Origin: an uncultured Eubacteriales bacterium
GTDB taxonomy: Bacteria; Bacillota; Clostridia; Christensenellales; UBA1242
NCBI GenBank assembly: GCA_949841245.1
Contig: CATKYT010000001.1
Span: forward strand, 10,906-74,905
DNA: 64,000 bases
Direction of reading: 5' to 3'
In this document: positions 1 to 64,000 of the stretch, piece after piece
Numbering within the stretch: the stretch's first letter is position 1
Layout of the letters: the number at the start of each line of letters is the position of its first letter
Made by a program: the position numbers and the translations under genes
Notes under the pieces: generated by a model
The model's input: the letters and a program-made list of their open reading frames with translations, nothing else
Told to the model about the DNA's origin: nothing
The model's database searches: none

Positions 1-2
1 AC

Positions 3-3000
3 TCTAATAATACAGTTATAAAAATTAAGAAAATAGATTTAGGCGCAAGAAATTATGTTATAACCATGGAAAATGGTTTCGGATATAAAGCAAGATTTTA
101 TTTCCGACTTGTCGCTTCAAACAATCCTACAATTAGTGCATCTGATTCAACAACAGTGTTTACAGAAGGAAACAAGATTGTGTTTGGAGGATTATTCCAC
201 AAAGTCAGAGAAGAAGGCATGACTTCATATCAGTTCTTATATGAAGAAGGCAAAACTTCCATAACTGTTCCACAAAACATTATTACTGGCTACACCTTGC
301 AAACAACAACCGTTTCTCATGGAACATTAACCAGAACAGTTTCATCTGGTTTTTCAGGAAACTCAATTGGTTTGACTGGCAAATATTATGACAGCAATAA
401 CACGGAAGTAGAAATAAACGATGCAAGCAGTTTTGCAGGTTGTGAATTCTATTTAAGTCTTAAAGTTGGCAGACAAGAAACGGAAGCCAACAGCCCAACA
501 ATGTTTAGTGTTTCCTATGGTGGCACTGTGCTTAAAACTGGCGAACATGTAATTGGTGTGGAAGAAAAAGCGACGATTGGAGATGAAAACACTGATGTCG
601 TATTCTTGAAAGATGTTGATGCATATGCATATTCAAACCTTTTGAAAGGCATTGACGAAAACTCTTGCAGAAAGTCCAAAGTAAATGGTTATCAAGTTGT
701 TGGCATCGAATTTTTGATTGATGGCAAAAATAACGGTAATCCGGTGGCAGCAGTAAATGTTGAAAACGGAAAAAATGGAGTTCAATTAGTTACGGGTTCA
801 AAATACAGTTTTGTTGAAACTAATTTACTTGCTGTGAAAGGTTATGACTTTAACAAAGATGCTGCTGCAACAGGTGGAATTTCAGTTGATGGAAACTATA
901 TGATTATTCCTAAGATTGACGGAATTTACTATGGCACAAAAAATTATGTCGATGTCACTATGAATGTAACCATTAAATTGGGAACTGAAACAGCCGTAAT
1001 TTCCAGAGATGTCAAAGTTCAAAGACAAGATGACAACGATTTGTTTGCAAATGCAAATTTAAGTTCAGGTTATTATGAAGTGAACAATGGTGATTACATT
1101 GTGGCAAAAACAGGCTTAAACCTTATCAATGACACATTGGAAGTTGTGCTTGAAAAAGATGAAAGTGTTAAATTTAAAATTTCAGTTGACGGTGTAATTT
1201 CAGATGTTTTGGAATTAACCAATTCTCATGATTACACAATTACAGAATATGTTGGAATCACAAGAAATCTTAAAGGTTTGTCTTCAAACTTGATGACTTC
1301 TTCAAGAATAACTATTGAAGAAACAGATTGTGTTGGAAGACCAAGATATTATTACAATGGAGCAGAAATATTTAAAAACCACAATGCAAACGACAACAAA
1401 GGCACATTTACAATTCAAAATTACACAGACAACTCTATTCAACTTAACATCAACAGCAAACAAGAACTTATGGGTTCCAACTTTAAGACGACAACTTTAT
1501 ATTTCTTAAATTCTGTTACAGAAGAAATAGATGGAAATGTAAAAACTTATGTTTACCAAAAAGAAGCAAACTTCCGAGTATATCGACTTTATAACATGGC
1601 AGGAACAACTGAAACTACAACGATAATTAAAGACTATATCAAGGTTACTTCTGGAACACAAACATCATATGCAATTCCATTTGAAAGTTGGGCAAGTTTT
1701 GTTCGTTTGATTCCATGTTATAGTGTTAACGGAAACATCCTTCCAATATTGTTGTCAACGAAATCTCCTTATGCTTTTGCATTTGAAACAACAAAAGGTG
1801 CTTCCGTAGACAAAGCCACAGGTTTAATTGTGACGGATGCCAATATTCAAATAGCCGCATATCGCTTCTCTGTAAAACTTTATTTAAAAGTTTCTGGAAA
1901 CAATGGGCAATTTGAAGATGACCAAAATTTAATTCAACTTGGTGAATTTGAATTTATGCTTGATGAAACCGCAACATTTAACAATGCTGTTGTCAACATT
2001 GATGAAAATGGTGGAGTTATTCAAGTTAACAATGTGGCAAACCCTGCCATTATGGTTGCAAACTATGGCACTCCTGCACAAGTTTATACATGCGCAAACA
2101 GCGCAATAAGTGTTTCATTGTTGAATCATTCAACAGAAAATGTGGCTGATGGAATTTACACAATCCCAGTAAACACATCTGTTGATGCATCAATTGCAAG
2201 TGAAAACACAACAGGTTTCAATAAGTCATACAGAATCGTGGCAATCGATGGCAAATATATTTCAAATCCAAATCATGTGTTTACAAAAAGTGGAAAATAC
2301 ACAGTGACAATTGCTGTGAATTTAAGAAAAGCAAACGAAAACAAGTATACAACAGAATATGTAAACAAAACAGTTTGGGTTTATGACAGACAGTCAGAAG
2401 ATGACATTTACCAAATTACAGTGGATTCCACAAGTGGAAGCAGTTCTTATGATTTGAACAACATTTTAAGTGGAGGCACATGGTATGAACTGAATCAATC
2501 TGGAAAAATTGCAGAATTAACTTCATCAAATGTGTTTTTGGAACCTTCTTCCAATAAACTTAAAGACTATATATTTGTTAAAGATGGAGTTGCAAAACAC
2601 ATTACAGTTTCCTTCTTTGCATATAATGAAGTCGTGGATAAAAAAGTAATGATTACAAACAACACAAGTGCGTTCGACCTTAATCTTATTTCAGATTTAA
2701 AAGACAGACAAATTTATAAAGTTATTGATGATTTACACATGAAATTAACTGGAATGGAAACAAGTTTCAACAAAATTGGAGAATACATCATTACTGGAAA
2801 AAATGCCAACAACGATGAAGAAATTGTCTATAAATACAGAGTAGATTTTGTTAAAGTTCAAGACAACACTACACTTTTAAACATGACAGTAAGTTCCACA
2901 GAAAATTTTGAAACAGAACTTAACAATCTTGTTCAAGAAAATTTGGATTCAAAAAACATCGTATGTGACGAGTTTGAAATTTTTGAAGTAACCAACAAAA

Positions 3001-3413
3001 TCTTTTTGGAAAACCCTAAGTTTGTCATTCCAGAAACACACAAAGAAAACACTTTAAGTGTGGACTATTTGGTGCAATACAAACAAGGAGGAACAATTGC
3101 AGGCAATTTCAAAATCAGAATTTCTTTCACTATTTACAGTCTTGCTGTAAATCTTGAATACGAAATGTCAAGCGTAGGACTTGTTTATTTGACATCTTTG
3201 GATGAAATGTTGCTTGATGAAATAAACAGATTGCAAGGCGAAAGTTTGCCATCGTCAGAAGTGAAATATTATGACGAAAAAGGCAATTTAAGGGAAACAA
3301 ACATAAGAATCATCACTTTCCCAACTACAGCAAAATACTATGTTGAAATTGGCGGAAAATATTTCTTCCTTACAGTGACTTTCACTACACCTGCCACGGA
3401 TGATGGTGTTTAA
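3..3413 (+). CDS. C-terminal part of a large secreted/surface protein; the 5' end lies upstream of the window
   Basis: The frame of listed ORF 66..3413 stays open back to nt 3 (tct aat aat aca gtt ... acc ATG, no stop). There is no SD or signal peptide at Met-66. Composition is Thr/Asn/Val-rich and beta-type, like the other giant proteins here. Confidence 0.6.
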   Translation, partial: SNNTVIKIKKIDLGARNYVITMENGFGYKARFYFRLVASNNPTISASDSTTVFTEGNKIVFGGLFHKVREEGMTSYQFLYEEGKTSITVPQNIITGYTLQTTTVSHGTLTRTVSSGFSGNSIGLTGKYYDSNNTEVEINDASSFAGCEFYLSLKVGRQETEANSPTMFSVSYGGTVLKTGEHVIGVEEKATIGDENTDVVFLKDVDAYAYSNLLKGIDENSCRKSKVNGYQVVGIEFLIDGKNNGNPVAAVNVENGKNGVQLVTGSKYSFVETNLLAVKGYDFNKDAAATGGISVDGNYMIIPKIDGIYYGTKNYVDVTMNVTIKLGTETAVISRDVKVQRQDDNDLFANANLSSGYYEVNNGDYIVAKTGLNLINDTLEVVLEKDESVKFKISVDGVISDVLELTNSHDYTITEYVGITRNLKGLSSNLMTSSRITIEETDCVGRPRYYYNGAEIFKNHNANDNKGTFTIQNYTDNSIQLNINSKQELMGSNFKTTTLYFLNSVTEEIDGNVKTYVYQKEANFRVYRLYNMAGTTETTTIIKDYIKVTSGTQTSYAIPFESWASFVRLIPCYSVNGNILPILLSTKSPYAFAFETTKGASVDKATGLIVTDANIQIAAYRFSVKLYLKVSGNNGQFEDDQNLIQLGEFEFMLDETATFNNAVVNIDENGGVIQVNNVANPAIMVANYGTPAQVYTCANSAISVSLLNHSTENVADGIYTIPVNTSVDASIASENTTGFNKSYRIVAIDGKYISNPNHVFTKSGKYTVTIAVNLRKANENKYTTEYVNKTVWVYDRQSEDDIYQITVDSTSGSSSYDLNNILSGGTWYELNQSGKIAELTSSNVFLEPSSNKLKDYIFVKDGVAKHITVSFFAYNEVVDKKVMITNNTSAFDLNLISDLKDRQIYKVIDDLHMKLTGMETSFNKIGEYIITGKNANNDEEIVYKYRVDFVKVQDNTTLLNMTVSSTENFETELNNLVQENLDSKNIVCDEFEIFEVTNKIFLENPKFVIPETHKENTLSVDYLVQYKQGGTIAGNFKIRISFTIYSLAVNLEYEMSSVGLVYLTSLDEMLLDEINRLQGESLPSSEVKYYDEKGNLRETNIRIITFPTTAKYYVEIGGKYFFLTVTFTTPATDDGV

Positions 3414-3424
3414 GGGGTGATTAC

Positions 3425-4870
3425 ATGTTAGGTTTTTGGCTTTTTATTGCTTACATTTCTTTAAATTTTTTGCTGTTCATTTCCATGGTGTTTTTGGAAA
3501 GAAAAAAACTGTCAGCTGTCATCAGTTGGACGACAATCTTGACAATTTTGCCATATTTTGGTTTTGTGCTTTATTTAATTTTTGGAAGTGGACTTTCCAT
3601 TCGTGTCAGACGAATGATTTCCCGACACAAACTTTATGAATCAGGATATGATGAAGCAATTAATGATTATTTAATTTCTGACAATCAAATCTGGAAAGAC
3701 TTTAAAAACGATGCAAGTTTGGTTGCTTGTGCATACAAATATGGCAGTGTTCTTTGCCCTAATAACAAAGTTAAAATTTTCTTGTGGGGAAAAGACAAAA
3801 TTGATGCCTTAATTGCCGATCTTGAAAACGCCAAACACAGCATCAATATGGAATATTACATTTTTGAAGATGATGAAGTTGGAAAGCGTGTAATGGATGT
3901 GCTTGTCAAAAAGGCAAAGGAAGGCGTTAAAGTGCGTTTCATTTATGATTCCATTGGCAGTTTGCATGCTCCAAGACGCTTCTTCCGTCGTTTGAAAAAA
4001 GCAGGCGGAGAAGTGGCTGAATTCTTCCCACCATTCGCACACATTCGTTTAATCAATTTAAAACTCAATTACAGAAACCATAAAAAAATTGTCGTGATTG
4101 ATGGAAAGATTGGTTACACAGGCGGAATTAACATTCGTGATGACCACATGGGGAAAAAGAAAAGACTTTCTCCATGGCGTGACACTCATGTTCGCATTGA
4201 AGGTCTGGGAGTTTATCCACTTCAAAACTGCTTTTTAAACGATTGGAGATATATTAAAAAAGAAAAATATGCTCCACTTTATTACATTGAAAAGGGTTAT
4301 TTCCCAATTCCAGAACTTACTGGAAACATTGCTATGCAAGTTGTTACTTCGGGTCCAGACAGCCCTATTCAAGGCATAAAAGAAACTTTCATTAAGATGA
4401 TTACAAATGCAAAGAATGAAGTTTTCATTCAAACACCATATTTCATTCCTGATGAATCTTTTGCAACGGCACTGCGGATCGCGTTGGCAAGTGGTGTCAA
4501 GGTTAAAATCATGGTTCCAAGAAAACCTGACCATCGAACAGTTTATTGGGTGACACTTTCTTATTTAAAAGAATTTGTGGACCTTGGTGTGGAAGTTTAT
4601 TTATATAACGGTTTCTTGCACAGCAAAACCATTATTGTGGATGACAACAAACTTTCCATTGGAACATGCAATCTTGATAATCGTTCGTTTGGGCTTAACT
4701 TTGAAGACACTGTTTTGTTTTTTTCAAAGGATTTAAACAATGAATATAAGGGTTATTTCAAAGAAGACGAAAAGCATTGCCTTTATGCCGATAAAGCTTA
4801 TTTTAAAAGAAAACGCCCGCTTACAAGATTTTTACAGGCAATATTCCGATTGTTTTCAGAAATATTTTAA
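3425..4870 (+). CDS. cls: cardiolipin synthase (phospholipase D family)
   Basis: Two N-terminal TM helices and two HKD motifs (NHKKIVVIDGKIGYTGGINI and LHSKTIIVDDNKLSIGTCNLDNRS). SD AAGGGGTGA lies upstream of the ATG. Confidence 0.9.
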   Translation: MLGFWLFIAYISLNFLLFISMVFLERKKLSAVISWTTILTILPYFGFVLYLIFGSGLSIRVRRMISRHKLYESGYDEAINDYLISDNQIWKDFKNDASLVACAYKYGSVLCPNNKVKIFLWGKDKIDALIADLENAKHSINMEYYIFEDDEVGKRVMDVLVKKAKEGVKVRFIYDSIGSLHAPRRFFRRLKKAGGEVAEFFPPFAHIRLINLKLNYRNHKKIVVIDGKIGYTGGINIRDDHMGKKKRLSPWRDTHVRIEGLGVYPLQNCFLNDWRYIKKEKYAPLYYIEKGYFPIPELTGNIAMQVVTSGPDSPIQGIKETFIKMITNAKNEVFIQTPYFIPDESFATALRIALASGVKVKIMVPRKPDHRTVYWVTLSYLKEFVDLGVEVYLYNGFLHSKTIIVDDNKLSIGTCNLDNRSFGLNFEDTVLFFSKDLNNEYKGYFKEDEKHCLYADKAYFKRKRPLTRFLQAIFRLFSEIF

Positions 4871-4872
4871 AC

Positions 4873-4907
4873 AAAAAAAAGACTTTACAAAATGTAAAGT
4901 CTTTTTT
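4873..4907. terminator. bidirectional rho-independent terminator between convergent cls and 4922..5437
   Basis: A-run, then stem agactttaca / tgtaaagtct with loop aaa, then T-run. Confidence 0.6.
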
Positions 4908-4921
4908 AAAGTCAAACTGAC

Positions 4922-5437
4922 TTATTTGATAATTCCTTTTTTGTCAAGGATAATTAAAGTAACGCTTGCTGCAAGAAGAACTCCGCCTATAACCATAAAA
5001 GCAATTGACAAATCTCTTAAAACAAAAGATGTGTTGCACTTCATAATCATTTTTTCACTTGTAGTTGGATTAAGTCCGCTAATTTCAAATGAATTAATTT
5101 TTCCTACTTCATTATATAAGCTATCTTCTGTTTGAGCAATAAGAAGTTTGCCGTCTTCTATTTTATAGAAAACAATCATTGGATCCATGCTTAAATCTTC
5201 TGAAACTTCTCCATTTATTTTTGTTTCTGATTTTATTTCAAGTTCTTTAGCGTTTTTGAAAGTATAATATGCTACGCTTTCAGCAGATTGCCCGCCAAAT
5301 TCCATTTTTGCACTATAATGATATGTAGTGCCGTGTGGAACTAAGCAAACCACCATCAGAACCACCATAAATGCCACAAACAAAATGCTTGAAATAATTG
5401 CAAGTGGTGTTTTTGAGAATTTTAATAAACCTTTCAT
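4922..5437 (-). CDS. small membrane-anchored surface protein (N- and C-terminal TM helices), unknown function
   Basis: 171-aa ORF with hydrophobic helices at both ends and SD AGGAGG 6 nt upstream of the ATG. It is driven by the poly-C-spacer promoter at 5471..5499. Confidence 0.6.
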   Translation of the reverse strand: MKGLLKFSKTPLAIISSILFVAFMVVLMVVCLVPHGTTYHYSAKMEFGGQSAESVAYYTFKNAKELEIKSETKINGEVSEDLSMDPMIVFYKIEDGKLLIAQTEDSLYNEVGKINSFEISGLNPTTSEKMIMKCNTSFVLRDLSIAFMVIGGVLLAASVTLIILDKKGIIK

Positions 5438-5470
5438 TTCAACCTCCTTTTTATTATTTTCTCATAATTA

Positions 5471-5499
5471 ATTATAAACGGGGGGGGGGAATTTGTCAA
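5471..5499 (-). promoter_or_regulatory. sigma-70-type promoter TTGACA-17-TATAAT whose spacer is AATT-C10-GTT
   Basis: The minus strand reads TTGACAaattccccccccccgttTATAAT. The -35 is at 5499..5494, the -10 at 5476..5471, and the spacer is exactly 17 nt, 10 of them the homopolymer. Confidence 0.6.
5480..5489. repeat. G10/C10 homopolymeric tract (candidate slipped-strand phase-variation site)
   Basis: Counted directly: g at 5480 plus ggggggggg at 5481..5489, in an otherwise AT-rich intergenic region. Confidence 0.9.
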
Positions 5500-5526
5500 T
5501 TAAATTTAACACAAACACAATAGTAT

Positions 5527-5555
5527 TTGGAAAACCTTTGTTTTTTGGTTATAAT
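5527..5555 (+). promoter_or_regulatory. putative promoter TTGGAA-17-TATAAT for 5574..6122
   Basis: TTGGAA at 5527..5532, a 17-nt spacer, TATAAT at 5550..5555, followed by SD AAGGAG and TTG at 5574. Confidence 0.4.
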
Positions 5556-5573
5556 TTAATAAAGGAGAATAAG

Positions 5574-6122
5574 TTGGACGCAAGTGATTTTACAAGCAGA
5601 GATGTTGCTTACAAAGGTTTTGTTGCTTACAGAAAAGCAGTTTTAGACCACGAAGAAGACGGAAGATTTATGGACGCTTTCACAGAACTTTGTGCCATTG
5701 CTCTTTCTGGCGATTGTGTTGCACAAGATTGTGTAGCATATTTTTTCAACCGTGGTGTTCCAAATTTGTTAAGTCCAAATTACAACTATTACATGTCTTG
5801 GCTTATTTTGGCTGGGGCAAACGGAAACATCTTCGCCATGGAAAAATTGGAATTTTTCTTGGGAAAAGTTGTTGAAGCCATTATTGATGATGAAGAAATT
5901 TTATATTATGCATTAAAAAACAGAAACATATCCAAAAACAACGCCATACATGTCATCACAAATCTGCTTTGTGAAGGTGTTGTGGATGAATTGAAACTTA
6001 ACCCAAAAAATCTTATTGAAATAAAGAAAGAGAAAATTGAATACTCTCCACAAAAAGAAAGAGTTTTCACAACCGCGCTTGACAATTGCATTAAACGTGT
6101 TTTGGAATATTTAGTGTCTTAG
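5574..6122 (+). CDS. hypothetical protein (start moved to TTG 5574)
   Basis: The listed ORF 5493..6122 starts inside the divergent promoter. The in-frame TTG at 5574 has SD AAGGAG 6 nt upstream and its own promoter. No recognisable motif. Confidence 0.5.
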   Translation: MDASDFTSRDVAYKGFVAYRKAVLDHEEDGRFMDAFTELCAIALSGDCVAQDCVAYFFNRGVPNLLSPNYNYYMSWLILAGANGNIFAMEKLEFFLGKVVEAIIDDEEILYYALKNRNISKNNAIHVITNLLCEGVVDELKLNPKNLIEIKKEKIEYSPQKERVFTTALDNCIKRVLEYLVS

Positions 6123-6631
6123 TCAACAACCATAAAGCCTTCTGTGGCAAAACTTTCAGCAAAAACAGAAGAAACTGATGTGATGATTTGGTTGCACATT
6201 TCAAGTTCTCCACTTTTAATTGACAACATCATCGTCTTTAAAATAAGCAAGTTTTCCAAAGAAACAAGACTTAAAAATGCCATATTATCATCTGCCACAC
6301 ATTTCATTTTGTGTGGTTTTTTATAATCAAACTTTTCACAAAGCAGTTCTTGTGCTTGACTTAGACGCTCTTTTAAAAGCCCTGAATCCAAATTGCTGTC
6401 AAGTTTTTTAAGACAAGCCTGCATTTTAGATATTATGACAAGAACTTCTCCGATAAGCAATCTAAATTCTTCATCTTCCAAGCGAATAAAAACAAAACCT
6501 TTGTTTTTCAGTGATTTTGAATATGCTTTTGCAATTGTTTCAAAATCTTCTGGCATCATTTCGTCATTATACTCATATTTCATATTTGTTTTTATGTTTG
6601 CTTTTTTTATTTTGACAACAAAAAAGCACAA
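6119..6631 (-). CDS. hypothetical protein downstream of the coupling-protein gene (start uncertain)
   Basis: 170-aa ORF on the same strand as 6692..8668. No motif recognised and no clear SD. Confidence 0.4.
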   Translation of the reverse strand: MCFFVVKIKKANIKTNMKYEYNDEMMPEDFETIAKAYSKSLKNKGFVFIRLEDEEFRLLIGEVLVIISKMQACLKKLDSNLDSGLLKERLSQAQELLCEKFDYKKPHKMKCVADDNMAFLSLVSLENLLILKTMMLSIKSGELEMCNQIITSVSSVFAESFATEGFMVVD

Positions 6632-6691
6632 ATATTTGTGCTTTTCTTTTTTATTTAAATTTAAGTTTTAAAAACTTGCCAAAATTTTATT

Positions 6692-8668
6692 TTATTCAAA
6701 TGGATTTCTTGGTTTCAAAACTTTGCTGTTTCTCATCTTGATGTCATAATGAACTTTTGCTGTGTCAAGACTTTTCATGATTCCAACTGACTTTTGTGCG
6801 TCTTTTGTATAGAAGAACGGTGTTTGATAATAAGGTGTAAGTTTTAAACGCATTGGGTTATATCTGAAAAGTTTAACAATGACTGTTCCAACTTCCAACT
6901 GACCAAGTTCGTAAGGGGAAATAAGGGCGCGAGTTGTTCTTTGTGTGTTGGTTGTCGTATTGCGTTCAGAAATGTTTTTATCATTTTTAGAAACCGATGT
7001 TTCTTCGTGAAGCAACTGAACCTCTCCACACATTTTAGAGAAACTGTCACGAGTTGGTTGGTCGTCTGTTCCGATGAAGATTTGAGCGTTGCAGTTTCCA
7101 ATGATTGTTTTGGCTGCTTCTTGACCATATTTAGTTTCCAACTGAGTGTAGGACTGAACTGCCAATTCGTAAAGAATGTTTCTGCCACGGGAAACGGTGA
7201 TCATGCTGTCAAATTTTGGAATAGGTGGCAAGTTACCAAATTCTTCCAAAATAAAGTAAACATGGTTTGGAAGTTTTTGTCCAGCGCATGAGTTTGCCTT
7301 GTCAACCAAACGTTTATAAAGTTGTGACAAGCAAAGAATTGCCAAGTTGTGTCTTTCTTCTCTGTCATCAGGAATAATCAAATAAAACGCGGTTGGTTTG
7401 CTTGTGAAATCGTCAAAACTTATGTCACTTTGAGAAGTAAGGTAAGATATTCCAATGTCGTTCATGAAAGAGATTTTTCCGTTCAAAACACCCAAATAAG
7501 ATTTTGTTGTGTTTGGAGAGTTGTTGATTACGGCACTTGTCAAGTTTGGAACATTGGATGTTGCATCATCTCTGCCTTGAAGCAAATATCTTCTGATTGT
7601 GTCAAAAGGTGCTTCGGCATCTGGATCTCTGTAAGTGGCAATTTTGTAAAGATTATAGAAATTGAATTTTTCTTTTGTCATGCCAAGTTCAGGATTCATG
7701 CTGTCTTCCAGCATAGCAAGGGCAACGCCATAAAGGAAATCTTGTGCACCTTCTTCCCATGTTGGGTCTTGTGCTTTAGATTTTGGAGCAATTGTGTTGA
7801 CAATTTCTTTAAGTTCGTTTTGTGCAAGGTCGCAATAAACTTGTTCGGCACTTGCAACGGCAACTCTTAAACTGTCTTCATCTGGATAAGCCACTCCTTC
7901 AAAACCAAACCAAAATTCGCCATATTTTTCATTTGGAATTTCTTCATAGCCAGCGTTTTTTGGTTTTATATTGCCAGGGAATTTTTTAATGTTGTGTCTG
8001 CAATTTTTCCCTTTGTGATATGTTTCATATGCGTGTTCCATTGGATTCCATCTTGTGGAAGAAAACGGATCTCTAAGGTCAAGTGTGATGACTCTGTAGC
8101 CTTCGTCTTCCAAAATTTTGCTGGTCTTTGTGTAAAGTTCGCCTTTAGGGTCGGAAATTACCATGCAAGGTTTTTCTCCAGAGTGAGCGTAAATTCTGAT
8201 TGAAGGAATTAAACATAAAGTTGATTTACCAGATGCCGTCGTTCCGATGATAAGACAATGATATTCATCTTTCATGGCAATTTGATATTTTCCGCCTTCA
8301 ATTGTGTTTCTAAACACAATTCCTGTTTTCTTTAAAGATGGCAAAGCAGACCATGTTGTTGCAATTAATTTTTGTTGATCTTTAATTTCTTCTGGCTTAA
8401 GCCATTTTGCATCATAGTTCAAATCCATGACATCGCCACTAGATGTTTTTCCTTGGGATTTAGTTAAATCTTTGCTTGGCTTTGTCATAAACAAATAAAA
8501 CAGCCAAAGCGCAAATCCGGCTGCAAGACCTATGCCACCATATTGTAAAAGATTAGAAGTGTTAAAACCACTGTCTAACGCATAAGAGATTCCAGCGCCA
8601 GCAGCAGCACCGAAAATTAAAAATAAAGCAAAAATTGTTATTTTACCTTTTTTTACTTTTTTAGACAT
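6692..8668 (-). CDS. type IV secretion coupling protein, VirD4/TraG/TraD family
   Basis: N-terminal TM helices, Walker A GTTASGKST, Walker B-like VYFILEEFGNLP and a family-typical C-terminal region (VSRGRNILYELAVQSYTQLETKYG). SD AAGGAG is present. Confidence 0.85.
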   Translation of the reverse strand: MSKKVKKGKITIFALFLIFGAAAGAGISYALDSGFNTSNLLQYGGIGLAAGFALWLFYLFMTKPSKDLTKSQGKTSSGDVMDLNYDAKWLKPEEIKDQQKLIATTWSALPSLKKTGIVFRNTIEGGKYQIAMKDEYHCLIIGTTASGKSTLCLIPSIRIYAHSGEKPCMVISDPKGELYTKTSKILEDEGYRVITLDLRDPFSSTRWNPMEHAYETYHKGKNCRHNIKKFPGNIKPKNAGYEEIPNEKYGEFWFGFEGVAYPDEDSLRVAVASAEQVYCDLAQNELKEIVNTIAPKSKAQDPTWEEGAQDFLYGVALAMLEDSMNPELGMTKEKFNFYNLYKIATYRDPDAEAPFDTIRRYLLQGRDDATSNVPNLTSAVINNSPNTTKSYLGVLNGKISFMNDIGISYLTSQSDISFDDFTSKPTAFYLIIPDDREERHNLAILCLSQLYKRLVDKANSCAGQKLPNHVYFILEEFGNLPPIPKFDSMITVSRGRNILYELAVQSYTQLETKYGQEAAKTIIGNCNAQIFIGTDDQPTRDSFSKMCGEVQLLHEETSVSKNDKNISERNTTTNTQRTTRALISPYELGQLEVGTVIVKLFRYNPMRLKLTPYYQTPFFYTKDAQKSVGIMKSLDTAKVHYDIKMRNSKVLKPRNPFE

Positions 8669-8754
8669 AATAAACTCCTTATAGATTTATTTTAAACATA
8701 AAAACAAAAAAAAGCAAGTAAAGACAAAGATTTTTTCAGTTTTAAGGCAATAAA

Positions 8755-8783
8755 TTGACATTACATTCAAAAGACATTATAAT
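8755..8783 (+). promoter_or_regulatory. consensus promoter TTGACA-17-TATAAT for tRNA-Arg
   Basis: TTGACA at 8755..8760, a 17-nt spacer, TATAAT at 8778..8783. The tRNA starts 12 nt downstream. Confidence 0.6.
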
Positions 8784-8794
8784 AAGAAAGAAAT

Positions 8795-8869
8795 GCTCTC
8801 ATAGTGTAATGGATAGCACACGAGTCTTCGGAACTCGGCGTATGGGTTCGAATCCTATTGAGAGCGCCA
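8795..8869 (+). tRNA. tRNA-Arg (anticodon UCG), CCA encoded
   Basis: Acceptor stem gctctca/tgagagc. Anticodon stem cgagt/actcg with loop cTTCGga. T-arm atggg-ttcgaat-cctat. Discriminator g followed by cca. Confidence 0.9.
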
Positions 8870-8910
8870 AATTTTATTGAATTAACTTTTTAAAGGAGTG
8901 GTAAATTTAA

Positions 8911-9344
8911 ATGCAAGACGGTGTTATGATTATGTCCATCTTGACTTATTATGCCAAACAAATATTTGATGGAACTAAAAATTTTGAGTTTAGAAAAAGA
9001 CCGCTGAAAACTTCTGATTTAAATCGTGAATTTTTGTTTATTCTGCAAAGGATGACAAGTCGATTATAGGTTCTTTTAAGGTGAAAGAAATTTTGCATGG
9101 AAATACCACTGAAATTTTGAAGTTAACGGGTTATGATAAGAGAAATGACACATATGAAATAGTTGAATATTTTGGACAAGCAAACAAAAACTGCTATGCT
9201 TTAAGACTTTATGATGTTAAAAAGTTTAAAAATCCTGTTACATTGAATCAGTTAAGAAGTGTCAATCCAAAAGTGCAACTGCCACAATATTATTGTTATA
9301 TAAAAACAAACAACCCTTTATATTCACTTATCTGTAAAAATTAA
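8911..9344 (+). pseudogene. ASCH-domain protein gene interrupted by a 1-nt frameshift in a T-run near 9031..9040
   Basis: ATG 8911 with SD AAAGGAG gives MQDG..IFDGTKNFEFRKRPLKTSDLNREF and then a stop at 9066..9068. The other frame is open from 9030 and reads ..YSAKDDKSIIGSFKVKEILHGNT.. into listed ORF 9081..9344. Joined, the two parts resemble one ~140-aa ASCH protein. Confidence 0.6.
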
Positions 9345-9354
9345 GGAGAAAATA

Positions 9355-9951
9355 ATGAGAATAGGAATAGATATTGACGGAGTTTTAACTGATGTATACC
9401 GATTTATTTTAGATTATTTAAGTAAATTCTGTGTTGAAAATAACATTGATTATTGCGTCGGAGAAAGTTTTTATGACGAGTCAAAAACTTTTGGAATTGA
9501 CAAAATTGATGCCGACAAGTTTTGGGATGAATATATAGAATTTTATTCAAAACATGTAAAAGCCAGACCATTTGCGTCTGAAATTATAAAAAAACTTAGA
9601 AGTCTTGGTCATGAGATTTTTATTGTTACAGCAAGATGGCTGACAAACAGGGATGATAAAATTGGCAATAAAATGCGAAAGACTGTAAAGAAATGGCTTG
9701 CTGATAATAAAATCTTATATGAAAAATTGGTATTTTGCAAAGCACAAGATGAAAGAAAAGTTATGGAGATTCTTGACAACAAAATAGACATTATGATTGA
9801 AGACAGCCCCAAAAACATAGATGAGTTATCAAAGTTTGTCAAAGTAATTTGCTTTGATAATGATTATAACAAAAAATGCGGGGGGGGGAATATAACTAGA
9901 TGTTGCAGTTGGTATGACATATATAAAGCAATTGAAAATAAAAAGTTGTAA
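9355..9951 (+). CDS. HAD-superfamily hydrolase, 5'(3')-deoxyribonucleotidase-like
   Basis: N-terminal DxDGV motif (IGIDIDGVLTD) and SD AAGGAG. Contains the in-frame G9 tract at 9880..9888. Confidence 0.65.
   Translation: MRIGIDIDGVLTDVYRFILDYLSKFCVENNIDYCVGESFYDESKTFGIDKIDADKFWDEYIEFYSKHVKARPFASEIIKKLRSLGHEIFIVTARWLTNRDDKIGNKMRKTVKKWLADNKILYEKLVFCKAQDERKVMEILDNKIDIMIEDSPKNIDELSKFVKVICFDNDYNKKCGGGNITRCCSWYDIYKAIENKKL
9880..9888. repeat. G9 homopolymeric tract inside a coding region (encodes GGG)
   Basis: Counted directly (tgcg ggggggggaa). It lies 21 codons before the stop of 9355..9951. Confidence 0.9.
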
Positions 9952-10142
9952 AGAAAAGAAATAAGTTTTAAAGAGTTTTTTAAAAGTTGAAATGTATAAA
10001 GATTGTGGCTTATATGAAGAAATTTTCAAATTGCTTTCTGTCTGCAATAACTAAGTTGGTGAGTTGGTTTTCAAAAAACTTTCAAATTTGTGGTAAACAA
10101 CTTTAAAAAGTTTTTTCTTAGTGAAATAATAAAGTGAGAAAG

Positions 10143-10173
10143 AAAAAAAAGATTGCAAAGTGCAATCTTTTTT
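10143..10173. terminator. bidirectional terminator
   Basis: A-run, then stem agattgca / tgcaatct with loop aag, then T-run. Confidence 0.55.
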
Positions 10174-11086
10174 AATTGTTGTCATTTAAAAGTTCCAAGA
10201 CTGGGTTATAGTAGTGATAACAGAAGTGCAGATCAGTGTAATTGTAATAATTATCAATTTCTTCAAATTTTTGAAAACATTTTTCAATTCCATCTTTAAA
10301 GAAAGTGATTTCTTCCGTTATTCCGCCATGATTTTCAGTTGGCTTTTGAAGTTCGGCAATTGTTTCGATATGCTTTTTATATTTTTTGGCAAACTCAATT
10401 TCTTTTGACATGTTTTCAATCATGTTTGCTTTTTCATAGTTCATTAGTTGAACATAATCACAACCATCTTTGATAAGTTCTTCCAAACAACTTTCATTCA
10501 GTTTGTCGTAAAAAGTTGGAATGCAAGCAACAAGTTTTTGATTTTGTTCTTTGGAATAGTTATAACAATTTTTCATGACATTTACATAGTTTTGAAGCAT
10601 TGAAATTCTTTCTTCGTCTGTTGTTAAGTTTTTGTATTCTTCCGTGGTGTGAAATTCCCAATCAACAGCAACACCAGCGATTTTATAGTTTGAGTTTTTG
10701 TTAAATTCGGTCACTTTGTCAACCATCGCTTGAATTTCAATTTGATTTTGATTGAAGTCAGCATGCTTTTGGTCGTAAATAACATACATGTTCAAGTTGT
10801 TTTGTTTGGCATGTGCAAAAGTGAGTTTAAATTGATTAGACCCAAAATCCAAAGGTTTATCTGGACTTTCAGACCCAACATAAATGGTTTTAATTTGCAG
10901 TGCAGTGACAACATCGTCAAAGTCATCAAAGTTGACATCTTCCACGCCCCAAAAGAAAAGAGAAAATCTTCTTTCAGGTGGAGTAAAGTTCGGTGCCGGT
11001 GAGTTTACAAGAGAAATGACGACAACTGCAATGCCGATTCCGAATACAATTATCATTCCTAATATACTCATTTTTCTGTTGTACAT
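10172..11086 (-). CDS. membrane-anchored protein, possible glycoside-hydrolase-like (TIM-barrel) fold
   Basis: N-terminal TM helix. The GVAVDWEFH segment is reminiscent of the GH18 DxxDxDxE-type acid motif. Function not established. Confidence 0.35.
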   Translation of the reverse strand: MYNRKMSILGMIIVFGIGIAVVVISLVNSPAPNFTPPERRFSLFFWGVEDVNFDDFDDVVTALQIKTIYVGSESPDKPLDFGSNQFKLTFAHAKQNNLNMYVIYDQKHADFNQNQIEIQAMVDKVTEFNKNSNYKIAGVAVDWEFHTTEEYKNLTTDEERISMLQNYVNVMKNCYNYSKEQNQKLVACIPTFYDKLNESCLEELIKDGCDYVQLMNYEKANMIENMSKEIEFAKKYKKHIETIAELQKPTENHGGITEEITFFKDGIEKCFQKFEEIDNYYNYTDLHFCYHYYNPVLELLNDNN

Positions 11087-11212
11087 AAGTTTCTCCTTTT
11101 AATGAATTTCAGTGTTCGTTGCAACTTTTAAACATTCAGAAATTTTTAGTTTATAAATGTTTCGCAATTTTCAAACTATTTTAACATAATTTTATTGTTA
11201 ACAATTTTTAAT

Positions 11213-11677
11213 TTAAATTAACTCTTTTTGCCAATCAGAAATGTTAAATCTTGGATTAGCTGGACTTGTTGAAGAAAGATACACAATAGGAATAGTTGTA
11301 TTAAAATTTTCCATCAAAAGGTTGTAAGCAGTTTTTCCATTACAAATGATCTTTTCCACTTTGGTGTGGGGTGGCAGAAGAAAAGACATGTCTGCAATTT
11401 TCATTTGTGATTTTTCTAAATCCAAATCTGCTGAACCTTTAAGGTCACTTTCAAGCACGACATCATAAAGAGCGATGTTGTGTTTTAAAAGAAAACTCTT
11501 TTTGTTTTCAACATCTTCAGAAATATTTTCGTTGTAAATTTGAGAAAGCATTTTCCAAAAACGATTTTGTTTATGCCCATAATAAAAACCATTTTCGCGA
11601 CTTTTAACACTTGGAAAACTTCCAAGAATTAAAATGCGAGAATTTTTGTCATAAACTGGTTCAAATCCTTTAAACAT
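11213..11677 (-). CDS. DNA-deoxyinosine (hypoxanthine) glycosylase, UDG superfamily
   Basis: RILILGSFPSVKSRENGFYYGHKQNRFWKML and LSSTSPANP are hallmark segments of this family. Confidence 0.75.
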   Translation of the reverse strand: MFKGFEPVYDKNSRILILGSFPSVKSRENGFYYGHKQNRFWKMLSQIYNENISEDVENKKSFLLKHNIALYDVVLESDLKGSADLDLEKSQMKIADMSFLLPPHTKVEKIICNGKTAYNLLMENFNTTIPIVYLSSTSPANPRFNISDWQKELI

Positions 11678-11809
11678 AAAAACCTTCCGTAAATATATTC
11701 TAACATTAATTTAAAACTAAACAAAGTAATTGACAAGAAAATTTGTTGTTATTATAATGTTTAAAAATGGGGCAATAATAGGAAGAAGAACAAAATCTAA
11801 GGACGGAAT

Positions 11810-12154
11810 ATGAGTTATTTTAATGAAGTTTATGAAGTTGTGAAACAAATCCCGAAAGGCAAAGTGGCAACATACGGACAAATTGCCAAAATTCTTGGAA
11901 ATCCAAGACGGTCGCAAATTGTTGGTTATGCTTTACATGACAATCCAGATCCATCCACAATTCCATGTCACAGGGTGGTAAATCGTTTTGGCATGGTTTG
12001 CACAGGCTTTGCATTTGGTGGAGAAAAAGAGCAAAGAAAACTTTTGGAAGCGGAAGGAGTTGTATTTGAAAAGGATGGCACAATAGACTTAAAAAAACAT
12101 CAATGGAATCCCGAAGAAACTGGACTTACAGACATTGGCATTGATTTTGATTAA
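11810..12154 (+). CDS. MGMT-family protein (methylated-DNA-protein-cysteine methyltransferase DNA-binding domain only)
   Basis: VATYGQIAKILGNPRRSQIVGYAL and IPCHRVVN (PCHR active-site motif). Confidence 0.8.
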   Translation: MSYFNEVYEVVKQIPKGKVATYGQIAKILGNPRRSQIVGYALHDNPDPSTIPCHRVVNRFGMVCTGFAFGGEKEQRKLLEAEGVVFEKDGTIDLKKHQWNPEETGLTDIGIDFD

Positions 12155-12201
12155 AAAACAGGACAACAACTATAAATTTTGAAACCAACCAAAACTAAAA
12201 C

Positions 12202-12237
12202 AAAAAAATTACCACGACAAATGTCGTGGTTTAATTT
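12202..12237. terminator. rho-independent terminator
   Basis: Stem accacgac / gtcgtggt with loop aaat, flanked by A- and T-rich runs. Confidence 0.5.
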
Positions 12238-12238
12238 A

Positions 12239-13159
12239 TTATTTTTCAAAATTCTCGTAAACATTTTGCGTAGGGTTTTGTTTAATTATTTTTAATTTCT
12301 TAGATGCTTTCTTTCGAGTTTTTGAATCTTCTATTCTATGTGTTTTAATAATTCTTTTTATTATTTTTTCATCAATAGTAGAGTCTAACTCTAAATCTTT
12401 TTTATTTGTTTTTTGATAATATGGATTTTTAACTCCATCTCGAGATATCTCTCTGCCGTACTTATCTCTAACAATCTTAAATTTTCTGTCAAGAGCCGCA
12501 GGGTCTGTTTTCATAAGTTTTATATCTTCTTCAACTTCTTTTTGCATTGCTTCAAAGTCAATTGATTTTTTTAATTTAGCAATTTCTTCTTGAAGTTTCT
12601 CTCTATATATAACAGTTCCCATATAGTTTGAGTGTTCAATACAAGATTCAATTATAGGAAGTGTTGTAACAAGCGACCATTTTTCTTTTTCAAAATTAGA
12701 TGCAAGAATATCTTGAATCTCTTTATCTTGCATGCATTCTTCTTTTGTAAAAACATGATTAATCTTTGGCTTTTCAAACTCGTCAAAATATGTTTTTTCG
12801 TAAATAAGACTTGTTGATGTATCAACAACCCAAGTTTTACCATCACCAAACTCCTCTGTTTCTATGTAAGCATGTTCGGATTCTTCTTCACTATATCTAA
12901 TGCGTAAACTTTCAATATTTGCATGAACTATTTTGCAATCATCAAAAGCCAATTGCATTAACTTTGCTCTATCATAACAATGACCATTATTCATTTCGAT
13001 TATAAACAATAAAATAGATACCGGTAAACCACCAAAACTATACGGACGAAGATAGTCAAAAAGAACATCTGGAAAAACAAAAATTTTTCTTTCTTTAAAA
13101 CCTTTCATCAACCAGTTGGAGTGTTTTTGTTCTAACTCATCAATTTTAATTTCTTCCAC
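12239..13159 (-). CDS. hypothetical protein (N-terminal domain with ordered Cys..His..Asp candidates; Lys-rich C-terminal tail)
   Basis: 306-aa ORF. The NNGHCYDRAKL ... EHAYIE ... WVVDTS ordering resembles papain/transglutaminase-like folds. This is weak. Confidence 0.4.
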   Translation of the reverse strand: MEEIKIDELEQKHSNWLMKGFKERKIFVFPDVLFDYLRPYSFGGLPVSILLFIIEMNNGHCYDRAKLMQLAFDDCKIVHANIESLRIRYSEEESEHAYIETEEFGDGKTWVVDTSTSLIYEKTYFDEFEKPKINHVFTKEECMQDKEIQDILASNFEKEKWSLVTTLPIIESCIEHSNYMGTVIYREKLQEEIAKLKKSIDFEAMQKEVEEDIKLMKTDPAALDRKFKIVRDKYGREISRDGVKNPYYQKTNKKDLELDSTIDEKIIKRIIKTHRIEDSKTRKKASKKLKIIKQNPTQNVYENFEK

Positions 13160-13265
13160 TTATCCACCTCGACAAGATAGTTATAACATAAATTCTTTTT
13201 TATTGCAATACATTTAAATAAAGTTAATGTAAGTAAAAATTAGTCAAAAGAAATATTATCCAGTT

Positions 13266-13322
13266 GTTTTGTCTATGTTTTTCTTTAAATGATCAGCTAG
13301 TTTCAAAATTGAGTAACTAAAG
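13266..13322 (-). repeat. intergenic repeat family, copy C (3' of metK)
   Basis: The minus strand reads CTTTAGTTACTCAATTTTGAAACTAGCTGATCATTTAAAGAAAAACATAGACAAAAC. This is about four-fifths identical by eye to copy A. Confidence 0.6.
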
Positions 13323-13330
13323 TAATGTAT

Positions 13331-14419
13331 TTATTTATTAATTTTCTTTACTTGTTCCCAAGGGAAAGCAGGATTTCCGAAGTGACCATAACATGCTGTT
13401 TGTTTAAAGATTGGTCGAAAAAGTTGCAATTCTTTGATTATATTGTCAGGTGAGAAATCAAAATTTTTGTTTACTATTTCATATATTTTTTCCAAACTGA
13501 TTTTTTCTGTGCCAAAAGTTTCAATGCAAAGAGAGATAGGTTTTTCCATGCCAATGCCATAAGAAACTTCAATTTCACATTTGTCACAAAGTTTGTTGTA
13601 AACCAAATTTTTGGCAACATAGCGCGCATAATATGCACCAGAGCGGTCAACCTTTGTGGCATTTTTACTGGAAAAACATCCACCACCAACTTTGGCGATT
13701 CCACCATAGGTGTCTACAACAATTTTTCTTCCCACACAGCCACTGTCACCAAAACTGCCCCAAATTGTAAATTTTCCACTTGGATTAATGATGAATTTAG
13801 TTTCCTTTTTAACAAATTTTCTATATTCTTCCAAAACGACATCCACAACATTGGTTTGAATTTTGCTTTGCAAATTTTCGCAACCTTTTTTATGACTTGC
13901 GCTGATTAAAATTGTGTCTATGTAAAGGGGTTTATTGTCATCATAACAGAAAGAAACTTGACATTTGGCGTCAGCAAAAAATTCGTCTGTGGTTTGACGA
14001 TATTCTTCAAAGCGTTTCATAAGTTTATGTGCCATTGTAATTGTGAGTGGCATAAATTCTTTTGTTTCATTTGTGGCATAACCATAAACCATTCCTTGAT
14101 CATTGGCACAAAGTTTTTGCTTTACAACAGCTTGATTAATGTCTGGGCTTTGTTTGGAAATTTCTGTGACAATTTTAAATTTCTTTTTATATCCGATTTG
14201 TGTCAAAATTTCATTGGCAATTTTTTTCCAGTCAATTTTTGCCGTTGTGGTTGCTTCACCATAAACAAAAAGTTTGTTGTTTTTAATGGCACATTCGACA
14301 GCCATTTGTGCGTTGGCATCTTGTCTTAATGCTTCATCTAAAAAAGCGTCAGCAATTACATCACATGTTTTGTCTGGATGTCCAATGTTTACGCTTTCGC
14401 TTGTTAAAATTTTTTTCAT
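13331..14419 (-). CDS. metK: S-adenosylmethionine synthetase
   Basis: KILTSESVNIGHPDKTCDVIADAFLD and GGGCFSSKNATKVDRSGAYYARYVAKN. Start set at ATG 14419 with SD AAGGAGAAAAC. The listed 5' extension to 14494 overlaps the riboswitch terminator. Confidence 0.95.
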   Translation of the reverse strand: MKKILTSESVNIGHPDKTCDVIADAFLDEALRQDANAQMAVECAIKNNKLFVYGEATTTAKIDWKKIANEILTQIGYKKKFKIVTEISKQSPDINQAVVKQKLCANDQGMVYGYATNETKEFMPLTITMAHKLMKRFEEYRQTTDEFFADAKCQVSFCYDDNKPLYIDTILISASHKKGCENLQSKIQTNVVDVVLEEYRKFVKKETKFIINPSGKFTIWGSFGDSGCVGRKIVVDTYGGIAKVGGGCFSSKNATKVDRSGAYYARYVAKNLVYNKLCDKCEIEVSYGIGMEKPISLCIETFGTEKISLEKIYEIVNKNFDFSPDNIIKELQLFRPIFKQTACYGHFGNPAFPWEQVKKINK

Positions 14420-14443
14420 AGTTTTCTCCTTGGTCATAAGAGT

Positions 14444-14586
14444 AAAAAAAGACTGCCACATATGCGACAGTTGAAACAGTTTCCATCGCATCAAGCATTA
14501 GCACCTTGTCATTTTCAATTATCTTATTATAATGATAGGTTGCTGTGTGGTCAACGGGCTTGTCCCTTACACACTCTTTATGGTTA
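14444..14586 (-). promoter_or_regulatory. SAM-I (S-box) riboswitch with terminator expression platform
   Basis: The leader reads AGAGTGTGTAAGGGACAAGCCCGTTGACCACACAGCAACC ... AAGGTGCTAATGC, matching the S-box core. It is followed by terminator ACTGTCGC-ATAT-GTGGCAGT plus CTTTTTTT at 14471..14444. Confidence 0.8.
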
Positions 14587-14591
14587 CAAAC

Positions 14592-14620
14592 ATTATAACA
14601 TTGACAAAATTCTATGTCAA
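14592..14620 (-). promoter_or_regulatory. consensus promoter TTGACA-17-TATAAT for the metK leader
   Basis: The minus strand reads TTGACAtagaattttgtcaatgtTATAAT. Confidence 0.65.
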
Positions 14621-14719
14621 CCAAATTACCTTTGAAAAATATCTTTTAACATACTTTAAATTGTTTGATTTTTATTTTATTTTGTTTTATTATTACATTG
14701 AAATTAAAGGAGAAAATTT

Positions 14720-15349
14720 ATGAAAAGAGTTAAAAAGTTTTTTGGCGATTTTAAAAAATTCATTTCCAGAGGAAATGTAATTGACATGGCTGTCGGTGTT
14801 ATTATTGGCGGTGCTTTTAGTGCAATTGTTACAGCACTTGCAAATAAAATCATTATGCCACTTATCAATTTGTTACTGTCTTTGGCTGGTGGTGATGGCT
14901 TGGAATCAGCAAGAACAATTCTTGGAGAACCTGTTTACAACACACCAGGGCTTGCAGAAAGTGGCATAAATTGGGCGTCAACAATTTACATTGATTGGGG
15001 TGCTTTCATTACAGCCATCATTGATTTTATTTTAATTGCATTTGTGTTGTTTTTAATTTTGAAAATAATGATGAACGCACAAGGAGTTTTGACAAAAGCA
15101 AGCAAAGAACGCCCAACAAAAGAAGAACGCAAAGTTTTAAAAGAACAAGGCGTAAATATGAAAGACAGAAAAGCGGTTATTGCAGCAACAGCAGAACTCA
15201 GAGAAAAGAATAAACCAGCACCAGTTGAACCATCACCAACTCAAGAACAACTTTTGGCAGGAATTTTGGAAGAACTTAAAAAACAAAACGAAGCAAAAGA
15301 AGATGTGATTGTAGAACCAGTAAAGAAAACTAGAAAGACAACAAAATAA
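14720..15349 (+). CDS. mscL: large-conductance mechanosensitive channel with a long charged C-terminal extension
   Basis: FKKFISRGNVIDMAVGVIIGGAFSAIVTALANKIIMPLI is the MscL TM1 signature. SD AAAGGAG is present. At 209 aa it is longer than my recollection of typical MscL (~130-150 aa). Confidence 0.9.
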   Translation: MKRVKKFFGDFKKFISRGNVIDMAVGVIIGGAFSAIVTALANKIIMPLINLLLSLAGGDGLESARTILGEPVYNTPGLAESGINWASTIYIDWGAFITAIIDFILIAFVLFLILKIMMNAQGVLTKASKERPTKEERKVLKEQGVNMKDRKAVIAATAELREKNKPAPVEPSPTQEQLLAGILEELKKQNEAKEDVIVEPVKKTRKTTK

Positions 15350-15353
15350 AATC

Positions 15354-15421
15354 AAAAAACAAGGCTTAGTCACTAACTTTTGAAACTAGCGGAATAATTA
15401 AAGGAAAAACACAGACAAATC
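15354..15421 (+). repeat. intergenic repeat family, copy A (3' of mscL)
   Basis: AAAAAACAAGGCTTAGTCACTAACTTTTGAAACTAGCGGAATAATTAAAGGAAAAACACAGACAAATC. Confidence 0.6.
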
Positions 15422-15593
15422 TGCCTATGTTTTCTTTTTGCTCCTAACCCTCTCTTGACTGCTAAAAAAGCGAATATCTCTGCCGTTGTCACAGGTTGTT
15501 GTCAAAATAGATAGATTACAAATAACTAGACATTCACTTTAACCTTGACAACAAAGAATATTCACTTACACTAGAAAATAGAGAGAAGAAAAC

Positions 15594-15730
15594 AAAAAAG
15601 CAAAAGAGCGGTGTGCGTTATGCTCTGCCAGCAACTGCTCTTTTGCTAGCAATATTGAGTTTGGGCGTGTGCTTGTATGCTGGAGCGAAGCGACAGCACT
15701 TGTATCAAGACAAGCACACGTCTAAATGCC
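15594..15730 (-). ncRNA. candidate structured small RNA or leader element (GC-rich double hairpin); family unknown
   Basis: There is a 10-bp stem gcaaaagagc/gctcttttgc (15600..15646) and an 11-bp stem cgtgtgcttgt/acaagcacacg (15666..15720). On the minus strand the first hairpin is followed by T6, which is terminator-like. No ORF of 60 aa or more occurs in 15350..15836. Confidence 0.25.
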
Positions 15731-15836
15731 AAAGTATTGATTTTTTATAAATTTTTTTGTAATTTTTGATACAAATTTAAGAAGATTATATTATAATTTT
15801 TATTAGATATATAATAATTTAACTTTGGAGTAATGT

Positions 15837-16427
15837 ATGAAAGAAGTAAATAAAATCTTTAATTTAATTTCTGGTATAGGTGCTATTATTTTAGGGTGTT
15901 GGTTTATTGTCTTACCCTGTATTGAGTGGCAAGGTTTTGGAATAGAACTTACTTTCATTAGCAATTTTTTTAGTGGAATATTTTATTTCGTTAGTGGAGT
16001 TGTGGTATTACTAAAAATTAAGATACCACATTTACTGTTTCTTATGCCGTCAACTCTTTTAATTATAGTAATGCTTGGCTCGATAGTTTTTCAACAAGGG
16101 TTCGTCGGAAATATGCTCTTTCTACATTTATTAAATCCTTTATTTTCTATGTTATATACACTATTTTTAACAATGCAAGAGTGTAAATTGCGACTTGTTC
16201 CGATTACCATTATTCCTATTGCCATTTATTATTTATTTTCTCAAATTCACGGCGTTATTACCCAAGATTTTATACATTCATTTCTTGATCCCATTCAAAT
16301 GGGTGCAGGCATAATGGCAGCCATTGTAATCGGCGGCGCATTAGTCAGTATCGCTATCGCTTATGGGTTTTATTTTCTCAATAAAGTCATAGTAAAATTT
16401 GTTTATAAAAATTTTGATAAAAATTAA
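15837..16427 (+). CDS. polytopic membrane protein, unknown function
   Basis: 196-aa ORF with about six hydrophobic helices. SD GGAG is present. Confidence 0.6.
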   Translation: MKEVNKIFNLISGIGAIILGCWFIVLPCIEWQGFGIELTFISNFFSGIFYFVSGVVVLLKIKIPHLLFLMPSTLLIIVMLGSIVFQQGFVGNMLFLHLLNPLFSMLYTLFLTMQECKLRLVPITIIPIAIYYLFSQIHGVITQDFIHSFLDPIQMGAGIMAAIVIGGALVSIAIAYGFYFLNKVIVKFVYKNFDKN

Positions 16428-16478
16428 ATTTCAATTTATCATGAAAAATTTGATATATTTTATTGTTAGCATTTCAAC

Positions 16479-16510
16479 AAAAAATGAACTATAAATTTAG
16501 TTCATTGTTT
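16479..16510. terminator. bidirectional terminator
   Basis: A-run, then stem atgaacta / tagttcat with loop taaatt, then T-rich run. Confidence 0.55.
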
Positions 16511-16511
16511 T

Positions 16512-16551
16512 GCTAGTTTCAAAGTTTATAGACCTTAGTGCCTTGTTTTTT
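16512..16551 (-). repeat. intergenic repeat family, copy B (3' of 16695..17120), inverted relative to copy A
   Basis: The minus strand reads AAAAAACAAGGCACTAAGGTCTATAAACTTTGAAACTAGC. It shares the AAAAAACAAGGC and TTTGAAACTAGC blocks with copy A. Confidence 0.55.
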
Positions 16552-16694
16552 ATGAAATTGTTTTTATAATACTTATGTCTTAAATTTAATGATAATTAAT
16601 AAGTTAATTTCTAAATTTTCAGTAAACTAGTTTTACTTATATAAAATGAAAAAGCAAACAATAATATTGTCTTAAAAAACGATGAACTTTAATG

Positions 16695-17120
16695 TTATTC
16701 ATTACTGTTTAAATTAAAATTGTTTTTATTTTCTTTTGCCATTATTTCGTTAATGTTAATCCACAAATCAATGGCTTCTTTTATTTCTTTATCTGTCGCA
16801 CCATATTTTTTCATTTTTATAGTAATTGAATCTTTTGACTTAAGTTCAAATTCAGTTTTTATGTTATAATTTGATTTGTAATCAAAAACATCTTTATGTT
16901 GGATATTGTAAAAATCCATGTAACTTTTCATTACCTTTGGATTTTCTTTTCCAAGTTTTGTTAAGTTGAATATATAATATTCTTTTAGTTTTGAAATGCA
17001 AGACCATTCACCATTTTCCAAAAAATAGGGACGATTTTTAGATTTAGAAAATTCCATAATTTCTTTAAGTTCCAAAAAATAGCGTGGTTCCAATTTATCA
17101 TAAGTTGGATGCTTTGACAT
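16695..17120 (-). CDS. hypothetical protein
   Basis: 141-aa ORF with no motif recognised. Confidence 0.45.
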   Translation of the reverse strand: MSKHPTYDKLEPRYFLELKEIMEFSKSKNRPYFLENGEWSCISKLKEYYIFNLTKLGKENPKVMKSYMDFYNIQHKDVFDYKSNYNIKTEFELKSKDSITIKMKKYGATDKEIKEAIDLWININEIMAKENKNNFNLNSNE

Positions 17121-17219
17121 AATTTTTCCTTGACTATATAAATTATTATATCATTTTTAAGCAAATATTGCAATAAAAAAACAACCCAAATTCTTATCCA
17201 GAATTTAAGTTGTTTTATG

Positions 17220-17295
17220 TGGTGGAGATAATCGGATTCGAACCGATGACCCCCTGCTTGCAAGGCAGGTGCTCTACCAACTGAGCCATACCCCC
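17220..17295 (-). tRNA. tRNA-Cys (anticodon GCA), CCA encoded
   Basis: The minus strand reads gggggta-tg-gctc-agttggta-gagc-a-cctgc-cttGCAa-gcagg-gggtc-atcgg-ttcgaat-ccgat-tatctcc-a-cca, 76 nt. The discriminator is A rather than the usual U. Confidence 0.85.
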
Positions 17296-17366
17296 ATATG
17301 CCCTAAAATATTATCACATTTTAAGGCGATTGTCAATCAAATTATAAAAATTTTTAAATTTTAATT

Positions 17367-17756
17367 TTAGTGTGTGTGAAATTCTGTAAGACGAACATTG
17401 TTTATCTTTCTTTGTTCTTCCACATAGTTTGAAAACATTTCTCTTACTCTGAAAGGATTTTTAATGTTTTTCAAAACAAAGATTGGGGCTCTTTCATCGT
17501 TGGTTGACAAAATGACAGTTCCTGTGTTAAGCAATTTTCCAAACAAAGATTGACGCAAAGAAATGTCACAAACTCTGTAAAGATTGACTTCTTCCAAAGC
17601 AGAATAAGTGAAACCAATGTCGGAAAAAACTTTAAACCAAGAACCTGGTTTATTAACAAGGCGATAACGAGTGAAAGAGAGTGGCATTCCTAAAACTCTT
17701 TTTCTGTCGTGCCATACAAGTTCGGCACCTTTTCCATGTAATCTTTCAACATTCAT
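17367..17756 (-). CDS. bacterial PH-domain (bPH_2/YdbT-like) protein
   Basis: YRLVNK...LYRVCDISLRQSLFGKLLNTGTVILST...LKNIKNP matches the bPH_2 pattern. Confidence 0.55.
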   Translation of the reverse strand: MNVERLHGKGAELVWHDRKRVLGMPLSFTRYRLVNKPGSWFKVFSDIGFTYSALEEVNLYRVCDISLRQSLFGKLLNTGTVILSTNDERAPIFVLKNIKNPFRVREMFSNYVEEQRKINNVRLTEFHTH

Positions 17757-17841
17757 ACAAATTTCTCCTGTTTTTTCTTTATTTTACACTATAATAATAA
17801 AAAAGTAAACAGTTTTTGCAAAATATTTGTTTAATAACAAC

Positions 17842-17870
17842 AAAAAAAGGCCTGCAAACGCAGGTCTTTT
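17842..17870 (-). terminator. rho-independent terminator of the Cys-rich peptide gene
   Basis: The minus strand reads gacctgc-gttt-gcaggcc followed by T7. Confidence 0.65.
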
Positions 17871-17882
17871 CCCAAAACTTGA

Positions 17883-18092
17883 TTAGTTTTTGCAACCGCA
17901 ACCACAGTTAGAGAGCAAAATCAAGAACAACAATGTTTGACAATCGATGCAGATTTCGCCACCTTTCATGTTTCCGCAGCCACAACCACAGTTTTGTAAG
18001 AGCAAAAGTAAGAAGATAAGAGAGCAGCAGTCCATACCGCAGTTGCAATCTCTGCCTACTTCGCCACAATTTGAGCCTCCAAAAAAGTTCAT
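17883..18092 (-). CDS. Cys/Gly-rich mini-protein with two tandem repeats of a hydrophobic stretch followed by NCGCGC
   Basis: MNFFGGSNCGEVGRDCNCGMDCCSLIFLLLLLQNCGCGCGN / MKGGEICIDCQTLLFLILLSNCGCGCKN. It has SD AGGAGG 7 nt upstream and its own terminator. Confidence 0.6.
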   Translation of the reverse strand: MNFFGGSNCGEVGRDCNCGMDCCSLIFLLLLLQNCGCGCGNMKGGEICIDCQTLLFLILLSNCGCGCKN

Positions 18093-18211
18093 TTGTGCCT
18101 CCTAAAAGTTTCTTATGTACGACTTTTGTGTGCTTAAAGTTCTTGCACATTAACAATGTATTTAAAAACCAAAAAAAATGTGCATAAAAAATTTTTTTGT
18201 TAATATAAATA

Positions 18212-18240
18212 TTGCCAATCGGCAATGAAAATGTTATAAT
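18212..18240 (+). promoter_or_regulatory. promoter TTGCCA-17-TATAAT for 18264..18623
   Basis: TTGCCA at 18212..18217, a 17-nt spacer, TATAAT at 18235..18240. Confidence 0.55.
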
Positions 18241-18263
18241 TAGGCATAAGGAGAAACACAAGA

Positions 18264-18623
18264 ATGGATATGACAGAAGAAGAAAGATATTTAAAATACA
18301 TCAACGAACAAGCCAAAATTCTTGAAATGGAAGAAGAACGAGCTCGACAAGCTCAACAAAGAGAAGCAAGAGAAAGGCTGGAAAGGCAACAAGGTAAAGG
18401 ACCTGATAACACGATTTTGGCGATGGCTGAGCAAATTCAAAAAGAACAAAAAAAGAAAGAAAGTGAAAGACAAGCATCAGAAAATCATAATGAAACAATG
18501 TCAGCAATTAATGGCATAAAAGAAACATTGTCTTCTCAAATTGCCAACAATAATTTGGACGCTTCAAGTCAAAATCAAGCACCTGTAAACCAAGGACCTG
18601 AAAGAACTATAGTTAAAAGATAA
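18264..18623 (+). CDS. hypothetical highly charged coiled-coil protein
   Basis: 119-aa ORF, E/R/Q/K-rich, with SD AAGGAG. Confidence 0.5.
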   Translation: MDMTEEERYLKYINEQAKILEMEEERARQAQQREARERLERQQGKGPDNTILAMAEQIQKEQKKKESERQASENHNETMSAINGIKETLSSQIANNNLDASSQNQAPVNQGPERTIVKR

Positions 18624-18687
18624 AAAGGAACATTAGTTTCTTTTTTTTCATAAAATATTTGACAAATTTTCAATGAGGTAAAATATA

Positions 18688-19377
18688 ATGAAAAAACTTA
18701 TGACAATAATGGCATGTTTTGCTATGATTTTAGTGGGTGGTTTGACACTTGCTGGATGCGGTGGTCCAACAGAAACCGAAATCAGTGCAACAGAGGCACA
18801 AACTTTCATTAATTCACAAGATTTTGAAAGTAAGTTTGCTGGTGGATATTTATATAAAATGGCAGGTGGAATTCTTTCTACACAAGTAAAGTTCAACAAT
18901 GGCAACATTGCGGAATTTAAATATGAATCAAACCAAAGCGCTGAAAACTTCAAGTTATACATTAAAGATGGCAAAGCATACCTTGACACAGAAGATACAA
19001 AAGTTTGGGCAAACGTTCAAGATATTGAAGACACTGAATATGGTCCTTATTTTAAATCCATTATGGATTCAGTAGATGTAACCCATGTTACAAACTTGGT
19101 TAAACAACAAGCAGTTGTATATTACACCAAATTCATCAAAAAAGTTGATGGAAACAAAACTGAACTTGTTTGCAGTGGTGAACATGAAGGAGTTACCGCT
19201 CAAATCAGTTTAACCTTTGTTGACGGAAAATTGGAAAAAGTTGTTGGTTCTCAAAAGGGTCAAGAAGTTTTGACACTTGAAACACTCAACACAATTGTTT
19301 TTCCAGACTTAGTTGGATATGAAGAATATCAAGAACCAAGCATTGAAGTTGACCCAGAACAAACAGTGGTTGCTTAA
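18688..19377 (+). CDS. lipoprotein, unknown function
   Basis: Signal peptide with lipobox LTLAGC. Confidence 0.7.
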   Translation: MKKLMTIMACFAMILVGGLTLAGCGGPTETEISATEAQTFINSQDFESKFAGGYLYKMAGGILSTQVKFNNGNIAEFKYESNQSAENFKLYIKDGKAYLDTEDTKVWANVQDIEDTEYGPYFKSIMDSVDVTHVTNLVKQQAVVYYTKFIKKVDGNKTELVCSGEHEGVTAQISLTFVDGKLEKVVGSQKGQEVLTLETLNTIVFPDLVGYEEYQEPSIEVDPEQTVVA

Positions 19378-19384
19378 TAGTTAA

Positions 19385-19417
19385 CAAAAAAAAGAAGTCA
19401 GATCGACTTCTTTTTTT
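19385..19417. terminator. bidirectional terminator
   Basis: A-run, then stem gaagtc / gacttc with loop agatc, then T7. Confidence 0.6.
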
Positions 19418-19592
19418 ATAAACTTCTTACATTATCTTCCAAAACGCTTTCATAAGTTTTAACAGTTGTGGAAGTTGTGAATCCTGATGATAACTCCTTT
19501 TCTGATTCGCAGGTTTCATCAACTAATTCAAAGTTTTCACCTTCATAAGCATTAGTTTGCATTTTGTCGATGTAATTTCTTAAAAATTTCAT
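19416..19592 (-). CDS. small acidic hypothetical protein (58 aa, below the ORF-track cutoff)
   Basis: ATG at 19592 with SD AAGGAG 6 nt upstream. Reads MKFLRNYIDKMQTNAYEGENFELVDETCESEKELSSGFTTSTTVKTYESVLEDNVRSL and stops with TAA at 19418..19416. Confidence 0.4.
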   Translation of the reverse strand: MKFLRNYIDKMQTNAYEGENFELVDETCESEKELSSGFTTSTTVKTYESVLEDNVRSL

Positions 19593-19643
19593 TTATTTCT
19601 CCTTAATCTAGTTTATGTTTTTTTGCTTGTTAAATTTAAAAAA

Positions 19644-20438
19644 TCATCTTCCTTTATAAGTCTTTTTAAATTTCTGTTGTCTTTCCCAGATTGACATAAT
19701 CCATTTATGTGGCAAGATTTTGACCAGTGCAGTTTGGGCTTTAGATTTAAAACCATAAAGCACAACTTCTTTGCGTTTTAATGCTGCTTTCATTCCGCGC
19801 TTAACCACTTTATCAGCATTATACATTGCAACATATTTTTTTATGACGGTTTCTTTTGTTTTTACATCTGTTGCTCTGTCAAAAAATGGAGTTTTTGTCC
19901 AATAAGGGCAAAGACAAGTCACGCTGATTTTACGAGATTTCAGTTCTCGGTTTAATGCACGAGAATAAGACAACACATATGCTTTTGTTGCACCATACAC
20001 GGCAATATATGGAATTGGTTGAAATGCGGCAATTGAACCGAATTCGACTATTCTTCCACCTTCTTTCATAAAAGGAAGCGAAAGAAGTGTAAGATGTGTC
20101 AATGCTTTACAGTTAAGGTCAATCATGCCAATTTGTGCTTCTGTTGAAATGTCATCATAACGACCAAACTTTCCGTAACCACTGGCATTTATAAGCCACT
20201 GGACGCAAACATCTTTTTCCTTTTTAAGTTCTTCTTCAAGTGTTTTAAAACTTTCATCTTTGGTTAAATCCAACGAGTAAAACTTAAAAGTTGTTTTAAG
20301 GTCACTTTGCATTTTTTCAACTGCATCAGTTTTAAGTGCAATTCCCCAAATTTCATCTAAGCCAAGTTTGTCAATTTCATAACAAAACTTTTGTCCCATG
20401 CCAGATGAAGCACCAGTTATTATTGCAATGTTTTTCAT
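19644..20438 (-). CDS. short-chain dehydrogenase/reductase (SDR) family oxidoreductase
   Basis: TGASSGMG cofactor motif and YGATKAY catalytic YxxxK. Confidence 0.85.
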   Translation of the reverse strand: MKNIAIITGASSGMGQKFCYEIDKLGLDEIWGIALKTDAVEKMQSDLKTTFKFYSLDLTKDESFKTLEEELKKEKDVCVQWLINASGYGKFGRYDDISTEAQIGMIDLNCKALTHLTLLSLPFMKEGGRIVEFGSIAAFQPIPYIAVYGATKAYVLSYSRALNRELKSRKISVTCLCPYWTKTPFFDRATDVKTKETVIKKYVAMYNADKVVKRGMKAALKRKEVVLYGFKSKAQTALVKILPHKWIMSIWERQQKFKKTYKGR

Positions 20439-20529
20439 TTTATATCTCCCAAGCTAAACTATTTTATCAGATTTCATACAGTTTTGCAAAGAAAAATGGT
20501 TTAAAACATTTTTTAATTTCTTTTTACGC

Positions 20530-20559
20530 TTGCCTTTTTATTTTTCTTTTTGTTATAAT
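20530..20559 (+). promoter_or_regulatory. putative operon promoter TTGCCT-18-TGtTATAAT (extended -10)
   Basis: TTGCCT at 20530..20535, TG at 20551..20552, TATAAT at 20554..20559. SD AGGAG precedes ATG 20591. Confidence 0.4.
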
Positions 20560-20590
20560 TAACTTGTAAGATTATATCATAGGAGAAACT

Positions 20591-21436
20591 ATGGAAAAAA
20601 CTATTACTTTTTCTGGAAGTAATGAAAAATTGTTTTCAAGATGTCTTTTGGAAAGTTTGGATGTTCGACAGACAATAATTGTTCCAGAAACACACAACGC
20701 CATTTTGGTTAAAGATGGGCAAATGTTGCAAACTTTGTCTTCTGGGAAATACAGATTGGATTCATTTGTTGACCAAAAAGAAGATGCTGGTTCAACTTTG
20801 GAAGTTCTGTTTATGTCAAAAACCGCAAAACTTAAACTTTTGTGGGGAACAGCACAAAGATTTACACTTTATGATTTTGTTTTGGATGAAGATTACCATG
20901 TCGGCATGAGCGGTGATTTTGAAGTTCAAATTGGCGACCCAAGAAAATGCTATCTTTATCTTGTCGGAGTGGCAGATGACTTGACAGCAGACGGATTGCA
21001 AGAAAGGTTGCAATCAAATGTTGTTTCCGTTTTGGAAGATGTCGTTATGCAATTTGCCGAAGCAAACAAAGTTTGTTTCAATCAACTTTCGCTTACCAAG
21101 AAAAAGGTTTCTGCCAAGGTTTTGACACAATTAAACCAAAAACTTATGAATGAATACGGAATTGCGGTTTTTTCTTTCAACATTGCAAACATTATAATAG
21201 AAGAAAATGATCACAAACGACTTTCGGCGCGTTTTAAAGAATTGAAAAACCCTAAAAGTCAAGAAAAGCCGGAAAATGGTTTCTTTTGCAAAGGATGTGG
21301 TCAAGCATTGGAAGAAGATGCCAAGTTCTGCCCATATTGTGGTAAGAAAGTTGGTGGAAACAAGTTGTGTCCAAATTGTCAAGCCGAAAATCCTGTTGGT
21401 GCAAAATTTTGCTCATCTTGCGGAAATAAATTATAG
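20591..21436 (+). CDS. SPFH-fold protein of the YdjI type fused to C-terminal double zinc ribbon
   Basis: NAILVKDGQMLQTLSSGKYRL, VLFMSKTAKLKLLWGT, FEVQIGDPRKCYLYLVG and EYGIAVFSFNIANIIIEE parallel my recollection of B. subtilis YdjI. The C-terminus has CKGCG..CPYCG and CPNCQ..CSSCG. Confidence 0.65.
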   Translation: MEKTITFSGSNEKLFSRCLLESLDVRQTIIVPETHNAILVKDGQMLQTLSSGKYRLDSFVDQKEDAGSTLEVLFMSKTAKLKLLWGTAQRFTLYDFVLDEDYHVGMSGDFEVQIGDPRKCYLYLVGVADDLTADGLQERLQSNVVSVLEDVVMQFAEANKVCFNQLSLTKKKVSAKVLTQLNQKLMNEYGIAVFSFNIANIIIEENDHKRLSARFKELKNPKSQEKPENGFFCKGCGQALEEDAKFCPYCGKKVGGNKLCPNCQAENPVGAKFCSSCGNKL

Positions 21437-21447
21437 GAGGAAAAATT

Positions 21448-21867
21448 ATGTTGGCATTTTTAATAGTTATTTTAATTTTAATTTTGGGTGTTTCTGCCTT
21501 TTACATCTGGAAAGAATATTTTTATAAGGGCGACAGAAAGAAAGGTGAAAAACTTGACATAGGTGGTCGTGGTGTAATGAAAAACAAAAAAGCCATTGAA
21601 AGCATGGTGGCAAATGTGGAAAGTATTATTGTTTATGCAAACGGAAACGACACTCTTTGTAATCGTTTGGTGGAAGTTAAGGACAACATCAGATTTTTTA
21701 ACCCAACAACAAATCAAAAGGCTTTGGCAGTTGACGCCAAACTTTCAGCCAAACTTGATGACCTTAAAATTGCAGTAGCAAAAGACAACACACAGGAAAC
21801 ATGTTTCAGATTGTTGGAAGAAGTTGAAGCATATATTGTTCAACGCAAAAAGGAAGAACAGGCTTAA
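21448..21867 (+). CDS. single-pass membrane protein with cytoplasmic helical domain
   Basis: N-terminal TM helix (LAFLIVILILILGVSAFYIW) and strong SD AGGAGG. The stop overlaps the next start (TAATG). Confidence 0.55.
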   Translation: MLAFLIVILILILGVSAFYIWKEYFYKGDRKKGEKLDIGGRGVMKNKKAIESMVANVESIIVYANGNDTLCNRLVEVKDNIRFFNPTTNQKALAVDAKLSAKLDDLKIAVAKDNTQETCFRLLEEVEAYIVQRKKEEQA

Positions 21868-22220
21868 TGAAAAGAACCTATCAAGTTTCAGCCGATGTGG
21901 CAGAGAAAGAAAAAGCGTTAAAGGAACTTAATCTTGGATATTTGAATTTGGAAGACAGGATGTTTGAACAAGCAAAACTCAGTTTTGAAATTGTGTTGCA
22001 ATTTGACCCTAAGTGTGCGGATGCCTATTGGGGTTTGATGCTTACAAAATTTCAATTATCAAACGAAAATGATTTGACAGACAACGCCATTCTTTATAAA
22101 ACGGCAATATATTTGCCAGAATATGAAAACGCAATGAATTATGCTGACAAAAACCAGAAAAAACGATTTGAAGATATGCTGGAAAACATACATAAAATCA
22201 ATGCTGGCGACAATTTTTAA
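21867..22220 (+). CDS. small TPR-like helical-repeat protein
   Basis: FEQAKLSFEIVLQFDPKCADAYWGLMLTKFQL is TPR-like. The same motif type recurs in 24646..28437. Confidence 0.5.
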   Translation: MKRTYQVSADVAEKEKALKELNLGYLNLEDRMFEQAKLSFEIVLQFDPKCADAYWGLMLTKFQLSNENDLTDNAILYKTAIYLPEYENAMNYADKNQKKRFEDMLENIHKINAGDNF

Positions 22221-22232
22221 AAAGGAGCGACT

Positions 22233-22862
22233 ATGTGGTTACCATTTAAGAGAAATAAATTTAAAAAACTAAACAGAGAAGACCTTGTTAATTCCATCTG
22301 CGAATTAGAAAGACAGGAAAGAACAGTGGAAGCGGAAGTTTTTCAAAAGTTGAAAGAAATTGACGCTTTAAAAGAAAAAGGTAAGAAAGAAAAGAATAAA
22401 GAACTTCAACTTTTCTACGCAAAAAAAATTAGTCATTTAAACGAAGAAAAACAAACTTGCATGGAAAGGGGAATGTATTTGCTTTACAACATTCGTCTTA
22501 TGAATAAACTTAAAGATGCTTATGACAGCAACACTTTCTTCAAAACACAAACAAAAGTTCCACTCAGCGAACTTTTGAAAGACCAAACAGGATTGGCGAA
22601 GTTTTTAAATAAGGCTTTACAAACCAGAATTAAGTCAGAAGATGTTTTGACAAGTGCAGATGACTTGTTTGCCGAAGTGCAAGCGGCTTATGATGTCAGC
22701 GAGCCTATTTATGGAGTTGGAAAGCAAGAAGAAGAACTTTTAAGCATGTTTGAACAAGAAGACCAACTCAGTGATGAGCGTGAGTTATATCAAGCACAAG
22801 AAGATTATGAAGAACCTGCAAAGGAAACTATAAAAAAGAAAAAAGCGAAATTGGAGGAGTAA
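22233..22862 (+). CDS. ESCRT-III/Snf7-superfamily-like protein (Snf7/Vps20-like paralogue)
   Basis: Basic N-terminal helical hairpin (..KGKKEKNKELQLFYAKKISHLNEEKQTCMERGMYLLYNI..) and an acidic C-terminal third. The layout parallels Snf7/CHMP6 as I recall them. SD AAGGAG is present. Confidence 0.5.
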   Translation: MWLPFKRNKFKKLNREDLVNSICELERQERTVEAEVFQKLKEIDALKEKGKKEKNKELQLFYAKKISHLNEEKQTCMERGMYLLYNIRLMNKLKDAYDSNTFFKTQTKVPLSELLKDQTGLAKFLNKALQTRIKSEDVLTSADDLFAEVQAAYDVSEPIYGVGKQEEELLSMFEQEDQLSDERELYQAQEDYEEPAKETIKKKKAKLEE

Positions 22863-22865
22863 AAA

Positions 22866-23462
22866 ATGGGACTTTTTAAATCTAAGGAAGAAAAGGCAAT
22901 TGAAAAAAAGATGTTGATTAAAAGAACAATCAACTCAATGAACAAACAAATCAACAAACTTGAAGCACAAAAACAAGTGTTTGTTGATGCGGCAAAAAAG
23001 GCAAAGCAAAAAGATTTGGATGCTCAGTATAATTTGGCACTTTCTGGTTATAAGATGACTGTTCAACAACAAAAACGCGCACAAGAAATGCTTTTAAATT
23101 TTGAAATTACAGCACAAATGAAAGATGTAACTATGATGACTGCTGAATTTTTGCATGGTATGAGTGACATCAGCAAAGAGATGACCAAATTTGCAGATGC
23201 CAAAGAATTTGCCAAAATTCAAAATCAATTCGAGCAAGCAATGGCTGCTGTTGAAACTCAGGCTGACCAAATGGATAATTTCATGGAAATGAGCCAAGAA
23301 ACTTTCTATAATCAAGGAAAGGCAAGAGATGGCAAAGAGATGTCTGATGAAGAATTTGAAAAGTTTATTGAAGAACAAGCAAGCCAAGATGAAATGTCAT
23401 CTGAATCAATTGATAAAGAAATGGAAGAACTTAGAAAGAAAATTGAATCTGACATGAACTAA
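22866..23462 (+). CDS. ESCRT-III-like protein (Vps24/CHMP3-Vps2 class)
   Basis: Compare MGLFKSKEEK...VDAAKKAKQKD with recalled CHMP3 MGLFGKTQEK...VKDAAKKGQKD. Also SKEMTKFADAKEFAKIQNQFEQAMAAVETQADQMDNFME. The N-terminal half is basic and the C-terminal half acidic, ending in an amphipathic helix IDKEMEELRKKIESDMN. Confidence 0.7.
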   Translation: MGLFKSKEEKAIEKKMLIKRTINSMNKQINKLEAQKQVFVDAAKKAKQKDLDAQYNLALSGYKMTVQQQKRAQEMLLNFEITAQMKDVTMMTAEFLHGMSDISKEMTKFADAKEFAKIQNQFEQAMAAVETQADQMDNFMEMSQETFYNQGKARDGKEMSDEEFEKFIEEQASQDEMSSESIDKEMEELRKKIESDMN

Positions 23463-23480
23463 ATAAAAGGATTTTTGCCA

Positions 23481-24635
23481 ATGAATGATAAAAATACAAG
23501 CATAAGTGTTTTGTCTGACAAATTTGACCTTTACATGAAAAAAGGCAAACAGGCAAAAGAACAAGGAAACATCGCACTTGCCAAAAGAAATTTTTTGCTG
23601 GCAAGCGAAGTTATGATGCAAATGGCTAAGCAAAGTCAAGGAAAACTTAAAGAAGTGCGAATGGACAGAGCGCGCCGATTGGTGGAACTTACTGACAATT
23701 TAAACAAGAAACCTATTAAAGTGGAAAAAAGCGAAAAACCAAAAGGCGAAAACAATAACTCAGAAGAAGATGAAGATGTAAAAAAATGGCAAACCGCAGA
23801 AGTGCCAAAAATCAGTTTCAGTGATGTTGCTGGGCTTGACGATGTTAAGAAAGCCATTACAATTCGAATGATTAATCCGATTAAATATCCTGACAAATAC
23901 AAAATGTATGGCAAGAAAACAGGCGGTGGAGTGCTTTTATATGGCCCGCCTGGAACTGGTAAAACCATGATAGCAAAAGCCATTGCCAATGAAGTTGGTG
24001 CAAAGTTTTACGCCATAAAAGGTTCTGATATAGTCAGCAAATGGGTTGGCGACAGCGAAAAGAACATCAATTCACTTTTCCAAGAAGCCAACAAACAAGA
24101 CAGAGCAATCATCTTTATTGATGAAATGGACAGTTTGATTGGCAAGCGTGGTGTTGACACACACAACGACAAGCGTGTCAACGAATTTTTGCAACAAATT
24201 GATGGTGTTTCTGGAAGAAATCAAAATTTACTTCTTCTTGGTGCAACCAACAGACCATGGGATATTGACAGTGCAGCAATGCGTTCTGGAAGATTTTCTC
24301 AAAAAATCTATCTTCCATTGCCAGATGCACCAGCCAGAAAATTTATGATTGAAAAGGCACTTAAAGGTGTGCCAGTTGACAAAGATTTTGATGTCAACAG
24401 AGTTGTGGAACAAACTGAACTTTACAGTGGTGCGGACATAGAAGAATTGTGTGACCGTGCAAAGGACGAACCACTTTTGAAGTCAATCGCCACAGACAGT
24501 GTCGTTTTGGTGACTAATTCCGACTTTGACAAAGTGTTGGAAGTTTTGCCACCAAGCGTGACTATGAAAGAATTGAAAGAATTTGAAGACTATAATAATG
24601 AAGTTTCAAGTTACATAAAGAAACCTAAAAAATAA
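23481..24635 (+). CDS. MIT-domain AAA+ ATPase, Vps4/CdvC-like
   Basis: N-terminal three-helix segment (KKGKQAKEQGNIALAKRNFLLASEVMMQMAK..RARRLVELTDNL). Walker A GPPGTGKT, pore loop SDIVSKWVGDSEK, Walker B IIFIDEMDSL, and ATNRPWDIDSAAMRSGRF. Start set at ATG 23481, 9 nt after AAAGGA. Confidence 0.8.
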   Translation: MNDKNTSISVLSDKFDLYMKKGKQAKEQGNIALAKRNFLLASEVMMQMAKQSQGKLKEVRMDRARRLVELTDNLNKKPIKVEKSEKPKGENNNSEEDEDVKKWQTAEVPKISFSDVAGLDDVKKAITIRMINPIKYPDKYKMYGKKTGGGVLLYGPPGTGKTMIAKAIANEVGAKFYAIKGSDIVSKWVGDSEKNINSLFQEANKQDRAIIFIDEMDSLIGKRGVDTHNDKRVNEFLQQIDGVSGRNQNLLLLGATNRPWDIDSAAMRSGRFSQKIYLPLPDAPARKFMIEKALKGVPVDKDFDVNRVVEQTELYSGADIEELCDRAKDEPLLKSIATDSVVLVTNSDFDKVLEVLPPSVTMKELKEFEDYNNEVSSYIKKPKK

Positions 24636-24645
24636 CGGAGAATTT

Positions 24646-27600
24646 GTGAAAGAGCGTGTTTGTAAAAATTGTGGGGGCAGACAATATAAAGTTGTTGGGC
24701 AAAACATGGTTAAATGTATGTTTTGTGGGACTCTCTATGTGGACGAACAGGCTTCAAAGGAAGAAGAAGTTTTAATTGTTGGTGCAAACGAAAAACTTCG
24801 AGACCTTAAATTTAAAGAAGCAGTTGATGAATTTAACAAAATTCTTTTGCTGTTTCCTTTTTCTTTTGCTGGTTTCTATGGCAGAGCGCTTGCCACAAAC
24901 AAAATTGTGCTTTATTCCAACAACAAAAACATGTCAAAAAGGCCACGCTTTTTTGGTGAAGACATTTCTTCACTTTCAAAAAACAGTGACTTTAAGCGTG
25001 CAGTGGAACTGGCTCCTGCTGAAACAGCAAAAACTTATAATGCTCTTGCAAAGCGGGTGGACAAAATTAGAACTGCTTACAGAGAGATTAAGGAAAAAGT
25101 TGATGTCATTTTAAGTGCTGTTGACAACAATAGATTGCAGAATGTTCTTTCTGATGTAGTCGATAAACTTAACGAACATAAATTTAAAAGTTATGTTATG
25201 CCTGACAACAATGAATTAGAAGAAGTTACATTCAATGCACTTCAAAGAGCAAAAGTTTTGCTTTTGTTTGTGACGGACAGCAATATAAACAGCACATTTA
25301 GAAGTGTTTATGAAAGATATTTATATTTCATTTCACAAAGAAAGAAAACAAAAACAAGTTTAATTTTAATTGCCGACCAATCAAATTTGGATATGTCAAG
25401 GTTGCCGATTGAACTTCAATCTTGCAAAAACATTTTGGATTTGAATTCAGACACATTGCTTTTTGACATTCAAGTTATGGTTGGCGAAGAAATGCGAAAA
25501 TCAGCATCAGAAATTGCCAAAATTGACACAATAAAAGTTGATAAAGTTCAACCTAAAAAGAAAAAATACATAGCCACTGAAACAATTAATCCGCTTGAAC
25601 TTGGGCATTACCATGTGGATAATGTAGAAATCACAGAAGAAGGCAAAATTAAATGGATTTATTTGTCATTGAAAAATGGTGACTTTGCCACAGCAGAAGA
25701 AGTTTTGGTGACTGAGTTGGAAAATGATGCCAACAATGCCGAACTTTTACTTGCCCAACTTATGATTTCAAGACAAGTCAAAACAAAAGAAGAATTTTTT
25801 GATAATATTTCCAATTTCAAAAACACAGAAGAAATTGACAGAATTTTGCAATTTGCATCCAAAGGTTTTGCCGAAGAATTTGTGGACAGCATGGAAAATC
25901 TTGTTATTAAATTGCATGATGTAAGTTATTACAACACTTTTCTTTTATACCTTGCAAAATACAACAGCCCAAACCGTCAAAACTTTATTGACAGTGCCAA
26001 AGTTTTGGCTGTGGAAACCATGAATGAAGAACTGATTGAAAAGGTTTTAAGGTGTTTCAAAAAGTCTGATGTTGATGGGATTGTGCAGTTTTATTTTGAT
26101 TTGGCCCAGAAAAGCGACAACAAAAAATATTATGAAAAAATTTTGGAAATTGACGAAGGTCATGCAGAAAGCAACTATGCGGCTTTGTTTGAACACTTTA
26201 AAACGGTTAAAGAATTGCTTACCTACCAAAACCGAAACGAATTGGAAGCGGTGTTTAAATTTTTAAATGGCTCACAACGCGATGAGTTTATTTCCAGACT
26301 TATCAATATGATTATGGAAGTGGCATTTATTGACCTTGAAAAATGTCAAACACAAATTGATTTCTATTTGTCATATGTTTCAGATAATAAACGATTGGTT
26401 GCCATTTTAAAATCAATTGTGCAGAGATTTTTGCATTTAGAATTTTTCACACAAGCGGAGAAATATATTTCCATTGCCATCAACAAAGATAAGAAGAATG
26501 CAGAGTTGTTTTGGTTTTTAATTTTGGCTAAGGCACATTGCCGTAAAGAACAAGAACTTATTACTTCAAATGTAAAAATAACTCAACTGCCAGAATGGTC
26601 AACATTGTTGACACTTGCCAATGAACAGCAATCTGAAAAATATGCTGGAATTGTCAGCAAAATGAATTTGTTTAAAGGTTCCAAAAAAGAATTTAAAGAA
26701 GATGCTTTGGACAAAGCCCAATACATTTCAAAGACAAATGAATTTTTGGACAGGAATTACAAAATTCTGTTGGAAATGGAAAAACAAGAAGGCACTTCTG
26801 TGTTGCGTGGTGTGAATTATTATCGCTTGCAACTTCAACCTTTTGAAGAATATGTCAAGTTGCTGGAAAACATAAATAAATATGATGAATTCATCGATGT
26901 TGTTTTAAGAATAGAAGACAGACTTAAAAATTTGGACTTAACTTTTGAAGCATCTATAAATGTCACAAATTTGTTGGATAAAGAAAAATATTTAAATAAA
27001 GCGCTTGGCGAATATGATGATGTAAGGGAAGAAAAACACAGAAAAAAAATTAAAGATATAAGAAAAGATGTCTTTTTAAAACATTTTTTACTTAGTTTCT
27101 TGGTTTATTTTCCTGCACTTTTTACCACTGTGCTTTTAATTACGACTTTGTCTGCCCCAAAAGAAGTTTACATGAATTTCAGTTACAACTTCTTGGTTTG
27201 CACGCTTATTTATTCTGTTGCGGTGGCAATTATAAGTTTGATTTATTTCATTGTAAAAAAACATAAATCATCATTTAAACTGAAAGTCATGAATTTAAGT
27301 CTAATGGGTATTGGACTTGCGAATGTAATTTTGTTGCTTCTTGGTTTTTATGCTTTTCCTGTAAAAATGCAAATCAATAACTTGGAAGAATTCAACACTT
27401 TGATTCACAATGCCAGCCATGCTTCATTTGTTTTGCAACAAGATTTAGACATGTCTAATGTTTTATGGGACAGTGTAAATTTTACAGGCACATTAGATGG
27501 AAATGGCAAAACATTAAAAAATGTCAAATTCTTAAAAAACAGCAATGGTCTTTTTGCAACAAACTCTGGAACTATTAAAAATTTGAATGTCATTTTGTCC

Positions 27601-28437
27601 CATGAATTATATAATAATCCCAACCTTTTTGGCACAATTGCAGGCACAAATGTCGGCACAATCGAAAGATGTTCAGTTTCCGGCAAAATTAATTTTGAGT
27701 GCAACATTAATGCAGTGATTGGTGGCATTGTTGGAAATTTAAAAGGTGGAAAGATTTACAACTGTAAATCAAATCTTACTGTTGGAATTTCAGTAAATTC
27801 CGGTGATGTTATTTTCGGCGGAGTGGCAGGAAAAATTGTTGAAGGGAAAAAGACTTCAGAAATTAAAAAGACTTCTGTTGAAACTTTAACATTAAATTTG
27901 ACAGCAAACAATGCAAAAGTTTTAAATGCAGGTGGACTGGTTGGTTATGTTGAAAGTTTTGCTGAGAAAAAATTTGCCGTGGATTCAAACAATGTTGTCA
28001 TCGAAGCACACGCAAATGGTAATGCAGAAACATTATCGTTTGGTGGACTGGTTGGCTATGGTGAACTTGGTGCGTCCAACAACTATACTGTTGGAGAGAT
28101 TAATGTCAGTCAACTTGGTGGTGAAAGGTGTGTTGGTGGGCTTTATGGAAAATTGATTGTGGATTCTGACAAAATCAACAAAACAAAAATTATCTCATCA
28201 TATTCAACTGTTGACATAAATTCAGATGATGATTATTCCGAAGTCGGAAGTCTGGTCGGCAGACTTGGCGGAGAAATGGAAAACTGTTTTTCAAGTTCTT
28301 CATTGAATGTGTTTGGAAACAGAGTTGGATTTGGTTCTGCCAAAAACTGTGATAACAAAAAGTTGTTTTATGAAAACAAATATAAATTTGACGAAAACAT
28401 TTGGGATTTAACTGGTAATTTTCCAATTTTAAAATAA
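24646..28437 (+). CDS. multidomain membrane protein: cytoplasmic zinc ribbon plus helical (TPR-like) repeats, three TM helices, extracellular GLUG-type domain
   Basis: GTG start 5 nt after GGAG. Zinc ribbon CKNCGG..CMFCG. Three hydrophobic helices encoded at about nt 27080..27365. C-terminal FTGTLDGNGKTLKNV, GGIVGNL, GGLVGYV, FGGLVGYG, VGGLYGKL and VGSLVGRL repeats. Confidence 0.65.
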   Translation: MKERVCKNCGGRQYKVVGQNMVKCMFCGTLYVDEQASKEEEVLIVGANEKLRDLKFKEAVDEFNKILLLFPFSFAGFYGRALATNKIVLYSNNKNMSKRPRFFGEDISSLSKNSDFKRAVELAPAETAKTYNALAKRVDKIRTAYREIKEKVDVILSAVDNNRLQNVLSDVVDKLNEHKFKSYVMPDNNELEEVTFNALQRAKVLLLFVTDSNINSTFRSVYERYLYFISQRKKTKTSLILIADQSNLDMSRLPIELQSCKNILDLNSDTLLFDIQVMVGEEMRKSASEIAKIDTIKVDKVQPKKKKYIATETINPLELGHYHVDNVEITEEGKIKWIYLSLKNGDFATAEEVLVTELENDANNAELLLAQLMISRQVKTKEEFFDNISNFKNTEEIDRILQFASKGFAEEFVDSMENLVIKLHDVSYYNTFLLYLAKYNSPNRQNFIDSAKVLAVETMNEELIEKVLRCFKKSDVDGIVQFYFDLAQKSDNKKYYEKILEIDEGHAESNYAALFEHFKTVKELLTYQNRNELEAVFKFLNGSQRDEFISRLINMIMEVAFIDLEKCQTQIDFYLSYVSDNKRLVAILKSIVQRFLHLEFFTQAEKYISIAINKDKKNAELFWFLILAKAHCRKEQELITSNVKITQLPEWSTLLTLANEQQSEKYAGIVSKMNLFKGSKKEFKEDALDKAQYISKTNEFLDRNYKILLEMEKQEGTSVLRGVNYYRLQLQPFEEYVKLLENINKYDEFIDVVLRIEDRLKNLDLTFEASINVTNLLDKEKYLNKALGEYDDVREEKHRKKIKDIRKDVFLKHFLLSFLVYFPALFTTVLLITTLSAPKEVYMNFSYNFLVCTLIYSVAVAIISLIYFIVKKHKSSFKLKVMNLSLMGIGLANVILLLLGFYAFPVKMQINNLEEFNTLIHNASHASFVLQQDLDMSNVLWDSVNFTGTLDGNGKTLKNVKFLKNSNGLFATNSGTIKNLNVILSHELYNNPNLFGTIAGTNVGTIERCSVSGKINFECNINAVIGGIVGNLKGGKIYNCKSNLTVGISVNSGDVIFGGVAGKIVEGKKTSEIKKTSVETLTLNLTANNAKVLNAGGLVGYVESFAEKKFAVDSNNVVIEAHANGNAETLSFGGLVGYGELGASNNYTVGEINVSQLGGERCVGGLYGKLIVDSDKINKTKIISSYSTVDINSDDDYSEVGSLVGRLGGEMENCFSSSSLNVFGNRVGFGSAKNCDNKKLFYENKYKFDENIWDLTGNFPILK

Positions 28438-28597
28438 AGTTTTTACAAAAAAAATAAAATGAAAAAGGTTCTTTCAAGAACTTTTTTTCATATATAAATA
28501 AGATTGCAAAATTTTTGATCCAACAAATGAAATTAGTTGACTTATCAACTTTTTGTGTGATAAAATCAGTTTACTTTATGAATTAAGCGAGGTGACA

Positions 28598-30337
28598 ATG
28601 TTTAAATTACTTAAAAATTTTAAATGGCAAGATTATTGCTTTTTGCTTGTTGTTATTGGTCTTGTCGTTTTGCAAGTTTGGCTGGATTTAAGAATGCCAG
28701 AATATTTGGGAAGCATCATTGGCGAACTTCAAAAATCTCAGTTTGGATTGGAAGTTGACATCAACACCATTTTAATCAATGGTGGTTACATGTTGGCTTG
28801 TGCTGTTGGAAGTTTGGTGTCAATGATTATAAACGGTTTTTTGATTTCCAATATTTCTTCTCGATTTGCTTTCAACATCAGACAAAAAGTTTATGACAAA
28901 GTTCAGGGTTTCTCTTTGGCTGAAATAAGCAAGTTTTCCACTGCAAGTTTAATTACAAGAACGACCAACGACATTACACAAGTTCAAATGGTCATTGTAA
29001 TGGGCATGCAAGCATTGTTTAAAGCCCCAATCTTGGCAGTTTGGTCTATTTTAAAAATTTTAAACATATCCACTGCTTGGTCTGCTGCGGTAGGTGTGGC
29101 AGTGTTGACACTTATTGTTATGATTGCAATCATCGTTATTTTAGCAATGCCAATGTTTAAAAAAATTCAAACTTTAACAGATGACATCAACCGTGTCACA
29201 AGAGAACACTTGACAGGAATCCGAGTTATTCGTGCTTCCAATGCGGAAGAATATCAAGAAGAAAAATTTGCTAAGTATAACAACAATTTGACAAAAGCAT
29301 ATTTGTTTACTGGAAGGGTTATGAGTGTTTTAGGGCCAGGAATGACAATTATTATGTCAGGGCTGAGCCTTGCAATTTATTGGATTGGTGCTTACATTGT
29401 CAAGACACCAACAGATTTTGCCAACATGATGACTTTCACAACCTATGCAATGAATGTGCTTATGGCATTTATGCTTTTAATTATGATTTTCATTCTTATG
29501 CCAAGAGCGATTGTTTCGGCAAAAAGAATAAACGAAGTTTTGGACACACAAAACATGATCGTTTCAGGACAGTATGTAGATGAAAATTTAAACAGCACAG
29601 CATCAGTTGTTTTTAAAAATGTTTCTTTCAAATATCCAGATGCAGAAGAATATGTTTTGGAAAACATCTCTTTTGAAGCACATGATGGCGAAACTGTGGC
29701 TTTTATTGGTTCAACAGGAAGCGGAAAAAGCACATTAATCAATTTAATTCCAAGGCTCTATGATTGCACAGAAGGCGAGATTTTGATTGATGGTGTAAAT
29801 GTAAAAGATTATGACCTTGAAAATTTAAACAAAAAAATTGGATATGTTCCACAACGCGGTGTTTTGTTCAGTGGAACAGTAAAGTCCAACATCGACTTTG
29901 GCGATAACAATGCCGATGATGAAACAATTAAAAAAGCAATCAGTGTGGCTCAGGCAACCAACTTTGTTTCCCGCATGAGTGACGGAATTGACAGCAAAAT
30001 TTCTCAGGGTGGAACAAATGTTTCTGGTGGTCAAAAACAAAGACTTTCAATTGCTCGTGCTATTGCAAGAAAACCAGAAATTTTCATATTTGACGACAGT
30101 TTCTCTGCACTTGACTATAAAACAGACAGAAAACTTAGAACAGCACTTACTAAACACACAAACAAAGCAACTAAGTTTATTGTCGCTCAAAGAATTGGCA
30201 CAATTAAAGATGCTGACAAGATTATTGTTTTAGACAATGGAAAAGTCGTGGGGATTGGCAAGCATGATGAACTTTTGAAAAAATGTTCTGTTTACAAAGA
30301 AATTGCCTTGTCGCAACTCTCTAAGGAGGAATTGTAA
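28598..30337 (+). CDS. ABC exporter, fused permease/ATPase subunit 1 of a heterodimer
   Basis: Six-TM domain, then GSTGSGKST, VSGGQKQRLSIARA and IFIFDDSFSALD. Start set at ATG 28598 after SD GAGGTGA. Confidence 0.9.
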   Translation: MFKLLKNFKWQDYCFLLVVIGLVVLQVWLDLRMPEYLGSIIGELQKSQFGLEVDINTILINGGYMLACAVGSLVSMIINGFLISNISSRFAFNIRQKVYDKVQGFSLAEISKFSTASLITRTTNDITQVQMVIVMGMQALFKAPILAVWSILKILNISTAWSAAVGVAVLTLIVMIAIIVILAMPMFKKIQTLTDDINRVTREHLTGIRVIRASNAEEYQEEKFAKYNNNLTKAYLFTGRVMSVLGPGMTIIMSGLSLAIYWIGAYIVKTPTDFANMMTFTTYAMNVLMAFMLLIMIFILMPRAIVSAKRINEVLDTQNMIVSGQYVDENLNSTASVVFKNVSFKYPDAEEYVLENISFEAHDGETVAFIGSTGSGKSTLINLIPRLYDCTEGEILIDGVNVKDYDLENLNKKIGYVPQRGVLFSGTVKSNIDFGDNNADDETIKKAISVAQATNFVSRMSDGIDSKISQGGTNVSGGQKQRLSIARAIARKPEIFIFDDSFSALDYKTDRKLRTALTKHTNKATKFIVAQRIGTIKDADKIIVLDNGKVVGIGKHDELLKKCSVYKEIALSQLSKEEL

Positions 30338-30338
30338 G

Positions 30339-32111
30339 ATGGCAAGAAAATTTTCAGTTAAACAAAAAGAAACAAAAGGGACTTTCAAATCTTCCATGGG
30401 AAAACTTTTTAGATATTGTCGCTTTCAAATGTGGCCACTGATTTTGTCAATGATTTTTGGTGTCATTGGTGTGGCTTGTCAAATTGTTGGACCAAATTTA
30501 ATTGGTGATGTAACAGATTACATTCAAGAAGGCTTGATGGGTGCTGATGTCATTAAACAAATTTCTGACCTTTGCTTCATCTTGGTTGCAATTTACATTT
30601 CAATGGCAGTTTTGCAATATTTGCAACATTACATCATGAACAATGTGACACAAAATGTAACAAGAAGATTCAGAACAGACATTTCCAAAAAAATCAATCG
30701 TCTGCCATTAAACTATTTTGACACTCATCTTCATGGAGATGTGTTAAGTCGTGTTACAAACGATGTTGACACACTTGGTCAAAGCATGAATGAAAGCATT
30801 GCAAATTTACTTTCAAATGTAATTTTGTTTATTGGTGTGCTTATAATGATGTTTGTTACACAATGGATAATGGCATTGACTGTAATTGCAACAACAATAA
30901 TTGGATTTGCTTTTGCCAGCATATTCTTACTTCGTGCACAAAAATATTTTGACCAAAATCAAAAGAACTTGGCTGACATCAATGCTCATGTTGAAGAAGT
31001 TTATTCAGGCCACAATGTTGTTCAACTTTTCAACGGAAAAGAAACTCAATCACAAGAGTTCGCAAAAATCAACAGAAAGTTGTTTTTCAGTGGTTGGAAA
31101 TCACAATTCATTTCAGGTGTAATGATGCCAGTTATGAGTTTTGCAGGAAACTTAGGTTATGTTGCTGTTTGCGTGGTTGGCGCTGTGCTTATTGCAAAAC
31201 AAGGGCTTGGTTATGGCGTAATTGCTTCATTTATGATTTATGTCAGATTATTCTCTAATCCACTTGCTCAGATTGCACAAAGTTTAACAAGGCTTCAATC
31301 TACTTCTGCCGCAGCAAATCGTGTGTTTGAGTTTTTGGAAAGCAACGAGCTTGAAAATCCCGTTTTAAAAGTGGAAGATGTTAAAGGTAATGTTCAATTT
31401 GACCATGTCAAGTTTGGGTATAATGAAGACAAGATTATTATTAAAGATTTTTCAGCCAAAATAAAGGCTGGGCAAAAAGTGGCAATTGTTGGACCAACTG
31501 GTGCAGGAAAAACCACACTTGTCAATTTGTTAATGCGTTTCTATGAAATCAATTCTGGTGACATAAGGATTGACGGAATTCCAACCAGACATTTAACTCG
31601 CGAAAATGTGCATGCGTTGTTTGGAATGGTTTTGCAAGACACATGGCTTTTTGAAGGAACAATCAAAGAAAACTTGCGTTACAACAACGAAAATGTAACT
31701 GACGAACAAATTTACAATGCATGTAAACAGGTGGGTGTTGACCACTTTATTCAAACATTGTCTAAGGGTTATGACACAGTGATTGATGATGCCATCAATT
31801 TGTCTGCTGGTCAAAAACAACTTCTTACCATTGCCAGAACAATGATTCAAGACAGACCGATGCTTATTTTGGATGAAGCGACAAGTTCGGTTGACACCAG
31901 AACAGAAATTCTTTTGCAAAAAGCAATGGATAAGGCAATGGAAGGACGCACATCTTTCATCATTGCACACAGACTTTCCACAATCAAAAATGCTGACATG
32001 ATTTTGGTGCTTAAAGATGGCGACATCATTGAAAATGGAACACATAACCAACTTTTGAAAAAGGGCGGTTTCTATGCCGAACTTTACAACAGTCAGTTTG
32101 AAGAAAAATAA
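30339..32111 (+). CDS. ABC exporter, fused permease/ATPase subunit 2 of a heterodimer
   Basis: GPTGAGKTT, LSAGQKQLLTIART and MLILDEATSSVD. Start is ATG 30339, right after the upstream stop, with SD AAGGAGG. Confidence 0.9.
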   Translation: MARKFSVKQKETKGTFKSSMGKLFRYCRFQMWPLILSMIFGVIGVACQIVGPNLIGDVTDYIQEGLMGADVIKQISDLCFILVAIYISMAVLQYLQHYIMNNVTQNVTRRFRTDISKKINRLPLNYFDTHLHGDVLSRVTNDVDTLGQSMNESIANLLSNVILFIGVLIMMFVTQWIMALTVIATTIIGFAFASIFLLRAQKYFDQNQKNLADINAHVEEVYSGHNVVQLFNGKETQSQEFAKINRKLFFSGWKSQFISGVMMPVMSFAGNLGYVAVCVVGAVLIAKQGLGYGVIASFMIYVRLFSNPLAQIAQSLTRLQSTSAAANRVFEFLESNELENPVLKVEDVKGNVQFDHVKFGYNEDKIIIKDFSAKIKAGQKVAIVGPTGAGKTTLVNLLMRFYEINSGDIRIDGIPTRHLTRENVHALFGMVLQDTWLFEGTIKENLRYNNENVTDEQIYNACKQVGVDHFIQTLSKGYDTVIDDAINLSAGQKQLLTIARTMIQDRPMLILDEATSSVDTRTEILLQKAMDKAMEGRTSFIIAHRLSTIKNADMILVLKDGDIIENGTHNQLLKKGGFYAELYNSQFEEK

Positions 32112-32158
32112 TTGAATATAAAGTAGAGAAATTCCCATAATAGTTTTTGGAGGTTATT

Positions 32159-32629
32159 ATGAAATTTCTTTACTTTCTTTTAGGAGTGCCTTATATGATT
32201 TTATCTTTTTTTAACACAGTGGATGTTTTGCCACATGTAATTTCAACAAGTTTGCTTGTCGATGGGCATGTGATTGAGATGACACAAGATGAAGAAAAAC
32301 TTTTGCAAGAACAAGTGAACATGTTGTTTAAAGATTCAAGAACTATGCCGGCGTTTGGCGTTGTTTTTAATGACATGTATAAAGAAGAAATCAAAAGTGG
32401 AACTTATATTTCATTAAGATTTCCACAACTTATGAAAGTCAACGAACTTCCTTTTGATGAGTTGGTTTTTAAAGTGGAAGCGGATTGGACAGGTGTCAAC
32501 CTTTATCGTGGGTTGAATGGTGAGTTTAATGGTCGTTGCATATATCTTGATTTCGACAAAAACATGAGTGAACTGGATAATTTCATTCACAATCTTGACA
32601 GTGTCAAACAAATTGAAAGCCTTGCATAA
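32159..32629 (+). CDS. hypothetical protein with N-terminal hydrophobic segment
   Basis: ATG 32159 lies 5 nt after GGAGG. No motif recognised. Confidence 0.5.
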   Translation: MKFLYFLLGVPYMILSFFNTVDVLPHVISTSLLVDGHVIEMTQDEEKLLQEQVNMLFKDSRTMPAFGVVFNDMYKEEIKSGTYISLRFPQLMKVNELPFDELVFKVEADWTGVNLYRGLNGEFNGRCIYLDFDKNMSELDNFIHNLDSVKQIESLA

Positions 32630-32640
32630 AAATAGGTTTT

Positions 32641-32674
32641 AAAGATTTCAAAAATTTTTGAAATCTTTTTTTTG
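32641..32674 (+). terminator. rho-independent terminator
   Basis: Near-perfect palindrome aaagatttcaaaaa/tttttgaaatcttt followed by a T-run. Confidence 0.6.
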
Positions 32675-32691
32675 TTTAGACTTTATATAAT

Positions 32692-32720
32692 TTGACATTG
32701 CTTTGATTATATATTAAAAT
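32692..32720 (+). promoter_or_regulatory. pfl promoter TTGACA-17-TAAAAT
   Basis: TTGACA at 32692..32697, a 17-nt spacer, TAAAAT at 32715..32720. Confidence 0.55.
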
Positions 32721-32733
32721 AAAAGGGCAAAAT

Positions 32734-32756
32734 TTGTTTGAAAAAAATTCAAACAA
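32734..32756 (+). promoter_or_regulatory. palindromic operator candidate TTGTTTGAA-N5-TTCAAACAA (Rex-like)
   Basis: Perfect 9-bp inverted repeat between the pfl promoter and the SD. It resembles the TTGT..N..ACAA Rex boxes I recall for Firmicutes. Confidence 0.3.
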
Positions 32757-32776
32757 CTACACAAAAAGGAGAAATT

Positions 32777-35014
32777 ATGGAAAAGCAAAAATTTGAACAA
32801 TGGAAAGGTTTTAAAGGAGATAAATGGAAAGAGTCTATTGATGTGTCTGACTTTATTCTTTCCAACTTTAAAGAATATCGTGGAGATGATAAATTCTTGT
32901 GCGGTGCAACTGAAAAAACAAAAAAGGTTTGGGCAAAATGCAACACACTTCTTAAAAAAGAAAGCAAATTGGGTTTGTTGGATGTCGAACTTACAACAAT
33001 TTCAGGCATCAACACTTTTGCACCAGGCTACATTGACAAGAAAAATGAAGTTGTTGTTGGGCTTCAAACAGATCAACCATTAAAAAGAATTGTCAACCTT
33101 TATGGTGGACTTAGAACAGCAGAAAAGGCACTTGCAGCTTATGGCAGAGAACTTGACCCAGAAATCAGACGCCATTTTGTTGAATATAGAAAGACACATA
33201 ATGATGGTGTTTTTGATGTTTACACACCAGAAATCAGAAAAGCTAGAAGTGCTGGACTTTTGACAGGTCTTCCAGATGCTTATGGCAGAGGCAGAATTAT
33301 TGGAGATTATCGCCGTGTTGCTTTGTATGGTATTGATGTCTTGATTGAAGAAAAGAAATATGACAAAGAAACAATCCAAGTTCGTGATGAAGAAAGCATC
33401 AGACTTCGTGAAGAAGTTTCAGAACAAATCAGAGCGTTGGGACAAATCAAAGAAATGGCTGCTTCTTATGGGTTTGATATTTCAAAACCTGCACAAAACA
33501 GCCGTGAAGCAGTTCAATGGTTATATTTCGGTTATTTGGCATCAGTTAAAGAAAATAACGGTGCTGCAATGAGTTTGGGAAGAACTGCAACTTTCCTTGA
33601 CATTTATTTTGAAAGAGATTTCAAAAATGGCACATTAACAGAAGAAGAAGCACAAGAACTTGTTGACCAATTTGTCATCAAACTTCGTCTTGTTCGTCAT
33701 TTAAGAACACCTGACTATGATGAAATCTTTGCTGGCGACCCAACATGGGTTACAGAAAGCATTGGTGGAATGGTTGATGATAAGAAAAGTTTGGTTACAA
33801 AAAACTCTTTCAGATATTTGCAAACACTTATCAATCTTGATGCTTCACCAGAACCAAACTTAACTGTTTTGTATTCTGAAAAACTTCCATTAAACTTCCG
33901 CAAATTCTGTGCTAAGATCTCCATCTTGACAGACTCTATTCAATATGAAGGCGATGATGTTATGCGCCCATTATATGGAAATGACTATGCCATTGCTTGT
34001 TGCGTTTCTGCCATGAAAGTTGGCAAGCAGATGCAATTTTTCGGTGCAAGATGTAACTTGGCTAAATCTTTGCTTTATTCACTCAATGGTGGTGTAGATG
34101 AAAACTCAGGTGTTCAAGTTGTTGACGGAATCAGCAAAAACACAGAAGAAGTGCTTTCTTTTGACAAAGTTTGGAAAAACTATCAAAAAACACTTGAAAA
34201 AGTGGCAAAAACTTATGTTGAAGCCATGAATATCATTCACTATATGCATGATAAATATGCTTACGAAAAAGGTCAAATGGCTTTACTTGACACAAATGTT
34301 GAAAGACTTATGGCTTTTGGTGCAGCAGGATTTTCTGTTGTTGCAGATTCACTTTCTGCAATTAAATATGCCAAAGTTAAACCTGTAAGAGATGAAAGAG
34401 GAATCATTGTTGACTTTGAAGTTGAAGGTGATTTCCCTAAATTTGGAAATGATGATGACAGAGTTGACCAAATTGGTGTTGATGTTGTTCAGTTCTTCTT
34501 TGGATGTTTGAAAAAACAAAAGACTTACAGAAATGCCATTCACACTTTGTCACTTTTGACAATTACTTCAAATGTAATGTATGGAAAGAAAACAGGTTCA
34601 ACACCTGACGGAAGAAAAGCCGGCGTTGCTTTTGCTCCTGGGGCAAACCCAATGCACGAAAGAGATTGTTCAGGTGCTTTGGCTTCCCTTAACTCTGTGG
34701 CAAAAATTCCTTATGGATGTTGCTGTCAAGACGGAATTTCAAACACATTCTCAATTGTTCCTGATGCTTTGGGACACAGCGAAGGTTCAAGAGTAAGCAA
34801 CCTTGTTGATATTTTGGATGGTTATTTTGTTCAAGATGCACAACATCTTAATGTAAATGTTTTAAACAGAGAACTTTTGATTGATGCTATGAACCACCCT
34901 TGGAAATATCCAAACTTGACAATCAGAGTTTCTGGTTATGCTGTAAACTTTAATCGTTTGTCTAAGGCTCATCAGAAAGAAGTTATTGCAAGAACTTTCC
35001 ATTGTAAAAAATAA
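32777..35014 (+). CDS. pflB: formate C-acetyltransferase (pyruvate formate-lyase)
   Basis: Active-site IACCVSAM and glycyl-radical motif RVSGYAVNF. Start set at ATG 32777 after SD AAGGAG. Confidence 0.95.
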
Positions 35015-35171
35015 TCTTTTGTCAAAAAACGAAACACAATTGCTTTCTTTTGGGAAACAAAACCAAACGAAACACAATGTTAATTTGTTTAATTTAAAGA
35101 TAAGTTTGATTAAAGAAATTGAGCATTTTTGCTCTTTTTCTTTATAAATTGAAAATAAAAGTAGAGAAAAT

Positions 35172-35876
35172 ATGATTCAAGGAAATATAGACAGTTTTGA
35201 AACAATGGGATTGGTGGATGGACCAGGAGTGCGTTTTGTTGTGTTTTTACAGGGCTGCCCTATTAGATGTGCTTATTGTCACAACCCAGAAATGTGGAAT
35301 GCCAATCTTTCAAAAATCAAAATGACGCCAGCAGAGTTGGTTGCCAAAGTTTTAAGGTTTAAAACTTATTATAAAAATGATGGCGGAATAACAGTGTCTG
35401 GCGGAGAGCCACTTATGCAAGCAGAGTTTGTTAAGGAAGTTTTTAAACTTTGTAAACAAAATAACATCCACACTTGTCTTGACACATCTGGACAGGGTGA
35501 TAATTATGAAGAACTTTTGGATTTCTGTGATCTTGTGATTTTGGATGTTAAAGAGCTTGACAAAGATAAATATTTAAATTTGGTAGGAAAGGACATCACT
35601 AAATTTACTAAGTTTCTAAATGTTTGTCAAAAGAAAAACAAAAAGATGTGGCTTAGACAAGTCATTGTTCCAAATTTTAATGACTCAGAAGAAAGCATAT
35701 TAAAACTTAAAATGTTTGCTAAAAAGTTGAAAAATATTGAAAAAATCGAACTTTTACCTTATCACACTATGGCGAAAGAAAAATATAAAAAACTTGGCAT
35801 AAAATATCGTTTAGAAAACACTCCTGAAATGGACAAACAAAGGTGTCAGCAATTGGAGAAATTACTTAAAGATTAA
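35172..35876 (+). CDS. pflA: pyruvate formate-lyase activating enzyme (radical SAM)
   Basis: GPGVRFVVFLQGCPIRCAYCHNPE (CxxxCxxC). It lies immediately downstream of pflB. Confidence 0.9.
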   Translation: MIQGNIDSFETMGLVDGPGVRFVVFLQGCPIRCAYCHNPEMWNANLSKIKMTPAELVAKVLRFKTYYKNDGGITVSGGEPLMQAEFVKEVFKLCKQNNIHTCLDTSGQGDNYEELLDFCDLVILDVKELDKDKYLNLVGKDITKFTKFLNVCQKKNKKMWLRQVIVPNFNDSEESILKLKMFAKKLKNIEKIELLPYHTMAKEKYKKLGIKYRLENTPEMDKQRCQQLEKLLKD

Positions 35877-35923
35877 AGGCATTTTTATGTCTTTTTTCTT
35901 TTTTTATTGGCAAAAATTTGTTT

Positions 35924-36589
35924 ATGGACATCATTTTGCTTGCCATCAGTGTGTTTTATCTTGTTAAAGGTTATGTTAAAGGACTTGTTTCCATGCTTTT
36001 TTCATTATTTGGCGTGGTGTTTGTCATTCTTTTAGCATGGAAACTAAGTGATTTCTGTCAGCCTTATTTTCAAAATTGGTTTAATTTTACAAATGGGCTT
36101 TCAAATGTTTTAGACCAGTTTTTGCCTGGTAAGTTTGCCAATATTTTTGAGTTGGAACAAGCGGTTACTCAAAGTCATTTTGGCATCATCTTTGCACCCA
36201 TCTTTACTAAATTGTTTTTAAACATAACCTTTGAAGGCAATCTTACCGCTGGTCAAATTTTGGCAAGACCATTAAACAGTCTTTGTTTAAAACTCATGGC
36301 TTTTGTGGTTTTGTTTGTTACATTTGTCATTTTGTTGAAACTGTTGCGTTTTTTGTTTAACAGAATTGTCAAGTTTTGTGGACTTGGAGTGTGCAACAGA
36401 ATTTTTGGAAGTCTTGTTGGTTTGTGTAAAGGCATCGTCATATTTGGTGTGTGTTATTTTGTCATGCTTACACTTTCAAATTTCTTTTTAAATGAAACAC
36501 TCCTTACTTTCGTAAAGAGTGGTCAGGTTTCAAATTTTGTTTATGAAAACATTGTAGACTTTTTGTTTTCCATTTTTTATAACATTTGA
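35924..36589 (+). CDS. cvpA: CvpA-family membrane protein
   Basis: DIILLAISVFYLVKGYVKGLVSMLFSLFGVVFVILLAW is a typical CvpA N-terminus. Four TM helices. Confidence 0.65.
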   Translation: MDIILLAISVFYLVKGYVKGLVSMLFSLFGVVFVILLAWKLSDFCQPYFQNWFNFTNGLSNVLDQFLPGKFANIFELEQAVTQSHFGIIFAPIFTKLFLNITFEGNLTAGQILARPLNSLCLKLMAFVVLFVTFVILLKLLRFLFNRIVKFCGLGVCNRIFGSLVGLCKGIVIFGVCYFVMLTLSNFFLNETLLTFVKSGQVSNFVYENIVDFLFSIFYNI

Positions 36590-36813
36590 TTTTCAATTTC
36601 GTTAATGTATTTCTGAAAAGTTTTATTTTCCTTGGTTTCAGTTAAAAGTTCTTCCAATTTCTTGTTTTCTTCCCTGTATTGTTCGATTTTGTTTTTATAA
36701 TCAACAAGCAAAATAATTTGCACAATAATGCCTATCGTCAATATACCGATAAGCACAATCATAAAGATTTGCAAAAAATTAACTTTCTTTGTGTTTTCTT
36801 TTTCTTCTGACAT
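36577..36813 (-). CDS. septum-formation initiator-like protein (DivIC/FtsB type)
   Basis: Single TM helix followed by a coiled coil (KNKIEQYREENKKLEELL). It sits after yabP-yabQ, as in Bacillus. Confidence 0.5.
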   Translation of the reverse strand: MSEEKENTKKVNFLQIFMIVLIGILTIGIIVQIILLVDYKNKIEQYREENKKLEELLTETKENKTFQKYINEIENQML

Positions 36814-37138
36814 TGCATTTTTCCTTTATTTTATTGTAGCATTTTGTTAAAGGTAATGCAACATATTTGTTCATTAAAAATCTTTGCAAACAAATTGAAA
36901 GGGCGAAAACGGCAACAGTCCAAAGACGGAATTGTCCATAATTAAATTTTAAATTCAAGTAATAAAAAGCAAAAAAGGTTAAAATAGCAGTAAAAAATGT
37001 CAAAATTTCCTTAATAATTTGCTGTTTTTTTATTTTGTTTGCCAAAATGTTTTTAATGTCAAATAAAAAACCTGTGGCAAGTCCACCCAATAACAGCCAC
37101 AAAAATATGATTGGTTGAGATAATGTTTCGTAAAGCAT
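36779..37138 (-). CDS. yabQ: spore cortex biosynthesis protein YabQ
   Basis: Small polytopic membrane protein translationally coupled to yabP (1-nt overlap), in the conserved gene order. Confidence 0.6.
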   Translation of the reverse strand: MLYETLSQPIIFLWLLLGGLATGFLFDIKNILANKIKKQQIIKEILTFFTAILTFFAFYYLNLKFNYGQFRLWTVAVFALSICLQRFLMNKYVALPLTKCYNKIKEKCNVRRKRKHKES

Positions 37139-37386
37139 TATTTAAACAACCTTTTCACAAGTCCCACTTTTTCGGCTTTGCGAGAATATTTAATGGCATT
37201 TATGTCGCCATTAAAGGAAACTTGTTTGTTTTCAAGGTCAAGTTTTGTTATTTCAATGTTTGTGCCACTTATGATGACATTGCAATCTCCAACTTCCACT
37301 ACGGCTTGTGTGCCTGTGGAAGAAAGCATTTTTGTTGCACCTGTGATGTCAAGTTTTTTACGGTTTTCGATGGTTATTTGTTCCAT
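37138..37386 (-). CDS. yabP: sporulation protein YabP
   Basis: ITIENRKKLDITGATKMLSS..VIISGTNIEITKLDLENKQVSFNGDINAIKY..LVKRLFK parallels my recollection of B. subtilis YabP. Confidence 0.8.
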   Translation of the reverse strand: MEQITIENRKKLDITGATKMLSSTGTQAVVEVGDCNVIISGTNIEITKLDLENKQVSFNGDINAIKYSRKAEKVGLVKRLFK

Positions 37387-37456
37387 GTGTTCTCCTTTTT
37401 GATTGCATAGATTAAAATCATTTTAAAATTGTTTAAAGTTTGTGTATAATATATCT

Positions 37457-38272
37457 ATGATTAAGAAAGAGATAATATTAGAAAAAAGGCAAAAAACTGT
37501 CAACTTATTGCAAGATTATGGTTTTTCTTTTGCAGATGTAAATAAAATGTTGAGAAATAAAGATGTAAAAGTCAACGGCAAAGCAACAAAAGAAAATGTA
37601 ATGCTTGAAGTTGGTGACGAAGTTGTTTTCTTTTATTCGCCAGAAATGCTGGATAAAAAAGTGGATATTATCTTTGAAAATGATGATGTTTACATAGTTT
37701 ATAAGTCTGCTGGAATTGAATCAGACGGAGAAAAAGGTTTGGAAAAAGTTTTAAAAGGTGCCATTGCTGTGCATAGGTTAGACAGAAACACCGAAGGTCT
37801 TATGGTTTTTGCCAAGAATCAAACAGCAGAAAAAAAGTTGCTTAAGGCCTTTAAAGAAAAAACAGTTCGAAAGTTTTATCTTGCAGAAACTATTGGTATG
37901 TTGGAAGCAAAGAATAAAACATTCAAAGCATATCTTGTTAAGGACAGTGAAAATTCAAGTGTAAAAGTGTATCAAAACAAAATTAAAGATGCTGTTGAAA
38001 TTTCAATGATTGTCAACACAATAAAAGCCGGCAAAGAAAGTAGTTTGGTGGAAATTGAACTGTTGACAGGTCGCACGCATCAAATAAGGGCACATTTGGC
38101 ATTTCTTGGACACGCAATTATTGGGGACGGAAAATATGGCAAAAACCAAGACAACAAGAAGTTTAAACAAACTCGTCAAAAGTTGGCTTGCATTAAACTT
38201 AAATTTAATAAAGTTGGAATTGTAGGGTTGGATGGAAAAGAATTTGTGAAAAATCCGAAATGGAAAGTGTGA
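37457..38272 (+). CDS. RluA-family 23S rRNA/tRNA pseudouridine synthase with S4-like N-terminus
   Basis: HRLDRNTEGLMVFAKN and GRTHQIRAHLAFLGHAIIGDGKYG. ATG 37457 lies only 5 nt after a TATAAT, so the mRNA may be leaderless. Confidence 0.85.
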   Translation: MIKKEIILEKRQKTVNLLQDYGFSFADVNKMLRNKDVKVNGKATKENVMLEVGDEVVFFYSPEMLDKKVDIIFENDDVYIVYKSAGIESDGEKGLEKVLKGAIAVHRLDRNTEGLMVFAKNQTAEKKLLKAFKEKTVRKFYLAETIGMLEAKNKTFKAYLVKDSENSSVKVYQNKIKDAVEISMIVNTIKAGKESSLVEIELLTGRTHQIRAHLAFLGHAIIGDGKYGKNQDNKKFKQTRQKLACIKLKFNKVGIVGLDGKEFVKNPKWKV

Positions 38273-38305
38273 CAAAAGTTTTGTATATTGCATAACTAAA
38301 TCAAT

Positions 38306-38776
38306 ATGAAAAGCGAATTTTATCAAGTTAATTCTTATTATCAAGGATTGTTACAAAATTATTATGGAGGTGCAAATGGGTGCTTTGTGGCATTTATGCA
38401 CTTCTTTTATCAATATAACCAAAGTGTGGTTTTCCAGCCAGAACTTAGCGAATGCTTTGAAAAACTTTGGCAGTTGGAATTGGAAAATTGCACAATTTTA
38501 AGTGAAATTATTTTAAAAATGGACGGAGACAACAAATATTTTTCCAGTTCCAAGAAATTTCTTTCGGGCTATAATGTTGATTACATTAAAAATTTTTCTA
38601 AGATATTTTTGGCGGATATTGAATTTTTGGAAGTTAATGTCATTGAAATAAAAAATCTTATAAACAAGATTGACAACATAAAAATTAAAGAAAATTTGAA
38701 AAAAATATTAAAAAATAAGCAATTTTCTTTAAATTTTTTAAAAGAAAAATATTTTAAACTTAATTTAATTGGATAA
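38306..38776 (+). CDS. hypothetical helical protein
   Basis: 156-aa ORF with no secure motif. Confidence 0.4.
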   Translation: MKSEFYQVNSYYQGLLQNYYGGANGCFVAFMHFFYQYNQSVVFQPELSECFEKLWQLELENCTILSEIILKMDGDNKYFSSSKKFLSGYNVDYIKNFSKIFLADIEFLEVNVIEIKNLINKIDNIKIKENLKKILKNKQFSLNFLKEKYFKLNLIG

Positions 38777-38980
38777 TTTTAATTAATATTTTTCACATTT
38801 TTAAATTATTTTCCTAAATTATTTTTTCGCCCTGTTTTAGGGAAGTTTAACGCTTTATATATAATTTTATATATAAAATAAAAATTCTTTCAATTTGTTT
38901 GATAAATTGGTTTTAAAAGTGTTAAAATATTTTTAGATTGGACAAGTAATTTTTGCTAAGGAAAAATAAGGGGAATTCTT

Positions 38981-41900
38981 ATGAAAAAGTTTAGCATTGT
39001 TTTCATGTCAATTTGTGTGACCTTTCTGGCAACACTTTTCTGTGCTTGTTCTTTTAAAAAGCCGGAAGCACAATTTTCTAAAACTGAACACATAGTTTCA
39101 ATTGGTGACCAAATTGATTTGGATGAATATTTGCAATTAACGGGTGTGAGTAAAACTGACCTCACATATCGTTTTTCTGATTCTTCCTTATTTGAAGTAG
39201 ATGGACATAAAATTAAAGCCAAGGCTTCAGGAAAGTCTAAGGTTTATGCTTTTTATGAAGAAAGCAATCTTGCATCAATGCAAGTGGTTGTAAGAAAACA
39301 ATTTGACGCGCCAAATTCAATTCGTTTTGAAGATGGGAATTTAGTTTGGAATACTGTTACTGGTTGGTATGAAGGTGAAGCATTACACACTGTCGCAAGT
39401 TCTTACACAGTTGAGTGGGAATATAACAGTGCCAATAATGAAAAAGAAATTGGCATTGAAATAGTTGAAACAAACAAATTGGATATGACAGATTTTAAAT
39501 CTGGTGTTTACAATTTCAAAGTTAAGGCAAACACTCATCAATATTTTGACGCAAGTGAGTTTGCGGTGGCTGACCCTGTTTATTATGGCTTTATGCAAAA
39601 AATTAAAGAAGAAGATTTTGATTGGAACTTTGACACAGGTGTTTTGACTTGGCAACAAATGGAAGATGCAAAGTTTACTGTCAGACTTAATGGTGCTTTG
39701 CTTAACGATTTGGCAGGAGCAGATTCCAATGGATACATAACAACAAATGCTGTGGACCTTACAAGATATTTAAGTGATGCAAACAGCGGAGATTATGACA
39801 TTACAGTTACGGCATATGACATCAATGGTGTTAAATACGAAATGGCAAGTGAAAATTTTGTTGTTACAAAACTTGCAACTCCTGTTGTTTCAAACGATTT
39901 CACAATGTCAAACGGTGGACAACTTTTAATAAAGACAAATCAAAGTGTCGAGAGTTTTAAAGTTATTGCCGAAAACAGCATCGTTGGAAAACTTGAATTT
40001 ATCTTAGAAAATGCTGGACAAGACTTAATGACATCATTAGACTTTTTGAAAAGTGGTGTTTATGACATCAGCGTTGTTGCTGAAAATCATGATGAAACAA
40101 GGCATTACTTTAAAAGTAGACCTGCCATTTTTGGGAAAGTTTACAAACTGCCGGCAGTTACTTTGACTGGTAAAGGTGCAAACACTGAGAATGGAACAGC
40201 CTTTAATGTTGAGGTTGAAAACACAGCGATTGTCGAAACATCTTTAAAAGTAAGTTCTAAAGATGACACTCAAATTTTTAATAATTTCACAAATGGTTTT
40301 TCTTGGACGGCAAATGCCAGTGGACAATATAAACTTAGTGGCGTTTTGCAATCAAAGAGTGCAACTTCCAGCATTGATGGAAACATGGTTTATATCATAA
40401 ACTCAAATGCCAGTGAAGAACTTGTTTTGACAAAATTAGGTGCAGTTGGCGTTGTTATGCACAAATATGAAAATGGTAATTCTGTTTTGACATTCAGCGA
40501 AGTGGACTATGCCGACCAAAACTGTTATCAAATTTTACATTTCAATGGCGTTGATTATGAAAAAGTTGAAGAAAACAAAATTTCTTCAATTACAGTTTCC
40601 AATAAAGTAGTAACTGTTGTTTTAAGTGGCAGAGTAGAAACTTTGTTTGAAGCAATTGACTGTGAATTTGAATTTAAAATTGTGGCAAACACTTTGGACA
40701 GTTCTACATCAATAAGTTCCACTGCAAACAAAACACTGACACTTCTTGGACAACCAACAGCACCAGAAACAGGAAATCCACAAAATGGAGTCTTTGTTTG
40801 GAACGCTGTGGAAAATGCAGATAAATACAATGTGGAAATTTATTATACAAACAACAAAGATATTTTTGAAAGCAAAGATTTAAGTTTGTTTGAAAAGACA
40901 ATCACAATTACTTCTGAAACACAACTTCGTTTTAACAAAGTTGGATATTACATAGTTCGTGTGTATGCGGTTGCCGACACTGCAAGTGAAAACCTTTATA
41001 TTTCATCTGCTGTTGCGTTGGAAAGAACTTTTCACATTTCTGAAAAAGTGTCAATTGGCAATGTGCAATTGAGAAACAATGGAAGCAATATATTTTTAAG
41101 AATTTTTAACAACGACAGCAATGTTAAAACTTATACAATCAGTGTTACAGGTCAAGCGGACGAAACTTTGGTGGCAAGTGGAGAAAGTTATGATGATTAT
41201 ACATTAAACAAATCTTTCTTTGCACAAGATACAGAAATTACAGTCACAGTGACTGCGAATGCCAGTGACACGACTTTAAGACCTTCTGACAGTTACAGTT
41301 TAAGTGTGGAAAAACTTAGAAATGTAACTCCTGACGATGTTTTGGTGGAAGATGACCATGGTTATTTAATCAGTTTGGTGCCTTATAAAAATGGTTTAAC
41401 TTCAAAAATCACTTATGACGCAAGCAATAAAACCAGTGCTAAAAATCAAAAAGCTACACTTGATGTTTCAAATGTTGGTGCAGATGAATTTAATTTAACT
41501 TTTGAATTTGTCGGCAGTGATTTAATCAATGGAATATATGATGTCAAAGATAACAAAGTGTTCCTTAATTGTGATGAAGGTTCTAAGACAATTGCATTTT
41601 CCAGAATTGCAAAGCCAGAACAACTTATCTATGAAAATGGAAAATTCAATTTCGTTGCAAATGGAATACCTGCAAACAGTTACAGCTATGTTTTGGAAGC
41701 GACTTATAAAAATGCCAACAATTCCAACTTTTTAATTGCAATAAAATTTGATGGAACAGTTACAGCCACAATTGGTGGAAGCAATGAAAAAATTGTTCTT
41801 GGGCAAAATCAAGACTTTATTGATTTGGCTGCAAATACAATTGATTTCAATGCTATTGAAACAGCAATTAATTCCAACGCAAAATTGGAAGCATGTTACA

Positions 41901-44900
41901 GACAAATGGAAAATCCAAAATTTTCGTTGTTTGTCAGTTACAAACAATATGACACAATTTCAGAAAAATATCTGTTTTCATCAAGAAATTCTGTGGAAAC
42001 ACAATTGGAAAAATTGCCAGAAGCAGATTTAAAATTCCGTTTCATCGATGAAGAAAACAAATTCAAATTTTCTTGGCAAGTTCTTGAAACTTCAAGTTTA
42101 GAAATTTCAAATGTAAATTATAAATTGTTTGTCAATGCTGGAAACACAAGTTTTGAAGAAATTTCTGGCTTTGCTGTCAATTATGAAACAACAGATGACA
42201 AAAAATTTGCTTACATAACATTGAATGCACAAGACTTTGAAGCAGGCGTTTTCTATAATTTCTATTTATCAGCAACTCAACCACATTTTCTTGGAACAAG
42301 TGTTTCCAACAATTTGATTGTTTACAGACTTAATTCTGTAAACGCTTTGACATTAAATGAAAACAAACTTGATGCAAATGTAACAGATGCGGGATATGCA
42401 CAAAAAGTAATTGTCACTGTTGGGGGCAATGCACAAGAATTCACAGTTGAAGCAAATGGCAATTTTGCCATCCCTGTTGCAGGAGAAGGTGAATATGCTG
42501 TTAAAGTTGTGGCGAAAGAAAGCAGTTTCAATGAAGTTACAAAGACAGAAACTTTTTATATTGACAGTTTGCAAAGCAAATGGACACTTAAATCTCTTGA
42601 TGCTGTTGCAAGCGAAAATGTTCCACAACTTAGATTTTCAAATGAAATCGTAAGTTGGGATAAGTTTGCTGGAAACTTTGGAGAAAACTTGCATTATGTT
42701 TTAATATTTAAAGACCAAAATTCTGTTACGGCAGAAACAACAACGCACAAAGTTGAAGGAAACACTGTCAGTGTTGAATTAGACGAAAAGTCACAAATTT
42801 ATAAAGATTTGTCAAAACTCAGTGCGGGAGAAATAGAAATTCAAGTAAGTGCTTATCTTTCAAGTTACAGCACAAGCAAAAATGGCGTCATTTATTTTGC
42901 CGATTCTCAAACTCTTTTAAATGGAAAACAAGAATTTAACCACTTTGTATATCAAAAGATTACAAACAAAAAATTGGCTACTCCAAACATAACCAACATA
43001 ACATTTGATAAAGGCACAGATGACAGTAAAGTGGAAAATCCTGATGTGATTGTGACTTTTGAAGGAGATTATGATTTCCAAAATGGAACAGGCAATGACA
43101 GTTTCAAAATTTTTGTTTCATCAACAGCAACAACAGAAAGAACGCAGTTGAATATGACAATTTCAGAAAAAACAACAGGAGTTTTTGAATTTGTTTTAAA
43201 TGCAACAGACTATGCTTTCGTTCAACCAGACGAAACACTTATTTTGGAAATTTTGGCTGTTTCAAGTGTAAATATGCCATCAACTTTTGGAAGTAAAGAT
43301 GTTTACATGGCAAAACAAGTTCGAAGTGTCGAATTTGAAACAGAACTTGAAAATGGAAAGGAATTTGCCAAACAAAATGTAATTGTTACTTTAATGGACA
43401 ACTCAGCCAATTATGTTTTAGGTGGAATTGTTTTAAAAGTTACTGACAAAACAACAAACAAAGTTTATTACATAAATTTTGATGCAACAATTGTGGCAAA
43501 CACCATCTCTTGTGATTTAACAGATTTCGTTAAAACGAATTTAAAGAGTGGTGCAAACATAAGCGTGGAAGCATTTATAAACAGTTATTCTGAAAGTGGA
43601 AACTACATCTTGGCTTGCAAGAACAAAGTTACAACAGACATCACTGAAAACATAGTCGTTTTAGGTGGTGTGGCAACAACAGACAGTTACGATGAAACCA
43701 CAACATATAATGACATTCACTATCGCGCTGATGCGGGTGGTTTTCAAATTCTTCCTGCAACAGGAAAAACACTTTCAGATGACTTGATTTTTGTCGTGTC
43801 TTACAAAGTGGGAGAATATTCTTTTGAAACAAAAGAAATCACAAAAGATGACAATTTCTATTTTGAATTTCCTGCCGTATGGACCGATGAAGGTGAATAT
43901 GCTTTAAGTATATACGCTAAGCAAAGCCAATCTGAATTGGAAGGTGTGACAAATGTTTATGTTAATTCATGGACAAACACTTTGACTTTCCAAATCAACA
44001 GAGCAGAAAAAATAAGTCAAGTGCAAATTTCAAGAGATGAAACTAATCCAAGTGAACTTAACATTGAATGGAACAGTGTGGCAAATGTCAGCGAATATAT
44101 TTTCAGAGTTTACAACAATGTAAATGGAAAACTTATATTCTCGACAACCACAACATCCAATGTGAACACACTTTCTCAGTTGTTCTGGGCAAACTATAAT
44201 GATTTTGAAAATGTAAATCTTACAATTGGAACGACTGACATTGACGCTAGGTTTGAAGTTATTTCAGTTGGAAAAGATGGCACAAGCAATTCTCAGGCTT
44301 ACACCTTCTTTGCATATTTAAGACCAAATAATTTAAGTTATCAAAGTTTGGAAGTTTTGCAAGATTATGGAACGGTGACTTTGGCAACATTGCCTAACTA
44401 TTCTTATCTTTACAGATTTGTTTCTGGAAATGCAGTTGTTCAAGATTGGAAAAAGGTTACTGCACAAACCACTGAAACCACCCTTGACACATCCGAACTT
44501 GAAATTGAAAGTGGCAATGCTTTTAATGTCGAAATAATTATTTTGGGCAGTGCCGACAATAATGACACAACAATTACCGAAAATGCCACAAATTTTGTTT
44601 TTGATTCTTATGTTTGGACTTCGGCACTTTCTTCAATCAGACTTGGTAAATCAAGTTCAATTTTGAATGTAAGATATGACCAAACTGATGCGACAAGCAT
44701 CATCTTAGAAATGAGCCAAGCTACATTTGCCAACCTTTCAAAAGTATTGGTGGGCGTGGAAGAAAATGCTGTGTTTACTCAAAAAGTTGTAAGTTTAAAA
44801 ATTGATCAACTTTCGGAATGTGGAAATGCTGATGGAGATGCTTCAAATCCAATTGACACAACAAGAAGAAGTTATGCTTATCCACTTTCAGATATGTTGG

Positions 44901-47900
44901 CAGTTTTGAAAGAACTTGGAGTAAATTATGCATCTGGCAATATCACAGTTTATTTCTGGACTTTGGAAAATGAAGTTGGTGGGCTTACATATGTTGTTTC
45001 TGATGCGTTTGGTTTTGACATTGCTTTGTCAGACGACATTGGATTTGTAAAAGTTGACAAACTTGGAAATAATGCGGTGCCAGAAGATAACGCCAACACA
45101 TTTGTGTTGTTTGAAAAAAATGACAATCTGTTGACATCTCAAACTCTTGGAATCAATGTAAAGATTGATTATGTTGAAACAACTTACATTTATGACGAAC
45201 GCGGAAATGTCATAGATGTTCAATATGCTGATGCAACCGCATATAGATTTATTGATGTCACTAAACTTAAAGCAGAATATCCTTATTATGATAATCAAGA
45301 TTATTATGTGATTGATTTAGTTAAGATGTTTGAAGAAGAAGGACTAAACAGCATTACTGGAAACATTTCTCTTGAATTTTTAAGAGTTAGATTCAACTTA
45401 ACTCAACAGATGTTTATTGTTACTGATTGGCTTTCTGGTTTTGAATTCGTAAGGCTTGCTCCTATTACTTATGCAACACTTTCTGGTGGAAACATCGAAT
45501 GGAGTGCAGGTGATGCAGTTAATGCCGAAGGATATTACATCTATTTCTTTGCCGTAGATGCAGACGGAAATAAATCTGACAGTTACAGCCGTTTTGAAGT
45601 GGGAAATCAAACAGCATTTGACGCTTCCAAATTTGGCGGACAAAACTGCTTCATTGAAATTCAAGCAATAAGTTCAAATCCATTTGTTTTGGCTTCCAGC
45701 AAATATTCCGTTTCGGAAGACCCAATAATCAAAAATCAACTTTCAGGCAAATTGAAACTTGCAGGTGGAAGTTTTACAATAGATTATGACAACAAAAATG
45801 GCGATGCTTCAAACAATATTTATAAATTCATTACAGAAAACAGAGATTCTTCACTTACTTTTGAAGAAAGAGCAAAAATTTTAATTGAAACAACTTGGAC
45901 ATATCCTTTTACATTTAAACTTGCTTCACTTTTAAACGGACAAGTTACTTTGAGAATGACTTTCATTTCAAATGAAACAAATAAGACTCAGTCTGTCGAT
46001 GTAAATGCAAAAGACCTTTTGACAAATCTTGCAGAGTTTGCAGATAATAATGATGCTTATGACATTATTGCCACTTTGGAAGAATGGGCACAAGGCTCTA
46101 CAACAGAAAGTTATAAACGCACTCTTGAAGATTTTATGGGTTTCATAGAAAAAGGAAGCCATGGAGTTGCGAATGAAAACATCATTTTTGACTCTTACTT
46201 TGAAAAAATTCAAGCGGGAGAATATTCGATTGTTTATTGTTTACTTGGCGGTTCAGCATCTTTAAATTCAACTTGGATGACTTTTGAAAATCAAAATATG
46301 GAAGGCAACAATTCTGTTTATGTCAATGGCGAAACCACTGTGACAGCAAAACGCGAAAAAATTGATTCTGTGACAAACAGTTATAAAGTTGTTGTCAAGA
46401 AAGAAAAAATTTATGATTTTGTTGATGGTGCTTACACTGCTGTTGATGCCAGTCAATATGTGCTTCAACTTGCCACAAAAGCAGAAAGCGATAATGGCAA
46501 AAGTTATGCCTTTTCAATTGACAATTTCAGCGGAGATTTCAGACTTCATTATCTGTCAGCAAACAGTGACACTTCAACTTTTGACACCAGCAAATCCATT
46601 TCTGTTTATCAATCAGATAAAGATGGCAACAAGGTTACACTTGGCGAATATTTAATGTTCTATATCAACCAAAATAATGGCGATTCCATTTTAGGTGTCT
46701 TTGGGGACATGGTTCCAAGAACAATTTATGGAATGCAAATCTATGCAGTTGGAAATGACAATTCCTTGTCATCAAAATCAGAGTATTTTAAACTTACACT
46801 TTTAAGTTTTGGTGATGATTTTGCCATTACAGACGGAGTATTAAGTTGGACAACTCAACTTAACAGAAACATCACAGTGATGTATCGCACTTTGCGTGGT
46901 TCGGAAATGACAGAAGAAATTGTTACAGAAAATTCTTATGCAACTTACAGCCTTGATGGTAAGGGTGAAGGAACTTACAGTTACATCAAATTTGTCGTAG
47001 CAGGTGGAGATGTAGTTGACAACAACATCATGGTTGACAGTGACATATTTGAAATTGACAATGTATATAAACTTGCTTCTCCAAAGCTTACCAACTATCT
47101 TGGTTATTTAAGCATTGATGAAACGCAAAATGGCAACAGAACAAGATATAATTCAAGTTACAGTGATGGAAGTTTCTTCCAATACATGATTTACAACAAC
47201 AATAATGACGATGTTTACATCAAACGAGTTGACACAACACTTGGAAACAGTGTCGAAGGAAATGGTGCATTCCTTTATGTTCCTGGTCGTGATGGCGAAG
47301 AAGATTACAGATATAAAAGCACCGAAGTTAACGCTGAAAATTTCCAAGTTATCTCTGTTGGGTCTACTGTTGAAAATGTTAGTTTTGCTCGTGACCAATC
47401 TGACATTGATGAAAATGGTTACAACAAAAAATATTACATCAACAGACTTGACACATCATCTTGGACCAATGCACAAGGTAATCCACTTTCTGCAATTGCC
47501 CTGCAAAGTTCTGCTGCATCACTTTCAGCCAGAATGCTTGACAGTGTGCAAAACTTGAAAGTTACAAATGGTCGAGTTGTTTGGTCTGGCGTTGAAGGCA
47601 GAACAGAAGATGATGGAATTTTGACAGTGGAAAGTCAAGCGGAAATTATTTATAAGGTTTCAATCGAACAATATTCAATTTCGAAAACTGATGACAACAC
47701 CAGCACAGAATACACCGAACAAATTGTTGAGCCTGTTTACACAAGAAATGCCGAACTTGATTTTGCTGACATTGAAGATAAGTTGGAAATTTTAGATTCT
47801 GACAAACAAATTTTCATCAAAATTTCCGTTCAAGCATTGGCACTTTTTGCACAAGCAAACAAACCAAACACAAATTATGTAGAACTTATTTCGGGTGGTT

Positions 47901-50371
47901 ATGCTTATGGTAATGTCGTTTATGCTTCAGCCGAAACAGAAACTTTTGTTCTTTTAAGTGAAATTAATGATTCATCATCTATGTCACAAATTTTGCGTTT
48001 GAAAACTGTAACTTCCTTGGAAGTTTCAGATGGAAAATTGCAATGGATTTATAAGGCAAACAATTTGCCAAATGGTGCAAGTTTGACTGTTGACAGTTTT
48101 GACTTATATTACAAATTTATTGTGGAAGATGAAGATGGAAATGAAATTACTGGAACATTTGAAAAACCAATTTTGCAATCAGATGGAACATTCTTGATTA
48201 AGTTCAACGAAGAAAAAGGACAAATGAAAATTGGCAATCAAAAGATTAAAGTTTATGCCACAACAGGTGCAAACCTTGACAGTTCAGTTATTAAGTCAAG
48301 GGGAGTGGAAATCACAGTAAACAAACTTGACACAATTTCAAGCAACGACTTTTCAATTCAATATGTTGGAAGTGGTGTTGACATGCTTGACTTGTCTGAC
48401 TATTTCAAAACAAATCAAAACCATGAAGTTGTCGTAACATTCTATAACATGTATGGAAATCTTATAAACACAACGGGAAATCCATTTACTTTAACATACA
48501 ACAGAAGCATAATTTATTTGATAAGCAGTCCAGAACAGGCTTATGACAACGAATATAATGTTGTAATTGATTCCATTTCTGGTGGATGCAATTTGACATT
48601 TAAAGTTAAATATAATGCAACTAATGTGCTTTATTCTGATGTAAGTGACTTTATTCCTTTGCAACGCGTTGAATGGCAACAAAATGATTCCATTTCTTGG
48701 GATTCCACAAAGGGGGAATTCTCATGGAATTATACAGGTTATCTTTCACTTAATCAAGGTGTAGATGCAGAAATCTTAGGTTTTGCAGTTTCAAGAGAAA
48801 CCACTTTATATGACGATGCAAATCTTACAACTCCAAGTGAACTTGAAAACAATAAATTGGCAAGCGGAACTGTTCTTGACATTTTGGAAAAAGGAAACGG
48901 GTATATCAAGATTTCATATCTTGGCGGAGAATATTTTGTCAGCGACATGTTTATTGACCGTGTTCCAGTTGACACATTCTCTCTTTCTGCAAACACACTT
49001 TTAAAAGTTGTGGAAACTGATGGAGATTATTCAATAATCAAAGTTAAAGATGCTGACAGTGATGAAGACAGAGAAGAATTATACAGAGTTCTTTCAAGTG
49101 CCATTTCAAAACCTGTTTACATAATTGAAGCAGACTATCGTGCAAGTGGCAAAAAATATTACACCACAGAAGGAACAATCTTTAAGCCAACAGTCGTTGG
49201 ATATGTTACATTAAACATTCGTGTCAAACTTGGACCAGCAAACATTCAGTCAGAAATTTTGCAATATAACAATGGAGATTTTGTTTTGTTCAACTTGTTT
49301 GCTGGCGGGGATGGAACTCAGGCGACTCCTTACAGAATTGCTAACGCAGACCAATTCAGAAACATTCAATATCGCATGAAATTGGAAGATTATCTTAAAG
49401 CGGGCGAAGATGACAACAGTGTAAATTATTTTGACATTTTGGCAGACATAGATTTGACAAATAAACCTTTTAATGGCGTCTTGTTTAAAGGAACATTTGA
49501 AGGTGTTGTCAATGGAAATGGACACAAAATTACTTACAAAGTTACAGCAACTGACGAATTGACTTACAGCGTCTATGTTGACACTGGATTTGTAAAAAGT
49601 CCAATCAGTGATGTAAATTCCACAACTTTCTTATATGGTGCTTCCTTGTTTGAAAGAACATCAACCAATTCATCTATTTCCAATTTGCGTATTGACGCTG
49701 ATTATTCTGATGAAAACACAGTTTTAATTTCAGTGCATTCACTTATGGCAGGGCTTGCAATTTCAAACTATGGAATGATCAGTAATATTGAACTTGTCGG
49801 TTTCAACACCAATTTCAGTGGTTACAATCCAACCAGTCGACCAATGATGGTTTACAGCGGAATTGTTTCACAAAACATTGGCGAACAAGCAACAGTTTCC
49901 AACTGCTTTGTGTCAACCGACATGATTATTGCAGACAATGGTTCTTCTCAGGTTATTTTTGCCAGTGGAATTGCATTTATCAATCAAACCAATGCAAAAA
50001 TTTTGAATTGTATGACAGGATACAGCGGTTACACTGTAAACTTTGACCCTGCAAATGCCATTCCAACAACAAATAAACTTCAAGTTTTGTCAACTGCAAG
50101 TCAAAACATTATTCAACTTGCAGGGGTATGTATAACCAACGCAAATGCCATAGTGTCTGGTTGTCATAATAATCTTGAAATTGATGTTGAAGGCATAAGC
50201 ACGGCTTTAAACTGCACTGTTTACATTGCAGGACTTGTCGACTATCAAGGTGGAACTATGACAGCAAATGTCAATAATGGAACACTTAACATTCCAAACG
50301 GTTTTGGTTCTTGTAACTACGCTTTAAATGACAGTGATTTTGGAACAAGAGTGGAAACGACTTTGATTTAA
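38981..50371 (+). CDS. giant (3796 aa) cell-surface protein: signal peptide (possible lipoprotein), Ig-like/Fn3-like repeat array, C-terminal GLUG-type domain
   Basis: Signal MKKFSIVFMSICVTFLATLFCAC. Big_2-like segment (VSIGDQIDL..FEVDGHKIKAKASGKSKVYA). Recurrent Fn3-like signatures (VFVWNAVENADKYNVEIYY, IEWNSVANVSEYIFRVY, IEWSAGDAVNAEGYYIYFF). The C-terminus from about nt 49290 has GDGTQATPYRIANADQFRNI...FKGTFEGVVNGNGHKITY. Confidence 0.8.
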   Translation: MKKFSIVFMSICVTFLATLFCACSFKKPEAQFSKTEHIVSIGDQIDLDEYLQLTGVSKTDLTYRFSDSSLFEVDGHKIKAKASGKSKVYAFYEESNLASMQVVVRKQFDAPNSIRFEDGNLVWNTVTGWYEGEALHTVASSYTVEWEYNSANNEKEIGIEIVETNKLDMTDFKSGVYNFKVKANTHQYFDASEFAVADPVYYGFMQKIKEEDFDWNFDTGVLTWQQMEDAKFTVRLNGALLNDLAGADSNGYITTNAVDLTRYLSDANSGDYDITVTAYDINGVKYEMASENFVVTKLATPVVSNDFTMSNGGQLLIKTNQSVESFKVIAENSIVGKLEFILENAGQDLMTSLDFLKSGVYDISVVAENHDETRHYFKSRPAIFGKVYKLPAVTLTGKGANTENGTAFNVEVENTAIVETSLKVSSKDDTQIFNNFTNGFSWTANASGQYKLSGVLQSKSATSSIDGNMVYIINSNASEELVLTKLGAVGVVMHKYENGNSVLTFSEVDYADQNCYQILHFNGVDYEKVEENKISSITVSNKVVTVVLSGRVETLFEAIDCEFEFKIVANTLDSSTSISSTANKTLTLLGQPTAPETGNPQNGVFVWNAVENADKYNVEIYYTNNKDIFESKDLSLFEKTITITSETQLRFNKVGYYIVRVYAVADTASENLYISSAVALERTFHISEKVSIGNVQLRNNGSNIFLRIFNNDSNVKTYTISVTGQADETLVASGESYDDYTLNKSFFAQDTEITVTVTANASDTTLRPSDSYSLSVEKLRNVTPDDVLVEDDHGYLISLVPYKNGLTSKITYDASNKTSAKNQKATLDVSNVGADEFNLTFEFVGSDLINGIYDVKDNKVFLNCDEGSKTIAFSRIAKPEQLIYENGKFNFVANGIPANSYSYVLEATYKNANNSNFLIAIKFDGTVTATIGGSNEKIVLGQNQDFIDLAANTIDFNAIETAINSNAKLEACYRQMENPKFSLFVSYKQYDTISEKYLFSSRNSVETQLEKLPEADLKFRFIDEENKFKFSWQVLETSSLEISNVNYKLFVNAGNTSFEEISGFAVNYETTDDKKFAYITLNAQDFEAGVFYNFYLSATQPHFLGTSVSNNLIVYRLNSVNALTLNENKLDANVTDAGYAQKVIVTVGGNAQEFTVEANGNFAIPVAGEGEYAVKVVAKESSFNEVTKTETFYIDSLQSKWTLKSLDAVASENVPQLRFSNEIVSWDKFAGNFGENLHYVLIFKDQNSVTAETTTHKVEGNTVSVELDEKSQIYKDLSKLSAGEIEIQVSAYLSSYSTSKNGVIYFADSQTLLNGKQEFNHFVYQKITNKKLATPNITNITFDKGTDDSKVENPDVIVTFEGDYDFQNGTGNDSFKIFVSSTATTERTQLNMTISEKTTGVFEFVLNATDYAFVQPDETLILEILAVSSVNMPSTFGSKDVYMAKQVRSVEFETELENGKEFAKQNVIVTLMDNSANYVLGGIVLKVTDKTTNKVYYINFDATIVANTISCDLTDFVKTNLKSGANISVEAFINSYSESGNYILACKNKVTTDITENIVVLGGVATTDSYDETTTYNDIHYRADAGGFQILPATGKTLSDDLIFVVSYKVGEYSFETKEITKDDNFYFEFPAVWTDEGEYALSIYAKQSQSELEGVTNVYVNSWTNTLTFQINRAEKISQVQISRDETNPSELNIEWNSVANVSEYIFRVYNNVNGKLIFSTTTTSNVNTLSQLFWANYNDFENVNLTIGTTDIDARFEVISVGKDGTSNSQAYTFFAYLRPNNLSYQSLEVLQDYGTVTLATLPNYSYLYRFVSGNAVVQDWKKVTAQTTETTLDTSELEIESGNAFNVEIIILGSADNNDTTITENATNFVFDSYVWTSALSSIRLGKSSSILNVRYDQTDATSIILEMSQATFANLSKVLVGVEENAVFTQKVVSLKIDQLSECGNADGDASNPIDTTRRSYAYPLSDMLAVLKELGVNYASGNITVYFWTLENEVGGLTYVVSDAFGFDIALSDDIGFVKVDKLGNNAVPEDNANTFVLFEKNDNLLTSQTLGINVKIDYVETTYIYDERGNVIDVQYADATAYRFIDVTKLKAEYPYYDNQDYYVIDLVKMFEEEGLNSITGNISLEFLRVRFNLTQQMFIVTDWLSGFEFVRLAPITYATLSGGNIEWSAGDAVNAEGYYIYFFAVDADGNKSDSYSRFEVGNQTAFDASKFGGQNCFIEIQAISSNPFVLASSKYSVSEDPIIKNQLSGKLKLAGGSFTIDYDNKNGDASNNIYKFITENRDSSLTFEERAKILIETTWTYPFTFKLASLLNGQVTLRMTFISNETNKTQSVDVNAKDLLTNLAEFADNNDAYDIIATLEEWAQGSTTESYKRTLEDFMGFIEKGSHGVANENIIFDSYFEKIQAGEYSIVYCLLGGSASLNSTWMTFENQNMEGNNSVYVNGETTVTAKREKIDSVTNSYKVVVKKEKIYDFVDGAYTAVDASQYVLQLATKAESDNGKSYAFSIDNFSGDFRLHYLSANSDTSTFDTSKSISVYQSDKDGNKVTLGEYLMFYINQNNGDSILGVFGDMVPRTIYGMQIYAVGNDNSLSSKSEYFKLTLLSFGDDFAITDGVLSWTTQLNRNITVMYRTLRGSEMTEEIVTENSYATYSLDGKGEGTYSYIKFVVAGGDVVDNNIMVDSDIFEIDNVYKLASPKLTNYLGYLSIDETQNGNRTRYNSSYSDGSFFQYMIYNNNNDDVYIKRVDTTLGNSVEGNGAFLYVPGRDGEEDYRYKSTEVNAENFQVISVGSTVENVSFARDQSDIDENGYNKKYYINRLDTSSWTNAQGNPLSAIALQSSAASLSARMLDSVQNLKVTNGRVVWSGVEGRTEDDGILTVESQAEIIYKVSIEQYSISKTDDNTSTEYTEQIVEPVYTRNAELDFADIEDKLEILDSDKQIFIKISVQALALFAQANKPNTNYVELISGGYAYGNVVYASAETETFVLLSEINDSSSMSQILRLKTVTSLEVSDGKLQWIYKANNLPNGASLTVDSFDLYYKFIVEDEDGNEITGTFEKPILQSDGTFLIKFNEEKGQMKIGNQKIKVYATTGANLDSSVIKSRGVEITVNKLDTISSNDFSIQYVGSGVDMLDLSDYFKTNQNHEVVVTFYNMYGNLINTTGNPFTLTYNRSIIYLISSPEQAYDNEYNVVIDSISGGCNLTFKVKYNATNVLYSDVSDFIPLQRVEWQQNDSISWDSTKGEFSWNYTGYLSLNQGVDAEILGFAVSRETTLYDDANLTTPSELENNKLASGTVLDILEKGNGYIKISYLGGEYFVSDMFIDRVPVDTFSLSANTLLKVVETDGDYSIIKVKDADSDEDREELYRVLSSAISKPVYIIEADYRASGKKYYTTEGTIFKPTVVGYVTLNIRVKLGPANIQSEILQYNNGDFVLFNLFAGGDGTQATPYRIANADQFRNIQYRMKLEDYLKAGEDDNSVNYFDILADIDLTNKPFNGVLFKGTFEGVVNGNGHKITYKVTATDELTYSVYVDTGFVKSPISDVNSTTFLYGASLFERTSTNSSISNLRIDADYSDENTVLISVHSLMAGLAISNYGMISNIELVGFNTNFSGYNPTSRPMMVYSGIVSQNIGEQATVSNCFVSTDMIIADNGSSQVIFASGIAFINQTNAKILNCMTGYSGYTVNFDPANAIPTTNKLQVLSTASQNIIQLAGVCITNANAIVSGCHNNLEIDVEGISTALNCTVYIAGLVDYQGGTMTANVNNGTLNIPNGFGSCNYALNDSDFGTRVETTLI

Positions 50372-50415
50372 CCAAATCAAGAATATAAAGACTTTGAAAA
50401 GAGTATAAATAGATT

Positions 50416-51264
50416 GTGAAAAAATCTGTTTGTGCTCTTTTTTTATTAATTGTTATGTTTTGCTTTGTTGGTTGTTCATCAAATGTTTCTCCAACAGAGA
50501 TTTATCAAACAAATGCTTTTAGAATTTTAAAATCCACCGATTCATCAGGTCAAATCGGGCTTAGTTACATTTTTCCTTTAAATTCTGCCGTTATGAAAGA
50601 AAAAGGTTTCAGTGAAGATGAATTGATGATTTATCGTTTTTATTTATCGTCATATGTCAATGCCTTGGCAAAGGTCAATCGCGACAAAAATGTTGATGGC
50701 GTGGAAGTTGGTTATTGCAAATTTTATTCTGATGTTGACGGAATTGGTTTTTCCATTGTTTTTAAAAATTTGGAAAGCCAAAAACAGTTTTTTGGTGCAA
50801 GCGATGACGATAGTTCCGAAGAAAGTGAAAACAACACACAGACCAGTGGATTTTTCATGAAGAAAATTACACTTAAAACAAGTTTTCCAATTTCAGAAAA
50901 GTCTGCTGAAAGTTTAAAGGATGTTTGCCTGCTTGCTGTTAATTCCACATGTGAAAGCATTAAAATTTCTGATGAAAGAAAGAAACTTATGCAACAACCT
51001 TTTGAGAATTCAACTTATATTTATGATTTTGCATCAACTTCAAACACATTGAAAAGTCGACAGATGTATGAAGCAAATGGTGTTAAACACAACATATTTT
51101 TCAAAACAATGGAAGAACTTAAAACTGACAGTTCAATTGAATTTTTTGTTACTGGCCCAAACCACGCAGTTTGGTATGCTTCTGCCTTAGTTTTAGTGGG
51201 TGCTTCTATGGCAATTGGCTTTACAATTTTAAAATTTACAAAGAAAAACAAGAAAAACAAATAA
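50416..51264 (+). CDS. lipoprotein with C-terminal TM anchor, unknown function
   Basis: GTG start, lipobox CFVGC, and a C-terminal hydrophobic helix followed by a KKNKKNK tail. Confidence 0.55.
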   Translation: MKKSVCALFLLIVMFCFVGCSSNVSPTEIYQTNAFRILKSTDSSGQIGLSYIFPLNSAVMKEKGFSEDELMIYRFYLSSYVNALAKVNRDKNVDGVEVGYCKFYSDVDGIGFSIVFKNLESQKQFFGASDDDSSEESENNTQTSGFFMKKITLKTSFPISEKSAESLKDVCLLAVNSTCESIKISDERKKLMQQPFENSTYIYDFASTSNTLKSRQMYEANGVKHNIFFKTMEELKTDSSIEFFVTGPNHAVWYASALVLVGASMAIGFTILKFTKKNKKNK

Positions 51265-51350
51265 AAAAATGAAGAAATTTTTGTTTAAATATTGTGTTTT
51301 TACTTAAAAAATGTTATACTAATATGGTTATTTAAAAAGGAAAACACAAT

Positions 51351-53183
51351 ATGGAAAACAAGATGATAAGAAATGTGGCAATTATTGCCCATGTTGACCA
51401 CGGCAAAACTTCATTGGTCAATGAAATGTTGAAACAAGGAAATGTATTCAGAAATAATCAAGTTGTTGAAGACAGAGTTATGGACAGCAACGACTTGGAA
51501 AGAGAAAGAGGCATTACAATTTTGTCTAAAAATGCTTCTTGCGTTTATGGCGACATTAAAATCAATGTCGTGGACACCCCTGGACACGCTGACTTTGGTG
51601 GAGAAGTGGAAAGAGTTCTTAAAATGGTTGATGGCGTGCTGTTGGTTGTTGATGCTTACGAAGGACCAATGCCACAAACTCGTTTTGTTTTGGAAAAGGC
51701 GTTGTCTTTAAAACTTAAAGTTGTTGTGGTTGTAAACAAAATTGACAGACCTGATGCCAGAGTTAAGGAAGTTATTGATGAAGTTTTGGAACTTTTCTTA
51801 GAACTTGACGCTGATGAAGACCAACTTAATTCTCCATTTGTTTTTGCTTCTGCAAGACAAGGAATCTCTTCAACAGATGCCGATGTTATGGGCACAGACT
51901 TGAAACCACTTTTTGAAACAATTGTAAATCACATTCCTGCACCACAAGGTGAAGTGGATGAACCTATGAAAATGTTGATTTCTTCTGCTGAACACAATGA
52001 ATATGTCGGCAAACTTGCTGTTGGAAAAATTGAACGCGGAAAGATTAAAGTTGGACAAAATGTTATAGTTTGTAATTTTCACGATGAAAGTAAAAAAGTA
52101 AGATCCAAGATTGTCAGTTTGTTTGTCTATGACGGACTTAAACGCGTGCCAGTTGAAAGTGCTGAAAGCGGAGAAATTGTCTGCGTTGCTGGGCTTGAAG
52201 ATGTGACAATCGGCGACACCATTTGTGATGAAACAAAAGTTGAACCAATTGAATTTGTCAAAATTGCTGAACCTAGTGTGGAAATGACTTTCATGGTTAA
52301 CGACAGTCCTTTTGCTGGAAAAGAAGGAAAATTTGTCACTTCCAGACATCTTCGTGACAGACTTTATAAAGAAGCAGTGAAAGACCTTTCTTTGCGTGTT
52401 GAAGATGGTGACACTGCGGAAAAATTTAAAGTTCGTGGCAGAGGAGAAATGCACCTTTCAATTTTGATTGAAAACATGCGCCGTGATGGTTATGAATTTC
52501 AAGTAAGCCAACCAAAAGTTTTGATTAAAGTCATTGACGGAGTTAAGTGTGAACCTATCGACAGACTTTTCTTGGATGTTCCAGAAGATTGCGTGGGAAA
52601 TGTTATGAACAAGATGGGCGTGCGTAAAGGTGACTTGCAAAACATGGCTCCACATGGCAGTCGTATGAGAATGGAATTTTTAATTCCATCTCGTGGACTT
52701 TTTGGCTTTAAATCAGATTTCTTGACTGACACAAGGGGAGAAGGAATTGTCAATTCGATTTTCTTTGAATATCAACCATATAAAGGCGAAATTAATCGCC
52801 GTGAATTTGGTGCTTTGATTGCTCATGAAACTGGGAAAGCAATTGTCTATGGGCTTTATAATGCACAGGAACGCGGAGAACTTTTCATTGGTGCTGGTGT
52901 GGATGTTTACAACGGAATGGTTGTTGGCACAAACCCAAAAGGTGGGGATATTGTTGTCAATGTTTGCAAAACAAAACACCTTTCAAACTGCCGTGCATCA
53001 GGTTCAGATGATGCTTTAAGACTGACACCACCAAGAGTTATGAGTTTGGAAGACTGCATTGAATTTTTGGGTGATGACGAATATATGGAAGTTACGCCAA
53101 AATCAATTCGCATAAGAAAAATCATTCTTGACCATAACATGCGTATGCGCGAACGCGGGAAAATGCTTCGCGGAGAAATTTAA
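51351..53183 (+). CDS. typA: translational GTPase TypA/BipA
   Basis: IRNVAIIAHVDHGKTSLV, DTPGHADFGGEVER, NKIDR, and full-length EF-G-like architecture. Confidence 0.95.
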   Translation: MENKMIRNVAIIAHVDHGKTSLVNEMLKQGNVFRNNQVVEDRVMDSNDLERERGITILSKNASCVYGDIKINVVDTPGHADFGGEVERVLKMVDGVLLVVDAYEGPMPQTRFVLEKALSLKLKVVVVVNKIDRPDARVKEVIDEVLELFLELDADEDQLNSPFVFASARQGISSTDADVMGTDLKPLFETIVNHIPAPQGEVDEPMKMLISSAEHNEYVGKLAVGKIERGKIKVGQNVIVCNFHDESKKVRSKIVSLFVYDGLKRVPVESAESGEIVCVAGLEDVTIGDTICDETKVEPIEFVKIAEPSVEMTFMVNDSPFAGKEGKFVTSRHLRDRLYKEAVKDLSLRVEDGDTAEKFKVRGRGEMHLSILIENMRRDGYEFQVSQPKVLIKVIDGVKCEPIDRLFLDVPEDCVGNVMNKMGVRKGDLQNMAPHGSRMRMEFLIPSRGLFGFKSDFLTDTRGEGIVNSIFFEYQPYKGEINRREFGALIAHETGKAIVYGLYNAQERGELFIGAGVDVYNGMVVGTNPKGGDIVVNVCKTKHLSNCRASGSDDALRLTPPRVMSLEDCIEFLGDDEYMEVTPKSIRIRKIILDHNMRMRERGKMLRGEI

Positions 53184-53188
53184 TAAAA

Positions 53189-53222
53189 CAAAAAGATAAG
53201 TTTATGCTTATCTTTTTGTTTT
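53189..53222 (+). terminator. rho-independent terminator of typA
   Basis: Stem aaaagataag / cttatctttt with loop tttatg, followed by a T-rich run. Confidence 0.6.
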
Positions 53223-53302
53223 ATTAAATAGTTTTTATTTTAAAAGTTATTTTTTACATTCAGATTGACAAAACTTAATTTTATTGGTATACTTAAACTA
53301 AG

Positions 53303-53554
53303 ATGAAAAGCACAGAAAAGCAAGAACTTAAACGCAAATTGAAAAGATTGGGGCTGTTTTTATTGATTGTCATTGTTCCTGTTTTTTTCGTTTGCGTTGG
53401 TTTACAATACGCTGATGTGCCACAGTGGCTTAATATTTTGGTTTTAGTTATTGTTATGTTTATATTCTTCTTTATTTTTTGTGCAGTTTGTGCTAAACTG
53501 GACAAAAAGAAGCAAGATCGTTTGAGTAAGAAAAAAGACCCTTTCTCAGACTGA
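53303..53554 (+). CDS. small two-TM membrane protein
   Basis: 83-aa ORF with two hydrophobic helices, just upstream of dnaB. Confidence 0.45.
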   Translation: MKSTEKQELKRKLKRLGLFLLIVIVPVFFVCVGLQYADVPQWLNILVLVIVMFIFFFIFCAVCAKLDKKKQDRLSKKKDPFSD

Positions 53555-53566
53555 ATGGAGGTTTAA

Positions 53567-54916
53567 ATGCCAGATTACAAAATTTTGCCAAATAGTTTGG
53601 AAGCAGAACAAGCATTGCTTGGTTGTGTTTTGTTGGATAATGATGCTCAAATGGAGATTATTTCCAAATTGCAACCAAACGATTTCTATGCAGAATCACA
53701 CAAGCAAGTCTTTGACAGCATGGTGAAAATCTATAACAAAGGTGTTCCTGTTGATTTTGTAACACTGACAAATCAGTTGGAAGTGGACAAGAAGTTGGAA
53801 GTAATTGGTGGAATTGATTACATAACTTTCTTAACCAATGTTGTTCCTTCTGCGGCAAACTTCCAACATTATTTAAACATCGTTAAAAACGATTCCACAA
53901 GAAGAAGACTGATTGCTGAATCACAAGAAATTATAAGAACTGCTTTTGACAATGCTGATGGTGGCGAAGCAATGCAGTTTGCAGAAAAGAAAATTTTTGA
54001 TCTTTCACAGAAAGAAAGTTCTAATGAACTTGAACTCGTTGGCAAACCAGGCGGGGTTTTGACAAATGTTTTAAAACAAATTTCCGAACTTGCTGAAAAC
54101 AAAGGTAAGATGCGGGGTATTCCAACTGGTTATAAAGATTTTGATGCCATAACAAATGGTCTTCAAAACAGCGACTTGATTTTGCTTGCTGCGCGTCCTG
54201 GGGTTGGTAAAACTTCTTTTGCCATGAACATGGCAATAAACACTGCTGTAAATGAAGGAAAGAAAATTGCCATCTTTTCCTTGGAAATGTCCAAAGAACA
54301 ACTTATGCAAAGGGCTTTGTCTTCTCTTGCAAAAGTCAACTTGTCACATGTTTTGAAAGGAAGCATGGACAGTGAAGAATGGAAAAGAATTTGGACTGCC
54401 GAAAAGAAATTGGCACAGAGTTCAATTTTTGTAGATGATTCTTCGCTTGTTACACCTTTCAACATCATTTCTAAATGTCGCAAACTTAAAATGACAGAAG
54501 GACTTGACTTGATTGTGATTGACTATTTGCAGTTGATGACAATGGGACGCACTTCCAGAGAATCAAGAACACAAGAAGTAAGTGACTTGACCAGAACTCT
54601 TAAAATTGCAGCAAAAGAATTAAATGTGCCAATTGTGCTTCTTTCACAACTTTCTCGTGCGGTGGAAACTCGTGAAGATCACAGACCAGTGCTTTCTGAC
54701 CTTAGAGAATCTGGGTCAATCGAACAAGATGCTGACATTGTTTTGTTTTTATATAATCCAGAAAAATATGGTGACACATCAACAGAAGACGAACCTGGAA
54801 CAGTTTATCTTCTGATTTCAAAACACAGAAGTGGAAGCACAGGGGAAGTTAAGTTGAAATGGGTTGGAGAATACACAACTTTCTTAAATCCAAATGACAA
54901 AGTTGTTGTCGAATAA
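53567..54916 (+). CDS. dnaB: replicative DNA helicase
   Basis: PNSLEAEQALLGCVLLDN, Walker A ARPGVGKTSFAMN, LIVIDYLQLM and LSQLSRAVE. SD GGAGG is present. Confidence 0.95.
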   Translation: MPDYKILPNSLEAEQALLGCVLLDNDAQMEIISKLQPNDFYAESHKQVFDSMVKIYNKGVPVDFVTLTNQLEVDKKLEVIGGIDYITFLTNVVPSAANFQHYLNIVKNDSTRRRLIAESQEIIRTAFDNADGGEAMQFAEKKIFDLSQKESSNELELVGKPGGVLTNVLKQISELAENKGKMRGIPTGYKDFDAITNGLQNSDLILLAARPGVGKTSFAMNMAINTAVNEGKKIAIFSLEMSKEQLMQRALSSLAKVNLSHVLKGSMDSEEWKRIWTAEKKLAQSSIFVDDSSLVTPFNIISKCRKLKMTEGLDLIVIDYLQLMTMGRTSRESRTQEVSDLTRTLKIAAKELNVPIVLLSQLSRAVETREDHRPVLSDLRESGSIEQDADIVLFLYNPEKYGDTSTEDEPGTVYLLISKHRSGSTGEVKLKWVGEYTTFLNPNDKVVVE

Positions 54917-54932
54917 AAAGGGGGATAAAAAA

Positions 54933-56075
54933 ATGAGAAGAAAATGGGTCTTAGCAATTATCTTAGCATTGGTTGTAATTGCTGTTGTCTTGGCAGTTGT
55001 GTTCATCTTTGTTTTGAAAGATAAAGACACCAAAAAGTTGGCAGTGCAATTAAATAAATCAACTACAACTGGCTATTTGGCTGCGTCAAGTGAAGAATAT
55101 AAAGAAATCACAAAATATCTTGATGAAATTTCAATGACTGGAAATACTGGAAATTTAACAGCAAGTCAAATTGCACTTATTAAAAATTATTCAGTGGTAT
55201 ATAAAACAAGTTTAGATGTAAGTGACTTTATAAACAGACAAATGGCATTTACAAAATGGACAAATGTTTATTCTGAAAATGGTGAAAAAGTTGTAAATAA
55301 TTTGAATAATGCTCAAAGAACAGCAGAAAAACTTAAAAAAGACATCATTTCTGACAGAAACATTGCCAATGGAAATGCTGTTACTCTTGCAAATTTGTGG
55401 AATGACAGAGCAAATGATTTTGAAGTTTTAATTGATTACACAACAGACGCTGTTTCAAAACTTGCTGACATTTACACCTCTTGTGTGACATCAAAATCAT
55501 ACAATAACGACCTTACAGAAGTTTTGTTTAATTTCTATAAAGAACAATTAAACAAAACAAAAGAAGAAATGAAAGCAAACAGGGAATCAAAAGGTGACTC
55601 TGTTGCAGAATCTCAAAAACTTGAAAAATATGTTGAAAATTATTTGAAATATTCAAAAGTTAAAACAATAATAACAAGTTATAACAATCAATATGGAATT
55701 TTTAAATCTGGCGAATTGAAAATTATCATTGAAAACTTAAAAGCACAAGGAAACAAATCTTATTATTATAATAAAGTTTTGGATGGCAGTTTGTTTACTG
55801 CTCCAAATGAAAGTTTTACAGCTTCTTTCGACTTAGGTTATGAAGGTGCTGGAAGCATTTCTAATGTTTCATTTAAAAACTATGAAAAAGTCACTTTAAA
55901 TAATCCTGTTCGTGAAGGGTTTAAGTTTACTGGTTGGAAAGTTACTTCTCAATCAGTTGGAACTTGGGTTAAAGACACGGTTTACAATGCAATAGATGGT
56001 GAAAGTTCAATGGTTTTAAATGCTGGCAATGTTGGTAATGTTACTTTAACCGCTTTGTGGCAAGTTGCGGTTTAA
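54933..56075 (+). CDS. membrane-anchored surface protein with C-terminal Listeria-Bacteroides (InlB B-repeat-like) domain
   Basis: ATG 54933 after SD AAAGGGGGA. TM anchor WVLAIILALVVIAVVLAVVFIF. C-terminus VTLNNPVREGFKFTGWKV...VTLTALWQ. Confidence 0.6.
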   Translation: MRRKWVLAIILALVVIAVVLAVVFIFVLKDKDTKKLAVQLNKSTTTGYLAASSEEYKEITKYLDEISMTGNTGNLTASQIALIKNYSVVYKTSLDVSDFINRQMAFTKWTNVYSENGEKVVNNLNNAQRTAEKLKKDIISDRNIANGNAVTLANLWNDRANDFEVLIDYTTDAVSKLADIYTSCVTSKSYNNDLTEVLFNFYKEQLNKTKEEMKANRESKGDSVAESQKLEKYVENYLKYSKVKTIITSYNNQYGIFKSGELKIIIENLKAQGNKSYYYNKVLDGSLFTAPNESFTASFDLGYEGAGSISNVSFKNYEKVTLNNPVREGFKFTGWKVTSQSVGTWVKDTVYNAIDGESSMVLNAGNVGNVTLTALWQVAV

Positions 56076-56099
56076 GCCTAAGTTAAGGGAGGAAAGATT

Positions 56100-57278
56100 A
56101 TGAAAAAATTTAAAGGTGCTTTGTTAAGTTTGGTGCTTTGCATGTGCTTCATTGTTCCAGTGTTTATTTTCTCTGGTTGTGGAGTAGATGCCGAAACTGT
56201 AAACAATTCTTTAAAAGAACTTTCAAAAGTTATAACTTCAAATTCAACTGTTTTTGTGGAAGGTTATGTTGACCCAGAAGTTAAACTTATCTCAAATGAA
56301 AACGAAGAACAAGAGCAAAATTTCCAAATTGTTGAAAATTCAGGAATACTTACTAAGTTTAAAATTGTTTTGGGAAACAACTTAGACAAAGCAGTTAAGG
56401 ACGAAATAGAACATAAAATTTCTTATGGCTATGAAGAACTTGACAGAAAATATAATGTTATTTTTGCTTTTGCAAATGAATTTATTGAAACTTACAAAGT
56501 TTATCTTCCAAAAAAAGATGATAAATTGACTGATGAAACTAAAAATTGTCTTAACATTTTAAACGAAGAAATTAAAGTTTACATTGAAACAGTTGAAGAA
56601 TTTTTAAAGCAAAGAAAGACAACTGATAACTATTACAACACAACCGATTTTGAAATTACAACTGGACTGAGAGCATTGGAAAGAAGTTATGGTGCAATGA
56701 TTGAAAAAGCAGTGAGCGTTTCTGGTGCTTTGGCAGATGTTTTGGAAGCAAACAACATCATAAATTATTTAAAAGAATTTAACGCTACAAGTGACAGAAC
56801 AATGATTGTAGAAGGTTTTGTAAGAGCAAAACTCCTTCCAGTTTACAGCACATTTATGCTTAGTGAAATCAAAAACAAAATTTGGTGGGAGTCAACAATT
56901 GATGAAGATGGTTCAACAAAAGCAAAAATTACAACTTTGATTTCAAAACTTGAAGAATCATTCAATTCATTTAAAAATTATGTTAAAAAATCGACAATCA
57001 CAGAAGATAAAACTGACAAAGATGTTTTTGAAGCAGTGGAATTAAAACCATTGGTGGAAAATTTGGTCAATGTGTTTGTCGTGGATGCAGAACAATATGA
57101 AACTGCATTGAAAGAACTTAATATTCAAAAACTTTCCGTTGAATATAAAAATGATTTGGCAAAATATGTCAAAGAAAGCAACGCGTTTGCACAAACATAT
57201 CTTGATAAAATTGAAGACTTTCTTTATTTAATTTTGGGTCAATTCCAAAATGATTTCTATGGACAAGTTTTGGTTTAA
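56100..57278 (+). CDS. lipoprotein, helical, unknown function
   Basis: Lipobox IFSGC and SD GGGAGG. Confidence 0.65.
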   Translation: MKKFKGALLSLVLCMCFIVPVFIFSGCGVDAETVNNSLKELSKVITSNSTVFVEGYVDPEVKLISNENEEQEQNFQIVENSGILTKFKIVLGNNLDKAVKDEIEHKISYGYEELDRKYNVIFAFANEFIETYKVYLPKKDDKLTDETKNCLNILNEEIKVYIETVEEFLKQRKTTDNYYNTTDFEITTGLRALERSYGAMIEKAVSVSGALADVLEANNIINYLKEFNATSDRTMIVEGFVRAKLLPVYSTFMLSEIKNKIWWESTIDEDGSTKAKITTLISKLEESFNSFKNYVKKSTITEDKTDKDVFEAVELKPLVENLVNVFVVDAEQYETALKELNIQKLSVEYKNDLAKYVKESNAFAQTYLDKIEDFLYLILGQFQNDFYGQVLV

Positions 57279-57284
57279 TATTTT

Positions 57285-58928
57285 TTGAAGGTGGTTATGG
57301 ATTTTTTAAAGTTGGCTGATTTATTGTTTCCTGACAATAAACTTACAGTTTCTGAAATTGAAAAAACATATAAAAAAAGAGAATTAAAAACGGGTGCAGA
57401 AGTCACCCGTTTTGCACCAAGTCCAACGGGTTATATGCATTTGGGCGGTTTTTTTCAGGCATTAATTGATTGCAACATTGCAAGACACAGCGATGGTGTG
57501 TTTTATTTGCGTATTGAAGACACCGACCAAAAGCGGGAAATTGCAGGTGCAAGTGCCATAATTTTGGGTATATTGCACGATTATGACCTTATGCCAAATG
57601 AATATCAACTTAAAGGCGGAGTCACTGTTGGTGAATATGGTCCTTATTATCAAACCGAAAGAGTGGAAATTTATAAAGCTTATGCAAAGAAACTTGTAAG
57701 CGAAGGAAAAGCCTTTCCATGTTTTTGTCGCAAAACAGAAGGTCTTTCTGATGTCTTGGAAAACAGAGAGAAAAAATTTGCTGTTGGCATTGTTGAAGAA
57801 AAAGATCCTTGCAGAAATTTGACAATTGAACAGATTGAACAGAATTTAAAGGAAGGCAAAAAGTTTGCCATTAGATTAAAATCAGAAAATGATGGAACTC
57901 ACAAAATTAAGTTGCATGATTATTTAAGGGGAGAAATTGAAATTCAAGAAAACAGCAAAGACGCAATCTTGCTTAAAGACAATTTAATTCCAACCTATCA
58001 TTTTGCACATGCCATTGATGACACTCTTATGGGAACAACAACAGTAATTCGTGGAGAAGAATGGATTGCTTCATTTCCACTGCATAAAGAAATTTTTGAT
58101 GCTCTTGGATTTGTTCAACCAAAATACATTCATTCGCCATTGTTGTATAAGTTTGATGAACAAGGAAATAAAATCAAACTTTCTAAGCGTAAACATCCAG
58201 AGGCAGATATGCGCTATTTTGACAAAGAAGGTTATGTAAAGCAATCTGTTGTGGAATATTTATTCAACATTATAAATTCGAATTTCGAAGTCTGGCGAAA
58301 GAATAATCCTTTGGCGGACTTGTCAGAATTTCCTTTTGATGGCTTCAACATTACGGCAAATACTCCAATTTTTGACATTGTTAAACTCAATGATGTTTCA
58401 AAAGAGATTATTTCAAAATACACAGCAGATGAATGTTATCGCGGACTTTTAAATTGGGCAAAAGAATATTCTTTGGAAAATGTTGATTATTTAATTAAAA
58501 ACAAAGAATATGTCACAAAGGTTTTAAACATAGATCGTGAAAAACCTAAACCAAGAAAAGATATTTATAAGTGGAGCATGTTTTTTGACTTGTTTGATTA
58601 CATGTTTGGCGCACCAAAATCTTTTGAAATTGAAGAAAACGAGCAAAAAGATTTTGAAGAAGTAATCAAAAGTTATAAAGATTTTCTTGACCTTTCTTCC
58701 AAAGAAGTTTGGTTTGAAAAAGTTAAAGCAATGGCAGACGAACTTGGATATGCAACAGACAATAAAGATTTCAAGGCTAATCCTGAAAAATATAAAGGAA
58801 ATGTTGCAAAATTATGTGAATTTATAAGAATTGCAATCACTGGAAGGAAAAATTCTCCGGATTTATATGAAATTATGAGCCTTTTAGGAGAGAAAAAAGT
58901 GATTGAAAGACTTTCACAATTTGCTTAA
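57285..58928 (+). CDS. gltX: glutamate--tRNA ligase (start either TTG 57285 or ATG 57297)
   Basis: RFAPSPTGYMHLGG (HIGH), LRIEDTDQKRE and KLSKRK (KMSKS). Confidence 0.9.
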   Translation: MKVVMDFLKLADLLFPDNKLTVSEIEKTYKKRELKTGAEVTRFAPSPTGYMHLGGFFQALIDCNIARHSDGVFYLRIEDTDQKREIAGASAIILGILHDYDLMPNEYQLKGGVTVGEYGPYYQTERVEIYKAYAKKLVSEGKAFPCFCRKTEGLSDVLENREKKFAVGIVEEKDPCRNLTIEQIEQNLKEGKKFAIRLKSENDGTHKIKLHDYLRGEIEIQENSKDAILLKDNLIPTYHFAHAIDDTLMGTTTVIRGEEWIASFPLHKEIFDALGFVQPKYIHSPLLYKFDEQGNKIKLSKRKHPEADMRYFDKEGYVKQSVVEYLFNIINSNFEVWRKNNPLADLSEFPFDGFNITANTPIFDIVKLNDVSKEIISKYTADECYRGLLNWAKEYSLENVDYLIKNKEYVTKVLNIDREKPKPRKDIYKWSMFFDLFDYMFGAPKSFEIEENEQKDFEEVIKSYKDFLDLSSKEVWFEKVKAMADELGYATDNKDFKANPEKYKGNVAKLCEFIRIAITGRKNSPDLYEIMSLLGEKKVIERLSQFA

Positions 58929-58976
58929 ATTTTTGTCTGTCGTTTAAATATTGAAATTTATTGAGTGGAGAAAATT

Positions 58977-60035
58977 ATGAAAAAGATTATATTAACAGGC
59001 GACAGACCTACTGGAAACTTGCATATTGGTCATTATGTTGGTTCGGTTGCAAACAGATTGAAAATGCAAGAGAAAAACGATTATGAAAAATTTTACATTA
59101 TGATTGCTGACACTCAGGCGCTTACAGACAATGCCGACAATGTTGATAAAGTTAAAAACAGTGTCATTCAAGTGGCACTTGATTATTTGGCTTGCGGAAT
59201 TGACCCTAAACGCGTCAACATTTTTATTCAATCACAAGTTCCAGAACTTGCTGAAATGACGATGTATTTCATGAACTTGGTGACTTATGCAAGGCTTGTT
59301 CGAAATCCTACTGTGAAAGAAGAAATAAAACAAAAAGAATTTGGAAGTTCTATTCCCGTTGGGTTTATGTGCTATCCAATAAGCCAAGCAAGTGATATTG
59401 TTGCTTTTGGCACAACTTGTTTGCCTGTTGGTGAAGACCAACTTCCAATGGTGGAACAAACTCGTGAAATTGTAAGAAGTTTCAACAATGCTTATGGCGA
59501 AGTGTTGACCCTTCCGGATGCTGTTCTTCCAGACAACAAAGCATGTCGTCGTCTTGTTGGAACTGATGGTAATGCAAAAATGGGGAAATCACTTGGAAAT
59601 TGCATTTATTTGAAAGACGAGCCAGAAGTGATTAAACAGAAAGTCATGAGCGCATACACTGACCCTGAACACATCAAAGTAAGTGACCCTGGTAAAGTGG
59701 AAGGAAATGTTGTTTTTGCTTATCTCGATGCTTTTGCCACTGATGAAAGTTTCTCTAAATTTCTTCCAGAATATAAAAATTTGGAAGAACTTAAAGCACA
59801 TTACAGAAAAGGCGGACTTGGAGATGTAAAGATTAAACTTTTCTTAAACAATGTGTTGCAAGAACTTTTACAGCCAATCAGAGAGAAGCGTAAACAATTG
59901 GAAAAAAACATAGATGAAATCTATGAAATGCTTTTTGAAAATGGCAGAAAAGCCAGAGAAGTTGCATCAGAAACTTTAAGAAAAATGAAAGATGCAATGG
60001 GCTTAAATTATGAAAAATTTTTAAAATCTAAATAA
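58977..60035 (+). CDS. trpS: tryptophan--tRNA ligase
   Basis: TGDRPTGNLHIGHYVG (HIGH-type) and KMGKSLGN (KMSKS). Start is ATG 58977, 6 nt after GGAG. Confidence 0.9.
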   Translation: MKKIILTGDRPTGNLHIGHYVGSVANRLKMQEKNDYEKFYIMIADTQALTDNADNVDKVKNSVIQVALDYLACGIDPKRVNIFIQSQVPELAEMTMYFMNLVTYARLVRNPTVKEEIKQKEFGSSIPVGFMCYPISQASDIVAFGTTCLPVGEDQLPMVEQTREIVRSFNNAYGEVLTLPDAVLPDNKACRRLVGTDGNAKMGKSLGNCIYLKDEPEVIKQKVMSAYTDPEHIKVSDPGKVEGNVVFAYLDAFATDESFSKFLPEYKNLEELKAHYRKGGLGDVKIKLFLNNVLQELLQPIREKRKQLEKNIDEIYEMLFENGRKAREVASETLRKMKDAMGLNYEKFLKSK

Positions 60036-60048
60036 AAAACTTAAAAAA

Positions 60049-60079
60049 CGCAAAAAAACAATCTTTTTTGTGTTTTTTT
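60049..60079 (+). terminator. rho-independent terminator of trpS
   Basis: Stem cgcaaaaaa / ttttttgtg followed by T7. Confidence 0.45.
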
Positions 60080-60180
60080 ATTAAAATTAATTAAGATTTA
60101 CATTATTAAAATTTATTTTTTTATGCTGAAATTCTTTTATTTATATATATTATAATAATATATATATTTTTTAAATTTAC

Positions 60181-60210
60181 TTGCTTAAAAGTTTACATTT
60201 TTAGTATAAT
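60181..60210 (+). promoter_or_regulatory. putative promoter TTGCTT-18-TATAAT
   Basis: TTGCTT at 60181..60186 and TATAAT at 60205..60210, upstream of the 60264 ORF. Confidence 0.4.
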
Positions 60211-60263
60211 ATTATTAGATTAAAATAAAGACAGGATAATCGCTTTGCAAAGGGAGTAAGGTA

Positions 60264-63200
60264 TTGAAAAACAAATTGCTTTATGGACTTTTTGTCTTTA
60301 TATTTGCAGTGTGTGGAATGCTTGGATTTGTCAATTTCCAAGCATCTTCTGTCTATGCTTCCAGTCCATCAGCAGATGTTTGGGATGGCAAATATGCAAC
60401 AAGCGTGACTTACGAAGATTTTTACAAAGATGAAGTTTTGAAAACAGTTTACATACGCAGTTCAGTTGGGTTTTCTTATTTTGCAAACAGTGTGACAAAT
60501 GAAAATGTTTCGTTTAAAAATTATGATGTCTATTTGGAAACAGACATTGATTTAAATTCGAAAATTTGGACCCCAATTGGAAACGACACAAACGCTTTTG
60601 AAGGGAATTTCCATGGTCAAGGGCATTACATATACAATTTAAAAATTGACAATTCGTCCGACAGTGCAATTAAGAATGTCGGACTGTTTGCGTCTTTAAA
60701 AGGTGATGTTGCAACCATTTCAAATTTGCATATAAGCAAAATAAATTTTAATGTAAGCGGTGCTGATTATGTTGGCGCTTTGGTGGCAAAAATGTCAGGT
60801 GGGGCTTCCAGCGGAATTGAAAATTGTTCTGTTGATGGTCAAATTATTACCACCACTTGCAACAAAGTTGGCGGACTTATTGGTGGCGGAACATTAAGAT
60901 ATTTAAGAAATGTAAAAAGTGAAGTTAAAATAACTTTGGATTCAATGGCAAATTATTTTGGAAGCACTTTCTTAAATTCTTGCGTAGGTGGAATAATTGG
61001 CGAATTGGAAAATTCTTCTTTTCAAACTGAAATCAGTTTGACTTCCAGCCATGGCAACATAAGAACCAAAAACTCTTATGGGAAAGTTGGTGGACTTGTT
61101 GGTTTAATTTCAAACAATGCTGAAATTAAAAATTGCTATAATGCAACCAATGTAACTGGCATAAATAATGACAATTATTTAGGTGGACTTGTTGGTTTAA
61201 ACAACGCTTCACTTACTTTGGCTTCATCTTATAATTCTGGATTTGTGCAAAATGCTCGAACTGCTTCTGACAACCTTTCAGAATTTTATGTTGGTGGGCT
61301 TGTGGCATTTTCTGCTGGCACTCTTACAATTTCAAATTGTTTTAATGCAACATTGGTTAAAGCAACCTATGAAAATGGAACTTTGACAGAAGCGAATGCA
61401 AATTCAAACAATCTTTATTACGGCTTGGCAAATGCTTCCAATGTTTGGTATGATTCTGACAACAAAATGCCAAATGACAGTAAAGCCATTTACAATTTGA
61501 AAGAACTTGCAAAAACAAGTGGATTCTTTGCCAATGAAAATTATTGGTCGGCGGATGCATGGGATTTTAACGATGTTTGGAAAATTTCAAATGGTGTAAA
61601 TGGAAGTTATCCTTATTTGGTTGCAAACACTTTTGTTAACAATGACAACTCAGCCAATTTGCAAGGAGAAGGAACAAAAGAAAATCCTTATTTAATTAAG
61701 ACAGTTGCTGACTTGCAATATTTGAATTCAACATTGGGAAGTTCACAAAGTTTTTATTATTCATTGACAAATGATTTGGATTTGTCAGGAAATAAAATTT
61801 GGATTCCAATAGGTTATTCAACACCTTTCAGCGGTGTTTTTGATGGTAATGGTCACACAATTTATGGCTTAAATTCTTCTTTAAATGCTCAGTTTGGAGC
61901 AACAGGGCTTTTTGGTTATACACAAGATGCGGTTATTAAAAATTTAACCATTGCTGATTTCATTTATGTTGACTCAACAAACAATCCAGAACGAGTTGGC
62001 AATTTGATTGGCCGTGTTTCTGGGACAACATATGTTATAAACTGCAAAGACAAATCAAACACAGATAAAAACACTGTGGGAGAAGTTTTGGACAATTCTT
62101 TGAAAGTTTTTGCTGGAAAAAACAATTTAAATGCAAATGATGAAATTGAAACAACTACTGTTAAAGGAATTGATAACTTTTTTGGATATGATTTAACAAT
62201 CTATGGACAAGGCGGAACATTTTTCAATTCGTCTTCTGTTTCTTATAAAGGTGACTATCATGTCTTGGTTGACACAAATAAAATGCTTGTTAATATAAGT
62301 GATTTAGATGACACCTTTGGACAAGGCGGGAACGGATCATTCTTGCCTGTTAAAACAATTGACAGAGATGAAAACTCTGATTATGTCATTTATGCTGGAC
62401 ATGAACTTAAACAATATTATTACAAAGACGAAAATTCACAAAGTGGCGTTGAAACTGTTGATGTTCTAAATATGGATATTGATGGAAAAGTTGTTTCTGG
62501 AATTTATGCGGATTTTAAAACTGAACAGAAAACAGTTACAATTGATTACAACAGTTATGAAATTGCAAATTTCAGTGCAACACAACAATACAGCAAAGAT
62601 TTTAAAGTGGATTTTGACACTTACCTTTACAACAATAAAGAAGTTTTTGACACCACAGATGCAGGGCTGTCAAATAGATTGAAACTTTTGGATTTGGAAT
62701 TTTATTTGGATGCAGACTTCCAAGAGTTGGTTTATTCTGTTCGTGAAATAAGCGAAGGAGTTTTTGAAAGAAAACTTGACGACAAAGGAAATAATGACCG
62801 ACTTGTTAATTCTGACATGACGATTTATGCCAAATGGGTTGCAAAGAGTTGTGTAACTGCAGAATCAACAAAAACGGTGGCAGTTCGTTTCAACAAAGTT
62901 GACAACGAAACTTATGACAATTTCAACATTGTCGATGCTGTTAAAAGAATTGCTTTGTTTGAAAGTGGTTCTTCAACTGCAATCAAAGCATTTGAATCCA
63001 CACAAATTAAAGAATACAGTGAAATTGATGGTGTAGTTACATTTCTTTTAGAAGTTAAAACCAATCGTTCTGATTTGTTTGACAACTTTAAAGAAGTTCA
63101 AGTGGAATTGTTTGAAGGTTTCAGTGTTTCAGGTGACACAGTTGTTTCTTACACATCTCCTGACGACAGATTTGGAAATCTTAAATTTAATAATAAAAAT

Positions 63201-64000
63201 TTGACAGTTACAATGTTTAACTTGCTTGCTGATGCAGTGATTGACATTACATTGCAAGTAAGCGAAATAAGCAATTTATTAAACATTGACACTGACTTAT
63301 ACATGGCTTTGGCTCCTGAAATGCAAGTTTCCAAAGATGGAGTATGGATTTATACAAATGGCGTCTATCAAAAGGCAGAAAATGTTTTAGGGCTTGGTGA
63401 AAACGCTTATGAAGGACTTTATTTTGGTTATGATTTTGTTAAAAAGACATTCCTAACTTCCAAAGATGGGGAAAATTGGGCAGATAAGGTTGACGCACCA
63501 AATTCTGTGTTTAATTTGTCAAATGGAAATTATTGCATTTATGTGAGATATGGAATTGGGTCTTCTGCAAAATATTTTTGTTATGAATACAACTATACTT
63601 CAAATAACTGGACTTGCTCACTTTTTGAATGTCAATCTGATCGCACAAGACTTGGAATGTTGGTTCGCTTAAATAATTTGTCAGGAACAAATGTCACTGG
63701 AAGCAATTTGCCAACATGCAATTACATTAAAGATATTTCAACGATTTCCAGACTTTCAAGTTCAGAATTTATCATTCTTGTTTCCACAGAAGATGAAACA
63801 AAAGTCATTGTTGATTTTACAAATTTTCAAGATGTTGCTTCTGACACAATCAACACTAAATTTATTGTAGTGTCAGAAACCAACAACCAACCTAACAAAC
63901 TTATGACTGTGTTTAAACAAAACACTTCTTTCAAAGAAATTTTAAACTTTAAAACACTTTATACAGAAGCATACTTTTCTTTTGGTTTTGCCACTTACAA
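60264..64000 (+). CDS. N-terminal part of another giant secreted surface protein with two GLUG-type modules; the 3' end lies beyond the window
   Basis: Not in the ORF track because no stop occurs inside the window. I read the frame from TTG 60264 (7 nt after GGGAG) to nt 64000 without a stop. Signal peptide LKNKLLYGLFVFIFAVCGMLGFVNFQASSVYA. Motifs FEGNFHGQGHYIYNL, VGGLIGG, VGGLVGL, GGLVGL, then GEGTKENPYLIKTVADLQYL...FSGVFDGNGHTIYGL. Confidence 0.75.
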   Translation, partial: MKNKLLYGLFVFIFAVCGMLGFVNFQASSVYASSPSADVWDGKYATSVTYEDFYKDEVLKTVYIRSSVGFSYFANSVTNENVSFKNYDVYLETDIDLNSKIWTPIGNDTNAFEGNFHGQGHYIYNLKIDNSSDSAIKNVGLFASLKGDVATISNLHISKINFNVSGADYVGALVAKMSGGASSGIENCSVDGQIITTTCNKVGGLIGGGTLRYLRNVKSEVKITLDSMANYFGSTFLNSCVGGIIGELENSSFQTEISLTSSHGNIRTKNSYGKVGGLVGLISNNAEIKNCYNATNVTGINNDNYLGGLVGLNNASLTLASSYNSGFVQNARTASDNLSEFYVGGLVAFSAGTLTISNCFNATLVKATYENGTLTEANANSNNLYYGLANASNVWYDSDNKMPNDSKAIYNLKELAKTSGFFANENYWSADAWDFNDVWKISNGVNGSYPYLVANTFVNNDNSANLQGEGTKENPYLIKTVADLQYLNSTLGSSQSFYYSLTNDLDLSGNKIWIPIGYSTPFSGVFDGNGHTIYGLNSSLNAQFGATGLFGYTQDAVIKNLTIADFIYVDSTNNPERVGNLIGRVSGTTYVINCKDKSNTDKNTVGEVLDNSLKVFAGKNNLNANDEIETTTVKGIDNFFGYDLTIYGQGGTFFNSSSVSYKGDYHVLVDTNKMLVNISDLDDTFGQGGNGSFLPVKTIDRDENSDYVIYAGHELKQYYYKDENSQSGVETVDVLNMDIDGKVVSGIYADFKTEQKTVTIDYNSYEIANFSATQQYSKDFKVDFDTYLYNNKEVFDTTDAGLSNRLKLLDLEFYLDADFQELVYSVREISEGVFERKLDDKGNNDRLVNSDMTIYAKWVAKSCVTAESTKTVAVRFNKVDNETYDNFNIVDAVKRIALFESGSSTAIKAFESTQIKEYSEIDGVVTFLLEVKTNRSDLFDNFKEVQVELFEGFSVSGDTVVSYTSPDDRFGNLKFNNKNLTVTMFNLLADAVIDITLQVSEISNLLNIDTDLYMALAPEMQVSKDGVWIYTNGVYQKAENVLGLGENAYEGLYFGYDFVKKTFLTSKDGENWADKVDAPNSVFNLSNGNYCIYVRYGIGSSAKYFCYEYNYTSNNWTCSLFECQSDRTRLGMLVRLNNLSGTNVTGSNLPTCNYIKDISTISRLSSSEFIILVSTEDETKVIVDFTNFQDVASDTINTKFIVVSETNNQPNKLMTVFKQNTSFKEILNFKTLYTEAYFSFGFATY

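Follow-up and report, generated by a model that had tools for sequence, protein, structure and literature searches.

The stretch of DNA analysed here, referred to as the window, comprises 64,000 nucleotides from an uncultured Eubacteriales bacterium and has a GC content of 33.4%. It is of chromosomal origin and encodes DnaB, BipA, GluRS, pyruvate formate-lyase together with its activase, MetK and MscL; a plasmid megablast with positions 4000..9000 returned no matches. The local gene order is conserved in the relatives used for comparison (metagenome-assembled genomes, MAGs, labelled "Clostridia bacterium" or "uncultured Eubacteriales bacterium"). It runs from a VirD4-like coupling protein of the CD1115 family through a 154-aa gene and a 182-aa gene to a divergent intergenic region, on the other side of which lie a 171-aa gene, the cardiolipin synthase gene (cls) and a gene for a giant protein of 3,902 aa. 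Truncation of this giant gene in the window (1..3413, + strand; the product has a weak match to PKD and reaches 3,902 aa in the relatives) was ruled out, as the window merely opens inside the ORF. A separate giant ORF of 3,796 aa is found at 38981..50371 (+ strand), and both are presumably large surface proteins.

The 171-aa gene is encoded on the minus strand (4922..5437, ATG at 5437) and is preceded by a complete promoter of the sigma-A/sigma-70 type, TTGACA-17-TATAAT (5471..5499, minus strand), which matches the consensus at 12 of 12 positions. Its -35 hexamer TTGACA lies at 5494..5499 and its -10 hexamer TATAAT at 5471..5476, and the spacer between them reads, on the minus strand, AATT, ten C and GTT, so that the poly-C tract appears as G10 at 5480..5489 of the plus strand. 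The ribosome-binding site AGGAGG (5443..5448, minus strand) is located 5 nt before the ATG. The initial annotation had described exactly this arrangement, with a 10-nt run in the spacer of a perfect promoter followed by AGGAGG and the start of a 171-aa gene, and every element of it is present in the minus-strand sequence from 5499 to 5471 and beyond. A C10 run in the spacer of a predicted 12/12 promoter, at the correct distance to the ribosome-binding site and ATG, is the layout of a promoter-spacer type of switch. An intrinsic-terminator-like hairpin with a 15-pair stem and a T-rich tail (4875..4907, minus strand) follows directly after the stop codon, which indicates that the 171-aa unit is monocistronic; the terminator is common to this gene and the convergent cls gene.

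The run was also said to be very improbable in DNA this rich in A and T, and the composition of the window bears this out: only 0.0026 G/C runs of at least 10 nt are expected at 33% GC, and G10 is the longest in the window. The 64 kb contain six G/C homopolymers of 5 nt, none of 6–8, one G9 and this one G10. A promoter scan of 4500..7000 gave 5471..5499 as the sole 12/12 site, and no alternative of comparable quality was found upstream of the 171-aa gene. Over the whole window there are five perfect TTGACA-N15-19-TATAAT sites, compared with 0.19 expected from shuffles, and four of the five have a 17-nt spacer and stand shortly upstream of a gene on the same strand. In addition to 5471..5499, these are found upstream of tRNA-Arg (8755..8783, + strand; the tRNA begins at 8795), upstream of the ORF at 11810, a DNA_binding_1/MGMT-type protein in the related locus L016 (11730..11758, + strand), and upstream of metK, ending at 14494 (14592..14620, minus strand), while the fifth TTGACA...TATAAT site lies at 18659..18689 (+ strand). 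The placement of the four 17-nt promoters before genes of their own strand gives indirect but reasonable grounds for considering 5471..5499 as a functioning promoter, and 17 nt as the favoured spacing in this genome.

The divergent gene is served by a promoter of its own, TTGGAA-17-TATAAT (5527..5555, + strand), composed of TTGGAA at 5527..5532, 17 nt and TATAAT at 5550..5555, followed by AGGAGA and a TTG start codon at 5574, and kept in relatives including L011. Gene callers place the start at TTG 5493 (209 aa, 5493..6122), a codon that falls within the opposing promoter's -35 box. The more plausible start is TTG 5574 (182 aa, 5574..6122, + strand), considering the AGGAGA located 5 nt upstream, the dedicated promoter and the fact that the L011 homolog is called at 182 aa. 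Look-ups of the exact product, in its 182-aa and its 209-aa form, found neither on record. The -35 box of this promoter begins 37 nt beyond the tract, in agreement with the distance of about 40 nt given by the initial annotation.

The 171-aa protein was modelled with AlphaFold2 from a 62-sequence alignment (pLDDT 94.3, pTM 0.81). The predicted fold consists of a transmembrane helix (residues 11–32), eight strands spanning residues 38–133 and a second transmembrane helix (135–166), which agrees with the transmembrane helices at both ends and exposed middle that had been read from the sequence. The protein is lysine-rich at both termini and acidic in the middle, and according to the positive-inside rule the lysine-rich termini would place the beta domain outside; we infer that this ectodomain faces outward. 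The designation as a surface protein thus holds in the sense of a membrane protein that has two transmembrane helices and a small ectodomain resembling a beta-barrel, and does not hold in the sense of a classical adhesin, as judged from the predicted structure. Searches of the 171-aa, 182-aa and 154-aa proteins against Pfam, PHROGs, NCBIfam and PADLOC gave no matches, and an exhaustive profile search with the 171-aa protein retrieved 121 cluster representatives, which are similar in size and none of which has a name. In PDB and BFVD, Foldseek found nothing at E <=0.001. The top matches were 4id2 (DUF4738, E 0.011), 8u2f (ToxS, E 0.026) and 5kew_B (VtrC, E 0.19); the matches as a group are small calycin-type barrels including L-FABP, and are weak (E 0.01–0.2, TM-scores 0.26–0.43). 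A weak Lipocalin_4 match (E ~0.004) is seen in 3 of the 62 family members, the window protein itself having no Pfam match. The calycin-like fold class is therefore to be taken as a lead rather than a result. In its predicted structure, the protein resembles ToxS, VtrC and DUF4738 in carrying a small eight-stranded beta domain outside the cytoplasmic membrane on a transmembrane anchor, but unlike these barrels it has a second, C-terminal transmembrane helix, and no ToxR/VtrA-like partner gene adjoins it.

The ectodomain is also where the protein varies most. Compared with homolog P0003, the N-terminus and first transmembrane helix are 100% identical and the second helix with the C-terminus 89%, while the ectodomain is only 67% identical; the corresponding values for P0004 are 89%, 78% and 42%. 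At the nucleotide level, the ectodomain-coding segment (5036..5329) is 78.2% identical between the window and locus L017, although identities of 97.7–100% are found between the same two for cls, the giant gene and the genes of 182 and 154 aa. Such a divergent segment amid near-identical flanks means that one species carries different alleles of the ectodomain while the rest of the locus hardly differs, and suggests that these alleles are exchanged or selected within it. A divergent ectodomain on a constant backbone is typical of exposed, selected surface molecules. Surface exposure of the product, a typical though not indispensable mark of the class of switches to which the tract is compared below, is thus predicted from the TM-beta-TM model, the lysine-rich termini and the ectodomain divergence.

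The length of the tract was compared among strains, as the initial annotation had proposed. Exact-protein and homolog look-ups yielded 13 additional assemblies containing the upstream region (14 including the window) from NCBI MAGs, ENA and Logan, and all lengths given here are assembly consensus calls from short-read metagenomes or MAGs. The tract is not invariant: it is C8, C9, C10 or C11 among the 14 assemblies. The window has C10 with a 17-nt spacer, and L001, which encodes an identical protein, has C9 (16 nt). C8 (15 nt) is found in L002/L016 and L003 (99% protein identity), in L006/L017 (78%) and in L011 (55%), and C9 (16 nt) in L005 (87%), L015 (84%) and L007–L010, the protein of the latter being the same as that of L006. 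L012 (56%) has C11, with a 17-nt spacer after a weaker -35 hexamer, TTTTCA; the observed spacers thus cover 15–17 nt, and a spacer of 18 nt would result if C11 followed the standard TTGACA. In the majority of assemblies the tract is C8 or C9 and the spacer 15–16 nt, which makes the optimal 17 nt of the window the minority state. Three of the C9 observations come from SRR36323886-8, which have consecutive run numbers and identical sequence and hence may not be independent; they are probably related samples. Scans of JGI metagenomes, by protein patterns and by a DNA pattern tolerant of tract length, were both empty and added no strains.

The surroundings of the tract are far more constant than its length. 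Both hexamers are unchanged in 9 aligned loci, the -10 being invariant and the -35 invariant in the close clade, the AGGAGG is kept in the alignment, and the tract ends 42–43 nt before the ATG in every related assembly. The neighbouring spacer bases vary (AATT/AACT, GTT/GAG) while the C-core stays, and the tract is kept uninterrupted down to 55% protein identity. In the distant homologs (30–35% identity), the corresponding position has a conventional promoter that lacks the tract, as seen for L013 (35%, TTGACT-18-TATAAT), L014 (30%, TTGACAAATTTCG) and the P0006 loci (31%). On this comparison, the tract appears as a lineage-specific expansion that has been maintained since, and its maintenance across lineages argues for a function.

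The length changes are specific to the tract. Over 6,517 aligned nucleotides the window and L001 differ by four substitutions and a single indel, which is the tract; L006 and L010 differ by no substitution over 1,999 nt and again by one indel, the tract; and L006 differs from L007, L008 or L009 by 30 substitutions and the same single indel. L002 and L003 are identical with the tract included, as are L007, L008 and L009, and the identical tracts in L002/L003 and L007/L008 indicate that the length calls are reproducible between samples. In an alignment of eight loci (8.7–13.8 kb), all other indels in the close clade track the strain relationships, whether they concern a codon of the gene, the terminator or a T8/T7 run, and the tract length differs between sister sequences and is incongruent with the phylogeny. 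The T run in the terminator (4873..4880) is T8 in the window, L001 and L017–19 and T7 in L016, L005 and L015; it is constant between near-identical sequences, unlike the C tract. The tract is the sole phylogeny-incongruent indel among near-identical strains, and its polymorphism between close strains is well in excess of the background indel rate, another mark of this class of switches. The homoplasy of tract lengths on the strain tree is a hint toward switching, as is the break of the L004 contig 7 nt from the tract, described below. Changes that are confined to the tract and incongruent with the phylogeny are what a hypermutable repeat should produce, whereas ordinary divergence or random errors of assembly would not be expected to give such a pattern.

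Taken together, we consider it likely that the tract acts as a phase-variation switch or rheostat of the promoter-spacer type, in which the spacer varies in length. The phase-variable switch put forward by the initial annotation is supported as far as tract-specific length variation between strains is concerned.

Several other explanations were weighed against this one. The tract could be a neutral mutational hotspot which slips without regulating anything, the transcript having its start elsewhere or the spacer length being of little consequence. The promoter is predicted from sequence and conservation, and the "suboptimal" spacers of 15–16 nt in most assemblies could mean that there is no selection on length. 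However, a neutral G/C run in a genome of 33% GC should decay by acquiring interruptions, and no locus of the clade has any; the tract lies exactly between two invariant consensus hexamers at a fixed distance from the ATG, its lengths are limited to those giving spacers of 15–18 nt, no rival promoter of comparable quality is present upstream of the gene, and the same consensus with 17-nt spacers is used by other genes in the window. On balance, neutral slippage is unlikely.

The differences between C8 and C11 could instead be homopolymer miscalls in short-read assemblies, the real tract being of one length. The four substitutions between the window and L001 (5500, 5512, 5521 and 5523), the only ones in 6.5 kb, lie directly 3' of G10 (plus strand), in the interval that separates the -35 boxes of the divergent promoters, and the remaining close loci carry the L001 state at all four positions. 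Clustered substitutions after a homopolymer are a pattern typical of post-homopolymer read errors, so the four are either real changes in the UP-element region or an assembly artefact of this type. A second G-linked oddity is the G9 run at 9880..9888 (+ strand; codons GGG GGG GGG), inside the ORF 9355..9951 for a 5'-nucleotidase of the NT5C/HAD type, which is found in the window alone, L016 having GGAGAAGGG (Gly-Glu-Gly) at this site; it either arose by two recent A-to-G changes or is an assembly artefact as well. Because of these two oddities, the C10 of the window is less secure than the C8/C9/C11 differences elsewhere, and the count in the window itself may be wrong. The Logan contig of L004 (SRR32497465_235314), finally, starts 7 nt 3' of the expected tract position, which counts on the side of an artefact; it may reflect a break of the de Bruijn graph from mixed tract lengths, or low coverage. 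Against miscalling as a general explanation, the varied lengths recur in independent samples and assemblers (NCBI MAGs, ENA, Logan), the replicate samples agree (L002 with L003, and L007 with L008 and L009), and no A/T homopolymer or other site has incongruent indels over 8.7–13.8 kb. Miscalling would also leave unexplained why loci with as little as 55% protein identity still have an unbroken tract flanked by invariant hexamers. We therefore consider it quite unlikely that the tract has only one real length. As for the G9 run, it was ruled out as a second contingency locus, being specific to the window.

A different possibility is that the tract acts mainly on the divergent 182-aa gene, or on the two genes together, by altering the helical phasing or distance of the back-to-back promoters. 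The overlapping back-to-back promoters of Haemophilus hifA/hifB are tuned by the phasing and distance between them. The tract lies 37 nt from the divergent -35, and the four substitutions peculiar to the window are all found in the 27-nt interval from one -35 box to the other; both facts would fit such an effect. The tract is however situated outside the core and UP-element region of the divergent promoter, the two promoters do not overlap, unlike those of hif, and the divergent promoter's own 17-nt spacer is fixed in all loci. This reading is very unlikely; the divergent promoter is a neighbour of the switch, and nothing supports an effect of the tract on it. A recombinase-driven invertible promoter, with the G/C run being incidental, is extremely improbable and was rejected: the weak 24-nt inverted repeat which could suggest it (5454–5477 and 5549–5572, 75% complementary) is accounted for by the resemblance of the divergent promoters in their -10/RBS regions, no gene for an invertase or recombinase adjoins it, and all assemblies spanning the intergenic region have a single orientation.

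Returning to the poly-C tract as the variable spacer of the 171-aa gene's promoter, slipped-strand mispairing in the C/G run at replication would lead to the gain or loss of single bases. As the run lies between the fixed TTGACA and TATAAT, each length change resets the distance between -35 and -10: a C8 tract would correspond to 15 nt, C9 to 16, C10 to 17 and C11 to 18. A spacing of 17 nt is optimal for sigma-70/sigma-A promoters in general. By this rule, and by analogy with porA and tp0126, the perfect consensus with C10 and 17 nt should be strongly ON, spacers of 16 or 18 nt should have reduced activity, and the 15 nt of C8 should be nearly OFF. Because the hexamers are perfect, a graded "volume control" is expected rather than a strict ON/OFF switch. 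It may even be a modest dimmer, with 16- and 18-nt spacers still quite active; C8 would be the effective OFF state. The output would be one small two-transmembrane membrane protein from a monocistronic unit, with its beta-rich ectodomain turned outward, and the divergence hotspot in the ectodomain would fit an exposed target of antibody, phage or similar pressure. The prevalence of C8 and C9 among the populations sampled suggests either that full expression tends to be disfavoured or that mutation is biased toward contraction. We infer the transcriptional effect, as well as the reversibility, the switching rate and the selective agent.

Among the closest known systems are those of pathogenic Neisseria. 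The poly-C of fetA and the poly-G of porA lie between the -10 and -35 elements, and the fetA tract varies from C10 to C14 among strains (PMC5320596). For porA, the optimal spacer is 17 nt, with stepwise loss at 16 and 15 nt (PMC5320596, citing van der Ende 1995). The present locus resembles porA of N. meningitidis and fetA (frpB) of N. gonorrhoeae and N. meningitidis in having a G/C homopolymer of strain-variable length in a promoter spacer, and the 171-aa protein, as predicted here, resembles their targets, which are surface-exposed membrane proteins with antigenically variable exposed parts. It is unlike them in its host, an uncultured low-GC gut Clostridia member of the Gram-positive type instead of a proteobacterial pathogen, and in its target, a two-transmembrane cytoplasmic-membrane protein of an uncharacterised family instead of an outer-membrane porin or receptor. 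Transcription of tp0126 (an OmpW homolog) in Treponema pallidum also depends on a poly-G between -35 and -10, and is best at 17 nt (PMC7864442). In the tp0126/tpr promoters, as here, poly-G tracts of ~7–11 are found within the promoter, and lengths of 8–11 coexist and differ among strains; in T. pallidum the variation within strains was followed by fragment-length analysis and its effect by GFP reporters, whereas the differences reported here are between assemblies. The locus shares the two sequence-level traits of the porA/fetA/tp0126 class and very probably works like these in mechanism. In Mycoplasma hyorhinis, a poly-A in the -35/-10 spacer controls the variable surface protein genes vlp, gene by gene. 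These are similar to the present case in belonging to a low-GC, Firmicutes-related organism and in having a homopolymer in the promoter spacer, but they involve poly-A, a multigene lipoprotein family and repetitive coding regions, while here a single poly-C locus serves a non-lipoprotein with two transmembrane helices.

What is new is therefore the host, an uncultured gut Clostridia member, and the target protein family; the mechanism is already known, and the understanding of promoter-spacer switching itself is unchanged by this locus. A literature search, which was not exhaustive, found no example of such a switch in the Clostridia, and no priority is claimed. To our knowledge, phase variation by simple sequence repeats has been worked out almost wholly in pathogens (Neisseria, Haemophilus, Campylobacter, Helicobacter, Treponema and Mycoplasma), and the known switches in gut commensals are mostly invertible promoters. 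A poly-C spacer switch at this locus would mean that the same contingency-locus logic operates in uncultured gut Clostridia, and would single out the two-transmembrane, beta-ectodomain family (121 cluster representatives) as one on which the host, phages or competitors exert pressure. At this locus, public metagenome reads could also be used to measure switching directly. It is the single conserved tract in the ~64 kb, a count that describes this window and not the genome-wide repertoire. A more elaborate reading, which we regard as rather doubtful, is that of a two-layer cassette, in which the poly-C rheostat is combined with a replaceable ectodomain and real UP-element changes, and the ToxS/VtrC-like barrel acts as a ligand sensor (e.g. 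for bile salts) or as a phage receptor. Display of the ectodomain would then be gambled on at the population level, and the locus would, if this is true, be the first contingency locus to be defined in a non-pathogenic gut Firmicute, obtained from metagenomes alone.

Some minor observations concern the far side of the divergent gene. A scan of 4000..10000 against Rfam gave tRNA-Arg alone above threshold and, below threshold, a match to the Salmonella sRNA STnc40 at 6619..6685 (minus strand; 31 bits for a gathering score of 45, E 0.018), which overlaps a terminator-like hairpin (6622..6645) and is most likely due to chance. The lone VirD4-like coupling protein (NCBIfam conju_CD1115; 6692..8668, minus strand) adjoins tRNA-Arg (8795..8869), and its gene is ~91.6% identical between strains compared with 98–100% for the neighbouring genes. 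In L017 (1..6200), an element encoding an integrase, an HTH_17 protein, a DNA methylase and a Toprim protein is found upstream of the VirD4 gene, at the site occupied by tRNA-Arg in the window, and the cargo at this position in the window and in L016 differs from that in L017. The VirD4/tRNA-Arg site is likely an integration hotspot or a remnant of a conjugative element.

Follow-up and report, generated by a model that had tools for sequence, protein, structure and literature searches.

A seven-gene operon in the 64,000-nucleotide stretch of DNA that we analysed (the window), from an uncultured Eubacteriales bacterium, encodes a genuine bacterial version of the ESCRT-III/Vps4 system that had not been described. 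It brings together a Snf7-type ESCRT-III protein, a MIT-AAA ATPase and an SPFH protein in a gut Clostridia bacterium, beyond the archaea and eukaryotes to which current reviews restrict the ESCRT-III and MIT-AAA (Vps4) pairing. We found no description in the literature examined of a bacterial system combining Snf7-type ESCRT-III, MIT-AAA and SPFH proteins, in agreement with the original prediction, which knew of no characterized system of such composition. On balance, we favor the view that the operon is a bacterial membrane-remodeling module with an archaeal-like ESCRT-III/AAA core on a YdjI-type SPFH scaffold, operating by the mechanism proposed below. The leading candidates for its role are membrane stress response or defense.

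Operon layout and the first three genes

The tightly spaced, same-strand open reading frames (ORFs) of the original prediction were all recovered (Table 1). They are separated by gaps of 11, −1 (a TAATG overlap), 12, 3, 18 (12 with the TTG start of ORF6) and 10 nt, and all seven starts are preceded by a purine-rich SD-like motif, as predicted. The sequence AAAGGA precedes ATG 23481 by 9 nt but TTG 23475 by just 3 nt, and ORF6 orthologues start at the methionine equivalent to ATG 23481. The spacing and the orthologue starts make ATG 23481 the better start, as in the revised gene model proposed earlier. The single promoter-like site expected upstream of the cluster is located in a 152-nt intergenic gap but is a consensus match only, and such matches are not above chance in the whole region (35 observed versus 28.4 ± 5.7 expected). 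The anticipated T-run hairpin lies 3′ of the final stop codon; the consensus scanner did not call it because its stem has too few G-C pairs. Furthermore, the GC content of the operon (0.32–0.35) is the same as in the remainder of the window, consistent with the earlier description of the cluster as native.

Table 1. Predicted features of the operon, with positions numbered along the window.
Feature	Position	Strand	Length	Predicted content
Promoter-like site	20530-20559	+		TTGCCT-18-TATAAT, extended -10 TG; 10/12 consensus matches
ORF1	20591-21436	+	281 aa	soluble SPFH (Band_7_1) + two C-terminal zinc ribbons
ORF2	21448-21867	+	139 aa	TM helix at N-terminus, then helical domain
ORF3	21867-22220	+	117 aa	free-standing TPR-like helical module
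ORF4	22233-22862	+	209 aa	all-helical; predicted ESCRT-III-like topology
ORF5	22866-23462	+	198 aa	Snf7-type ESCRT-III family
ORF6	23481-24635	+	384 aa (386 from TTG 23475)	MIT-like domain + single AAA cassette
ORF7	24646-28437	+	1263 aa	zinc ribbon, TPR-like, TIR-like, 3 TM helices, GLUG
Terminator-like hairpin	28459-28491	+		A-tract/stem/T7; -10.8 kcal/mol, z = -3.9

ORF1 has the Pfam domains Band_7_1 (E = 2.9e-13), Zn_Ribbon_1 (2.5e-14) and DZR (1.1e-10) and no predicted TM segment. Its domain architecture, a soluble SPFH protein carrying zinc ribbons, is like that of YdjI and upholds the SPFH/zinc-ribbon call made previously. Related loci keep it as the first gene of the cluster. The second gene, present in most related loci, codes for a protein with a TM helix (residues 2–20) and no family assignment in Pfam or NCBIfam, and is a candidate membrane anchor. 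ORF3 matched ORF7 orthologues and TIR proteins of ~580 aa in phmmer searches (E down to 1.5e-10), as well as the TIR proteins of the distant loci L089 and L086. These matches identify ORF3 as a free copy of the TPR-like module at the N-terminus of ORF7 and the TIR proteins. A separate gene of this type was detected only in Caccovivens-type loci (plus L058).

ESCRT-III-like proteins and their ATPase partner

Because direct searches with ORF2–ORF5 returned no Pfam, NCBIfam or PADLOC match (for ORF5 as a single sequence, none that was significant), the Snf7-like labels of the original prediction required family-level analysis, and ORF5 was assigned from family profiles. Searched against the PDB, its family profile matched CHMP2A over nearly the full length (E = 9.8e-6), CHMP3 (0.0038), CHMP1B and Vps24, with no PspA/Vipp1 match at E ≤ 10. 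ESCRT-III chains account for 8 of its 16 PDB matches, the top three included, and align colinearly across about 140–155 residues. Furthermore, Snf7 was the sole Pfam family to recur among ORF5 relatives (17/101, and 10/28 of the closest; best E = 1.4e-9). The profiles support the earlier Snf7-like call and identify ORF5 as a Snf7-type, not a PspA-type, member of the ESCRT-III family. The linkage to MIT-AAA genes, as in archaea, provides independent support for the resemblance.

The predicted structure of ORF5 agrees in part. Its AF2 helices (residues 7–48, 52–107, 112–149, 161–172 and 179–197) follow an ESCRT-III-like pattern, but the pair of AF2 models (ORF5 and ORF4) has low confidence (pLDDT values of 60 and 63.5) and Foldseek matches to ESCRT-III had E > 0.1. 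The protein starts with the motif MGLFKSK and ends in an amphipathic, MIM1-like helix (IDKEMEELRKKI), which has a glutamate where MIM1 has its arginine. The MIM1-like tail motif is conserved, although only 32% of the family members have it, versus 5.6% of shuffled tails.

ORF4 has a predicted helical hairpin (residues 15–52/56–106, AF2 pLDDT about 90) plus shorter helices, and a basic motif at its N-terminus. Its best Foldseek matches were Asgard ESCRT-IIIB and CHMP3, all at E > 0.5, and its profile scored ORF2 orthologues as well as ORF5 relatives. An hhalign comparison with a 201-aa Thermococcus plasmid protein gave a probability of 58% (E = 1e-4), and the gene adjoins ORF5 in every related locus where it is present. 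The modeled topology is ESCRT-III-like, but in that respect only; family membership is unproven. Thus, of the two Snf7-like paralogues originally proposed, only ORF5 is shown to be one, because none of the sequence methods used placed ORF4 in the ESCRT-III family.

The ATPase (ORF6) consists of a MIT-like three-helix N-terminal domain, an acidic linker, one AAA cassette, a lid and a C-terminal helix. It has Walker A (GPPGTGKT) and Walker B (IIFIDEMD) motifs, a pore loop (SKWVGDSEK) and an arginine-finger region (MRSGRF), and matches Pfam AAA (8.8e-43), AAA_lid_3 and, at 19.4 bits (under the 21.3 cut-off), Vps4_C. The MIT-like assignment is based on the family profile, the N-terminus of ORF6 alone being below significance: the profile matches MIT domains from chitin synthase (E = 0.0033), CdvC and Vps4A/B, and 4/24 orthologues match Pfam MIT. 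The NCBIfam CdvC model aligns end to end (protein residues 12–375 to model positions 6–366 of 370), with a score of 212 bits versus the 650-bit cut-off. Hence the MIT-AAA+ architecture called earlier is supported, and its Vps4-like label holds for the CdvC-like length and alignment and for the pore loop, which agrees with SKW(M/L)GESEK of Vps4. The label does not extend to phylogeny. The tree placed ORF6 within a well-supported bacterial clade between Cdc48-D2 and Vps4, and the node uniting it with the meiotic clade had a bootstrap of 33–46%. The best pairwise match of its AAA cassette was to p97 D2 constructs (199 bits versus 188 for Vps4), and its arginine-finger region is of the classical-clade type (R-x-G-R-F), lacking the RRR arginine motif of Vps4/CdvC. 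By sequence, membership of ORF6 in the Vps4/meiotic clade is not robust.

Conservation, distant loci and TIR partners

The gene combination is widely conserved: SPFH, ORF4, ORF5 and AAA genes share one order across 75 of the 80 species-level gut Clostridia genomes, down to 50% ORF5 identity. Across dozens of species, the cluster has a fixed chromosomal position, conserved flanks and native GC. Every distant locus having sequence downstream of the Snf7-like gene (7/7) continues with an AAA gene that has this MIT-like N-terminus too (E 1e-8 to 1e-29), and direct fusions of the Snf7-like domain to FtsK-like and RuvB-like ATPases were also found. Genes for SPFH and TIR-domain proteins usually accompany the distant relatives as well, with Band_7_1 again in L086, L088 (weak) and L090 and TIR proteins in L086, L089 and L090. 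Other neighbors are Sel1-trypsin and TerD genes (L086), a two-AAA protein after the Snf7-like gene with kinase/PP2C/VWA and EAD9 (L088), a BrxL-like ATPase and SNF2 helicase (L089) and FHA/PP2C/kinase genes (L090). The TIR, kinase/phosphatase, BrxL-like and trypsin-like neighbors may indicate that the module works in signaling or conflict and not in housekeeping repair of membranes.

We also identified a related locus (L092) on a plasmid of the archaeon Thermococcus peptonophilus. It encodes a Snf7-like protein with 28% identity to ORF5 (profile E = 1.8e-27), a Vps4-like AAA (Vps4_C 35.8 bits; best BLAST matches katanin and Vps4), a kinase and a PP2C phosphatase. This locus matches the euryarchaeal ‘Main’ ESCRT type, which has Vps4, ESCRT-III and arCOG09748/arCOG08177 and frequently also a Ser/Thr kinase and a phosphatase (Makarova et al., 2024, PMC10936438).

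ORF7 combines a zinc ribbon (residues 1–35), a TPR-like module, a TIR-like domain (~150–290) and a long helical/TPR region, followed in its C-terminal half by three TM helices (809–904) and a GLUG-repeat domain (~910–1263) with one GLUG motif (Glug, 23.4 bits against a gathering cut-off (GA) of 20.5). TM segments and the positive-inside pattern orient the latter to the outside. The transmembrane GLUG protein of the original prediction was thus recovered, but its zinc ribbon, TPR-like module and inactivated TIR-like domain had been overlooked. Residues 1–218 align to the zinc-ribbon/TIR protein of L086 (E = 6e-5), and in loci of the Coproplasma and Christensenellaceae types the equivalents of ORF7 match TIR_2 at 28–42 bits, above the Pfam cut-off. 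The catalytic glutamate column is V/L/Y in the window’s clade, where the TIR-like domain is inactivated and probably serves as a scaffold. Because TIR is intact in most relatives, the ancestral system is suggested to have coupled a TIR sensor/effector to ESCRT-III activity in response to envelope damage or infection.

Proposed mechanism, alternative readings and known systems

In the mechanism that we propose, ORF5 would bind the cytoplasmic membrane face via its basic N-terminal motif and polymerize, possibly with ORF4. ORF1 would recruit or confine the polymer at the membrane via ORF2 and/or ORF7, in the way that YdjI acts on PspA in B. subtilis. A hexamer of ORF6 would dock by its MIT-like domain onto the MIM1-like C-terminal helix of ORF5 and thread subunits through its pore loop (KWVG, of the Vps4 type), and the ATP-driven polymer turnover could lead to membrane repair, constriction or shedding. 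ORF7, spanning the membrane, would couple the cell exterior, where its GLUG domain lies, to the module in the cytoplasm.

The module recurrently has TIR proteins as partners, which the original prediction had not noticed, and this opens a defense reading that it had named only briefly: an anti-phage or conflict system centered on the TIR membrane protein, with ESCRT-III/AAA/SPFH as regulator or effector. We regard it as a tentative possibility, and equally so its examples, the assembly or dissolution of TIR oligomers at the membrane and membrane disruption or shedding in abortive infection. It overlaps the membrane-remodeling reading, and the two are not mutually exclusive. The above-threshold TIR_2 and distant TIR proteins favor it, as do the defense-island-type neighbors recurring in L086, L088, L089 and L090, but the catalytic glutamate is gone in the window’s clade and the fixed, native setting of the cluster is unlike patchy defense islands. 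Moreover, PADLOC gave no match beyond generic AAA similarity, none of 50,697 phage records held a relative and the sole plasmid match was archaeal. TIR immune systems include Thoeris and the TIR-TM effectors of CBASS/Pycsar. ORF7 relatives are likewise membrane-anchored TIR_2 proteins, but the operon lacks a ThsA-like or cyclase partner as well as the catalytic glutamate, and we found no described TIR system with ESCRT-III, SPFH or MIT-AAA in the literature examined or PADLOC.

The cluster resembles a core-genome feature of its clade and exposes a large surface domain through ORF7, as might a machinery for developmental membrane fission (cytokinesis, engulfment/forespore fission or vesicle release) rather than stress or defense. 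In TACK archaea, ESCRT-III/Vps4 serves cell division and vesicle formation, as with the Cdv system of Sulfolobus. Yet division and sporulation genes are absent within the cluster and distant relatives occupy variable, accessory-looking contexts, making this role unlikely. Slightly more doubtful is that ORF6 acts in membrane-protein quality control as a general unfoldase of the Cdc48 type, with ORF4/ORF5 as coiled-coil adaptors or substrates and no ESCRT-type polymer or remodeling. Its p97 D2 matches, its classical-clade R-x-G-R-F motif and the precedent of the SPFH proteins HflK/C, which partner the FtsH protease, agree with such a role; against it stand the MIT-like N-terminus kept in every partner ATPase, the homology of ORF5 to CHMP/Snf7 across the whole core and the genuine Vps4_C-positive ATPase of the archaeal locus. 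An artefact of charged coiled-coil composition among unrelated helical proteins would fit the lack of significant single-sequence matches, the Foldseek values (with designed helical bundles among the matches) and the undiscriminating ORF4 profile, but is very improbable given the colinear ESCRT-III matches of the ORF5 profile (best E rounding to 1e-5), the recurrence of Snf7 and the archaea-like linkage to MIT-AAA genes.

The operon shares with the ‘Main’-type locus L092 a Snf7-type protein and a MIT-like AAA ATPase in one operon and a second helical protein of ~200 aa, the weak ORF4 relative described above. The kinase and PP2C partners of this type are shared with the bacterial loci L088 and L090. 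However, the L092 ATPase is a clear meiotic-clade Vps4 whereas the bacterial ATPase forms its own clade, and the bacterial system also has a YdjI-like SPFH protein and membrane proteins of the TIR/TPR kind. Crenarchaeal CdvABC and eukaryotic ESCRT-III/Vps4 likewise have an ESCRT-III family subunit with the MIM1-like tail, the MIT domain with a single AAA, the KW-phi-G pore loop and, in CdvC, the length of ORF6. Unlike them, the operon lacks CdvA, ESCRT-I and ESCRT-II, its host is bacterial and ORF6 departs from CdvC/Vps4 in score and RRR motif and is not robustly within the Vps4 clade.

B. subtilis YdjI, likewise soluble, combines an SPFH domain with a zinc finger at its C-terminus and recruits or confines PspA at the membrane (Scholz et al., 2021, PMC8581546). 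The PspA-YdjGHI system resembles the operon in combining an ESCRT-III superfamily protein with such a protein (ORF1) and with small membrane-protein anchors, ORF2 and ORF7 being only candidate homologues of YdjG or YdjH. In contrast, the operon has a Snf7-type protein instead of PspA_IM30 and a dedicated MIT-AAA, absent from PspA systems. The Psp/YdjGHI-like neighborhood of the original prediction is partly supported, through ORF1, ORF5 and the MIT-AAA, with ORF4 and the Vps4 clade as the weaker points. Archaeal ‘Meth_adaptin’ ESCRT loci encode an SPFH, coiled-coil and zinc-ribbon protein (Makarova et al., 2024) and, compared by description only, are like the operon in placing it beside ESCRT-III and Vps4. 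Bacterial Vps4-like ATPases and PspA/double-AAA pairs have also been reported, including Vps4-like transfers to Cyanobacteria, Bacteroidetes and other phyla in which a TPR-6TM protein displaced snf7 (Ravi et al., 2024, PMC11237479). Like the operon, these systems place AAA ATPases of the MIT or classical type in membrane-associated operons of bacteria; unlike the transfers, it keeps the Snf7-type gene beside the ATPase, belongs to Clostridia and has SPFH and TIR partners. The Snf7-like and two-AAA genes of L088 fit the ‘PspA + double AAA’ theme of the same study.

Operon layout and ORF1 to ORF3

The locus is a new bacterial variant of the ESCRT-III/Vps4 kind of system, a seven-gene operon (ORF1 to ORF7) that includes a Snf7-type gene (ORF5) and a gene for an AAA ATPase with an MIT-like N-terminus (ORF6). 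Successive ORFs are spaced by 11, -1, 12, 3, 18 and 10 nt, with a purine-rich Shine-Dalgarno-like motif on the 5' side of every one. Upstream stands a promoter-like site of a type whose matches are not above chance frequency in the AT-rich DNA of the window. Downstream is a terminator-like hairpin with a stem poor in G-C pairs, which was missed by a consensus terminator scan and recovered by folding. The ORFs, their spacing, the Shine-Dalgarno-like motifs, the promoter-like site and the terminal hairpin are all present as the original prediction described them.

Features of the operon, of the rest of the window and of related loci from other genomes (window positions unless a locus or record is named)
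Feature	Position	Strand	Description
Operon	20530-28491	+	seven ORFs, with promoter-like site and hairpin
Promoter-like site	20530-20559	+	consensus match with extended -10
ORF1	20591-21436	+	281 aa, SPFH/zinc-ribbon protein
ORF2	21448-21867	+	139 aa
ORF3	21867-22220	+	117 aa
ORF4	22233-22862	+	209 aa, neighbour of ORF5
ORF5	22866-23462	+	198 aa, Snf7-type
ORF6	23475/23481-24635	+	MIT-like AAA ATPase
ORF7	24646-28437	+	1263 aa, membrane protein with GLUG domain
Terminator-like hairpin	28459-28491	+	A-tract/stem/T7; folding -10.8 kcal/mol, z = -3.9
tRNA gene	8795-8866	+	
ORF, likely metK	13331-14494		387 aa
SAM riboswitch	14480-14586	-	51.1 bits; upstream of the likely metK
tRNA gene	17223-17295	-	
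Cys/Gly-rich ORF	17883-18092	-	69 aa
Glu/Gln-rich protein	18264-18623	+	119 aa
Predicted lipoprotein	18688-19377	+	229 aa
Giant ORF	38981-50371	+	3796 aa
Longer MIT-AAA genes	L060:10759-12243; L066:10608-12071; L083:2748-4250; L080:10576-12159; and others		products of 480-530 aa
Distant locus L084			two Snf7-like genes and MIT-AAA
Distant locus L085			Snf7-like/FtsK-like fusion, Snf7-like gene, MIT-like gene
Distant loci L086/L087			TIR, Band_7_1, two small genes, Snf7-like, two AAA, Sel1-trypsin, Snf7-like/RuvB-like fusion, then TerD genes
Ter-associated genes	L086:9935-17812		P-type ATPase, four TerD, C-C_Bond_Lyase, ATP-grasp, PRTase
Distant locus L088			Snf7-like gene, two-AAA protein, weak Band_7, EAD9, kinase, PP2C, VWA
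Distant locus L089			two Snf7-like genes, MIT-AAA, BrxL-like gene, 1204-aa TIR protein, SNF2 helicase
Distant locus L090			Band_7_1, 237-aa gene, Snf7-like gene, MIT-AAA, TIR+FHA, PP2C, kinase
Archaeal plasmid locus L092	NZ_CP014751.1, record 17914-25289		ESCRT-type locus; plasmid 49 kb, classed non-mobilizable

The SPFH/zinc-ribbon protein predicted for the operon is ORF1, which carries a Band_7_1 domain (E = 2.9e-13; 50.4 bits, cut-off 24) followed by two zinc ribbons at the C-terminus. It has no transmembrane (TM) segment and is a soluble SPFH protein. The same architecture, in which a soluble SPFH protein ends in a zinc finger, is described for YdjI of Bacillus subtilis, which brings PspA to the membrane via YdjG and YdjH (PMC8581546). 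Like YdjI, ORF1 is encoded together with an ESCRT-III superfamily protein, and its operon supplies candidate membrane anchors. ORF2 has a single N-terminal TM helix and was assigned to no family. ORF3 is a free-standing TPR-like module, and the same module is found at the N-terminus of ORF7 and of TIR proteins in related loci.

The ESCRT-III-like and AAA components

On the sequence evidence, we conclude that ORF5 belongs to the Snf7-type ESCRT-III family above all because its family profile matches CHMP/Vps24 proteins and some of its relatives match Pfam Snf7. Family profiles were required for this assignment, as the single ORF5 sequence, like the single ORF4 sequence and the ORF6 N-terminus, has no significant match in Pfam, NCBIfam, PADLOC or the PDB. 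The ORF5 family is large, with 359 clusters at 50% identity reaching E<=1e-3. A profile of 101 diverse family sequences matches CHMP2A in the PDB over nearly the full length (E = 9.8e-6, positions 8-150 against 5-143), and also CHMP3 (0.0038), CHMP1B and Vps24; ESCRT-III chains make up half of the 16 PDB matches, the top three included. Pfam Snf7 (PF03357) is matched by 17 of the 101 family members and by 10 of the 28 closest relatives of ORF5 (best E = 1.4e-9), and no other Pfam family recurs comparably among the relatives.

Two short motifs are also conserved in the ORF5 family. The basic N-terminal motif MG(L/I)FKSK resembles MGLFGK, with which CHMP3 begins. The C-terminal amphipathic helix, D..I(E/D)KEL.ELKKKI, has the spacing of a type 1 MIT-interacting motif (MIM1). 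This tail pattern is found in 32% of the family members versus 5.6% of shuffled tails. At the position equivalent to the MIM1 arginine, 14 of 32 matches have K or R, and the ORF5 of the window has E. The AF2 model, of low confidence (pLDDT 60.5), places helices at residues 7-48, 52-107, 112-149, 161-172 and 179-197, in keeping with the helix order of ESCRT-III. The top Foldseek matches to it were CHMP1B, CdvB, CHMP2A and Vipp1, at E values of 0.18-0.6. A PspA-type identity of ORF5 was rejected: no PspA or Vipp1 chain is among the PDB matches to the family profile at E<=10, though such chains are present in the library, and PspA_IM30 is absent from the Pfam families that recur among ORF5 relatives. 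A homologue search with a broad profile recovered only close relatives from Clostridia; these, like all the database relatives, are annotated as 'hypothetical protein', without a precomputed Pfam domain.

The Snf7-like domain also occurs as an N-terminal fusion to FtsK/SpoIIIE-like ATPases and RuvB-like AAA proteins (related proteins P0297-P0300, P0305, P0306 and P0375; related loci L085, L086 and L091). Some of these fusion proteins end in a C-terminal NERD domain, and such a fusion of ESCRT-III with an ATPase is unusual.

The original prediction held that the operon encodes two Snf7-like paralogues, starting at 22233 (ORF4) and 22866 (ORF5). The family profiles bear this out for ORF5, whereas no sequence method places ORF4. 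ORF4 is highly conserved and always adjoins ORF5. Its profiles, built from 35, 81 or 20 sequences, gave no match in the PDB, Pfam or the ORF5 family (hhalign, jackhmmer and hmmsearch against the ORF5 family, two profiles against the PDB and 20 orthologues against Pfam). Greedy hhalign to the ORF5 family produced a colinear alignment with a probability of 4%. Weak ORF4 matches in a local database were enriched tenfold in ORF5 relatives, but ORF2 orthologues scored equally. The best lead is an hhalign match over 113 columns to a 201-aa neighbour of the Thermococcus Snf7-like gene (probability 58%, E = 1e-4). The AF2 model of ORF4 has a helical hairpin (residues 15-52/56-106, pLDDT about 90) followed by shorter helices, with the remainder below 55. 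Foldseek with this model returned Asgard ESCRT-IIIB and CHMP3 at the top with weak E values (0.55-0.72); as for ORF5, there was no match at E<=0.001, and the lists of both models, enriched in ESCRT-III proteins, are not significant evidence alone. We rejected the label of Snf7 paralogue for ORF4, since no sequence method put it in any family. ORF4 is best described as a conserved partner with a predicted ESCRT-III-like topology and not as a demonstrated paralogue, and we lean mildly toward its being an ESCRT-III paralogue.

ORF6, for which the ATG at 23481 is the preferred start, has one AAA cassette (Pfam AAA, E = 8.8e-43, plus AAA_lid_3). The Walker A and B motifs, sensor 1 and the aromatic pore loop 1 (K-W-phi-G) are intact in this single cassette, reading GPPGTGKT, IIFIDEMD, GATNRPW and SKWVGDSEK, and pore loop 1 matches that of Vps4. 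The Vps4_C domain (PF09336) scores 19.4 bits (E = 0.0011), below its cut-off of 21.3 bits; it is faint in a relative from the distant locus L086 and clear in the Thermococcus homologue (35.8 bits). The NCBIfam CdvC model aligns end to end with ORF6 (residues 12-375 against model positions 6-366 of 370), with a score of 211.8 bits that is far below the cut-off of 650 and the same as that for CDC48 D2.

A profile of 24 orthologous ORF6 N-termini matches mainly MIT domains, including those of chitin synthase (2mpk, E = 0.0033) and CdvC (2w2u, 0.13) and, over their full length, those of Vps4A/B (E 0.37-0.48). Pfam MIT is matched by 4 of the 24 orthologues (best E = 0.0013), and the ORF6 N-terminus alone gave no MIT match. 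This evidence, of moderate strength, suggests that ORF6 carries an N-terminal MIT three-helix domain.

The prediction of a Vps4-like MIT-AAA+ ATPase is thus upheld for the MIT-like domain, the single AAA cassette and the Vps4-type pore loop, and not for membership in the Vps4 clade. The arginine-finger region of ORF6 and its relatives, MRSGRF, is the classical R-x-G-R-F, and the R-R-R-F/L motif of the meiotic clade (Vps4/katanin/spastin) was not found in ORF6. Pairwise BLAST scores are 199 bits for p97 D2, 188 for VPS4A, 185 for yeast Vps4 and 182 for CdvC, and none of the best 60 PDB matches of ORF6 is a Vps4 chain. In small neighbour-joining trees, with most reference sequences entered by hand and p97 taken from its PDB match, the ATPases linked to Snf7-like genes formed a bacterial clade with 98-100% bootstrap support. 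This clade was sister to Vps4/katanin/spastin/CdvC at only 33-46%; p97 D2 was the next branch out (82-88%). ORF6 is therefore Vps4-like in architecture and genomic context but belongs to a distinct lineage, and its membership in the Vps4 family proper is not established. Matches of PADLOC IetA were judged to be generic AAA similarity. In several genera the MIT-AAA proteins are longer, being extended at the C-terminus by a domain of some 100-140 aa that ORF6 lacks (see table).

Related loci and the TIR link

A scan of one genome per GTDB species with a narrow alignment yielded 80 loci, all from animal-gut Clostridia MAGs (Candidatus Caccovivens, Candidatus Coproplasma and Christensenella/Christensenellaceae-like); one of them (CATLAM010000005.1) is 99% identical to the window. 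The predicted gene combination is conserved: 75 of the 80 loci keep the SPFH gene, ORF4, ORF5 and the AAA gene on one strand and in one order, at ORF5 identities as low as 50%. Of the other five, four are truncated by the end of a contig, and the fifth (L061) has no detectable ORF4 or SPFH gene. ORF6 adjoins ORF5 in the window, and the pair is linked in the 79 genome loci that have downstream sequence. Genes flanking the cluster are also syntenic in the Caccovivens group, and in Coproplasma-type loci ORF5 is separated from the ATPase by two genes for TIR proteins of about 580 aa.

More distant relatives, with ORF5 identities of about 25-30%, came from a search of representatives (L084-L090 in the table). 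Wherever downstream sequence exists (7 distant loci), a Snf7-like gene is linked to an AAA gene. All the partner ATPases are matched by the MIT-like N-terminal profile (E 1e-8 to 1e-29), so the invariant core, as judged from these sequences, is a Snf7-like gene plus an MIT-AAA gene, with SPFH and TIR proteins as frequent companions. The variable remaining components of these loci look signalling- or conflict-related. At L086, a P-type ATPase gene, TerD genes and Ter-associated genes lie directly downstream of the Snf7-like/AAA/TIR cluster, which therefore adjoins a tellurite-type stress-response island there.

ORF7 provides a TIR link within the operon itself. This protein begins with a zinc ribbon and crosses the membrane with three TM helices (residues 809-904) in a positive-inside pattern, which predicts that the C-terminal GLUG-repeat domain is outside the cell. 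Residues 1-218 align with a zinc-ribbon/TIR protein of a distant locus (E = 6e-5). The equivalents of ORF7 in other genera match TIR_2 at 28-42 bits, at or above the Pfam cut-off, and have TPR repeats and TM segments; ORF7 itself has no Pfam TIR match. In the column of the TIR glutamate (WVKNEW), ORF7 of the window has V and its two closest aligned clade members have L or Y, so that the TIR-like domain of ORF7 is probably inactive. The overall reading of the locus as an ESCRT-III/Vps4 system was largely right in its core, and this TIR connection, which it missed, is one of three corrections to it, beside the unproven status of ORF4 and the placement of the ATPase, which is not shown to be of the Vps4 clade.

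Searches by tblastn with ORF5 gave no match in 50,697 phage records and a single match among 72,556 plasmids, in Thermococcus peptonophilus (locus L092). Recent import of the cluster, by a mobile element or as contamination, was rejected on the native GC of the cluster, the synteny of its flanks across species, the lack of a phage match and the archaeal origin of the sole plasmid match; the window is a low-GC bacterial chromosome segment (GC about 0.33). The Snf7-like protein of L092 matches the family profile at E = 1.8e-27 and Pfam Snf7 at E = 4e-4. Two more helical proteins, each of about 200 aa, are encoded in the locus, as are a membrane kinase and a PP2C phosphatase. Its AAA ATPase has an MIT-like N-terminus, a clear Vps4_C domain and best BLAST matches to katanin and Vps4. 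Nearly all of its genes are annotated as hypothetical, and it looks like a complete 'Main'-type ESCRT locus with three ESCRT-III-like helical proteins. Its composition matches that of the euryarchaeal 'Main' clade, in which Vps4 and ESCRT-III often occur with a kinase and a phosphatase (Makarova et al. 2024, PMC10936438). 'Meth_adaptin' archaeal ESCRT loci encode a protein with SPFH, coiled-coil and zinc-ribbon parts (PMC10936438). Thus, the bacterial module shares parts with two archaeal variants, the SPFH with zinc ribbon of one and the kinase with phosphatase of the other.

The locus and its relatives contradict published reviews, in that a Snf7-type protein is stably linked to an MIT-domain AAA in many gut Clostridia. 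According to a 2025 review, a Vps4-like ATPase 'appears absent in bacteria', where ESCRT-III is only of the PspA/Vipp1 type (PMC7619361), and Makarova et al. (2024) consider ESCRT homologues identifiable in archaea 'but not in bacteria' (PMC10936438). The closest published precedent is the study of Ravi et al. (2024, PMC11237479), which reports that Vps4-like ATPases were transferred to several phyla of bacteria, where a TPR-6TM gene has taken the place of snf7. The same study describes a pairing of PspA with a two-AAA protein in Clostridium, and a Snf7 domain that is divergent and membrane-anchored. In contrast to those transfers, the window locus pairs a Snf7-type gene with MIT-AAA, SPFH and TIR. 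The literature searched holds no description of a Snf7-type gene, an MIT-AAA, a YdjI-like SPFH and TIR proteins together.

Proposed mechanism and remaining features of the window

The sequence data show which domains the proteins have, how the operon is laid out and that the linkage of its genes is conserved; the mechanism is inferred. ORF5, perhaps with ORF4, would polymerise on the cytoplasmic side of the membrane. The SPFH scaffold of ORF1, tethered through ORF2 and/or ORF7, may localise this polymer by analogy with the recruitment of PspA by YdjI. The MIT-like domain of an ORF6 hexamer would bind the MIM1-like tail of ORF5, so that subunits could be extracted through the pore and the polymer remodelled or recycled, and ORF7 would couple the module to the cell surface. 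An active TIR membrane protein was probably the ancestral partner, which suggests that the system responded to infection or to damage of the envelope; in the clade of the window, the TIR domain appears to have decayed, and the protein has a large surface domain of the GLUG type. Membrane repair, vesicle shedding, defence and developmental fission are all possible roles.

The locus is of relevance to both ESCRT evolution and bacterial membrane biology. If it works as proposed, the module offers a compact bacterial ESCRT-III/Vps4 pairing in which to compare the workings of polymer and ATPase, and it bears on when the partnership of ESCRT-III with its ATPase arose; the recurrent TIR link would then also hint that membrane remodelling is tied, in a way not yet explored, to immunity or stress signalling in bacteria. 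A broader reading, which we hold tentatively and consider rather improbable, is that bacteria possess an ATP-driven ESCRT machine with Snf7-type filaments and MIT-AAA turnover, which shares its evolutionary history with the euryarchaeal ESCRT systems, through either ancient inheritance or transfer between archaea and Firmicutes in anaerobic habitats, and wired in most lineages to membrane TIR sensors, kinases and phosphatases. If true, it would make the module a prokaryotic counterpart of the way in which ESCRT repairs or sheds damaged membrane in immune responses, and the ESCRT-III/Vps4 partnership would not be an archaeal-eukaryotic invention.

Elsewhere in the window, the table lists a SAM riboswitch, the likely metK and two tRNA genes. 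The giant ORF matches no Pfam family at E<=0.01. Two small genes lie upstream of the operon's neighbour: the product of one, rich in Glu and Gln, has a weak DUF2894 match, and the other encodes a predicted lipoprotein with an LAGC lipobox, for which no family was found. The 69-aa ORF has a very high content of Cys and Gly; repeated NCGCGC motifs flank its hydrophobic stretches, and it has no Pfam match. It might encode a small peptide, of the membrane or associated with spores, or be no gene.

What the first reader, a model, noticed from the sequence alone, without database searches (positions are those of the whole stretch)
22233..22862. Second, divergent ESCRT-III-like paralogue (Snf7/Vps20-like) directly upstream
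Seen in the sequence: a 209-aa protein with a basic N-terminus (MWLPFKRNKFKK), a long helical hairpin (..KEKGKKEKNKELQLFYAKKISHLNEEKQTCMERGMYLLYNIRLMNKL..) and an acidic C-terminus (EEELLSMFEQEDQLSDERELYQAQEDYEE). The KG(N/K)K...KKK...helix pattern parallels the alpha1-alpha2 turn of Snf7/CHMP6 as I recall it. Inference: two adjacent, clearly different paralogues mirror the Vps20/Snf7-class plus Vps2/Vps24-class duality seen in eukaryotes and Asgard archaea, where one subunit nucleates and the other recruits Vps4. This call is weaker than the one for 22866.
Basis: inference. Interest (0 to 1): 0.7.

Follow-up and report, generated by a model that had tools for sequence, protein, structure and literature searches.

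The report
Divergent ESCRT-III-like gene, bacterial Vps4-type operon
A real, strongly conserved 209-aa gene of gut Clostridia probably encodes a very divergent ESCRT-III-type membrane-remodelling subunit, sitting beside a Snf7-like protein and a Vps4-like ATPase, a combination the literature says bacteria lack; its assignment to the Snf7/Vps20 class is not supported.

Summary
The ORF (22233-22862, +) is real. It has a Shine-Dalgarno site and homologues in 80 species-level Christensenellales-type MAGs, and dN/dS is 0.006 against a genome about 87% identical in DNA.

No sequence method links it significantly to Snf7 or PspA. Pfam matched neither family in any of 77 members, the PDB profile search found nothing, and the best HHalign result is P=0.0035 (probability 9%), though in the correct register.

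AlphaFold gives a confident hairpin (residues 15-52 and 56-106, pLDDT >90) followed by shorter helices. Two independent models both retrieve ESCRT-III-superfamily polymers first (CdvB2, Asgard ESCRT-IIIB, CHMP1B, CHMP2A/3, Vipp1), but never better than E=0.057.

Context carries much of the case:
- The adjacent 198-aa protein matches Pfam Snf7 below threshold in 24 of 78 orthologues and ends in a MIM1-like helix.
- The next gene is an AAA ATPase with a sub-threshold MIT N-domain (5 of 10 orthologues), a Vps4-type pore loop and a Vps4_C tail.
- An SPFH+zinc-ribbon protein lies upstream.

Verdict: an ESCRT-III-like fold and role are probable (about 0.55). The Snf7/Vps20 class, the nucleator role and demonstrable paralogy are not supported.

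The parts
22222..22227 (+). Shine-Dalgarno AAGGAG, 5-nt spacer before the ATG at 22233
   Evidence: Read directly from the sequence
22233..22862 (+). Target CDS, 209 aa: candidate divergent ESCRT-III-superfamily subunit. No TM segment.
22233..22274 (+). Residues 1-14, MWLPFKRNKFKKLN: aromatic/basic N-terminal motif (net +5), a candidate alpha0-like membrane anchor. Family variants include MGLFR.., MGFFS.., MWPFKSKY..
   Evidence: Function is inferred.
22275..22388 (+). Residues 15-52: helix alpha1 of the hairpin
   Evidence: AF2 pLDDT >90. Aligned to alpha1 of PF03357 proteins by HHalign.
22389..22397 (+). Residues 53-55: hairpin tip within KGKKEKNK. K49, G50 and K51 are invariant among the close homologues and at least 90% conserved in the 11-member alignment A3.
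22398..22550 (+). Residues 56-106: helix alpha2(/3) of the hairpin, with conserved YAKKI and LLYNI.L.NKLK.A.D motifs
22584..22688 (+). Residues 118-152: third helix, with the conserved DQKGLAKFLNKAL motif (L121 is invariant across the diverse alignments A2 and A5). Low to moderate model confidence.
22728..22754 (+). Residues 166-174, EEELLSMFE: family-wide acidic-hydrophobic motif (D/E)(D/E)x(L/I/V)L(A/S/T)xFE. It is neither MIM1 nor MIM2.
22866..23462 (+). Adjacent 198-aa partner: sub-threshold Snf7-family (PF03357) protein with CHMP-like charge polarity
   Evidence: Adjacent to the target in 78 of 80 loci.
23400..23444 (+). Partner residues 179-193, SESIDKEMEELRKKI: conserved C-terminal amphipathic helix, MIM1-like in spacing (I182, M186, L189, R190), but the canonical Arg is replaced by Glu
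   Evidence: MIM1 description from PMC5840170.
23475..24635 (+). 386-aa AAA ATPase: MIT-like N-domain, one classical AAA domain, Vps4_C-like C-terminal helix, pore loop SKWVGDSEK
20591..21436 (+). SPFH (Band_7_1) protein with two C-terminal zinc ribbons (YdjI-like architecture)
   Evidence: Upstream of the target in 73 of 80 loci and in the most divergent loci.
21448..21867 (+). 139-aa protein with one N-terminal TM helix. Less conserved operon member (46 of 80 loci).
21867..22220 (+). 117-aa helical protein, weakly TPR-like. Variable operon member (37 of 80 loci).
24646..28437 (+). 1263-aa protein: N-terminal zinc ribbon, about 800 aa of helical region, at least 3 TM helices (809-904), and a C-terminal GLUG-containing region, probably extracellular by its position after the TM helices. 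Fastest-evolving operon member.

Best explanation
The gene encodes a soluble, peripheral-membrane protein with an ESCRT-III-type fold. [quoted passage not shown]

Proposed mechanism:
- Its aromatic/basic N-terminus and the basic face of the hairpin bind the cytoplasmic membrane.
- It co-assembles with the adjacent Snf7-like 198-aa protein, probably on or next to the SPFH+zinc-ribbon scaffold encoded upstream.
- The MIT-AAA ATPase encoded downstream engages the polymer, most plausibly through the partner's MIM1-like C-terminal helix, and remodels or disassembles it using ATP.
- The likely physiological role is repair or remodelling of the cytoplasmic membrane.

Shown: the gene is real and under very strong constraint; the hairpin-plus-helices prediction; the fixed synteny; the partner's Snf7 signal; and the MIT, AAA and Vps4_C signals of the ATPase.

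Inferred: homology of the target itself to ESCRT-III, co-polymerisation, membrane binding, recruitment of the ATPase, and the physiological role.
For: Gene reality:
- Shine-Dalgarno site; dN/dS 0.006 with 48 synonymous and 2 non-synonymous changes; 80 loci.

Fold:
- AF2 with a 77-sequence MSA gives pLDDT 76.4, with hairpin H15-52/H56-106 above 90, then H118-152 and H164-208.
- Foldseek against PDB: 16 of the top 20 hits are ESCRT-III superfamily. These include Vipp1 8qhx (prob 0.99), Asgard ESCRT-IIIB 9ftl (prob 0.99, TM 0.50), CHMP1B 6tz9 (prob 0.97, TM 0.57), CHMP2A/3 and Shrub.
- The first, differently folded model gave 11 of the top 20, led by CdvB2 filaments (prob 0.94-0.99, TM 0.43-0.49).

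Sequence:
- HHalign against 29 genuine PF03357 proteins gives P=0.0035 over 77 columns in register, from M1 to the start of alpha2.
- Local HHalign scored 23.1, against 17.0 for the reversed template and a maximum of 18.6 in 40 column shuffles. In the same set-up the accepted homologues ESCRT-III and PspA score only 18.7.
- The alignment to the neighbour family is collinear: 151-165 columns, P=0.006-0.018.
- Charge polarity is CHMP-like (+3.7 in the N-half, -10.8 in the C-half). The PspA baits lack it.

Context:
- The neighbour family matches Pfam Snf7 in 24 of 78 members (best E=3.3e-4, near full length) and never matches PspA_IM30.
- The neighbour's MIM1-like tail is conserved.
- The ATPase N-domain matches Pfam MIT in 5 of 10 orthologues (E from 1.3e-4). 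Vps4_C scores 19.4-22.0 bits. NCBIfam CdvC aligns over residues 12-375.
- The target, its partner and the ATPase all have dN/dS of 0.011 or less and diverge at matching rates.
- The order SPFH, target, partner, ATPase holds in 73-78 of 80 loci and in members only 26-29% identical.
Against: - No statistically significant similarity of the target to any ESCRT-III or PspA sequence. Neither Snf7 nor PspA_IM30 matched any of 77 members in Pfam even at E<=10. NCBIfam found nothing. The profile search of PDB sequences found nothing relevant. HHalign probabilities are at most 9%.
- All Foldseek E-values are 0.057 or higher. The open-form matches have global RMSDs of 25-50 A. Unrelated hairpins (prefoldin, BAR domains, designed bundles, Borrelia BBK01) appear in the same lists with comparable probabilities.
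- HMMER cross-searches between the two families are negative.
- The best-conserved motifs of the family (DSNxFFK, DQKGLAKFLNKAL, IYG, LLAMFE) have no known ESCRT-III counterpart.
- The Snf7 and MIT signals in the neighbouring genes are below Pfam's curated thresholds.
- The AAA domain itself is as close to Cdc48/p97 D2 as to CdvC.
- Polymerisation and membrane binding are untested.
Confidence: 0.55

Rival explanations
1. It belongs to the bacterial PspA/Vipp1 (IM30) branch of the ESCRT-III superfamily rather than the Snf7 branch. On this reading the operon is an elaborated PspA-SPFH (B. subtilis pspA-ydjGHI-type) stress module that acquired an AAA ATPase.
For: - The host is bacterial.
- The SPFH+zinc-ribbon gene upstream has the YdjI architecture, which PMC10936438 reports as needed to localise PspA.
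- PMC11237479 reports PspA + band-7+ZnR operons in Firmicutes and a Clostridial two-domain-AAA + PspA dyad. The long ATPase variants here are also two-domain.
- Vipp1 is the single best Foldseek hit for model 2.
- The Vipp1 bait aligns to the target's N-terminus at P=0.03.
Against: - PF04012 does not appear among the listed matches of either family (top 25 families per scan).
- HHalign to the PspA baits (19.7, N-terminus only) is weaker than to PF03357 proteins (23.1-26.9).
- Helix alpha1 is 38 residues, which is CHMP-like. From my own knowledge, PspA/Vipp1 alpha1 is roughly 55-60 residues.
- The charge polarity is CHMP-like and absent in the PspA baits.
- The partner leans towards Snf7, and the ATPase has MIT and Vps4_C signals.
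Confidence: 0.15
2. It is not homologous to ESCRT-III at all. It is a lineage-specific helical-hairpin adaptor or regulator of the Snf7-like protein/MIT-AAA machine, functionally comparable to CdvA, Vta1 or an SPFH-to-ESCRT-III bridge. Its resemblance to ESCRT-III would be the generic resemblance of long alpha-hairpins.
For: - Every similarity measure for the target is non-significant.
- Generic hairpin proteins score similarly in Foldseek.
- The family's most conserved motifs lie in loops and in helix 3, and are unlike ESCRT-III.
- The family is small and isolated: 98 clusters among 1.84 billion representatives.
Against: - Several independent weak signals point the same way and in the correct register: the N-terminal motif, alpha1 length, the basic tip, YAKKI aligned with YAKEL, charge polarity, a full-length collinear alignment to the Snf7-like neighbour, and ESCRT-III ranked first in two models.
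- Tandem ESCRT-III paralogues upstream of Vps4 are the rule in archaeal loci (PMC10936438).
Confidence: 0.25
3. It is a component of a mobile anti-phage defence or prophage module: an AAA ATPase with accessory helical proteins.
For: The ATPase matches PADLOC IetA models (E=3.4e-39) and NCBIfam IteA. A TraG/VirD4 coupling-protein gene lies about 14 kb away.
Against: - The IetA match is generic AAA similarity, and no IetS protease partner is present.
- The target has no PADLOC or PHROG hit and no relatives on viral contigs.
- The flanking genes are housekeeping: metK, pyruvate formate-lyase, ABC exporters, an SDR.
- The operon is conserved in 80 species-level genomes under very strong purifying selection, which fits vertical, core-like inheritance.
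Confidence: 0.03

Closest known systems
Archaeal and eukaryotic ESCRT-III subunits (Pfam Snf7, PF03357: CHMP2A/CHMP3/Vps24, CHMP1B, Snf7/CHMP4, Sulfolobus CdvB2, Asgard ESCRT-IIIB)
   Same: - Size of about 200 aa.
- Short hydrophobic/basic N-terminus (MGLF.., MWPFK..).
- An alpha1-alpha2 hairpin of CHMP-like length with a K/G-rich tip, then shorter helices and an acidic C-terminal part.
- Encoded in tandem with a second ESCRT-III-like gene directly upstream of a MIT-AAA ATPase.
- These proteins are the top structural neighbours in two models.
   Different: - No significant sequence match.
- No MIM1 or MIM2 motif.
- Family-specific conserved loop and helix motifs.
- Weaker charge polarity.
- Bacterial (Firmicutes) host.
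- Class A or class B cannot be assigned.
PspA/Vipp1 (IM30, PF04012) and the B. subtilis pspA-ydjGHI module with the SPFH protein YdjI
   Same: - Bacterial members of the ESCRT-III superfamily.
- Linked with a Band-7 + zinc-ribbon protein and a zinc-ribbon membrane protein.
- Vipp1 polymers are among the best Foldseek hits.
   Different: - No PF04012 signal.
- Shorter alpha1.
- CHMP-like charge polarity.
- Two distinct subunits instead of one.
- A dedicated MIT-AAA ATPase, which canonical Psp systems lack (PMC7619361).
Bacterial 'MIT+Vps4-like AAA -> TPR+TM' dyad and 'inactive-AAA+AAA -> PspA' dyad (Ravi et al. 2024, PMC11237479)
   Same: - A MIT-like AAA ATPase followed by a large helical-repeat protein with TM segments (g1263, at least 3 TM).
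- In sister lineages the ATPase is a two-domain AAA.
[quoted passage not shown]
   Different: [quoted passage not shown]
- Here, in Firmicutes, two ESCRT-III-like genes sit directly upstream of the ATPase, and neither is recognised by Pfam at curated thresholds.
Archaeal 'Meth_adaptin'-type ESCRT loci with an SPFH + coiled-coil + zinc-ribbon protein (Makarova et al. 2024, PMC10936438)
   Same: The same gene set: an SPFH+zinc-ribbon protein, ESCRT-III-like gene(s) upstream of a Vps4-like ATPase, and derived ESCRT-III versions recognisable only by weak similarity.
   Different: - Archaeal host.
- Those loci also carry adaptin-appendage and winged-helix (ESCRT-II-like) components, which were not seen here.
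- No direct sequence comparison could be made.

Membership tests
ESCRT-III superfamily (Snf7 PF03357 + PspA/IM30 PF04012) | N-terminal alpha1-alpha2(/3) helical hairpin | tested here: met
ESCRT-III superfamily (Snf7 PF03357 + PspA/IM30 PF04012) | Shorter helices alpha4/alpha5 after the hairpin, joined by flexible linkers, allowing open and closed states | tested here: inconclusive
   Helices at 118-152 and 164-208 are predicted, but at pLDDT 48-81. The two models differ in how these helices are arranged.
ESCRT-III superfamily (Snf7 PF03357 + PspA/IM30 PF04012) | Significant sequence or profile similarity to family models | tested here: not met
   Pfam: neither family among the listed matches for 44 and then 77 members. 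NCBIfam: none. PDB profile search: none. HHalign best P=0.0035, probability 9.3%, though in register.
ESCRT-III superfamily (Snf7 PF03357 + PspA/IM30 PF04012) | Significant structural similarity to solved ESCRT-III protomers | tested here: inconclusive
   ESCRT-III superfamily accounts for 11 of 20 and 16 of 20 top Foldseek hits, with probabilities up to 0.99 and TM up to 0.57. The best E is 0.057, and unrelated hairpins are interleaved.
ESCRT-III superfamily (Snf7 PF03357 + PspA/IM30 PF04012) | N-terminal membrane-binding motif (alpha0) and a basic N-half with an acidic C-half | tested here: met
   Conserved aromatic/basic N-termini. Net charge is +3.7 in the N-half and -10.8 in the C-half (family mean), against +12.5 and -18.3 in PF03357 controls. 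Membrane binding itself was not tested.
ESCRT-III superfamily (Snf7 PF03357 + PspA/IM30 PF04012) | Polymerisation into membrane-bound filaments, rings or tubes | not testable with these tools
   Needs biochemistry and EM, or multimer modelling
   Snf7 subfamily profile P=0.35; CHMP6 bait 0.061; CHMP2A bait 0.027; Vipp1 bait 0.03. All are non-significant and none prefers the B class. The single baits were recalled from memory.
   The phi-P-x-phi-P core occurs in 0 of 123 family members, against 8 of 8 Snf7 controls. Mean proline count in the last 60 residues is 0.84.
PspA/IM30 (PF04012) | Match to PF04012 or NCBIfam PspA models; long alpha1-alpha2 hairpin | tested here: not met
   No PF04012 or PspA model hit. 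HHalign to the recalled PspA/Vipp1 baits scores 19.7, N-terminus only. Alpha1 is 38 residues.
Context: Snf7 family for the adjacent 198-aa protein | Match to PF03357 above the gathering score (27.3 bits) | tested here: inconclusive
   24 of 78 orthologues match Snf7 at E<=1, best 3.3e-4. In the individually tabulated hits the scores are 12-19 bits and the alignments near full length (positions 6-135 up to 6-158 of 171). Snf7 is the best-scoring family in several members. None reaches the cut-off, and the window's own copy has no hit.
Context: Vps4/CdvC-type ATPase for the downstream gene | N-terminal MIT domain + single AAA domain + C-terminal Vps4_C helix | tested here: inconclusive
   - AAA: E=8.8e-43.
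- Vps4_C: 19.4 bits in the window copy and 22.0 bits (above the 21.3 cut-off) in an orthologue.
- MIT PF04012-independent test, PF04212: 5 of 10 orthologous N-domains match, 12-22 bits against a 30-bit cut-off; the window copy has no hit.
- NCBIfam CdvC scores 211.8 bits over residues 12-375, but CDC48 scores 213.9, and the best PDB match is p97 D2.
- The pore loop SKWVGDSEK is Vps4-like, from my own knowledge of Vps4 sequences.

The most novel reading that the evidence does not exclude
The operon is a complete, vertically inherited bacterial ESCRT-III/Vps4 machine with two distinct ESCRT-III-type subunits. The target would be a membrane-anchoring or nucleating subunit without a MIM. Its partner would be a Snf7-like subunit whose MIM1-like tail recruits a MIT-AAA ATPase. 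The whole assembly would work on an SPFH scaffold. If so, 'ESCRT-III plus Vps4' is not confined to archaea and eukaryotes. The two-subunit division of labour would then be either much older than the Asgard-eukaryote lineage or have arisen independently in Firmicutes.
Probability: 0.25. Interest if true: 0.85.

Novelty: new variant of a known kind. Interest (0 to 1): 0.6.

Why it matters
[quoted passage not shown] The one comparative study that found Vps4-like ATPases in bacteria reported that snf7 had been displaced from those operons (PMC11237479).

Here, a whole clade of gut Clostridia carries a MIT-AAA ATPase directly downstream of two strongly constrained proteins of about 200 aa that standard annotation calls 'hypothetical'. 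One is Snf7-like below threshold. The other, this finding, has the ESCRT-III layout.

If confirmed, this would give a bacterial, two-subunit, ATP-recycled ESCRT-III system linked to an SPFH scaffold. That would offer a tractable way to ask how ESCRT-III/Vps4 coupling and subunit specialisation evolved. It would also suggest that similar, undetected ESCRT-III-like genes sit next to other bacterial Vps4-like ATPases.

Tried and rejected
- **Direct Pfam, NCBIfam and PDB-sequence searches** of the target and of 44 and 77 family members gave no Snf7 or PspA hit. The commonest Pfam 'hit' (BBE, 22 of 77) is a short spurious match.
- **Exhaustive representative search** showed only that the family is small and isolated. 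It gave no bridge to a known family.
- **HMMER cross-searches** of each family's HMM against all 4,962 ORFs of the 80 loci gave no significant cross-family hit.
- **Subfamily assignment** with Snf7, Vps24 and CHMP1B profiles and single baits was uninformative.
It was superseded by the Pfam MIT scan of ten orthologues.
- **A strict MIM1 regular expression** matched nothing, including the CHMP1B controls. It required an acidic residue where CHMP1B has Gln, so only the relaxed spacing pattern is reported.
- **Defence-system and phage origin** were rejected.
- **The search for related loci with the 44-sequence alignment** failed because no stretch was conserved enough. It was repeated with 11 sequences.
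- **Caveats on baits.** Sequences recalled from memory were used only as bait to fetch genuine PF03357 proteins, with three exceptions: the PspA/Vipp1/LiaH baits, the MIT baits and the single CHMP baits were used directly and should be treated as approximate.
Full report
**1. The observation.**
An AAGGAG Shine-Dalgarno lies at 22222-22227, 5 nt upstream. The ORF is the fourth gene of a tightly packed same-strand run:
- 20591-21436: SPFH/Band_7_1 protein with two zinc ribbons.
- 21448-21867: 139 aa with one TM helix.
- 21867-22220: 117 aa, helical.
- 22233-22862: the target.
- 22866-23462: 198 aa.
- 23475-24635: AAA ATPase, 386 aa.
- 24646-28437: 1263 aa, with a zinc ribbon, a long helical region, at least 3 TM helices and a GLUG motif.

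**2. It is a real, strongly constrained gene in a small, isolated family.**
The 5.8-billion-protein collection holds 388-523 relatives, all unannotated or 'hypothetical', from gut Clostridia MAGs such as Ca. Caccovivens. An exhaustive HMMER search of 1.84 billion representatives found only 98 clusters and did not leak into the large Snf7 or PspA families. A scan of one genome per species returned 80 loci, all Christensenellales-type MAGs (Caccovivens, Coproplasma, Stercoripulliclostridium, Christensenellaceae). L001, the closest, is only about 87% identical in DNA. Even so, the target differs from it by 48 synonymous and 2 non-synonymous changes, giving dN/dS 0.006. The other operon genes are: partner 0.011, ATPase 0.010, g139 0.022, SPFH 0.034, g117 0.062 and g1263 0.114. 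The target, its partner and the ATPase also diverge at the same rate across more distant loci (about 71-83% amino-acid identity each).

**3. Synteny.**
BLASTP of the window's operon proteins against all ORFs of the 80 loci places the 198-aa gene immediately downstream of the target in 78 of 80. The two exceptions, L026 and L027, stop a few hundred bases after the target. An AAA ATPase is present downstream in 75 of 80 and the SPFH+zinc-ribbon gene upstream in 73 of 80. The small TM, TPR-like and 1263-aa genes are more variable. Members only 26-29% identical to the window protein keep the same order: Band_7+ZnR, a small protein, the target, a protein of about 190 aa, then an ATPase N-domain. 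The neighbourhood is ordinary chromosome: metK, pyruvate formate-lyase, ABC exporters and an SDR. No relatives occur on viral contigs, and the target has no PADLOC or PHROG hit.

**4. Sequence-level tests of the ESCRT-III claim.**
The direct tests fail:
- Pfam and NCBIfam give no Snf7 or PspA hit for the window protein at E<=1.
- Scans of 44 and then 77 family members, even at E<=10, list neither family among their matches.
- phmmer and a family profile against all PDB sequences find nothing relevant.

For profile-profile comparison I fetched genuine ESCRT-III proteins. Sequences recalled from memory served only as bait. All 120 hits carry PF03357 and include authentic yeast Snf7 and Vps24, CHMP1B and CHMP3. 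The comparisons gave:

| Comparison | Result | Aligned region |
|---|---|---|
| Target family vs 29 ESCRT-III proteins | P=0.0035, probability 9.3% | 77 columns, from Met1 through alpha1 and the KGK..EK tip into alpha2 (YAKKI aligned with YAKEL) |
| Target family vs ESCRT-III, local run | score 23.1 | in register; reversed template 17.0; maximum of 40 column shuffles 18.6 |
| ESCRT-III vs PspA, local run | score 18.7 | an accepted homologous pair, so this set-up is insensitive |
| Target family vs PspA/Vipp1 baits (from memory) | score 19.7 | N-terminus only |

These signals are consistent and in register, but they are not significant.

**5. Structure.**
AlphaFold2 with 18 close homologues gave pLDDT 64.6. 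With a 77-sequence MSA spanning 19-81% identity it gave pLDDT 76.4, with helices at 15-52 and 56-106 (pLDDT >90), 118-152 and 164-208.

Foldseek against 350,542 PDB chains:
- Model 1 is led by Sulfolobus CdvB2 filaments (E 0.16, probability 0.94-0.99, TM 0.43-0.49) and Asgard ESCRT-IIIB. 11 of the top 20 hits are ESCRT-III superfamily.
- Model 2 is led by Vipp1 8qhx (E 0.057, probability 0.99), Asgard ESCRT-IIIB 9ftl (E 0.06, probability 0.99, TM 0.50), CHMP2A/CHMP3, CHMP1B 6tz9 (probability 0.97, TM 0.57) and Shrub. 16 of the top 20 are ESCRT-III superfamily.

Caveats: no hit reaches E<=0.001. The global RMSDs to open polymers are very large. Unrelated hairpins (prefoldin, BAR domains, designed bundles) are interleaved. 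The structure therefore supports an ESCRT-III-like topology but does not prove homology, and it does not separate the Snf7 branch from the PspA/Vipp1 branch.

Other ESCRT-III hallmarks are present. The N-termini are aromatic and basic across the family (MGLFR.., MGFFS.., MWPFKSKY..). The N-half is basic and the C-half acidic (+3.7 and -10.8). The partner shows +8.4 and -11.9, PF03357 controls +12.5 and -18.3, and the PspA baits about -1 and -3.

**6. The neighbours carry much of the case.**

*The 198-aa partner.*
- The window copy has no Pfam hit.
- 24 of 78 orthologues match Pfam Snf7 at E<=1. The best is 3.3e-4, the alignments are near full length, and Snf7 is the top family. PspA_IM30 never appears.
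- Its C-terminus carries a conserved helix, IDKE[LIM]EEL[KR]KKI. The hydrophobic spacing and trailing basic residue match a MIM1, the leucine/charge helix of the Vps2/Did2 class (PMC5840170). The canonical Arg is replaced by Glu.

*The ATPase.*
- It has one classical AAA domain (E=8.8e-43).
- It has a weak Vps4_C match: 19.4 bits here, and 22.0 bits in an orthologue, above the 21.3 cut-off.
- NCBIfam CdvC aligns over residues 12-375 at 211.8 bits, against 213.9 for CDC48.
- The closest PDB relatives of its AAA domain are p97/Cdc48 D2.
- Its pore loop SKWVGDSEK is of the Vps4 type (my own knowledge of Vps4 sequences).
- The N-terminal domain of about 85 aa is conserved across all ATPase size classes in the clade. 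It has no Pfam hit in the window copy, but it matches Pfam MIT in 5 of 10 diverse orthologues. E-values are 1.3e-4, 3.7e-4, 0.0072, 0.024 and 0.22, the alignments are near full length, and MIT is the top hit in four.
- The architecture is therefore MIT-AAA-Vps4_C, each part below or near threshold but mutually consistent.
- In sister lineages the ATPase has an extra N-terminal AAA domain with an AAA_lid_6. This recalls the Clostridial 'inactive AAA + AAA -> PspA' dyad of Ravi et al..

**7. Are the two hairpin proteins paralogues, and is the target 'Snf7/Vps20-like'?**
HHalign of the two families gives a collinear alignment of 151-165 columns with P=0.006-0.018. This is above the reversed and shuffled controls but has low probability. 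HMMER cross-searches are negative. Paralogy is plausible but not shown.

Class assignment fails. Subfamily profiles and baits give no preference for Snf7 or CHMP6 (the best are CHMP2A at P=0.027 and Vipp1 at 0.03). The MIM2 motif typical of the Snf7/Vps20/Vps60 class is absent in 0 of 123 members, against 8 of 8 Snf7 controls. The target instead has its own conserved acidic-hydrophobic motif, (D/E)(D/E)x(L/I/V)L(A/S/T)xFE, at residues 166-174.

**8. Most likely mechanism.**
The target is a peripheral membrane protein with no TM segment and an ESCRT-III-type fold. It probably acts as the second structural subunit of a polymer formed with the Snf7-like partner at the cytoplasmic membrane, likely in association with the SPFH+zinc-ribbon scaffold. 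The MIT-AAA ATPase probably recycles this polymer by docking on the partner's MIM1-like tail. The analogy for the scaffold is B. subtilis, where the SPFH protein YdjI is reported to localise PspA (PMC10936438). The shown and inferred steps are listed under Best explanation. I put the probability of ESCRT-III-superfamily homology plus this role at about 0.55. Rivals: a PspA-branch affiliation (0.15), a non-homologous hairpin adaptor of the same machine (0.25), and a defence or mobile module (0.03).

**9. Comparison with what is known, and novelty.**
[quoted passage not shown] Ravi et al. reported Vps4-like ATPases transferred to several bacterial phyla, not including Firmicutes, with snf7 displaced by a TPR+TM protein. 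They also reported PspA or divergent-Snf7 associations with a two-domain AAA ATPase. Literature searches found no description of this Clostridial operon.

The present locus combines these themes in a new arrangement: SPFH+ZnR, two ESCRT-III-like genes, a MIT-AAA ATPase and a large ZnR/helical/TM protein. I rate it a new variant of a known kind.

Noticed in passing
window 22866-23462 (+): The adjacent 198-aa protein is a sub-threshold Snf7-family protein. 24 of 78 orthologues match PF03357 (best E=3.3e-4), although the window copy itself has no Pfam hit. It ends in a conserved MIM1-like helix, IDKE[LIM]EEL[KR]KKI (residues 182-193).
   Followed up: yes
window 23475-24635 (+); L053:9170-11230, L044:9390-11558, L032:9182-10738: The operon's ATPase comes in three size classes across the clade: about 370-390 aa (MIT-like + AAA + Vps4_C-like), about 480-520 aa (with a C-terminal extension), and about 680-720 aa (an extra N-terminal AAA domain with AAA_lid_6). 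All share the same MIT-like N-domain. The annotated TTG start at 23475 may really be the ATG two codons downstream, since orthologues begin MKE(T/P)SI...
   Followed up: partly
window 24646-28437 (+): The 1263-aa protein has an N-terminal zinc ribbon, about 800 aa of helical region, at least 3 TM helices (809-904) and a C-terminal GLUG region. It is by far the fastest-evolving operon member: 85% amino-acid identity to L001, against 99% for the core trio, and dN/dS 0.11. It resembles the 'TPR+TM' partner of bacterial Vps4-like ATPases described by Ravi et al.
   Followed up: partly
L081:1818-4802: In one of the most divergent loci, the SPFH gene is preceded by a PP2C phosphatase, a Ser/Thr protein kinase and a VWA-domain protein. 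This hints at phospho-regulation of the module in that lineage.
   Followed up: no
window 22860-22868: The target and the 198-aa gene are in the same reading frame, separated only by the stop codon and one further codon. The spacing varies from 1 to 4 nt in the closest loci and more in distant ones, so the shared frame is probably incidental, but the two genes are likely to be translationally coupled.
   Followed up: partly
window 17883-18092 (-): A 69-aa ORF with a repetitive Cys/Gly-rich sequence (..NCGCGCGN.. appears twice, flanked by Leu-rich stretches). It could be a small Cys-rich peptide or a chance ORF in repetitive DNA.
   Followed up: no
window 38981-50371 (+): A giant 3796-aa ORF. 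It was not examined.
   Followed up: no
window 6692-8668 (-) and 3425-4870 (+): A TraG/VirD4-type conjugative coupling protein (T4SS-DNA_transf, E=9e-49) lies about 14 kb upstream of the operon, next to a PLD-type (cardiolipin-synthase-like) protein. It may be a remnant of an integrated conjugative element, and appears unrelated to the operon.
   Followed up: no
L001 (CATLAM010000005.1) vs window 19129-30851: The best-matching public contig is only about 87% identical in DNA to the window, even though the target protein is 99.5-100% identical. The window therefore comes from a different genome that is related to L001 but clearly diverged from it.
   Followed up: partly
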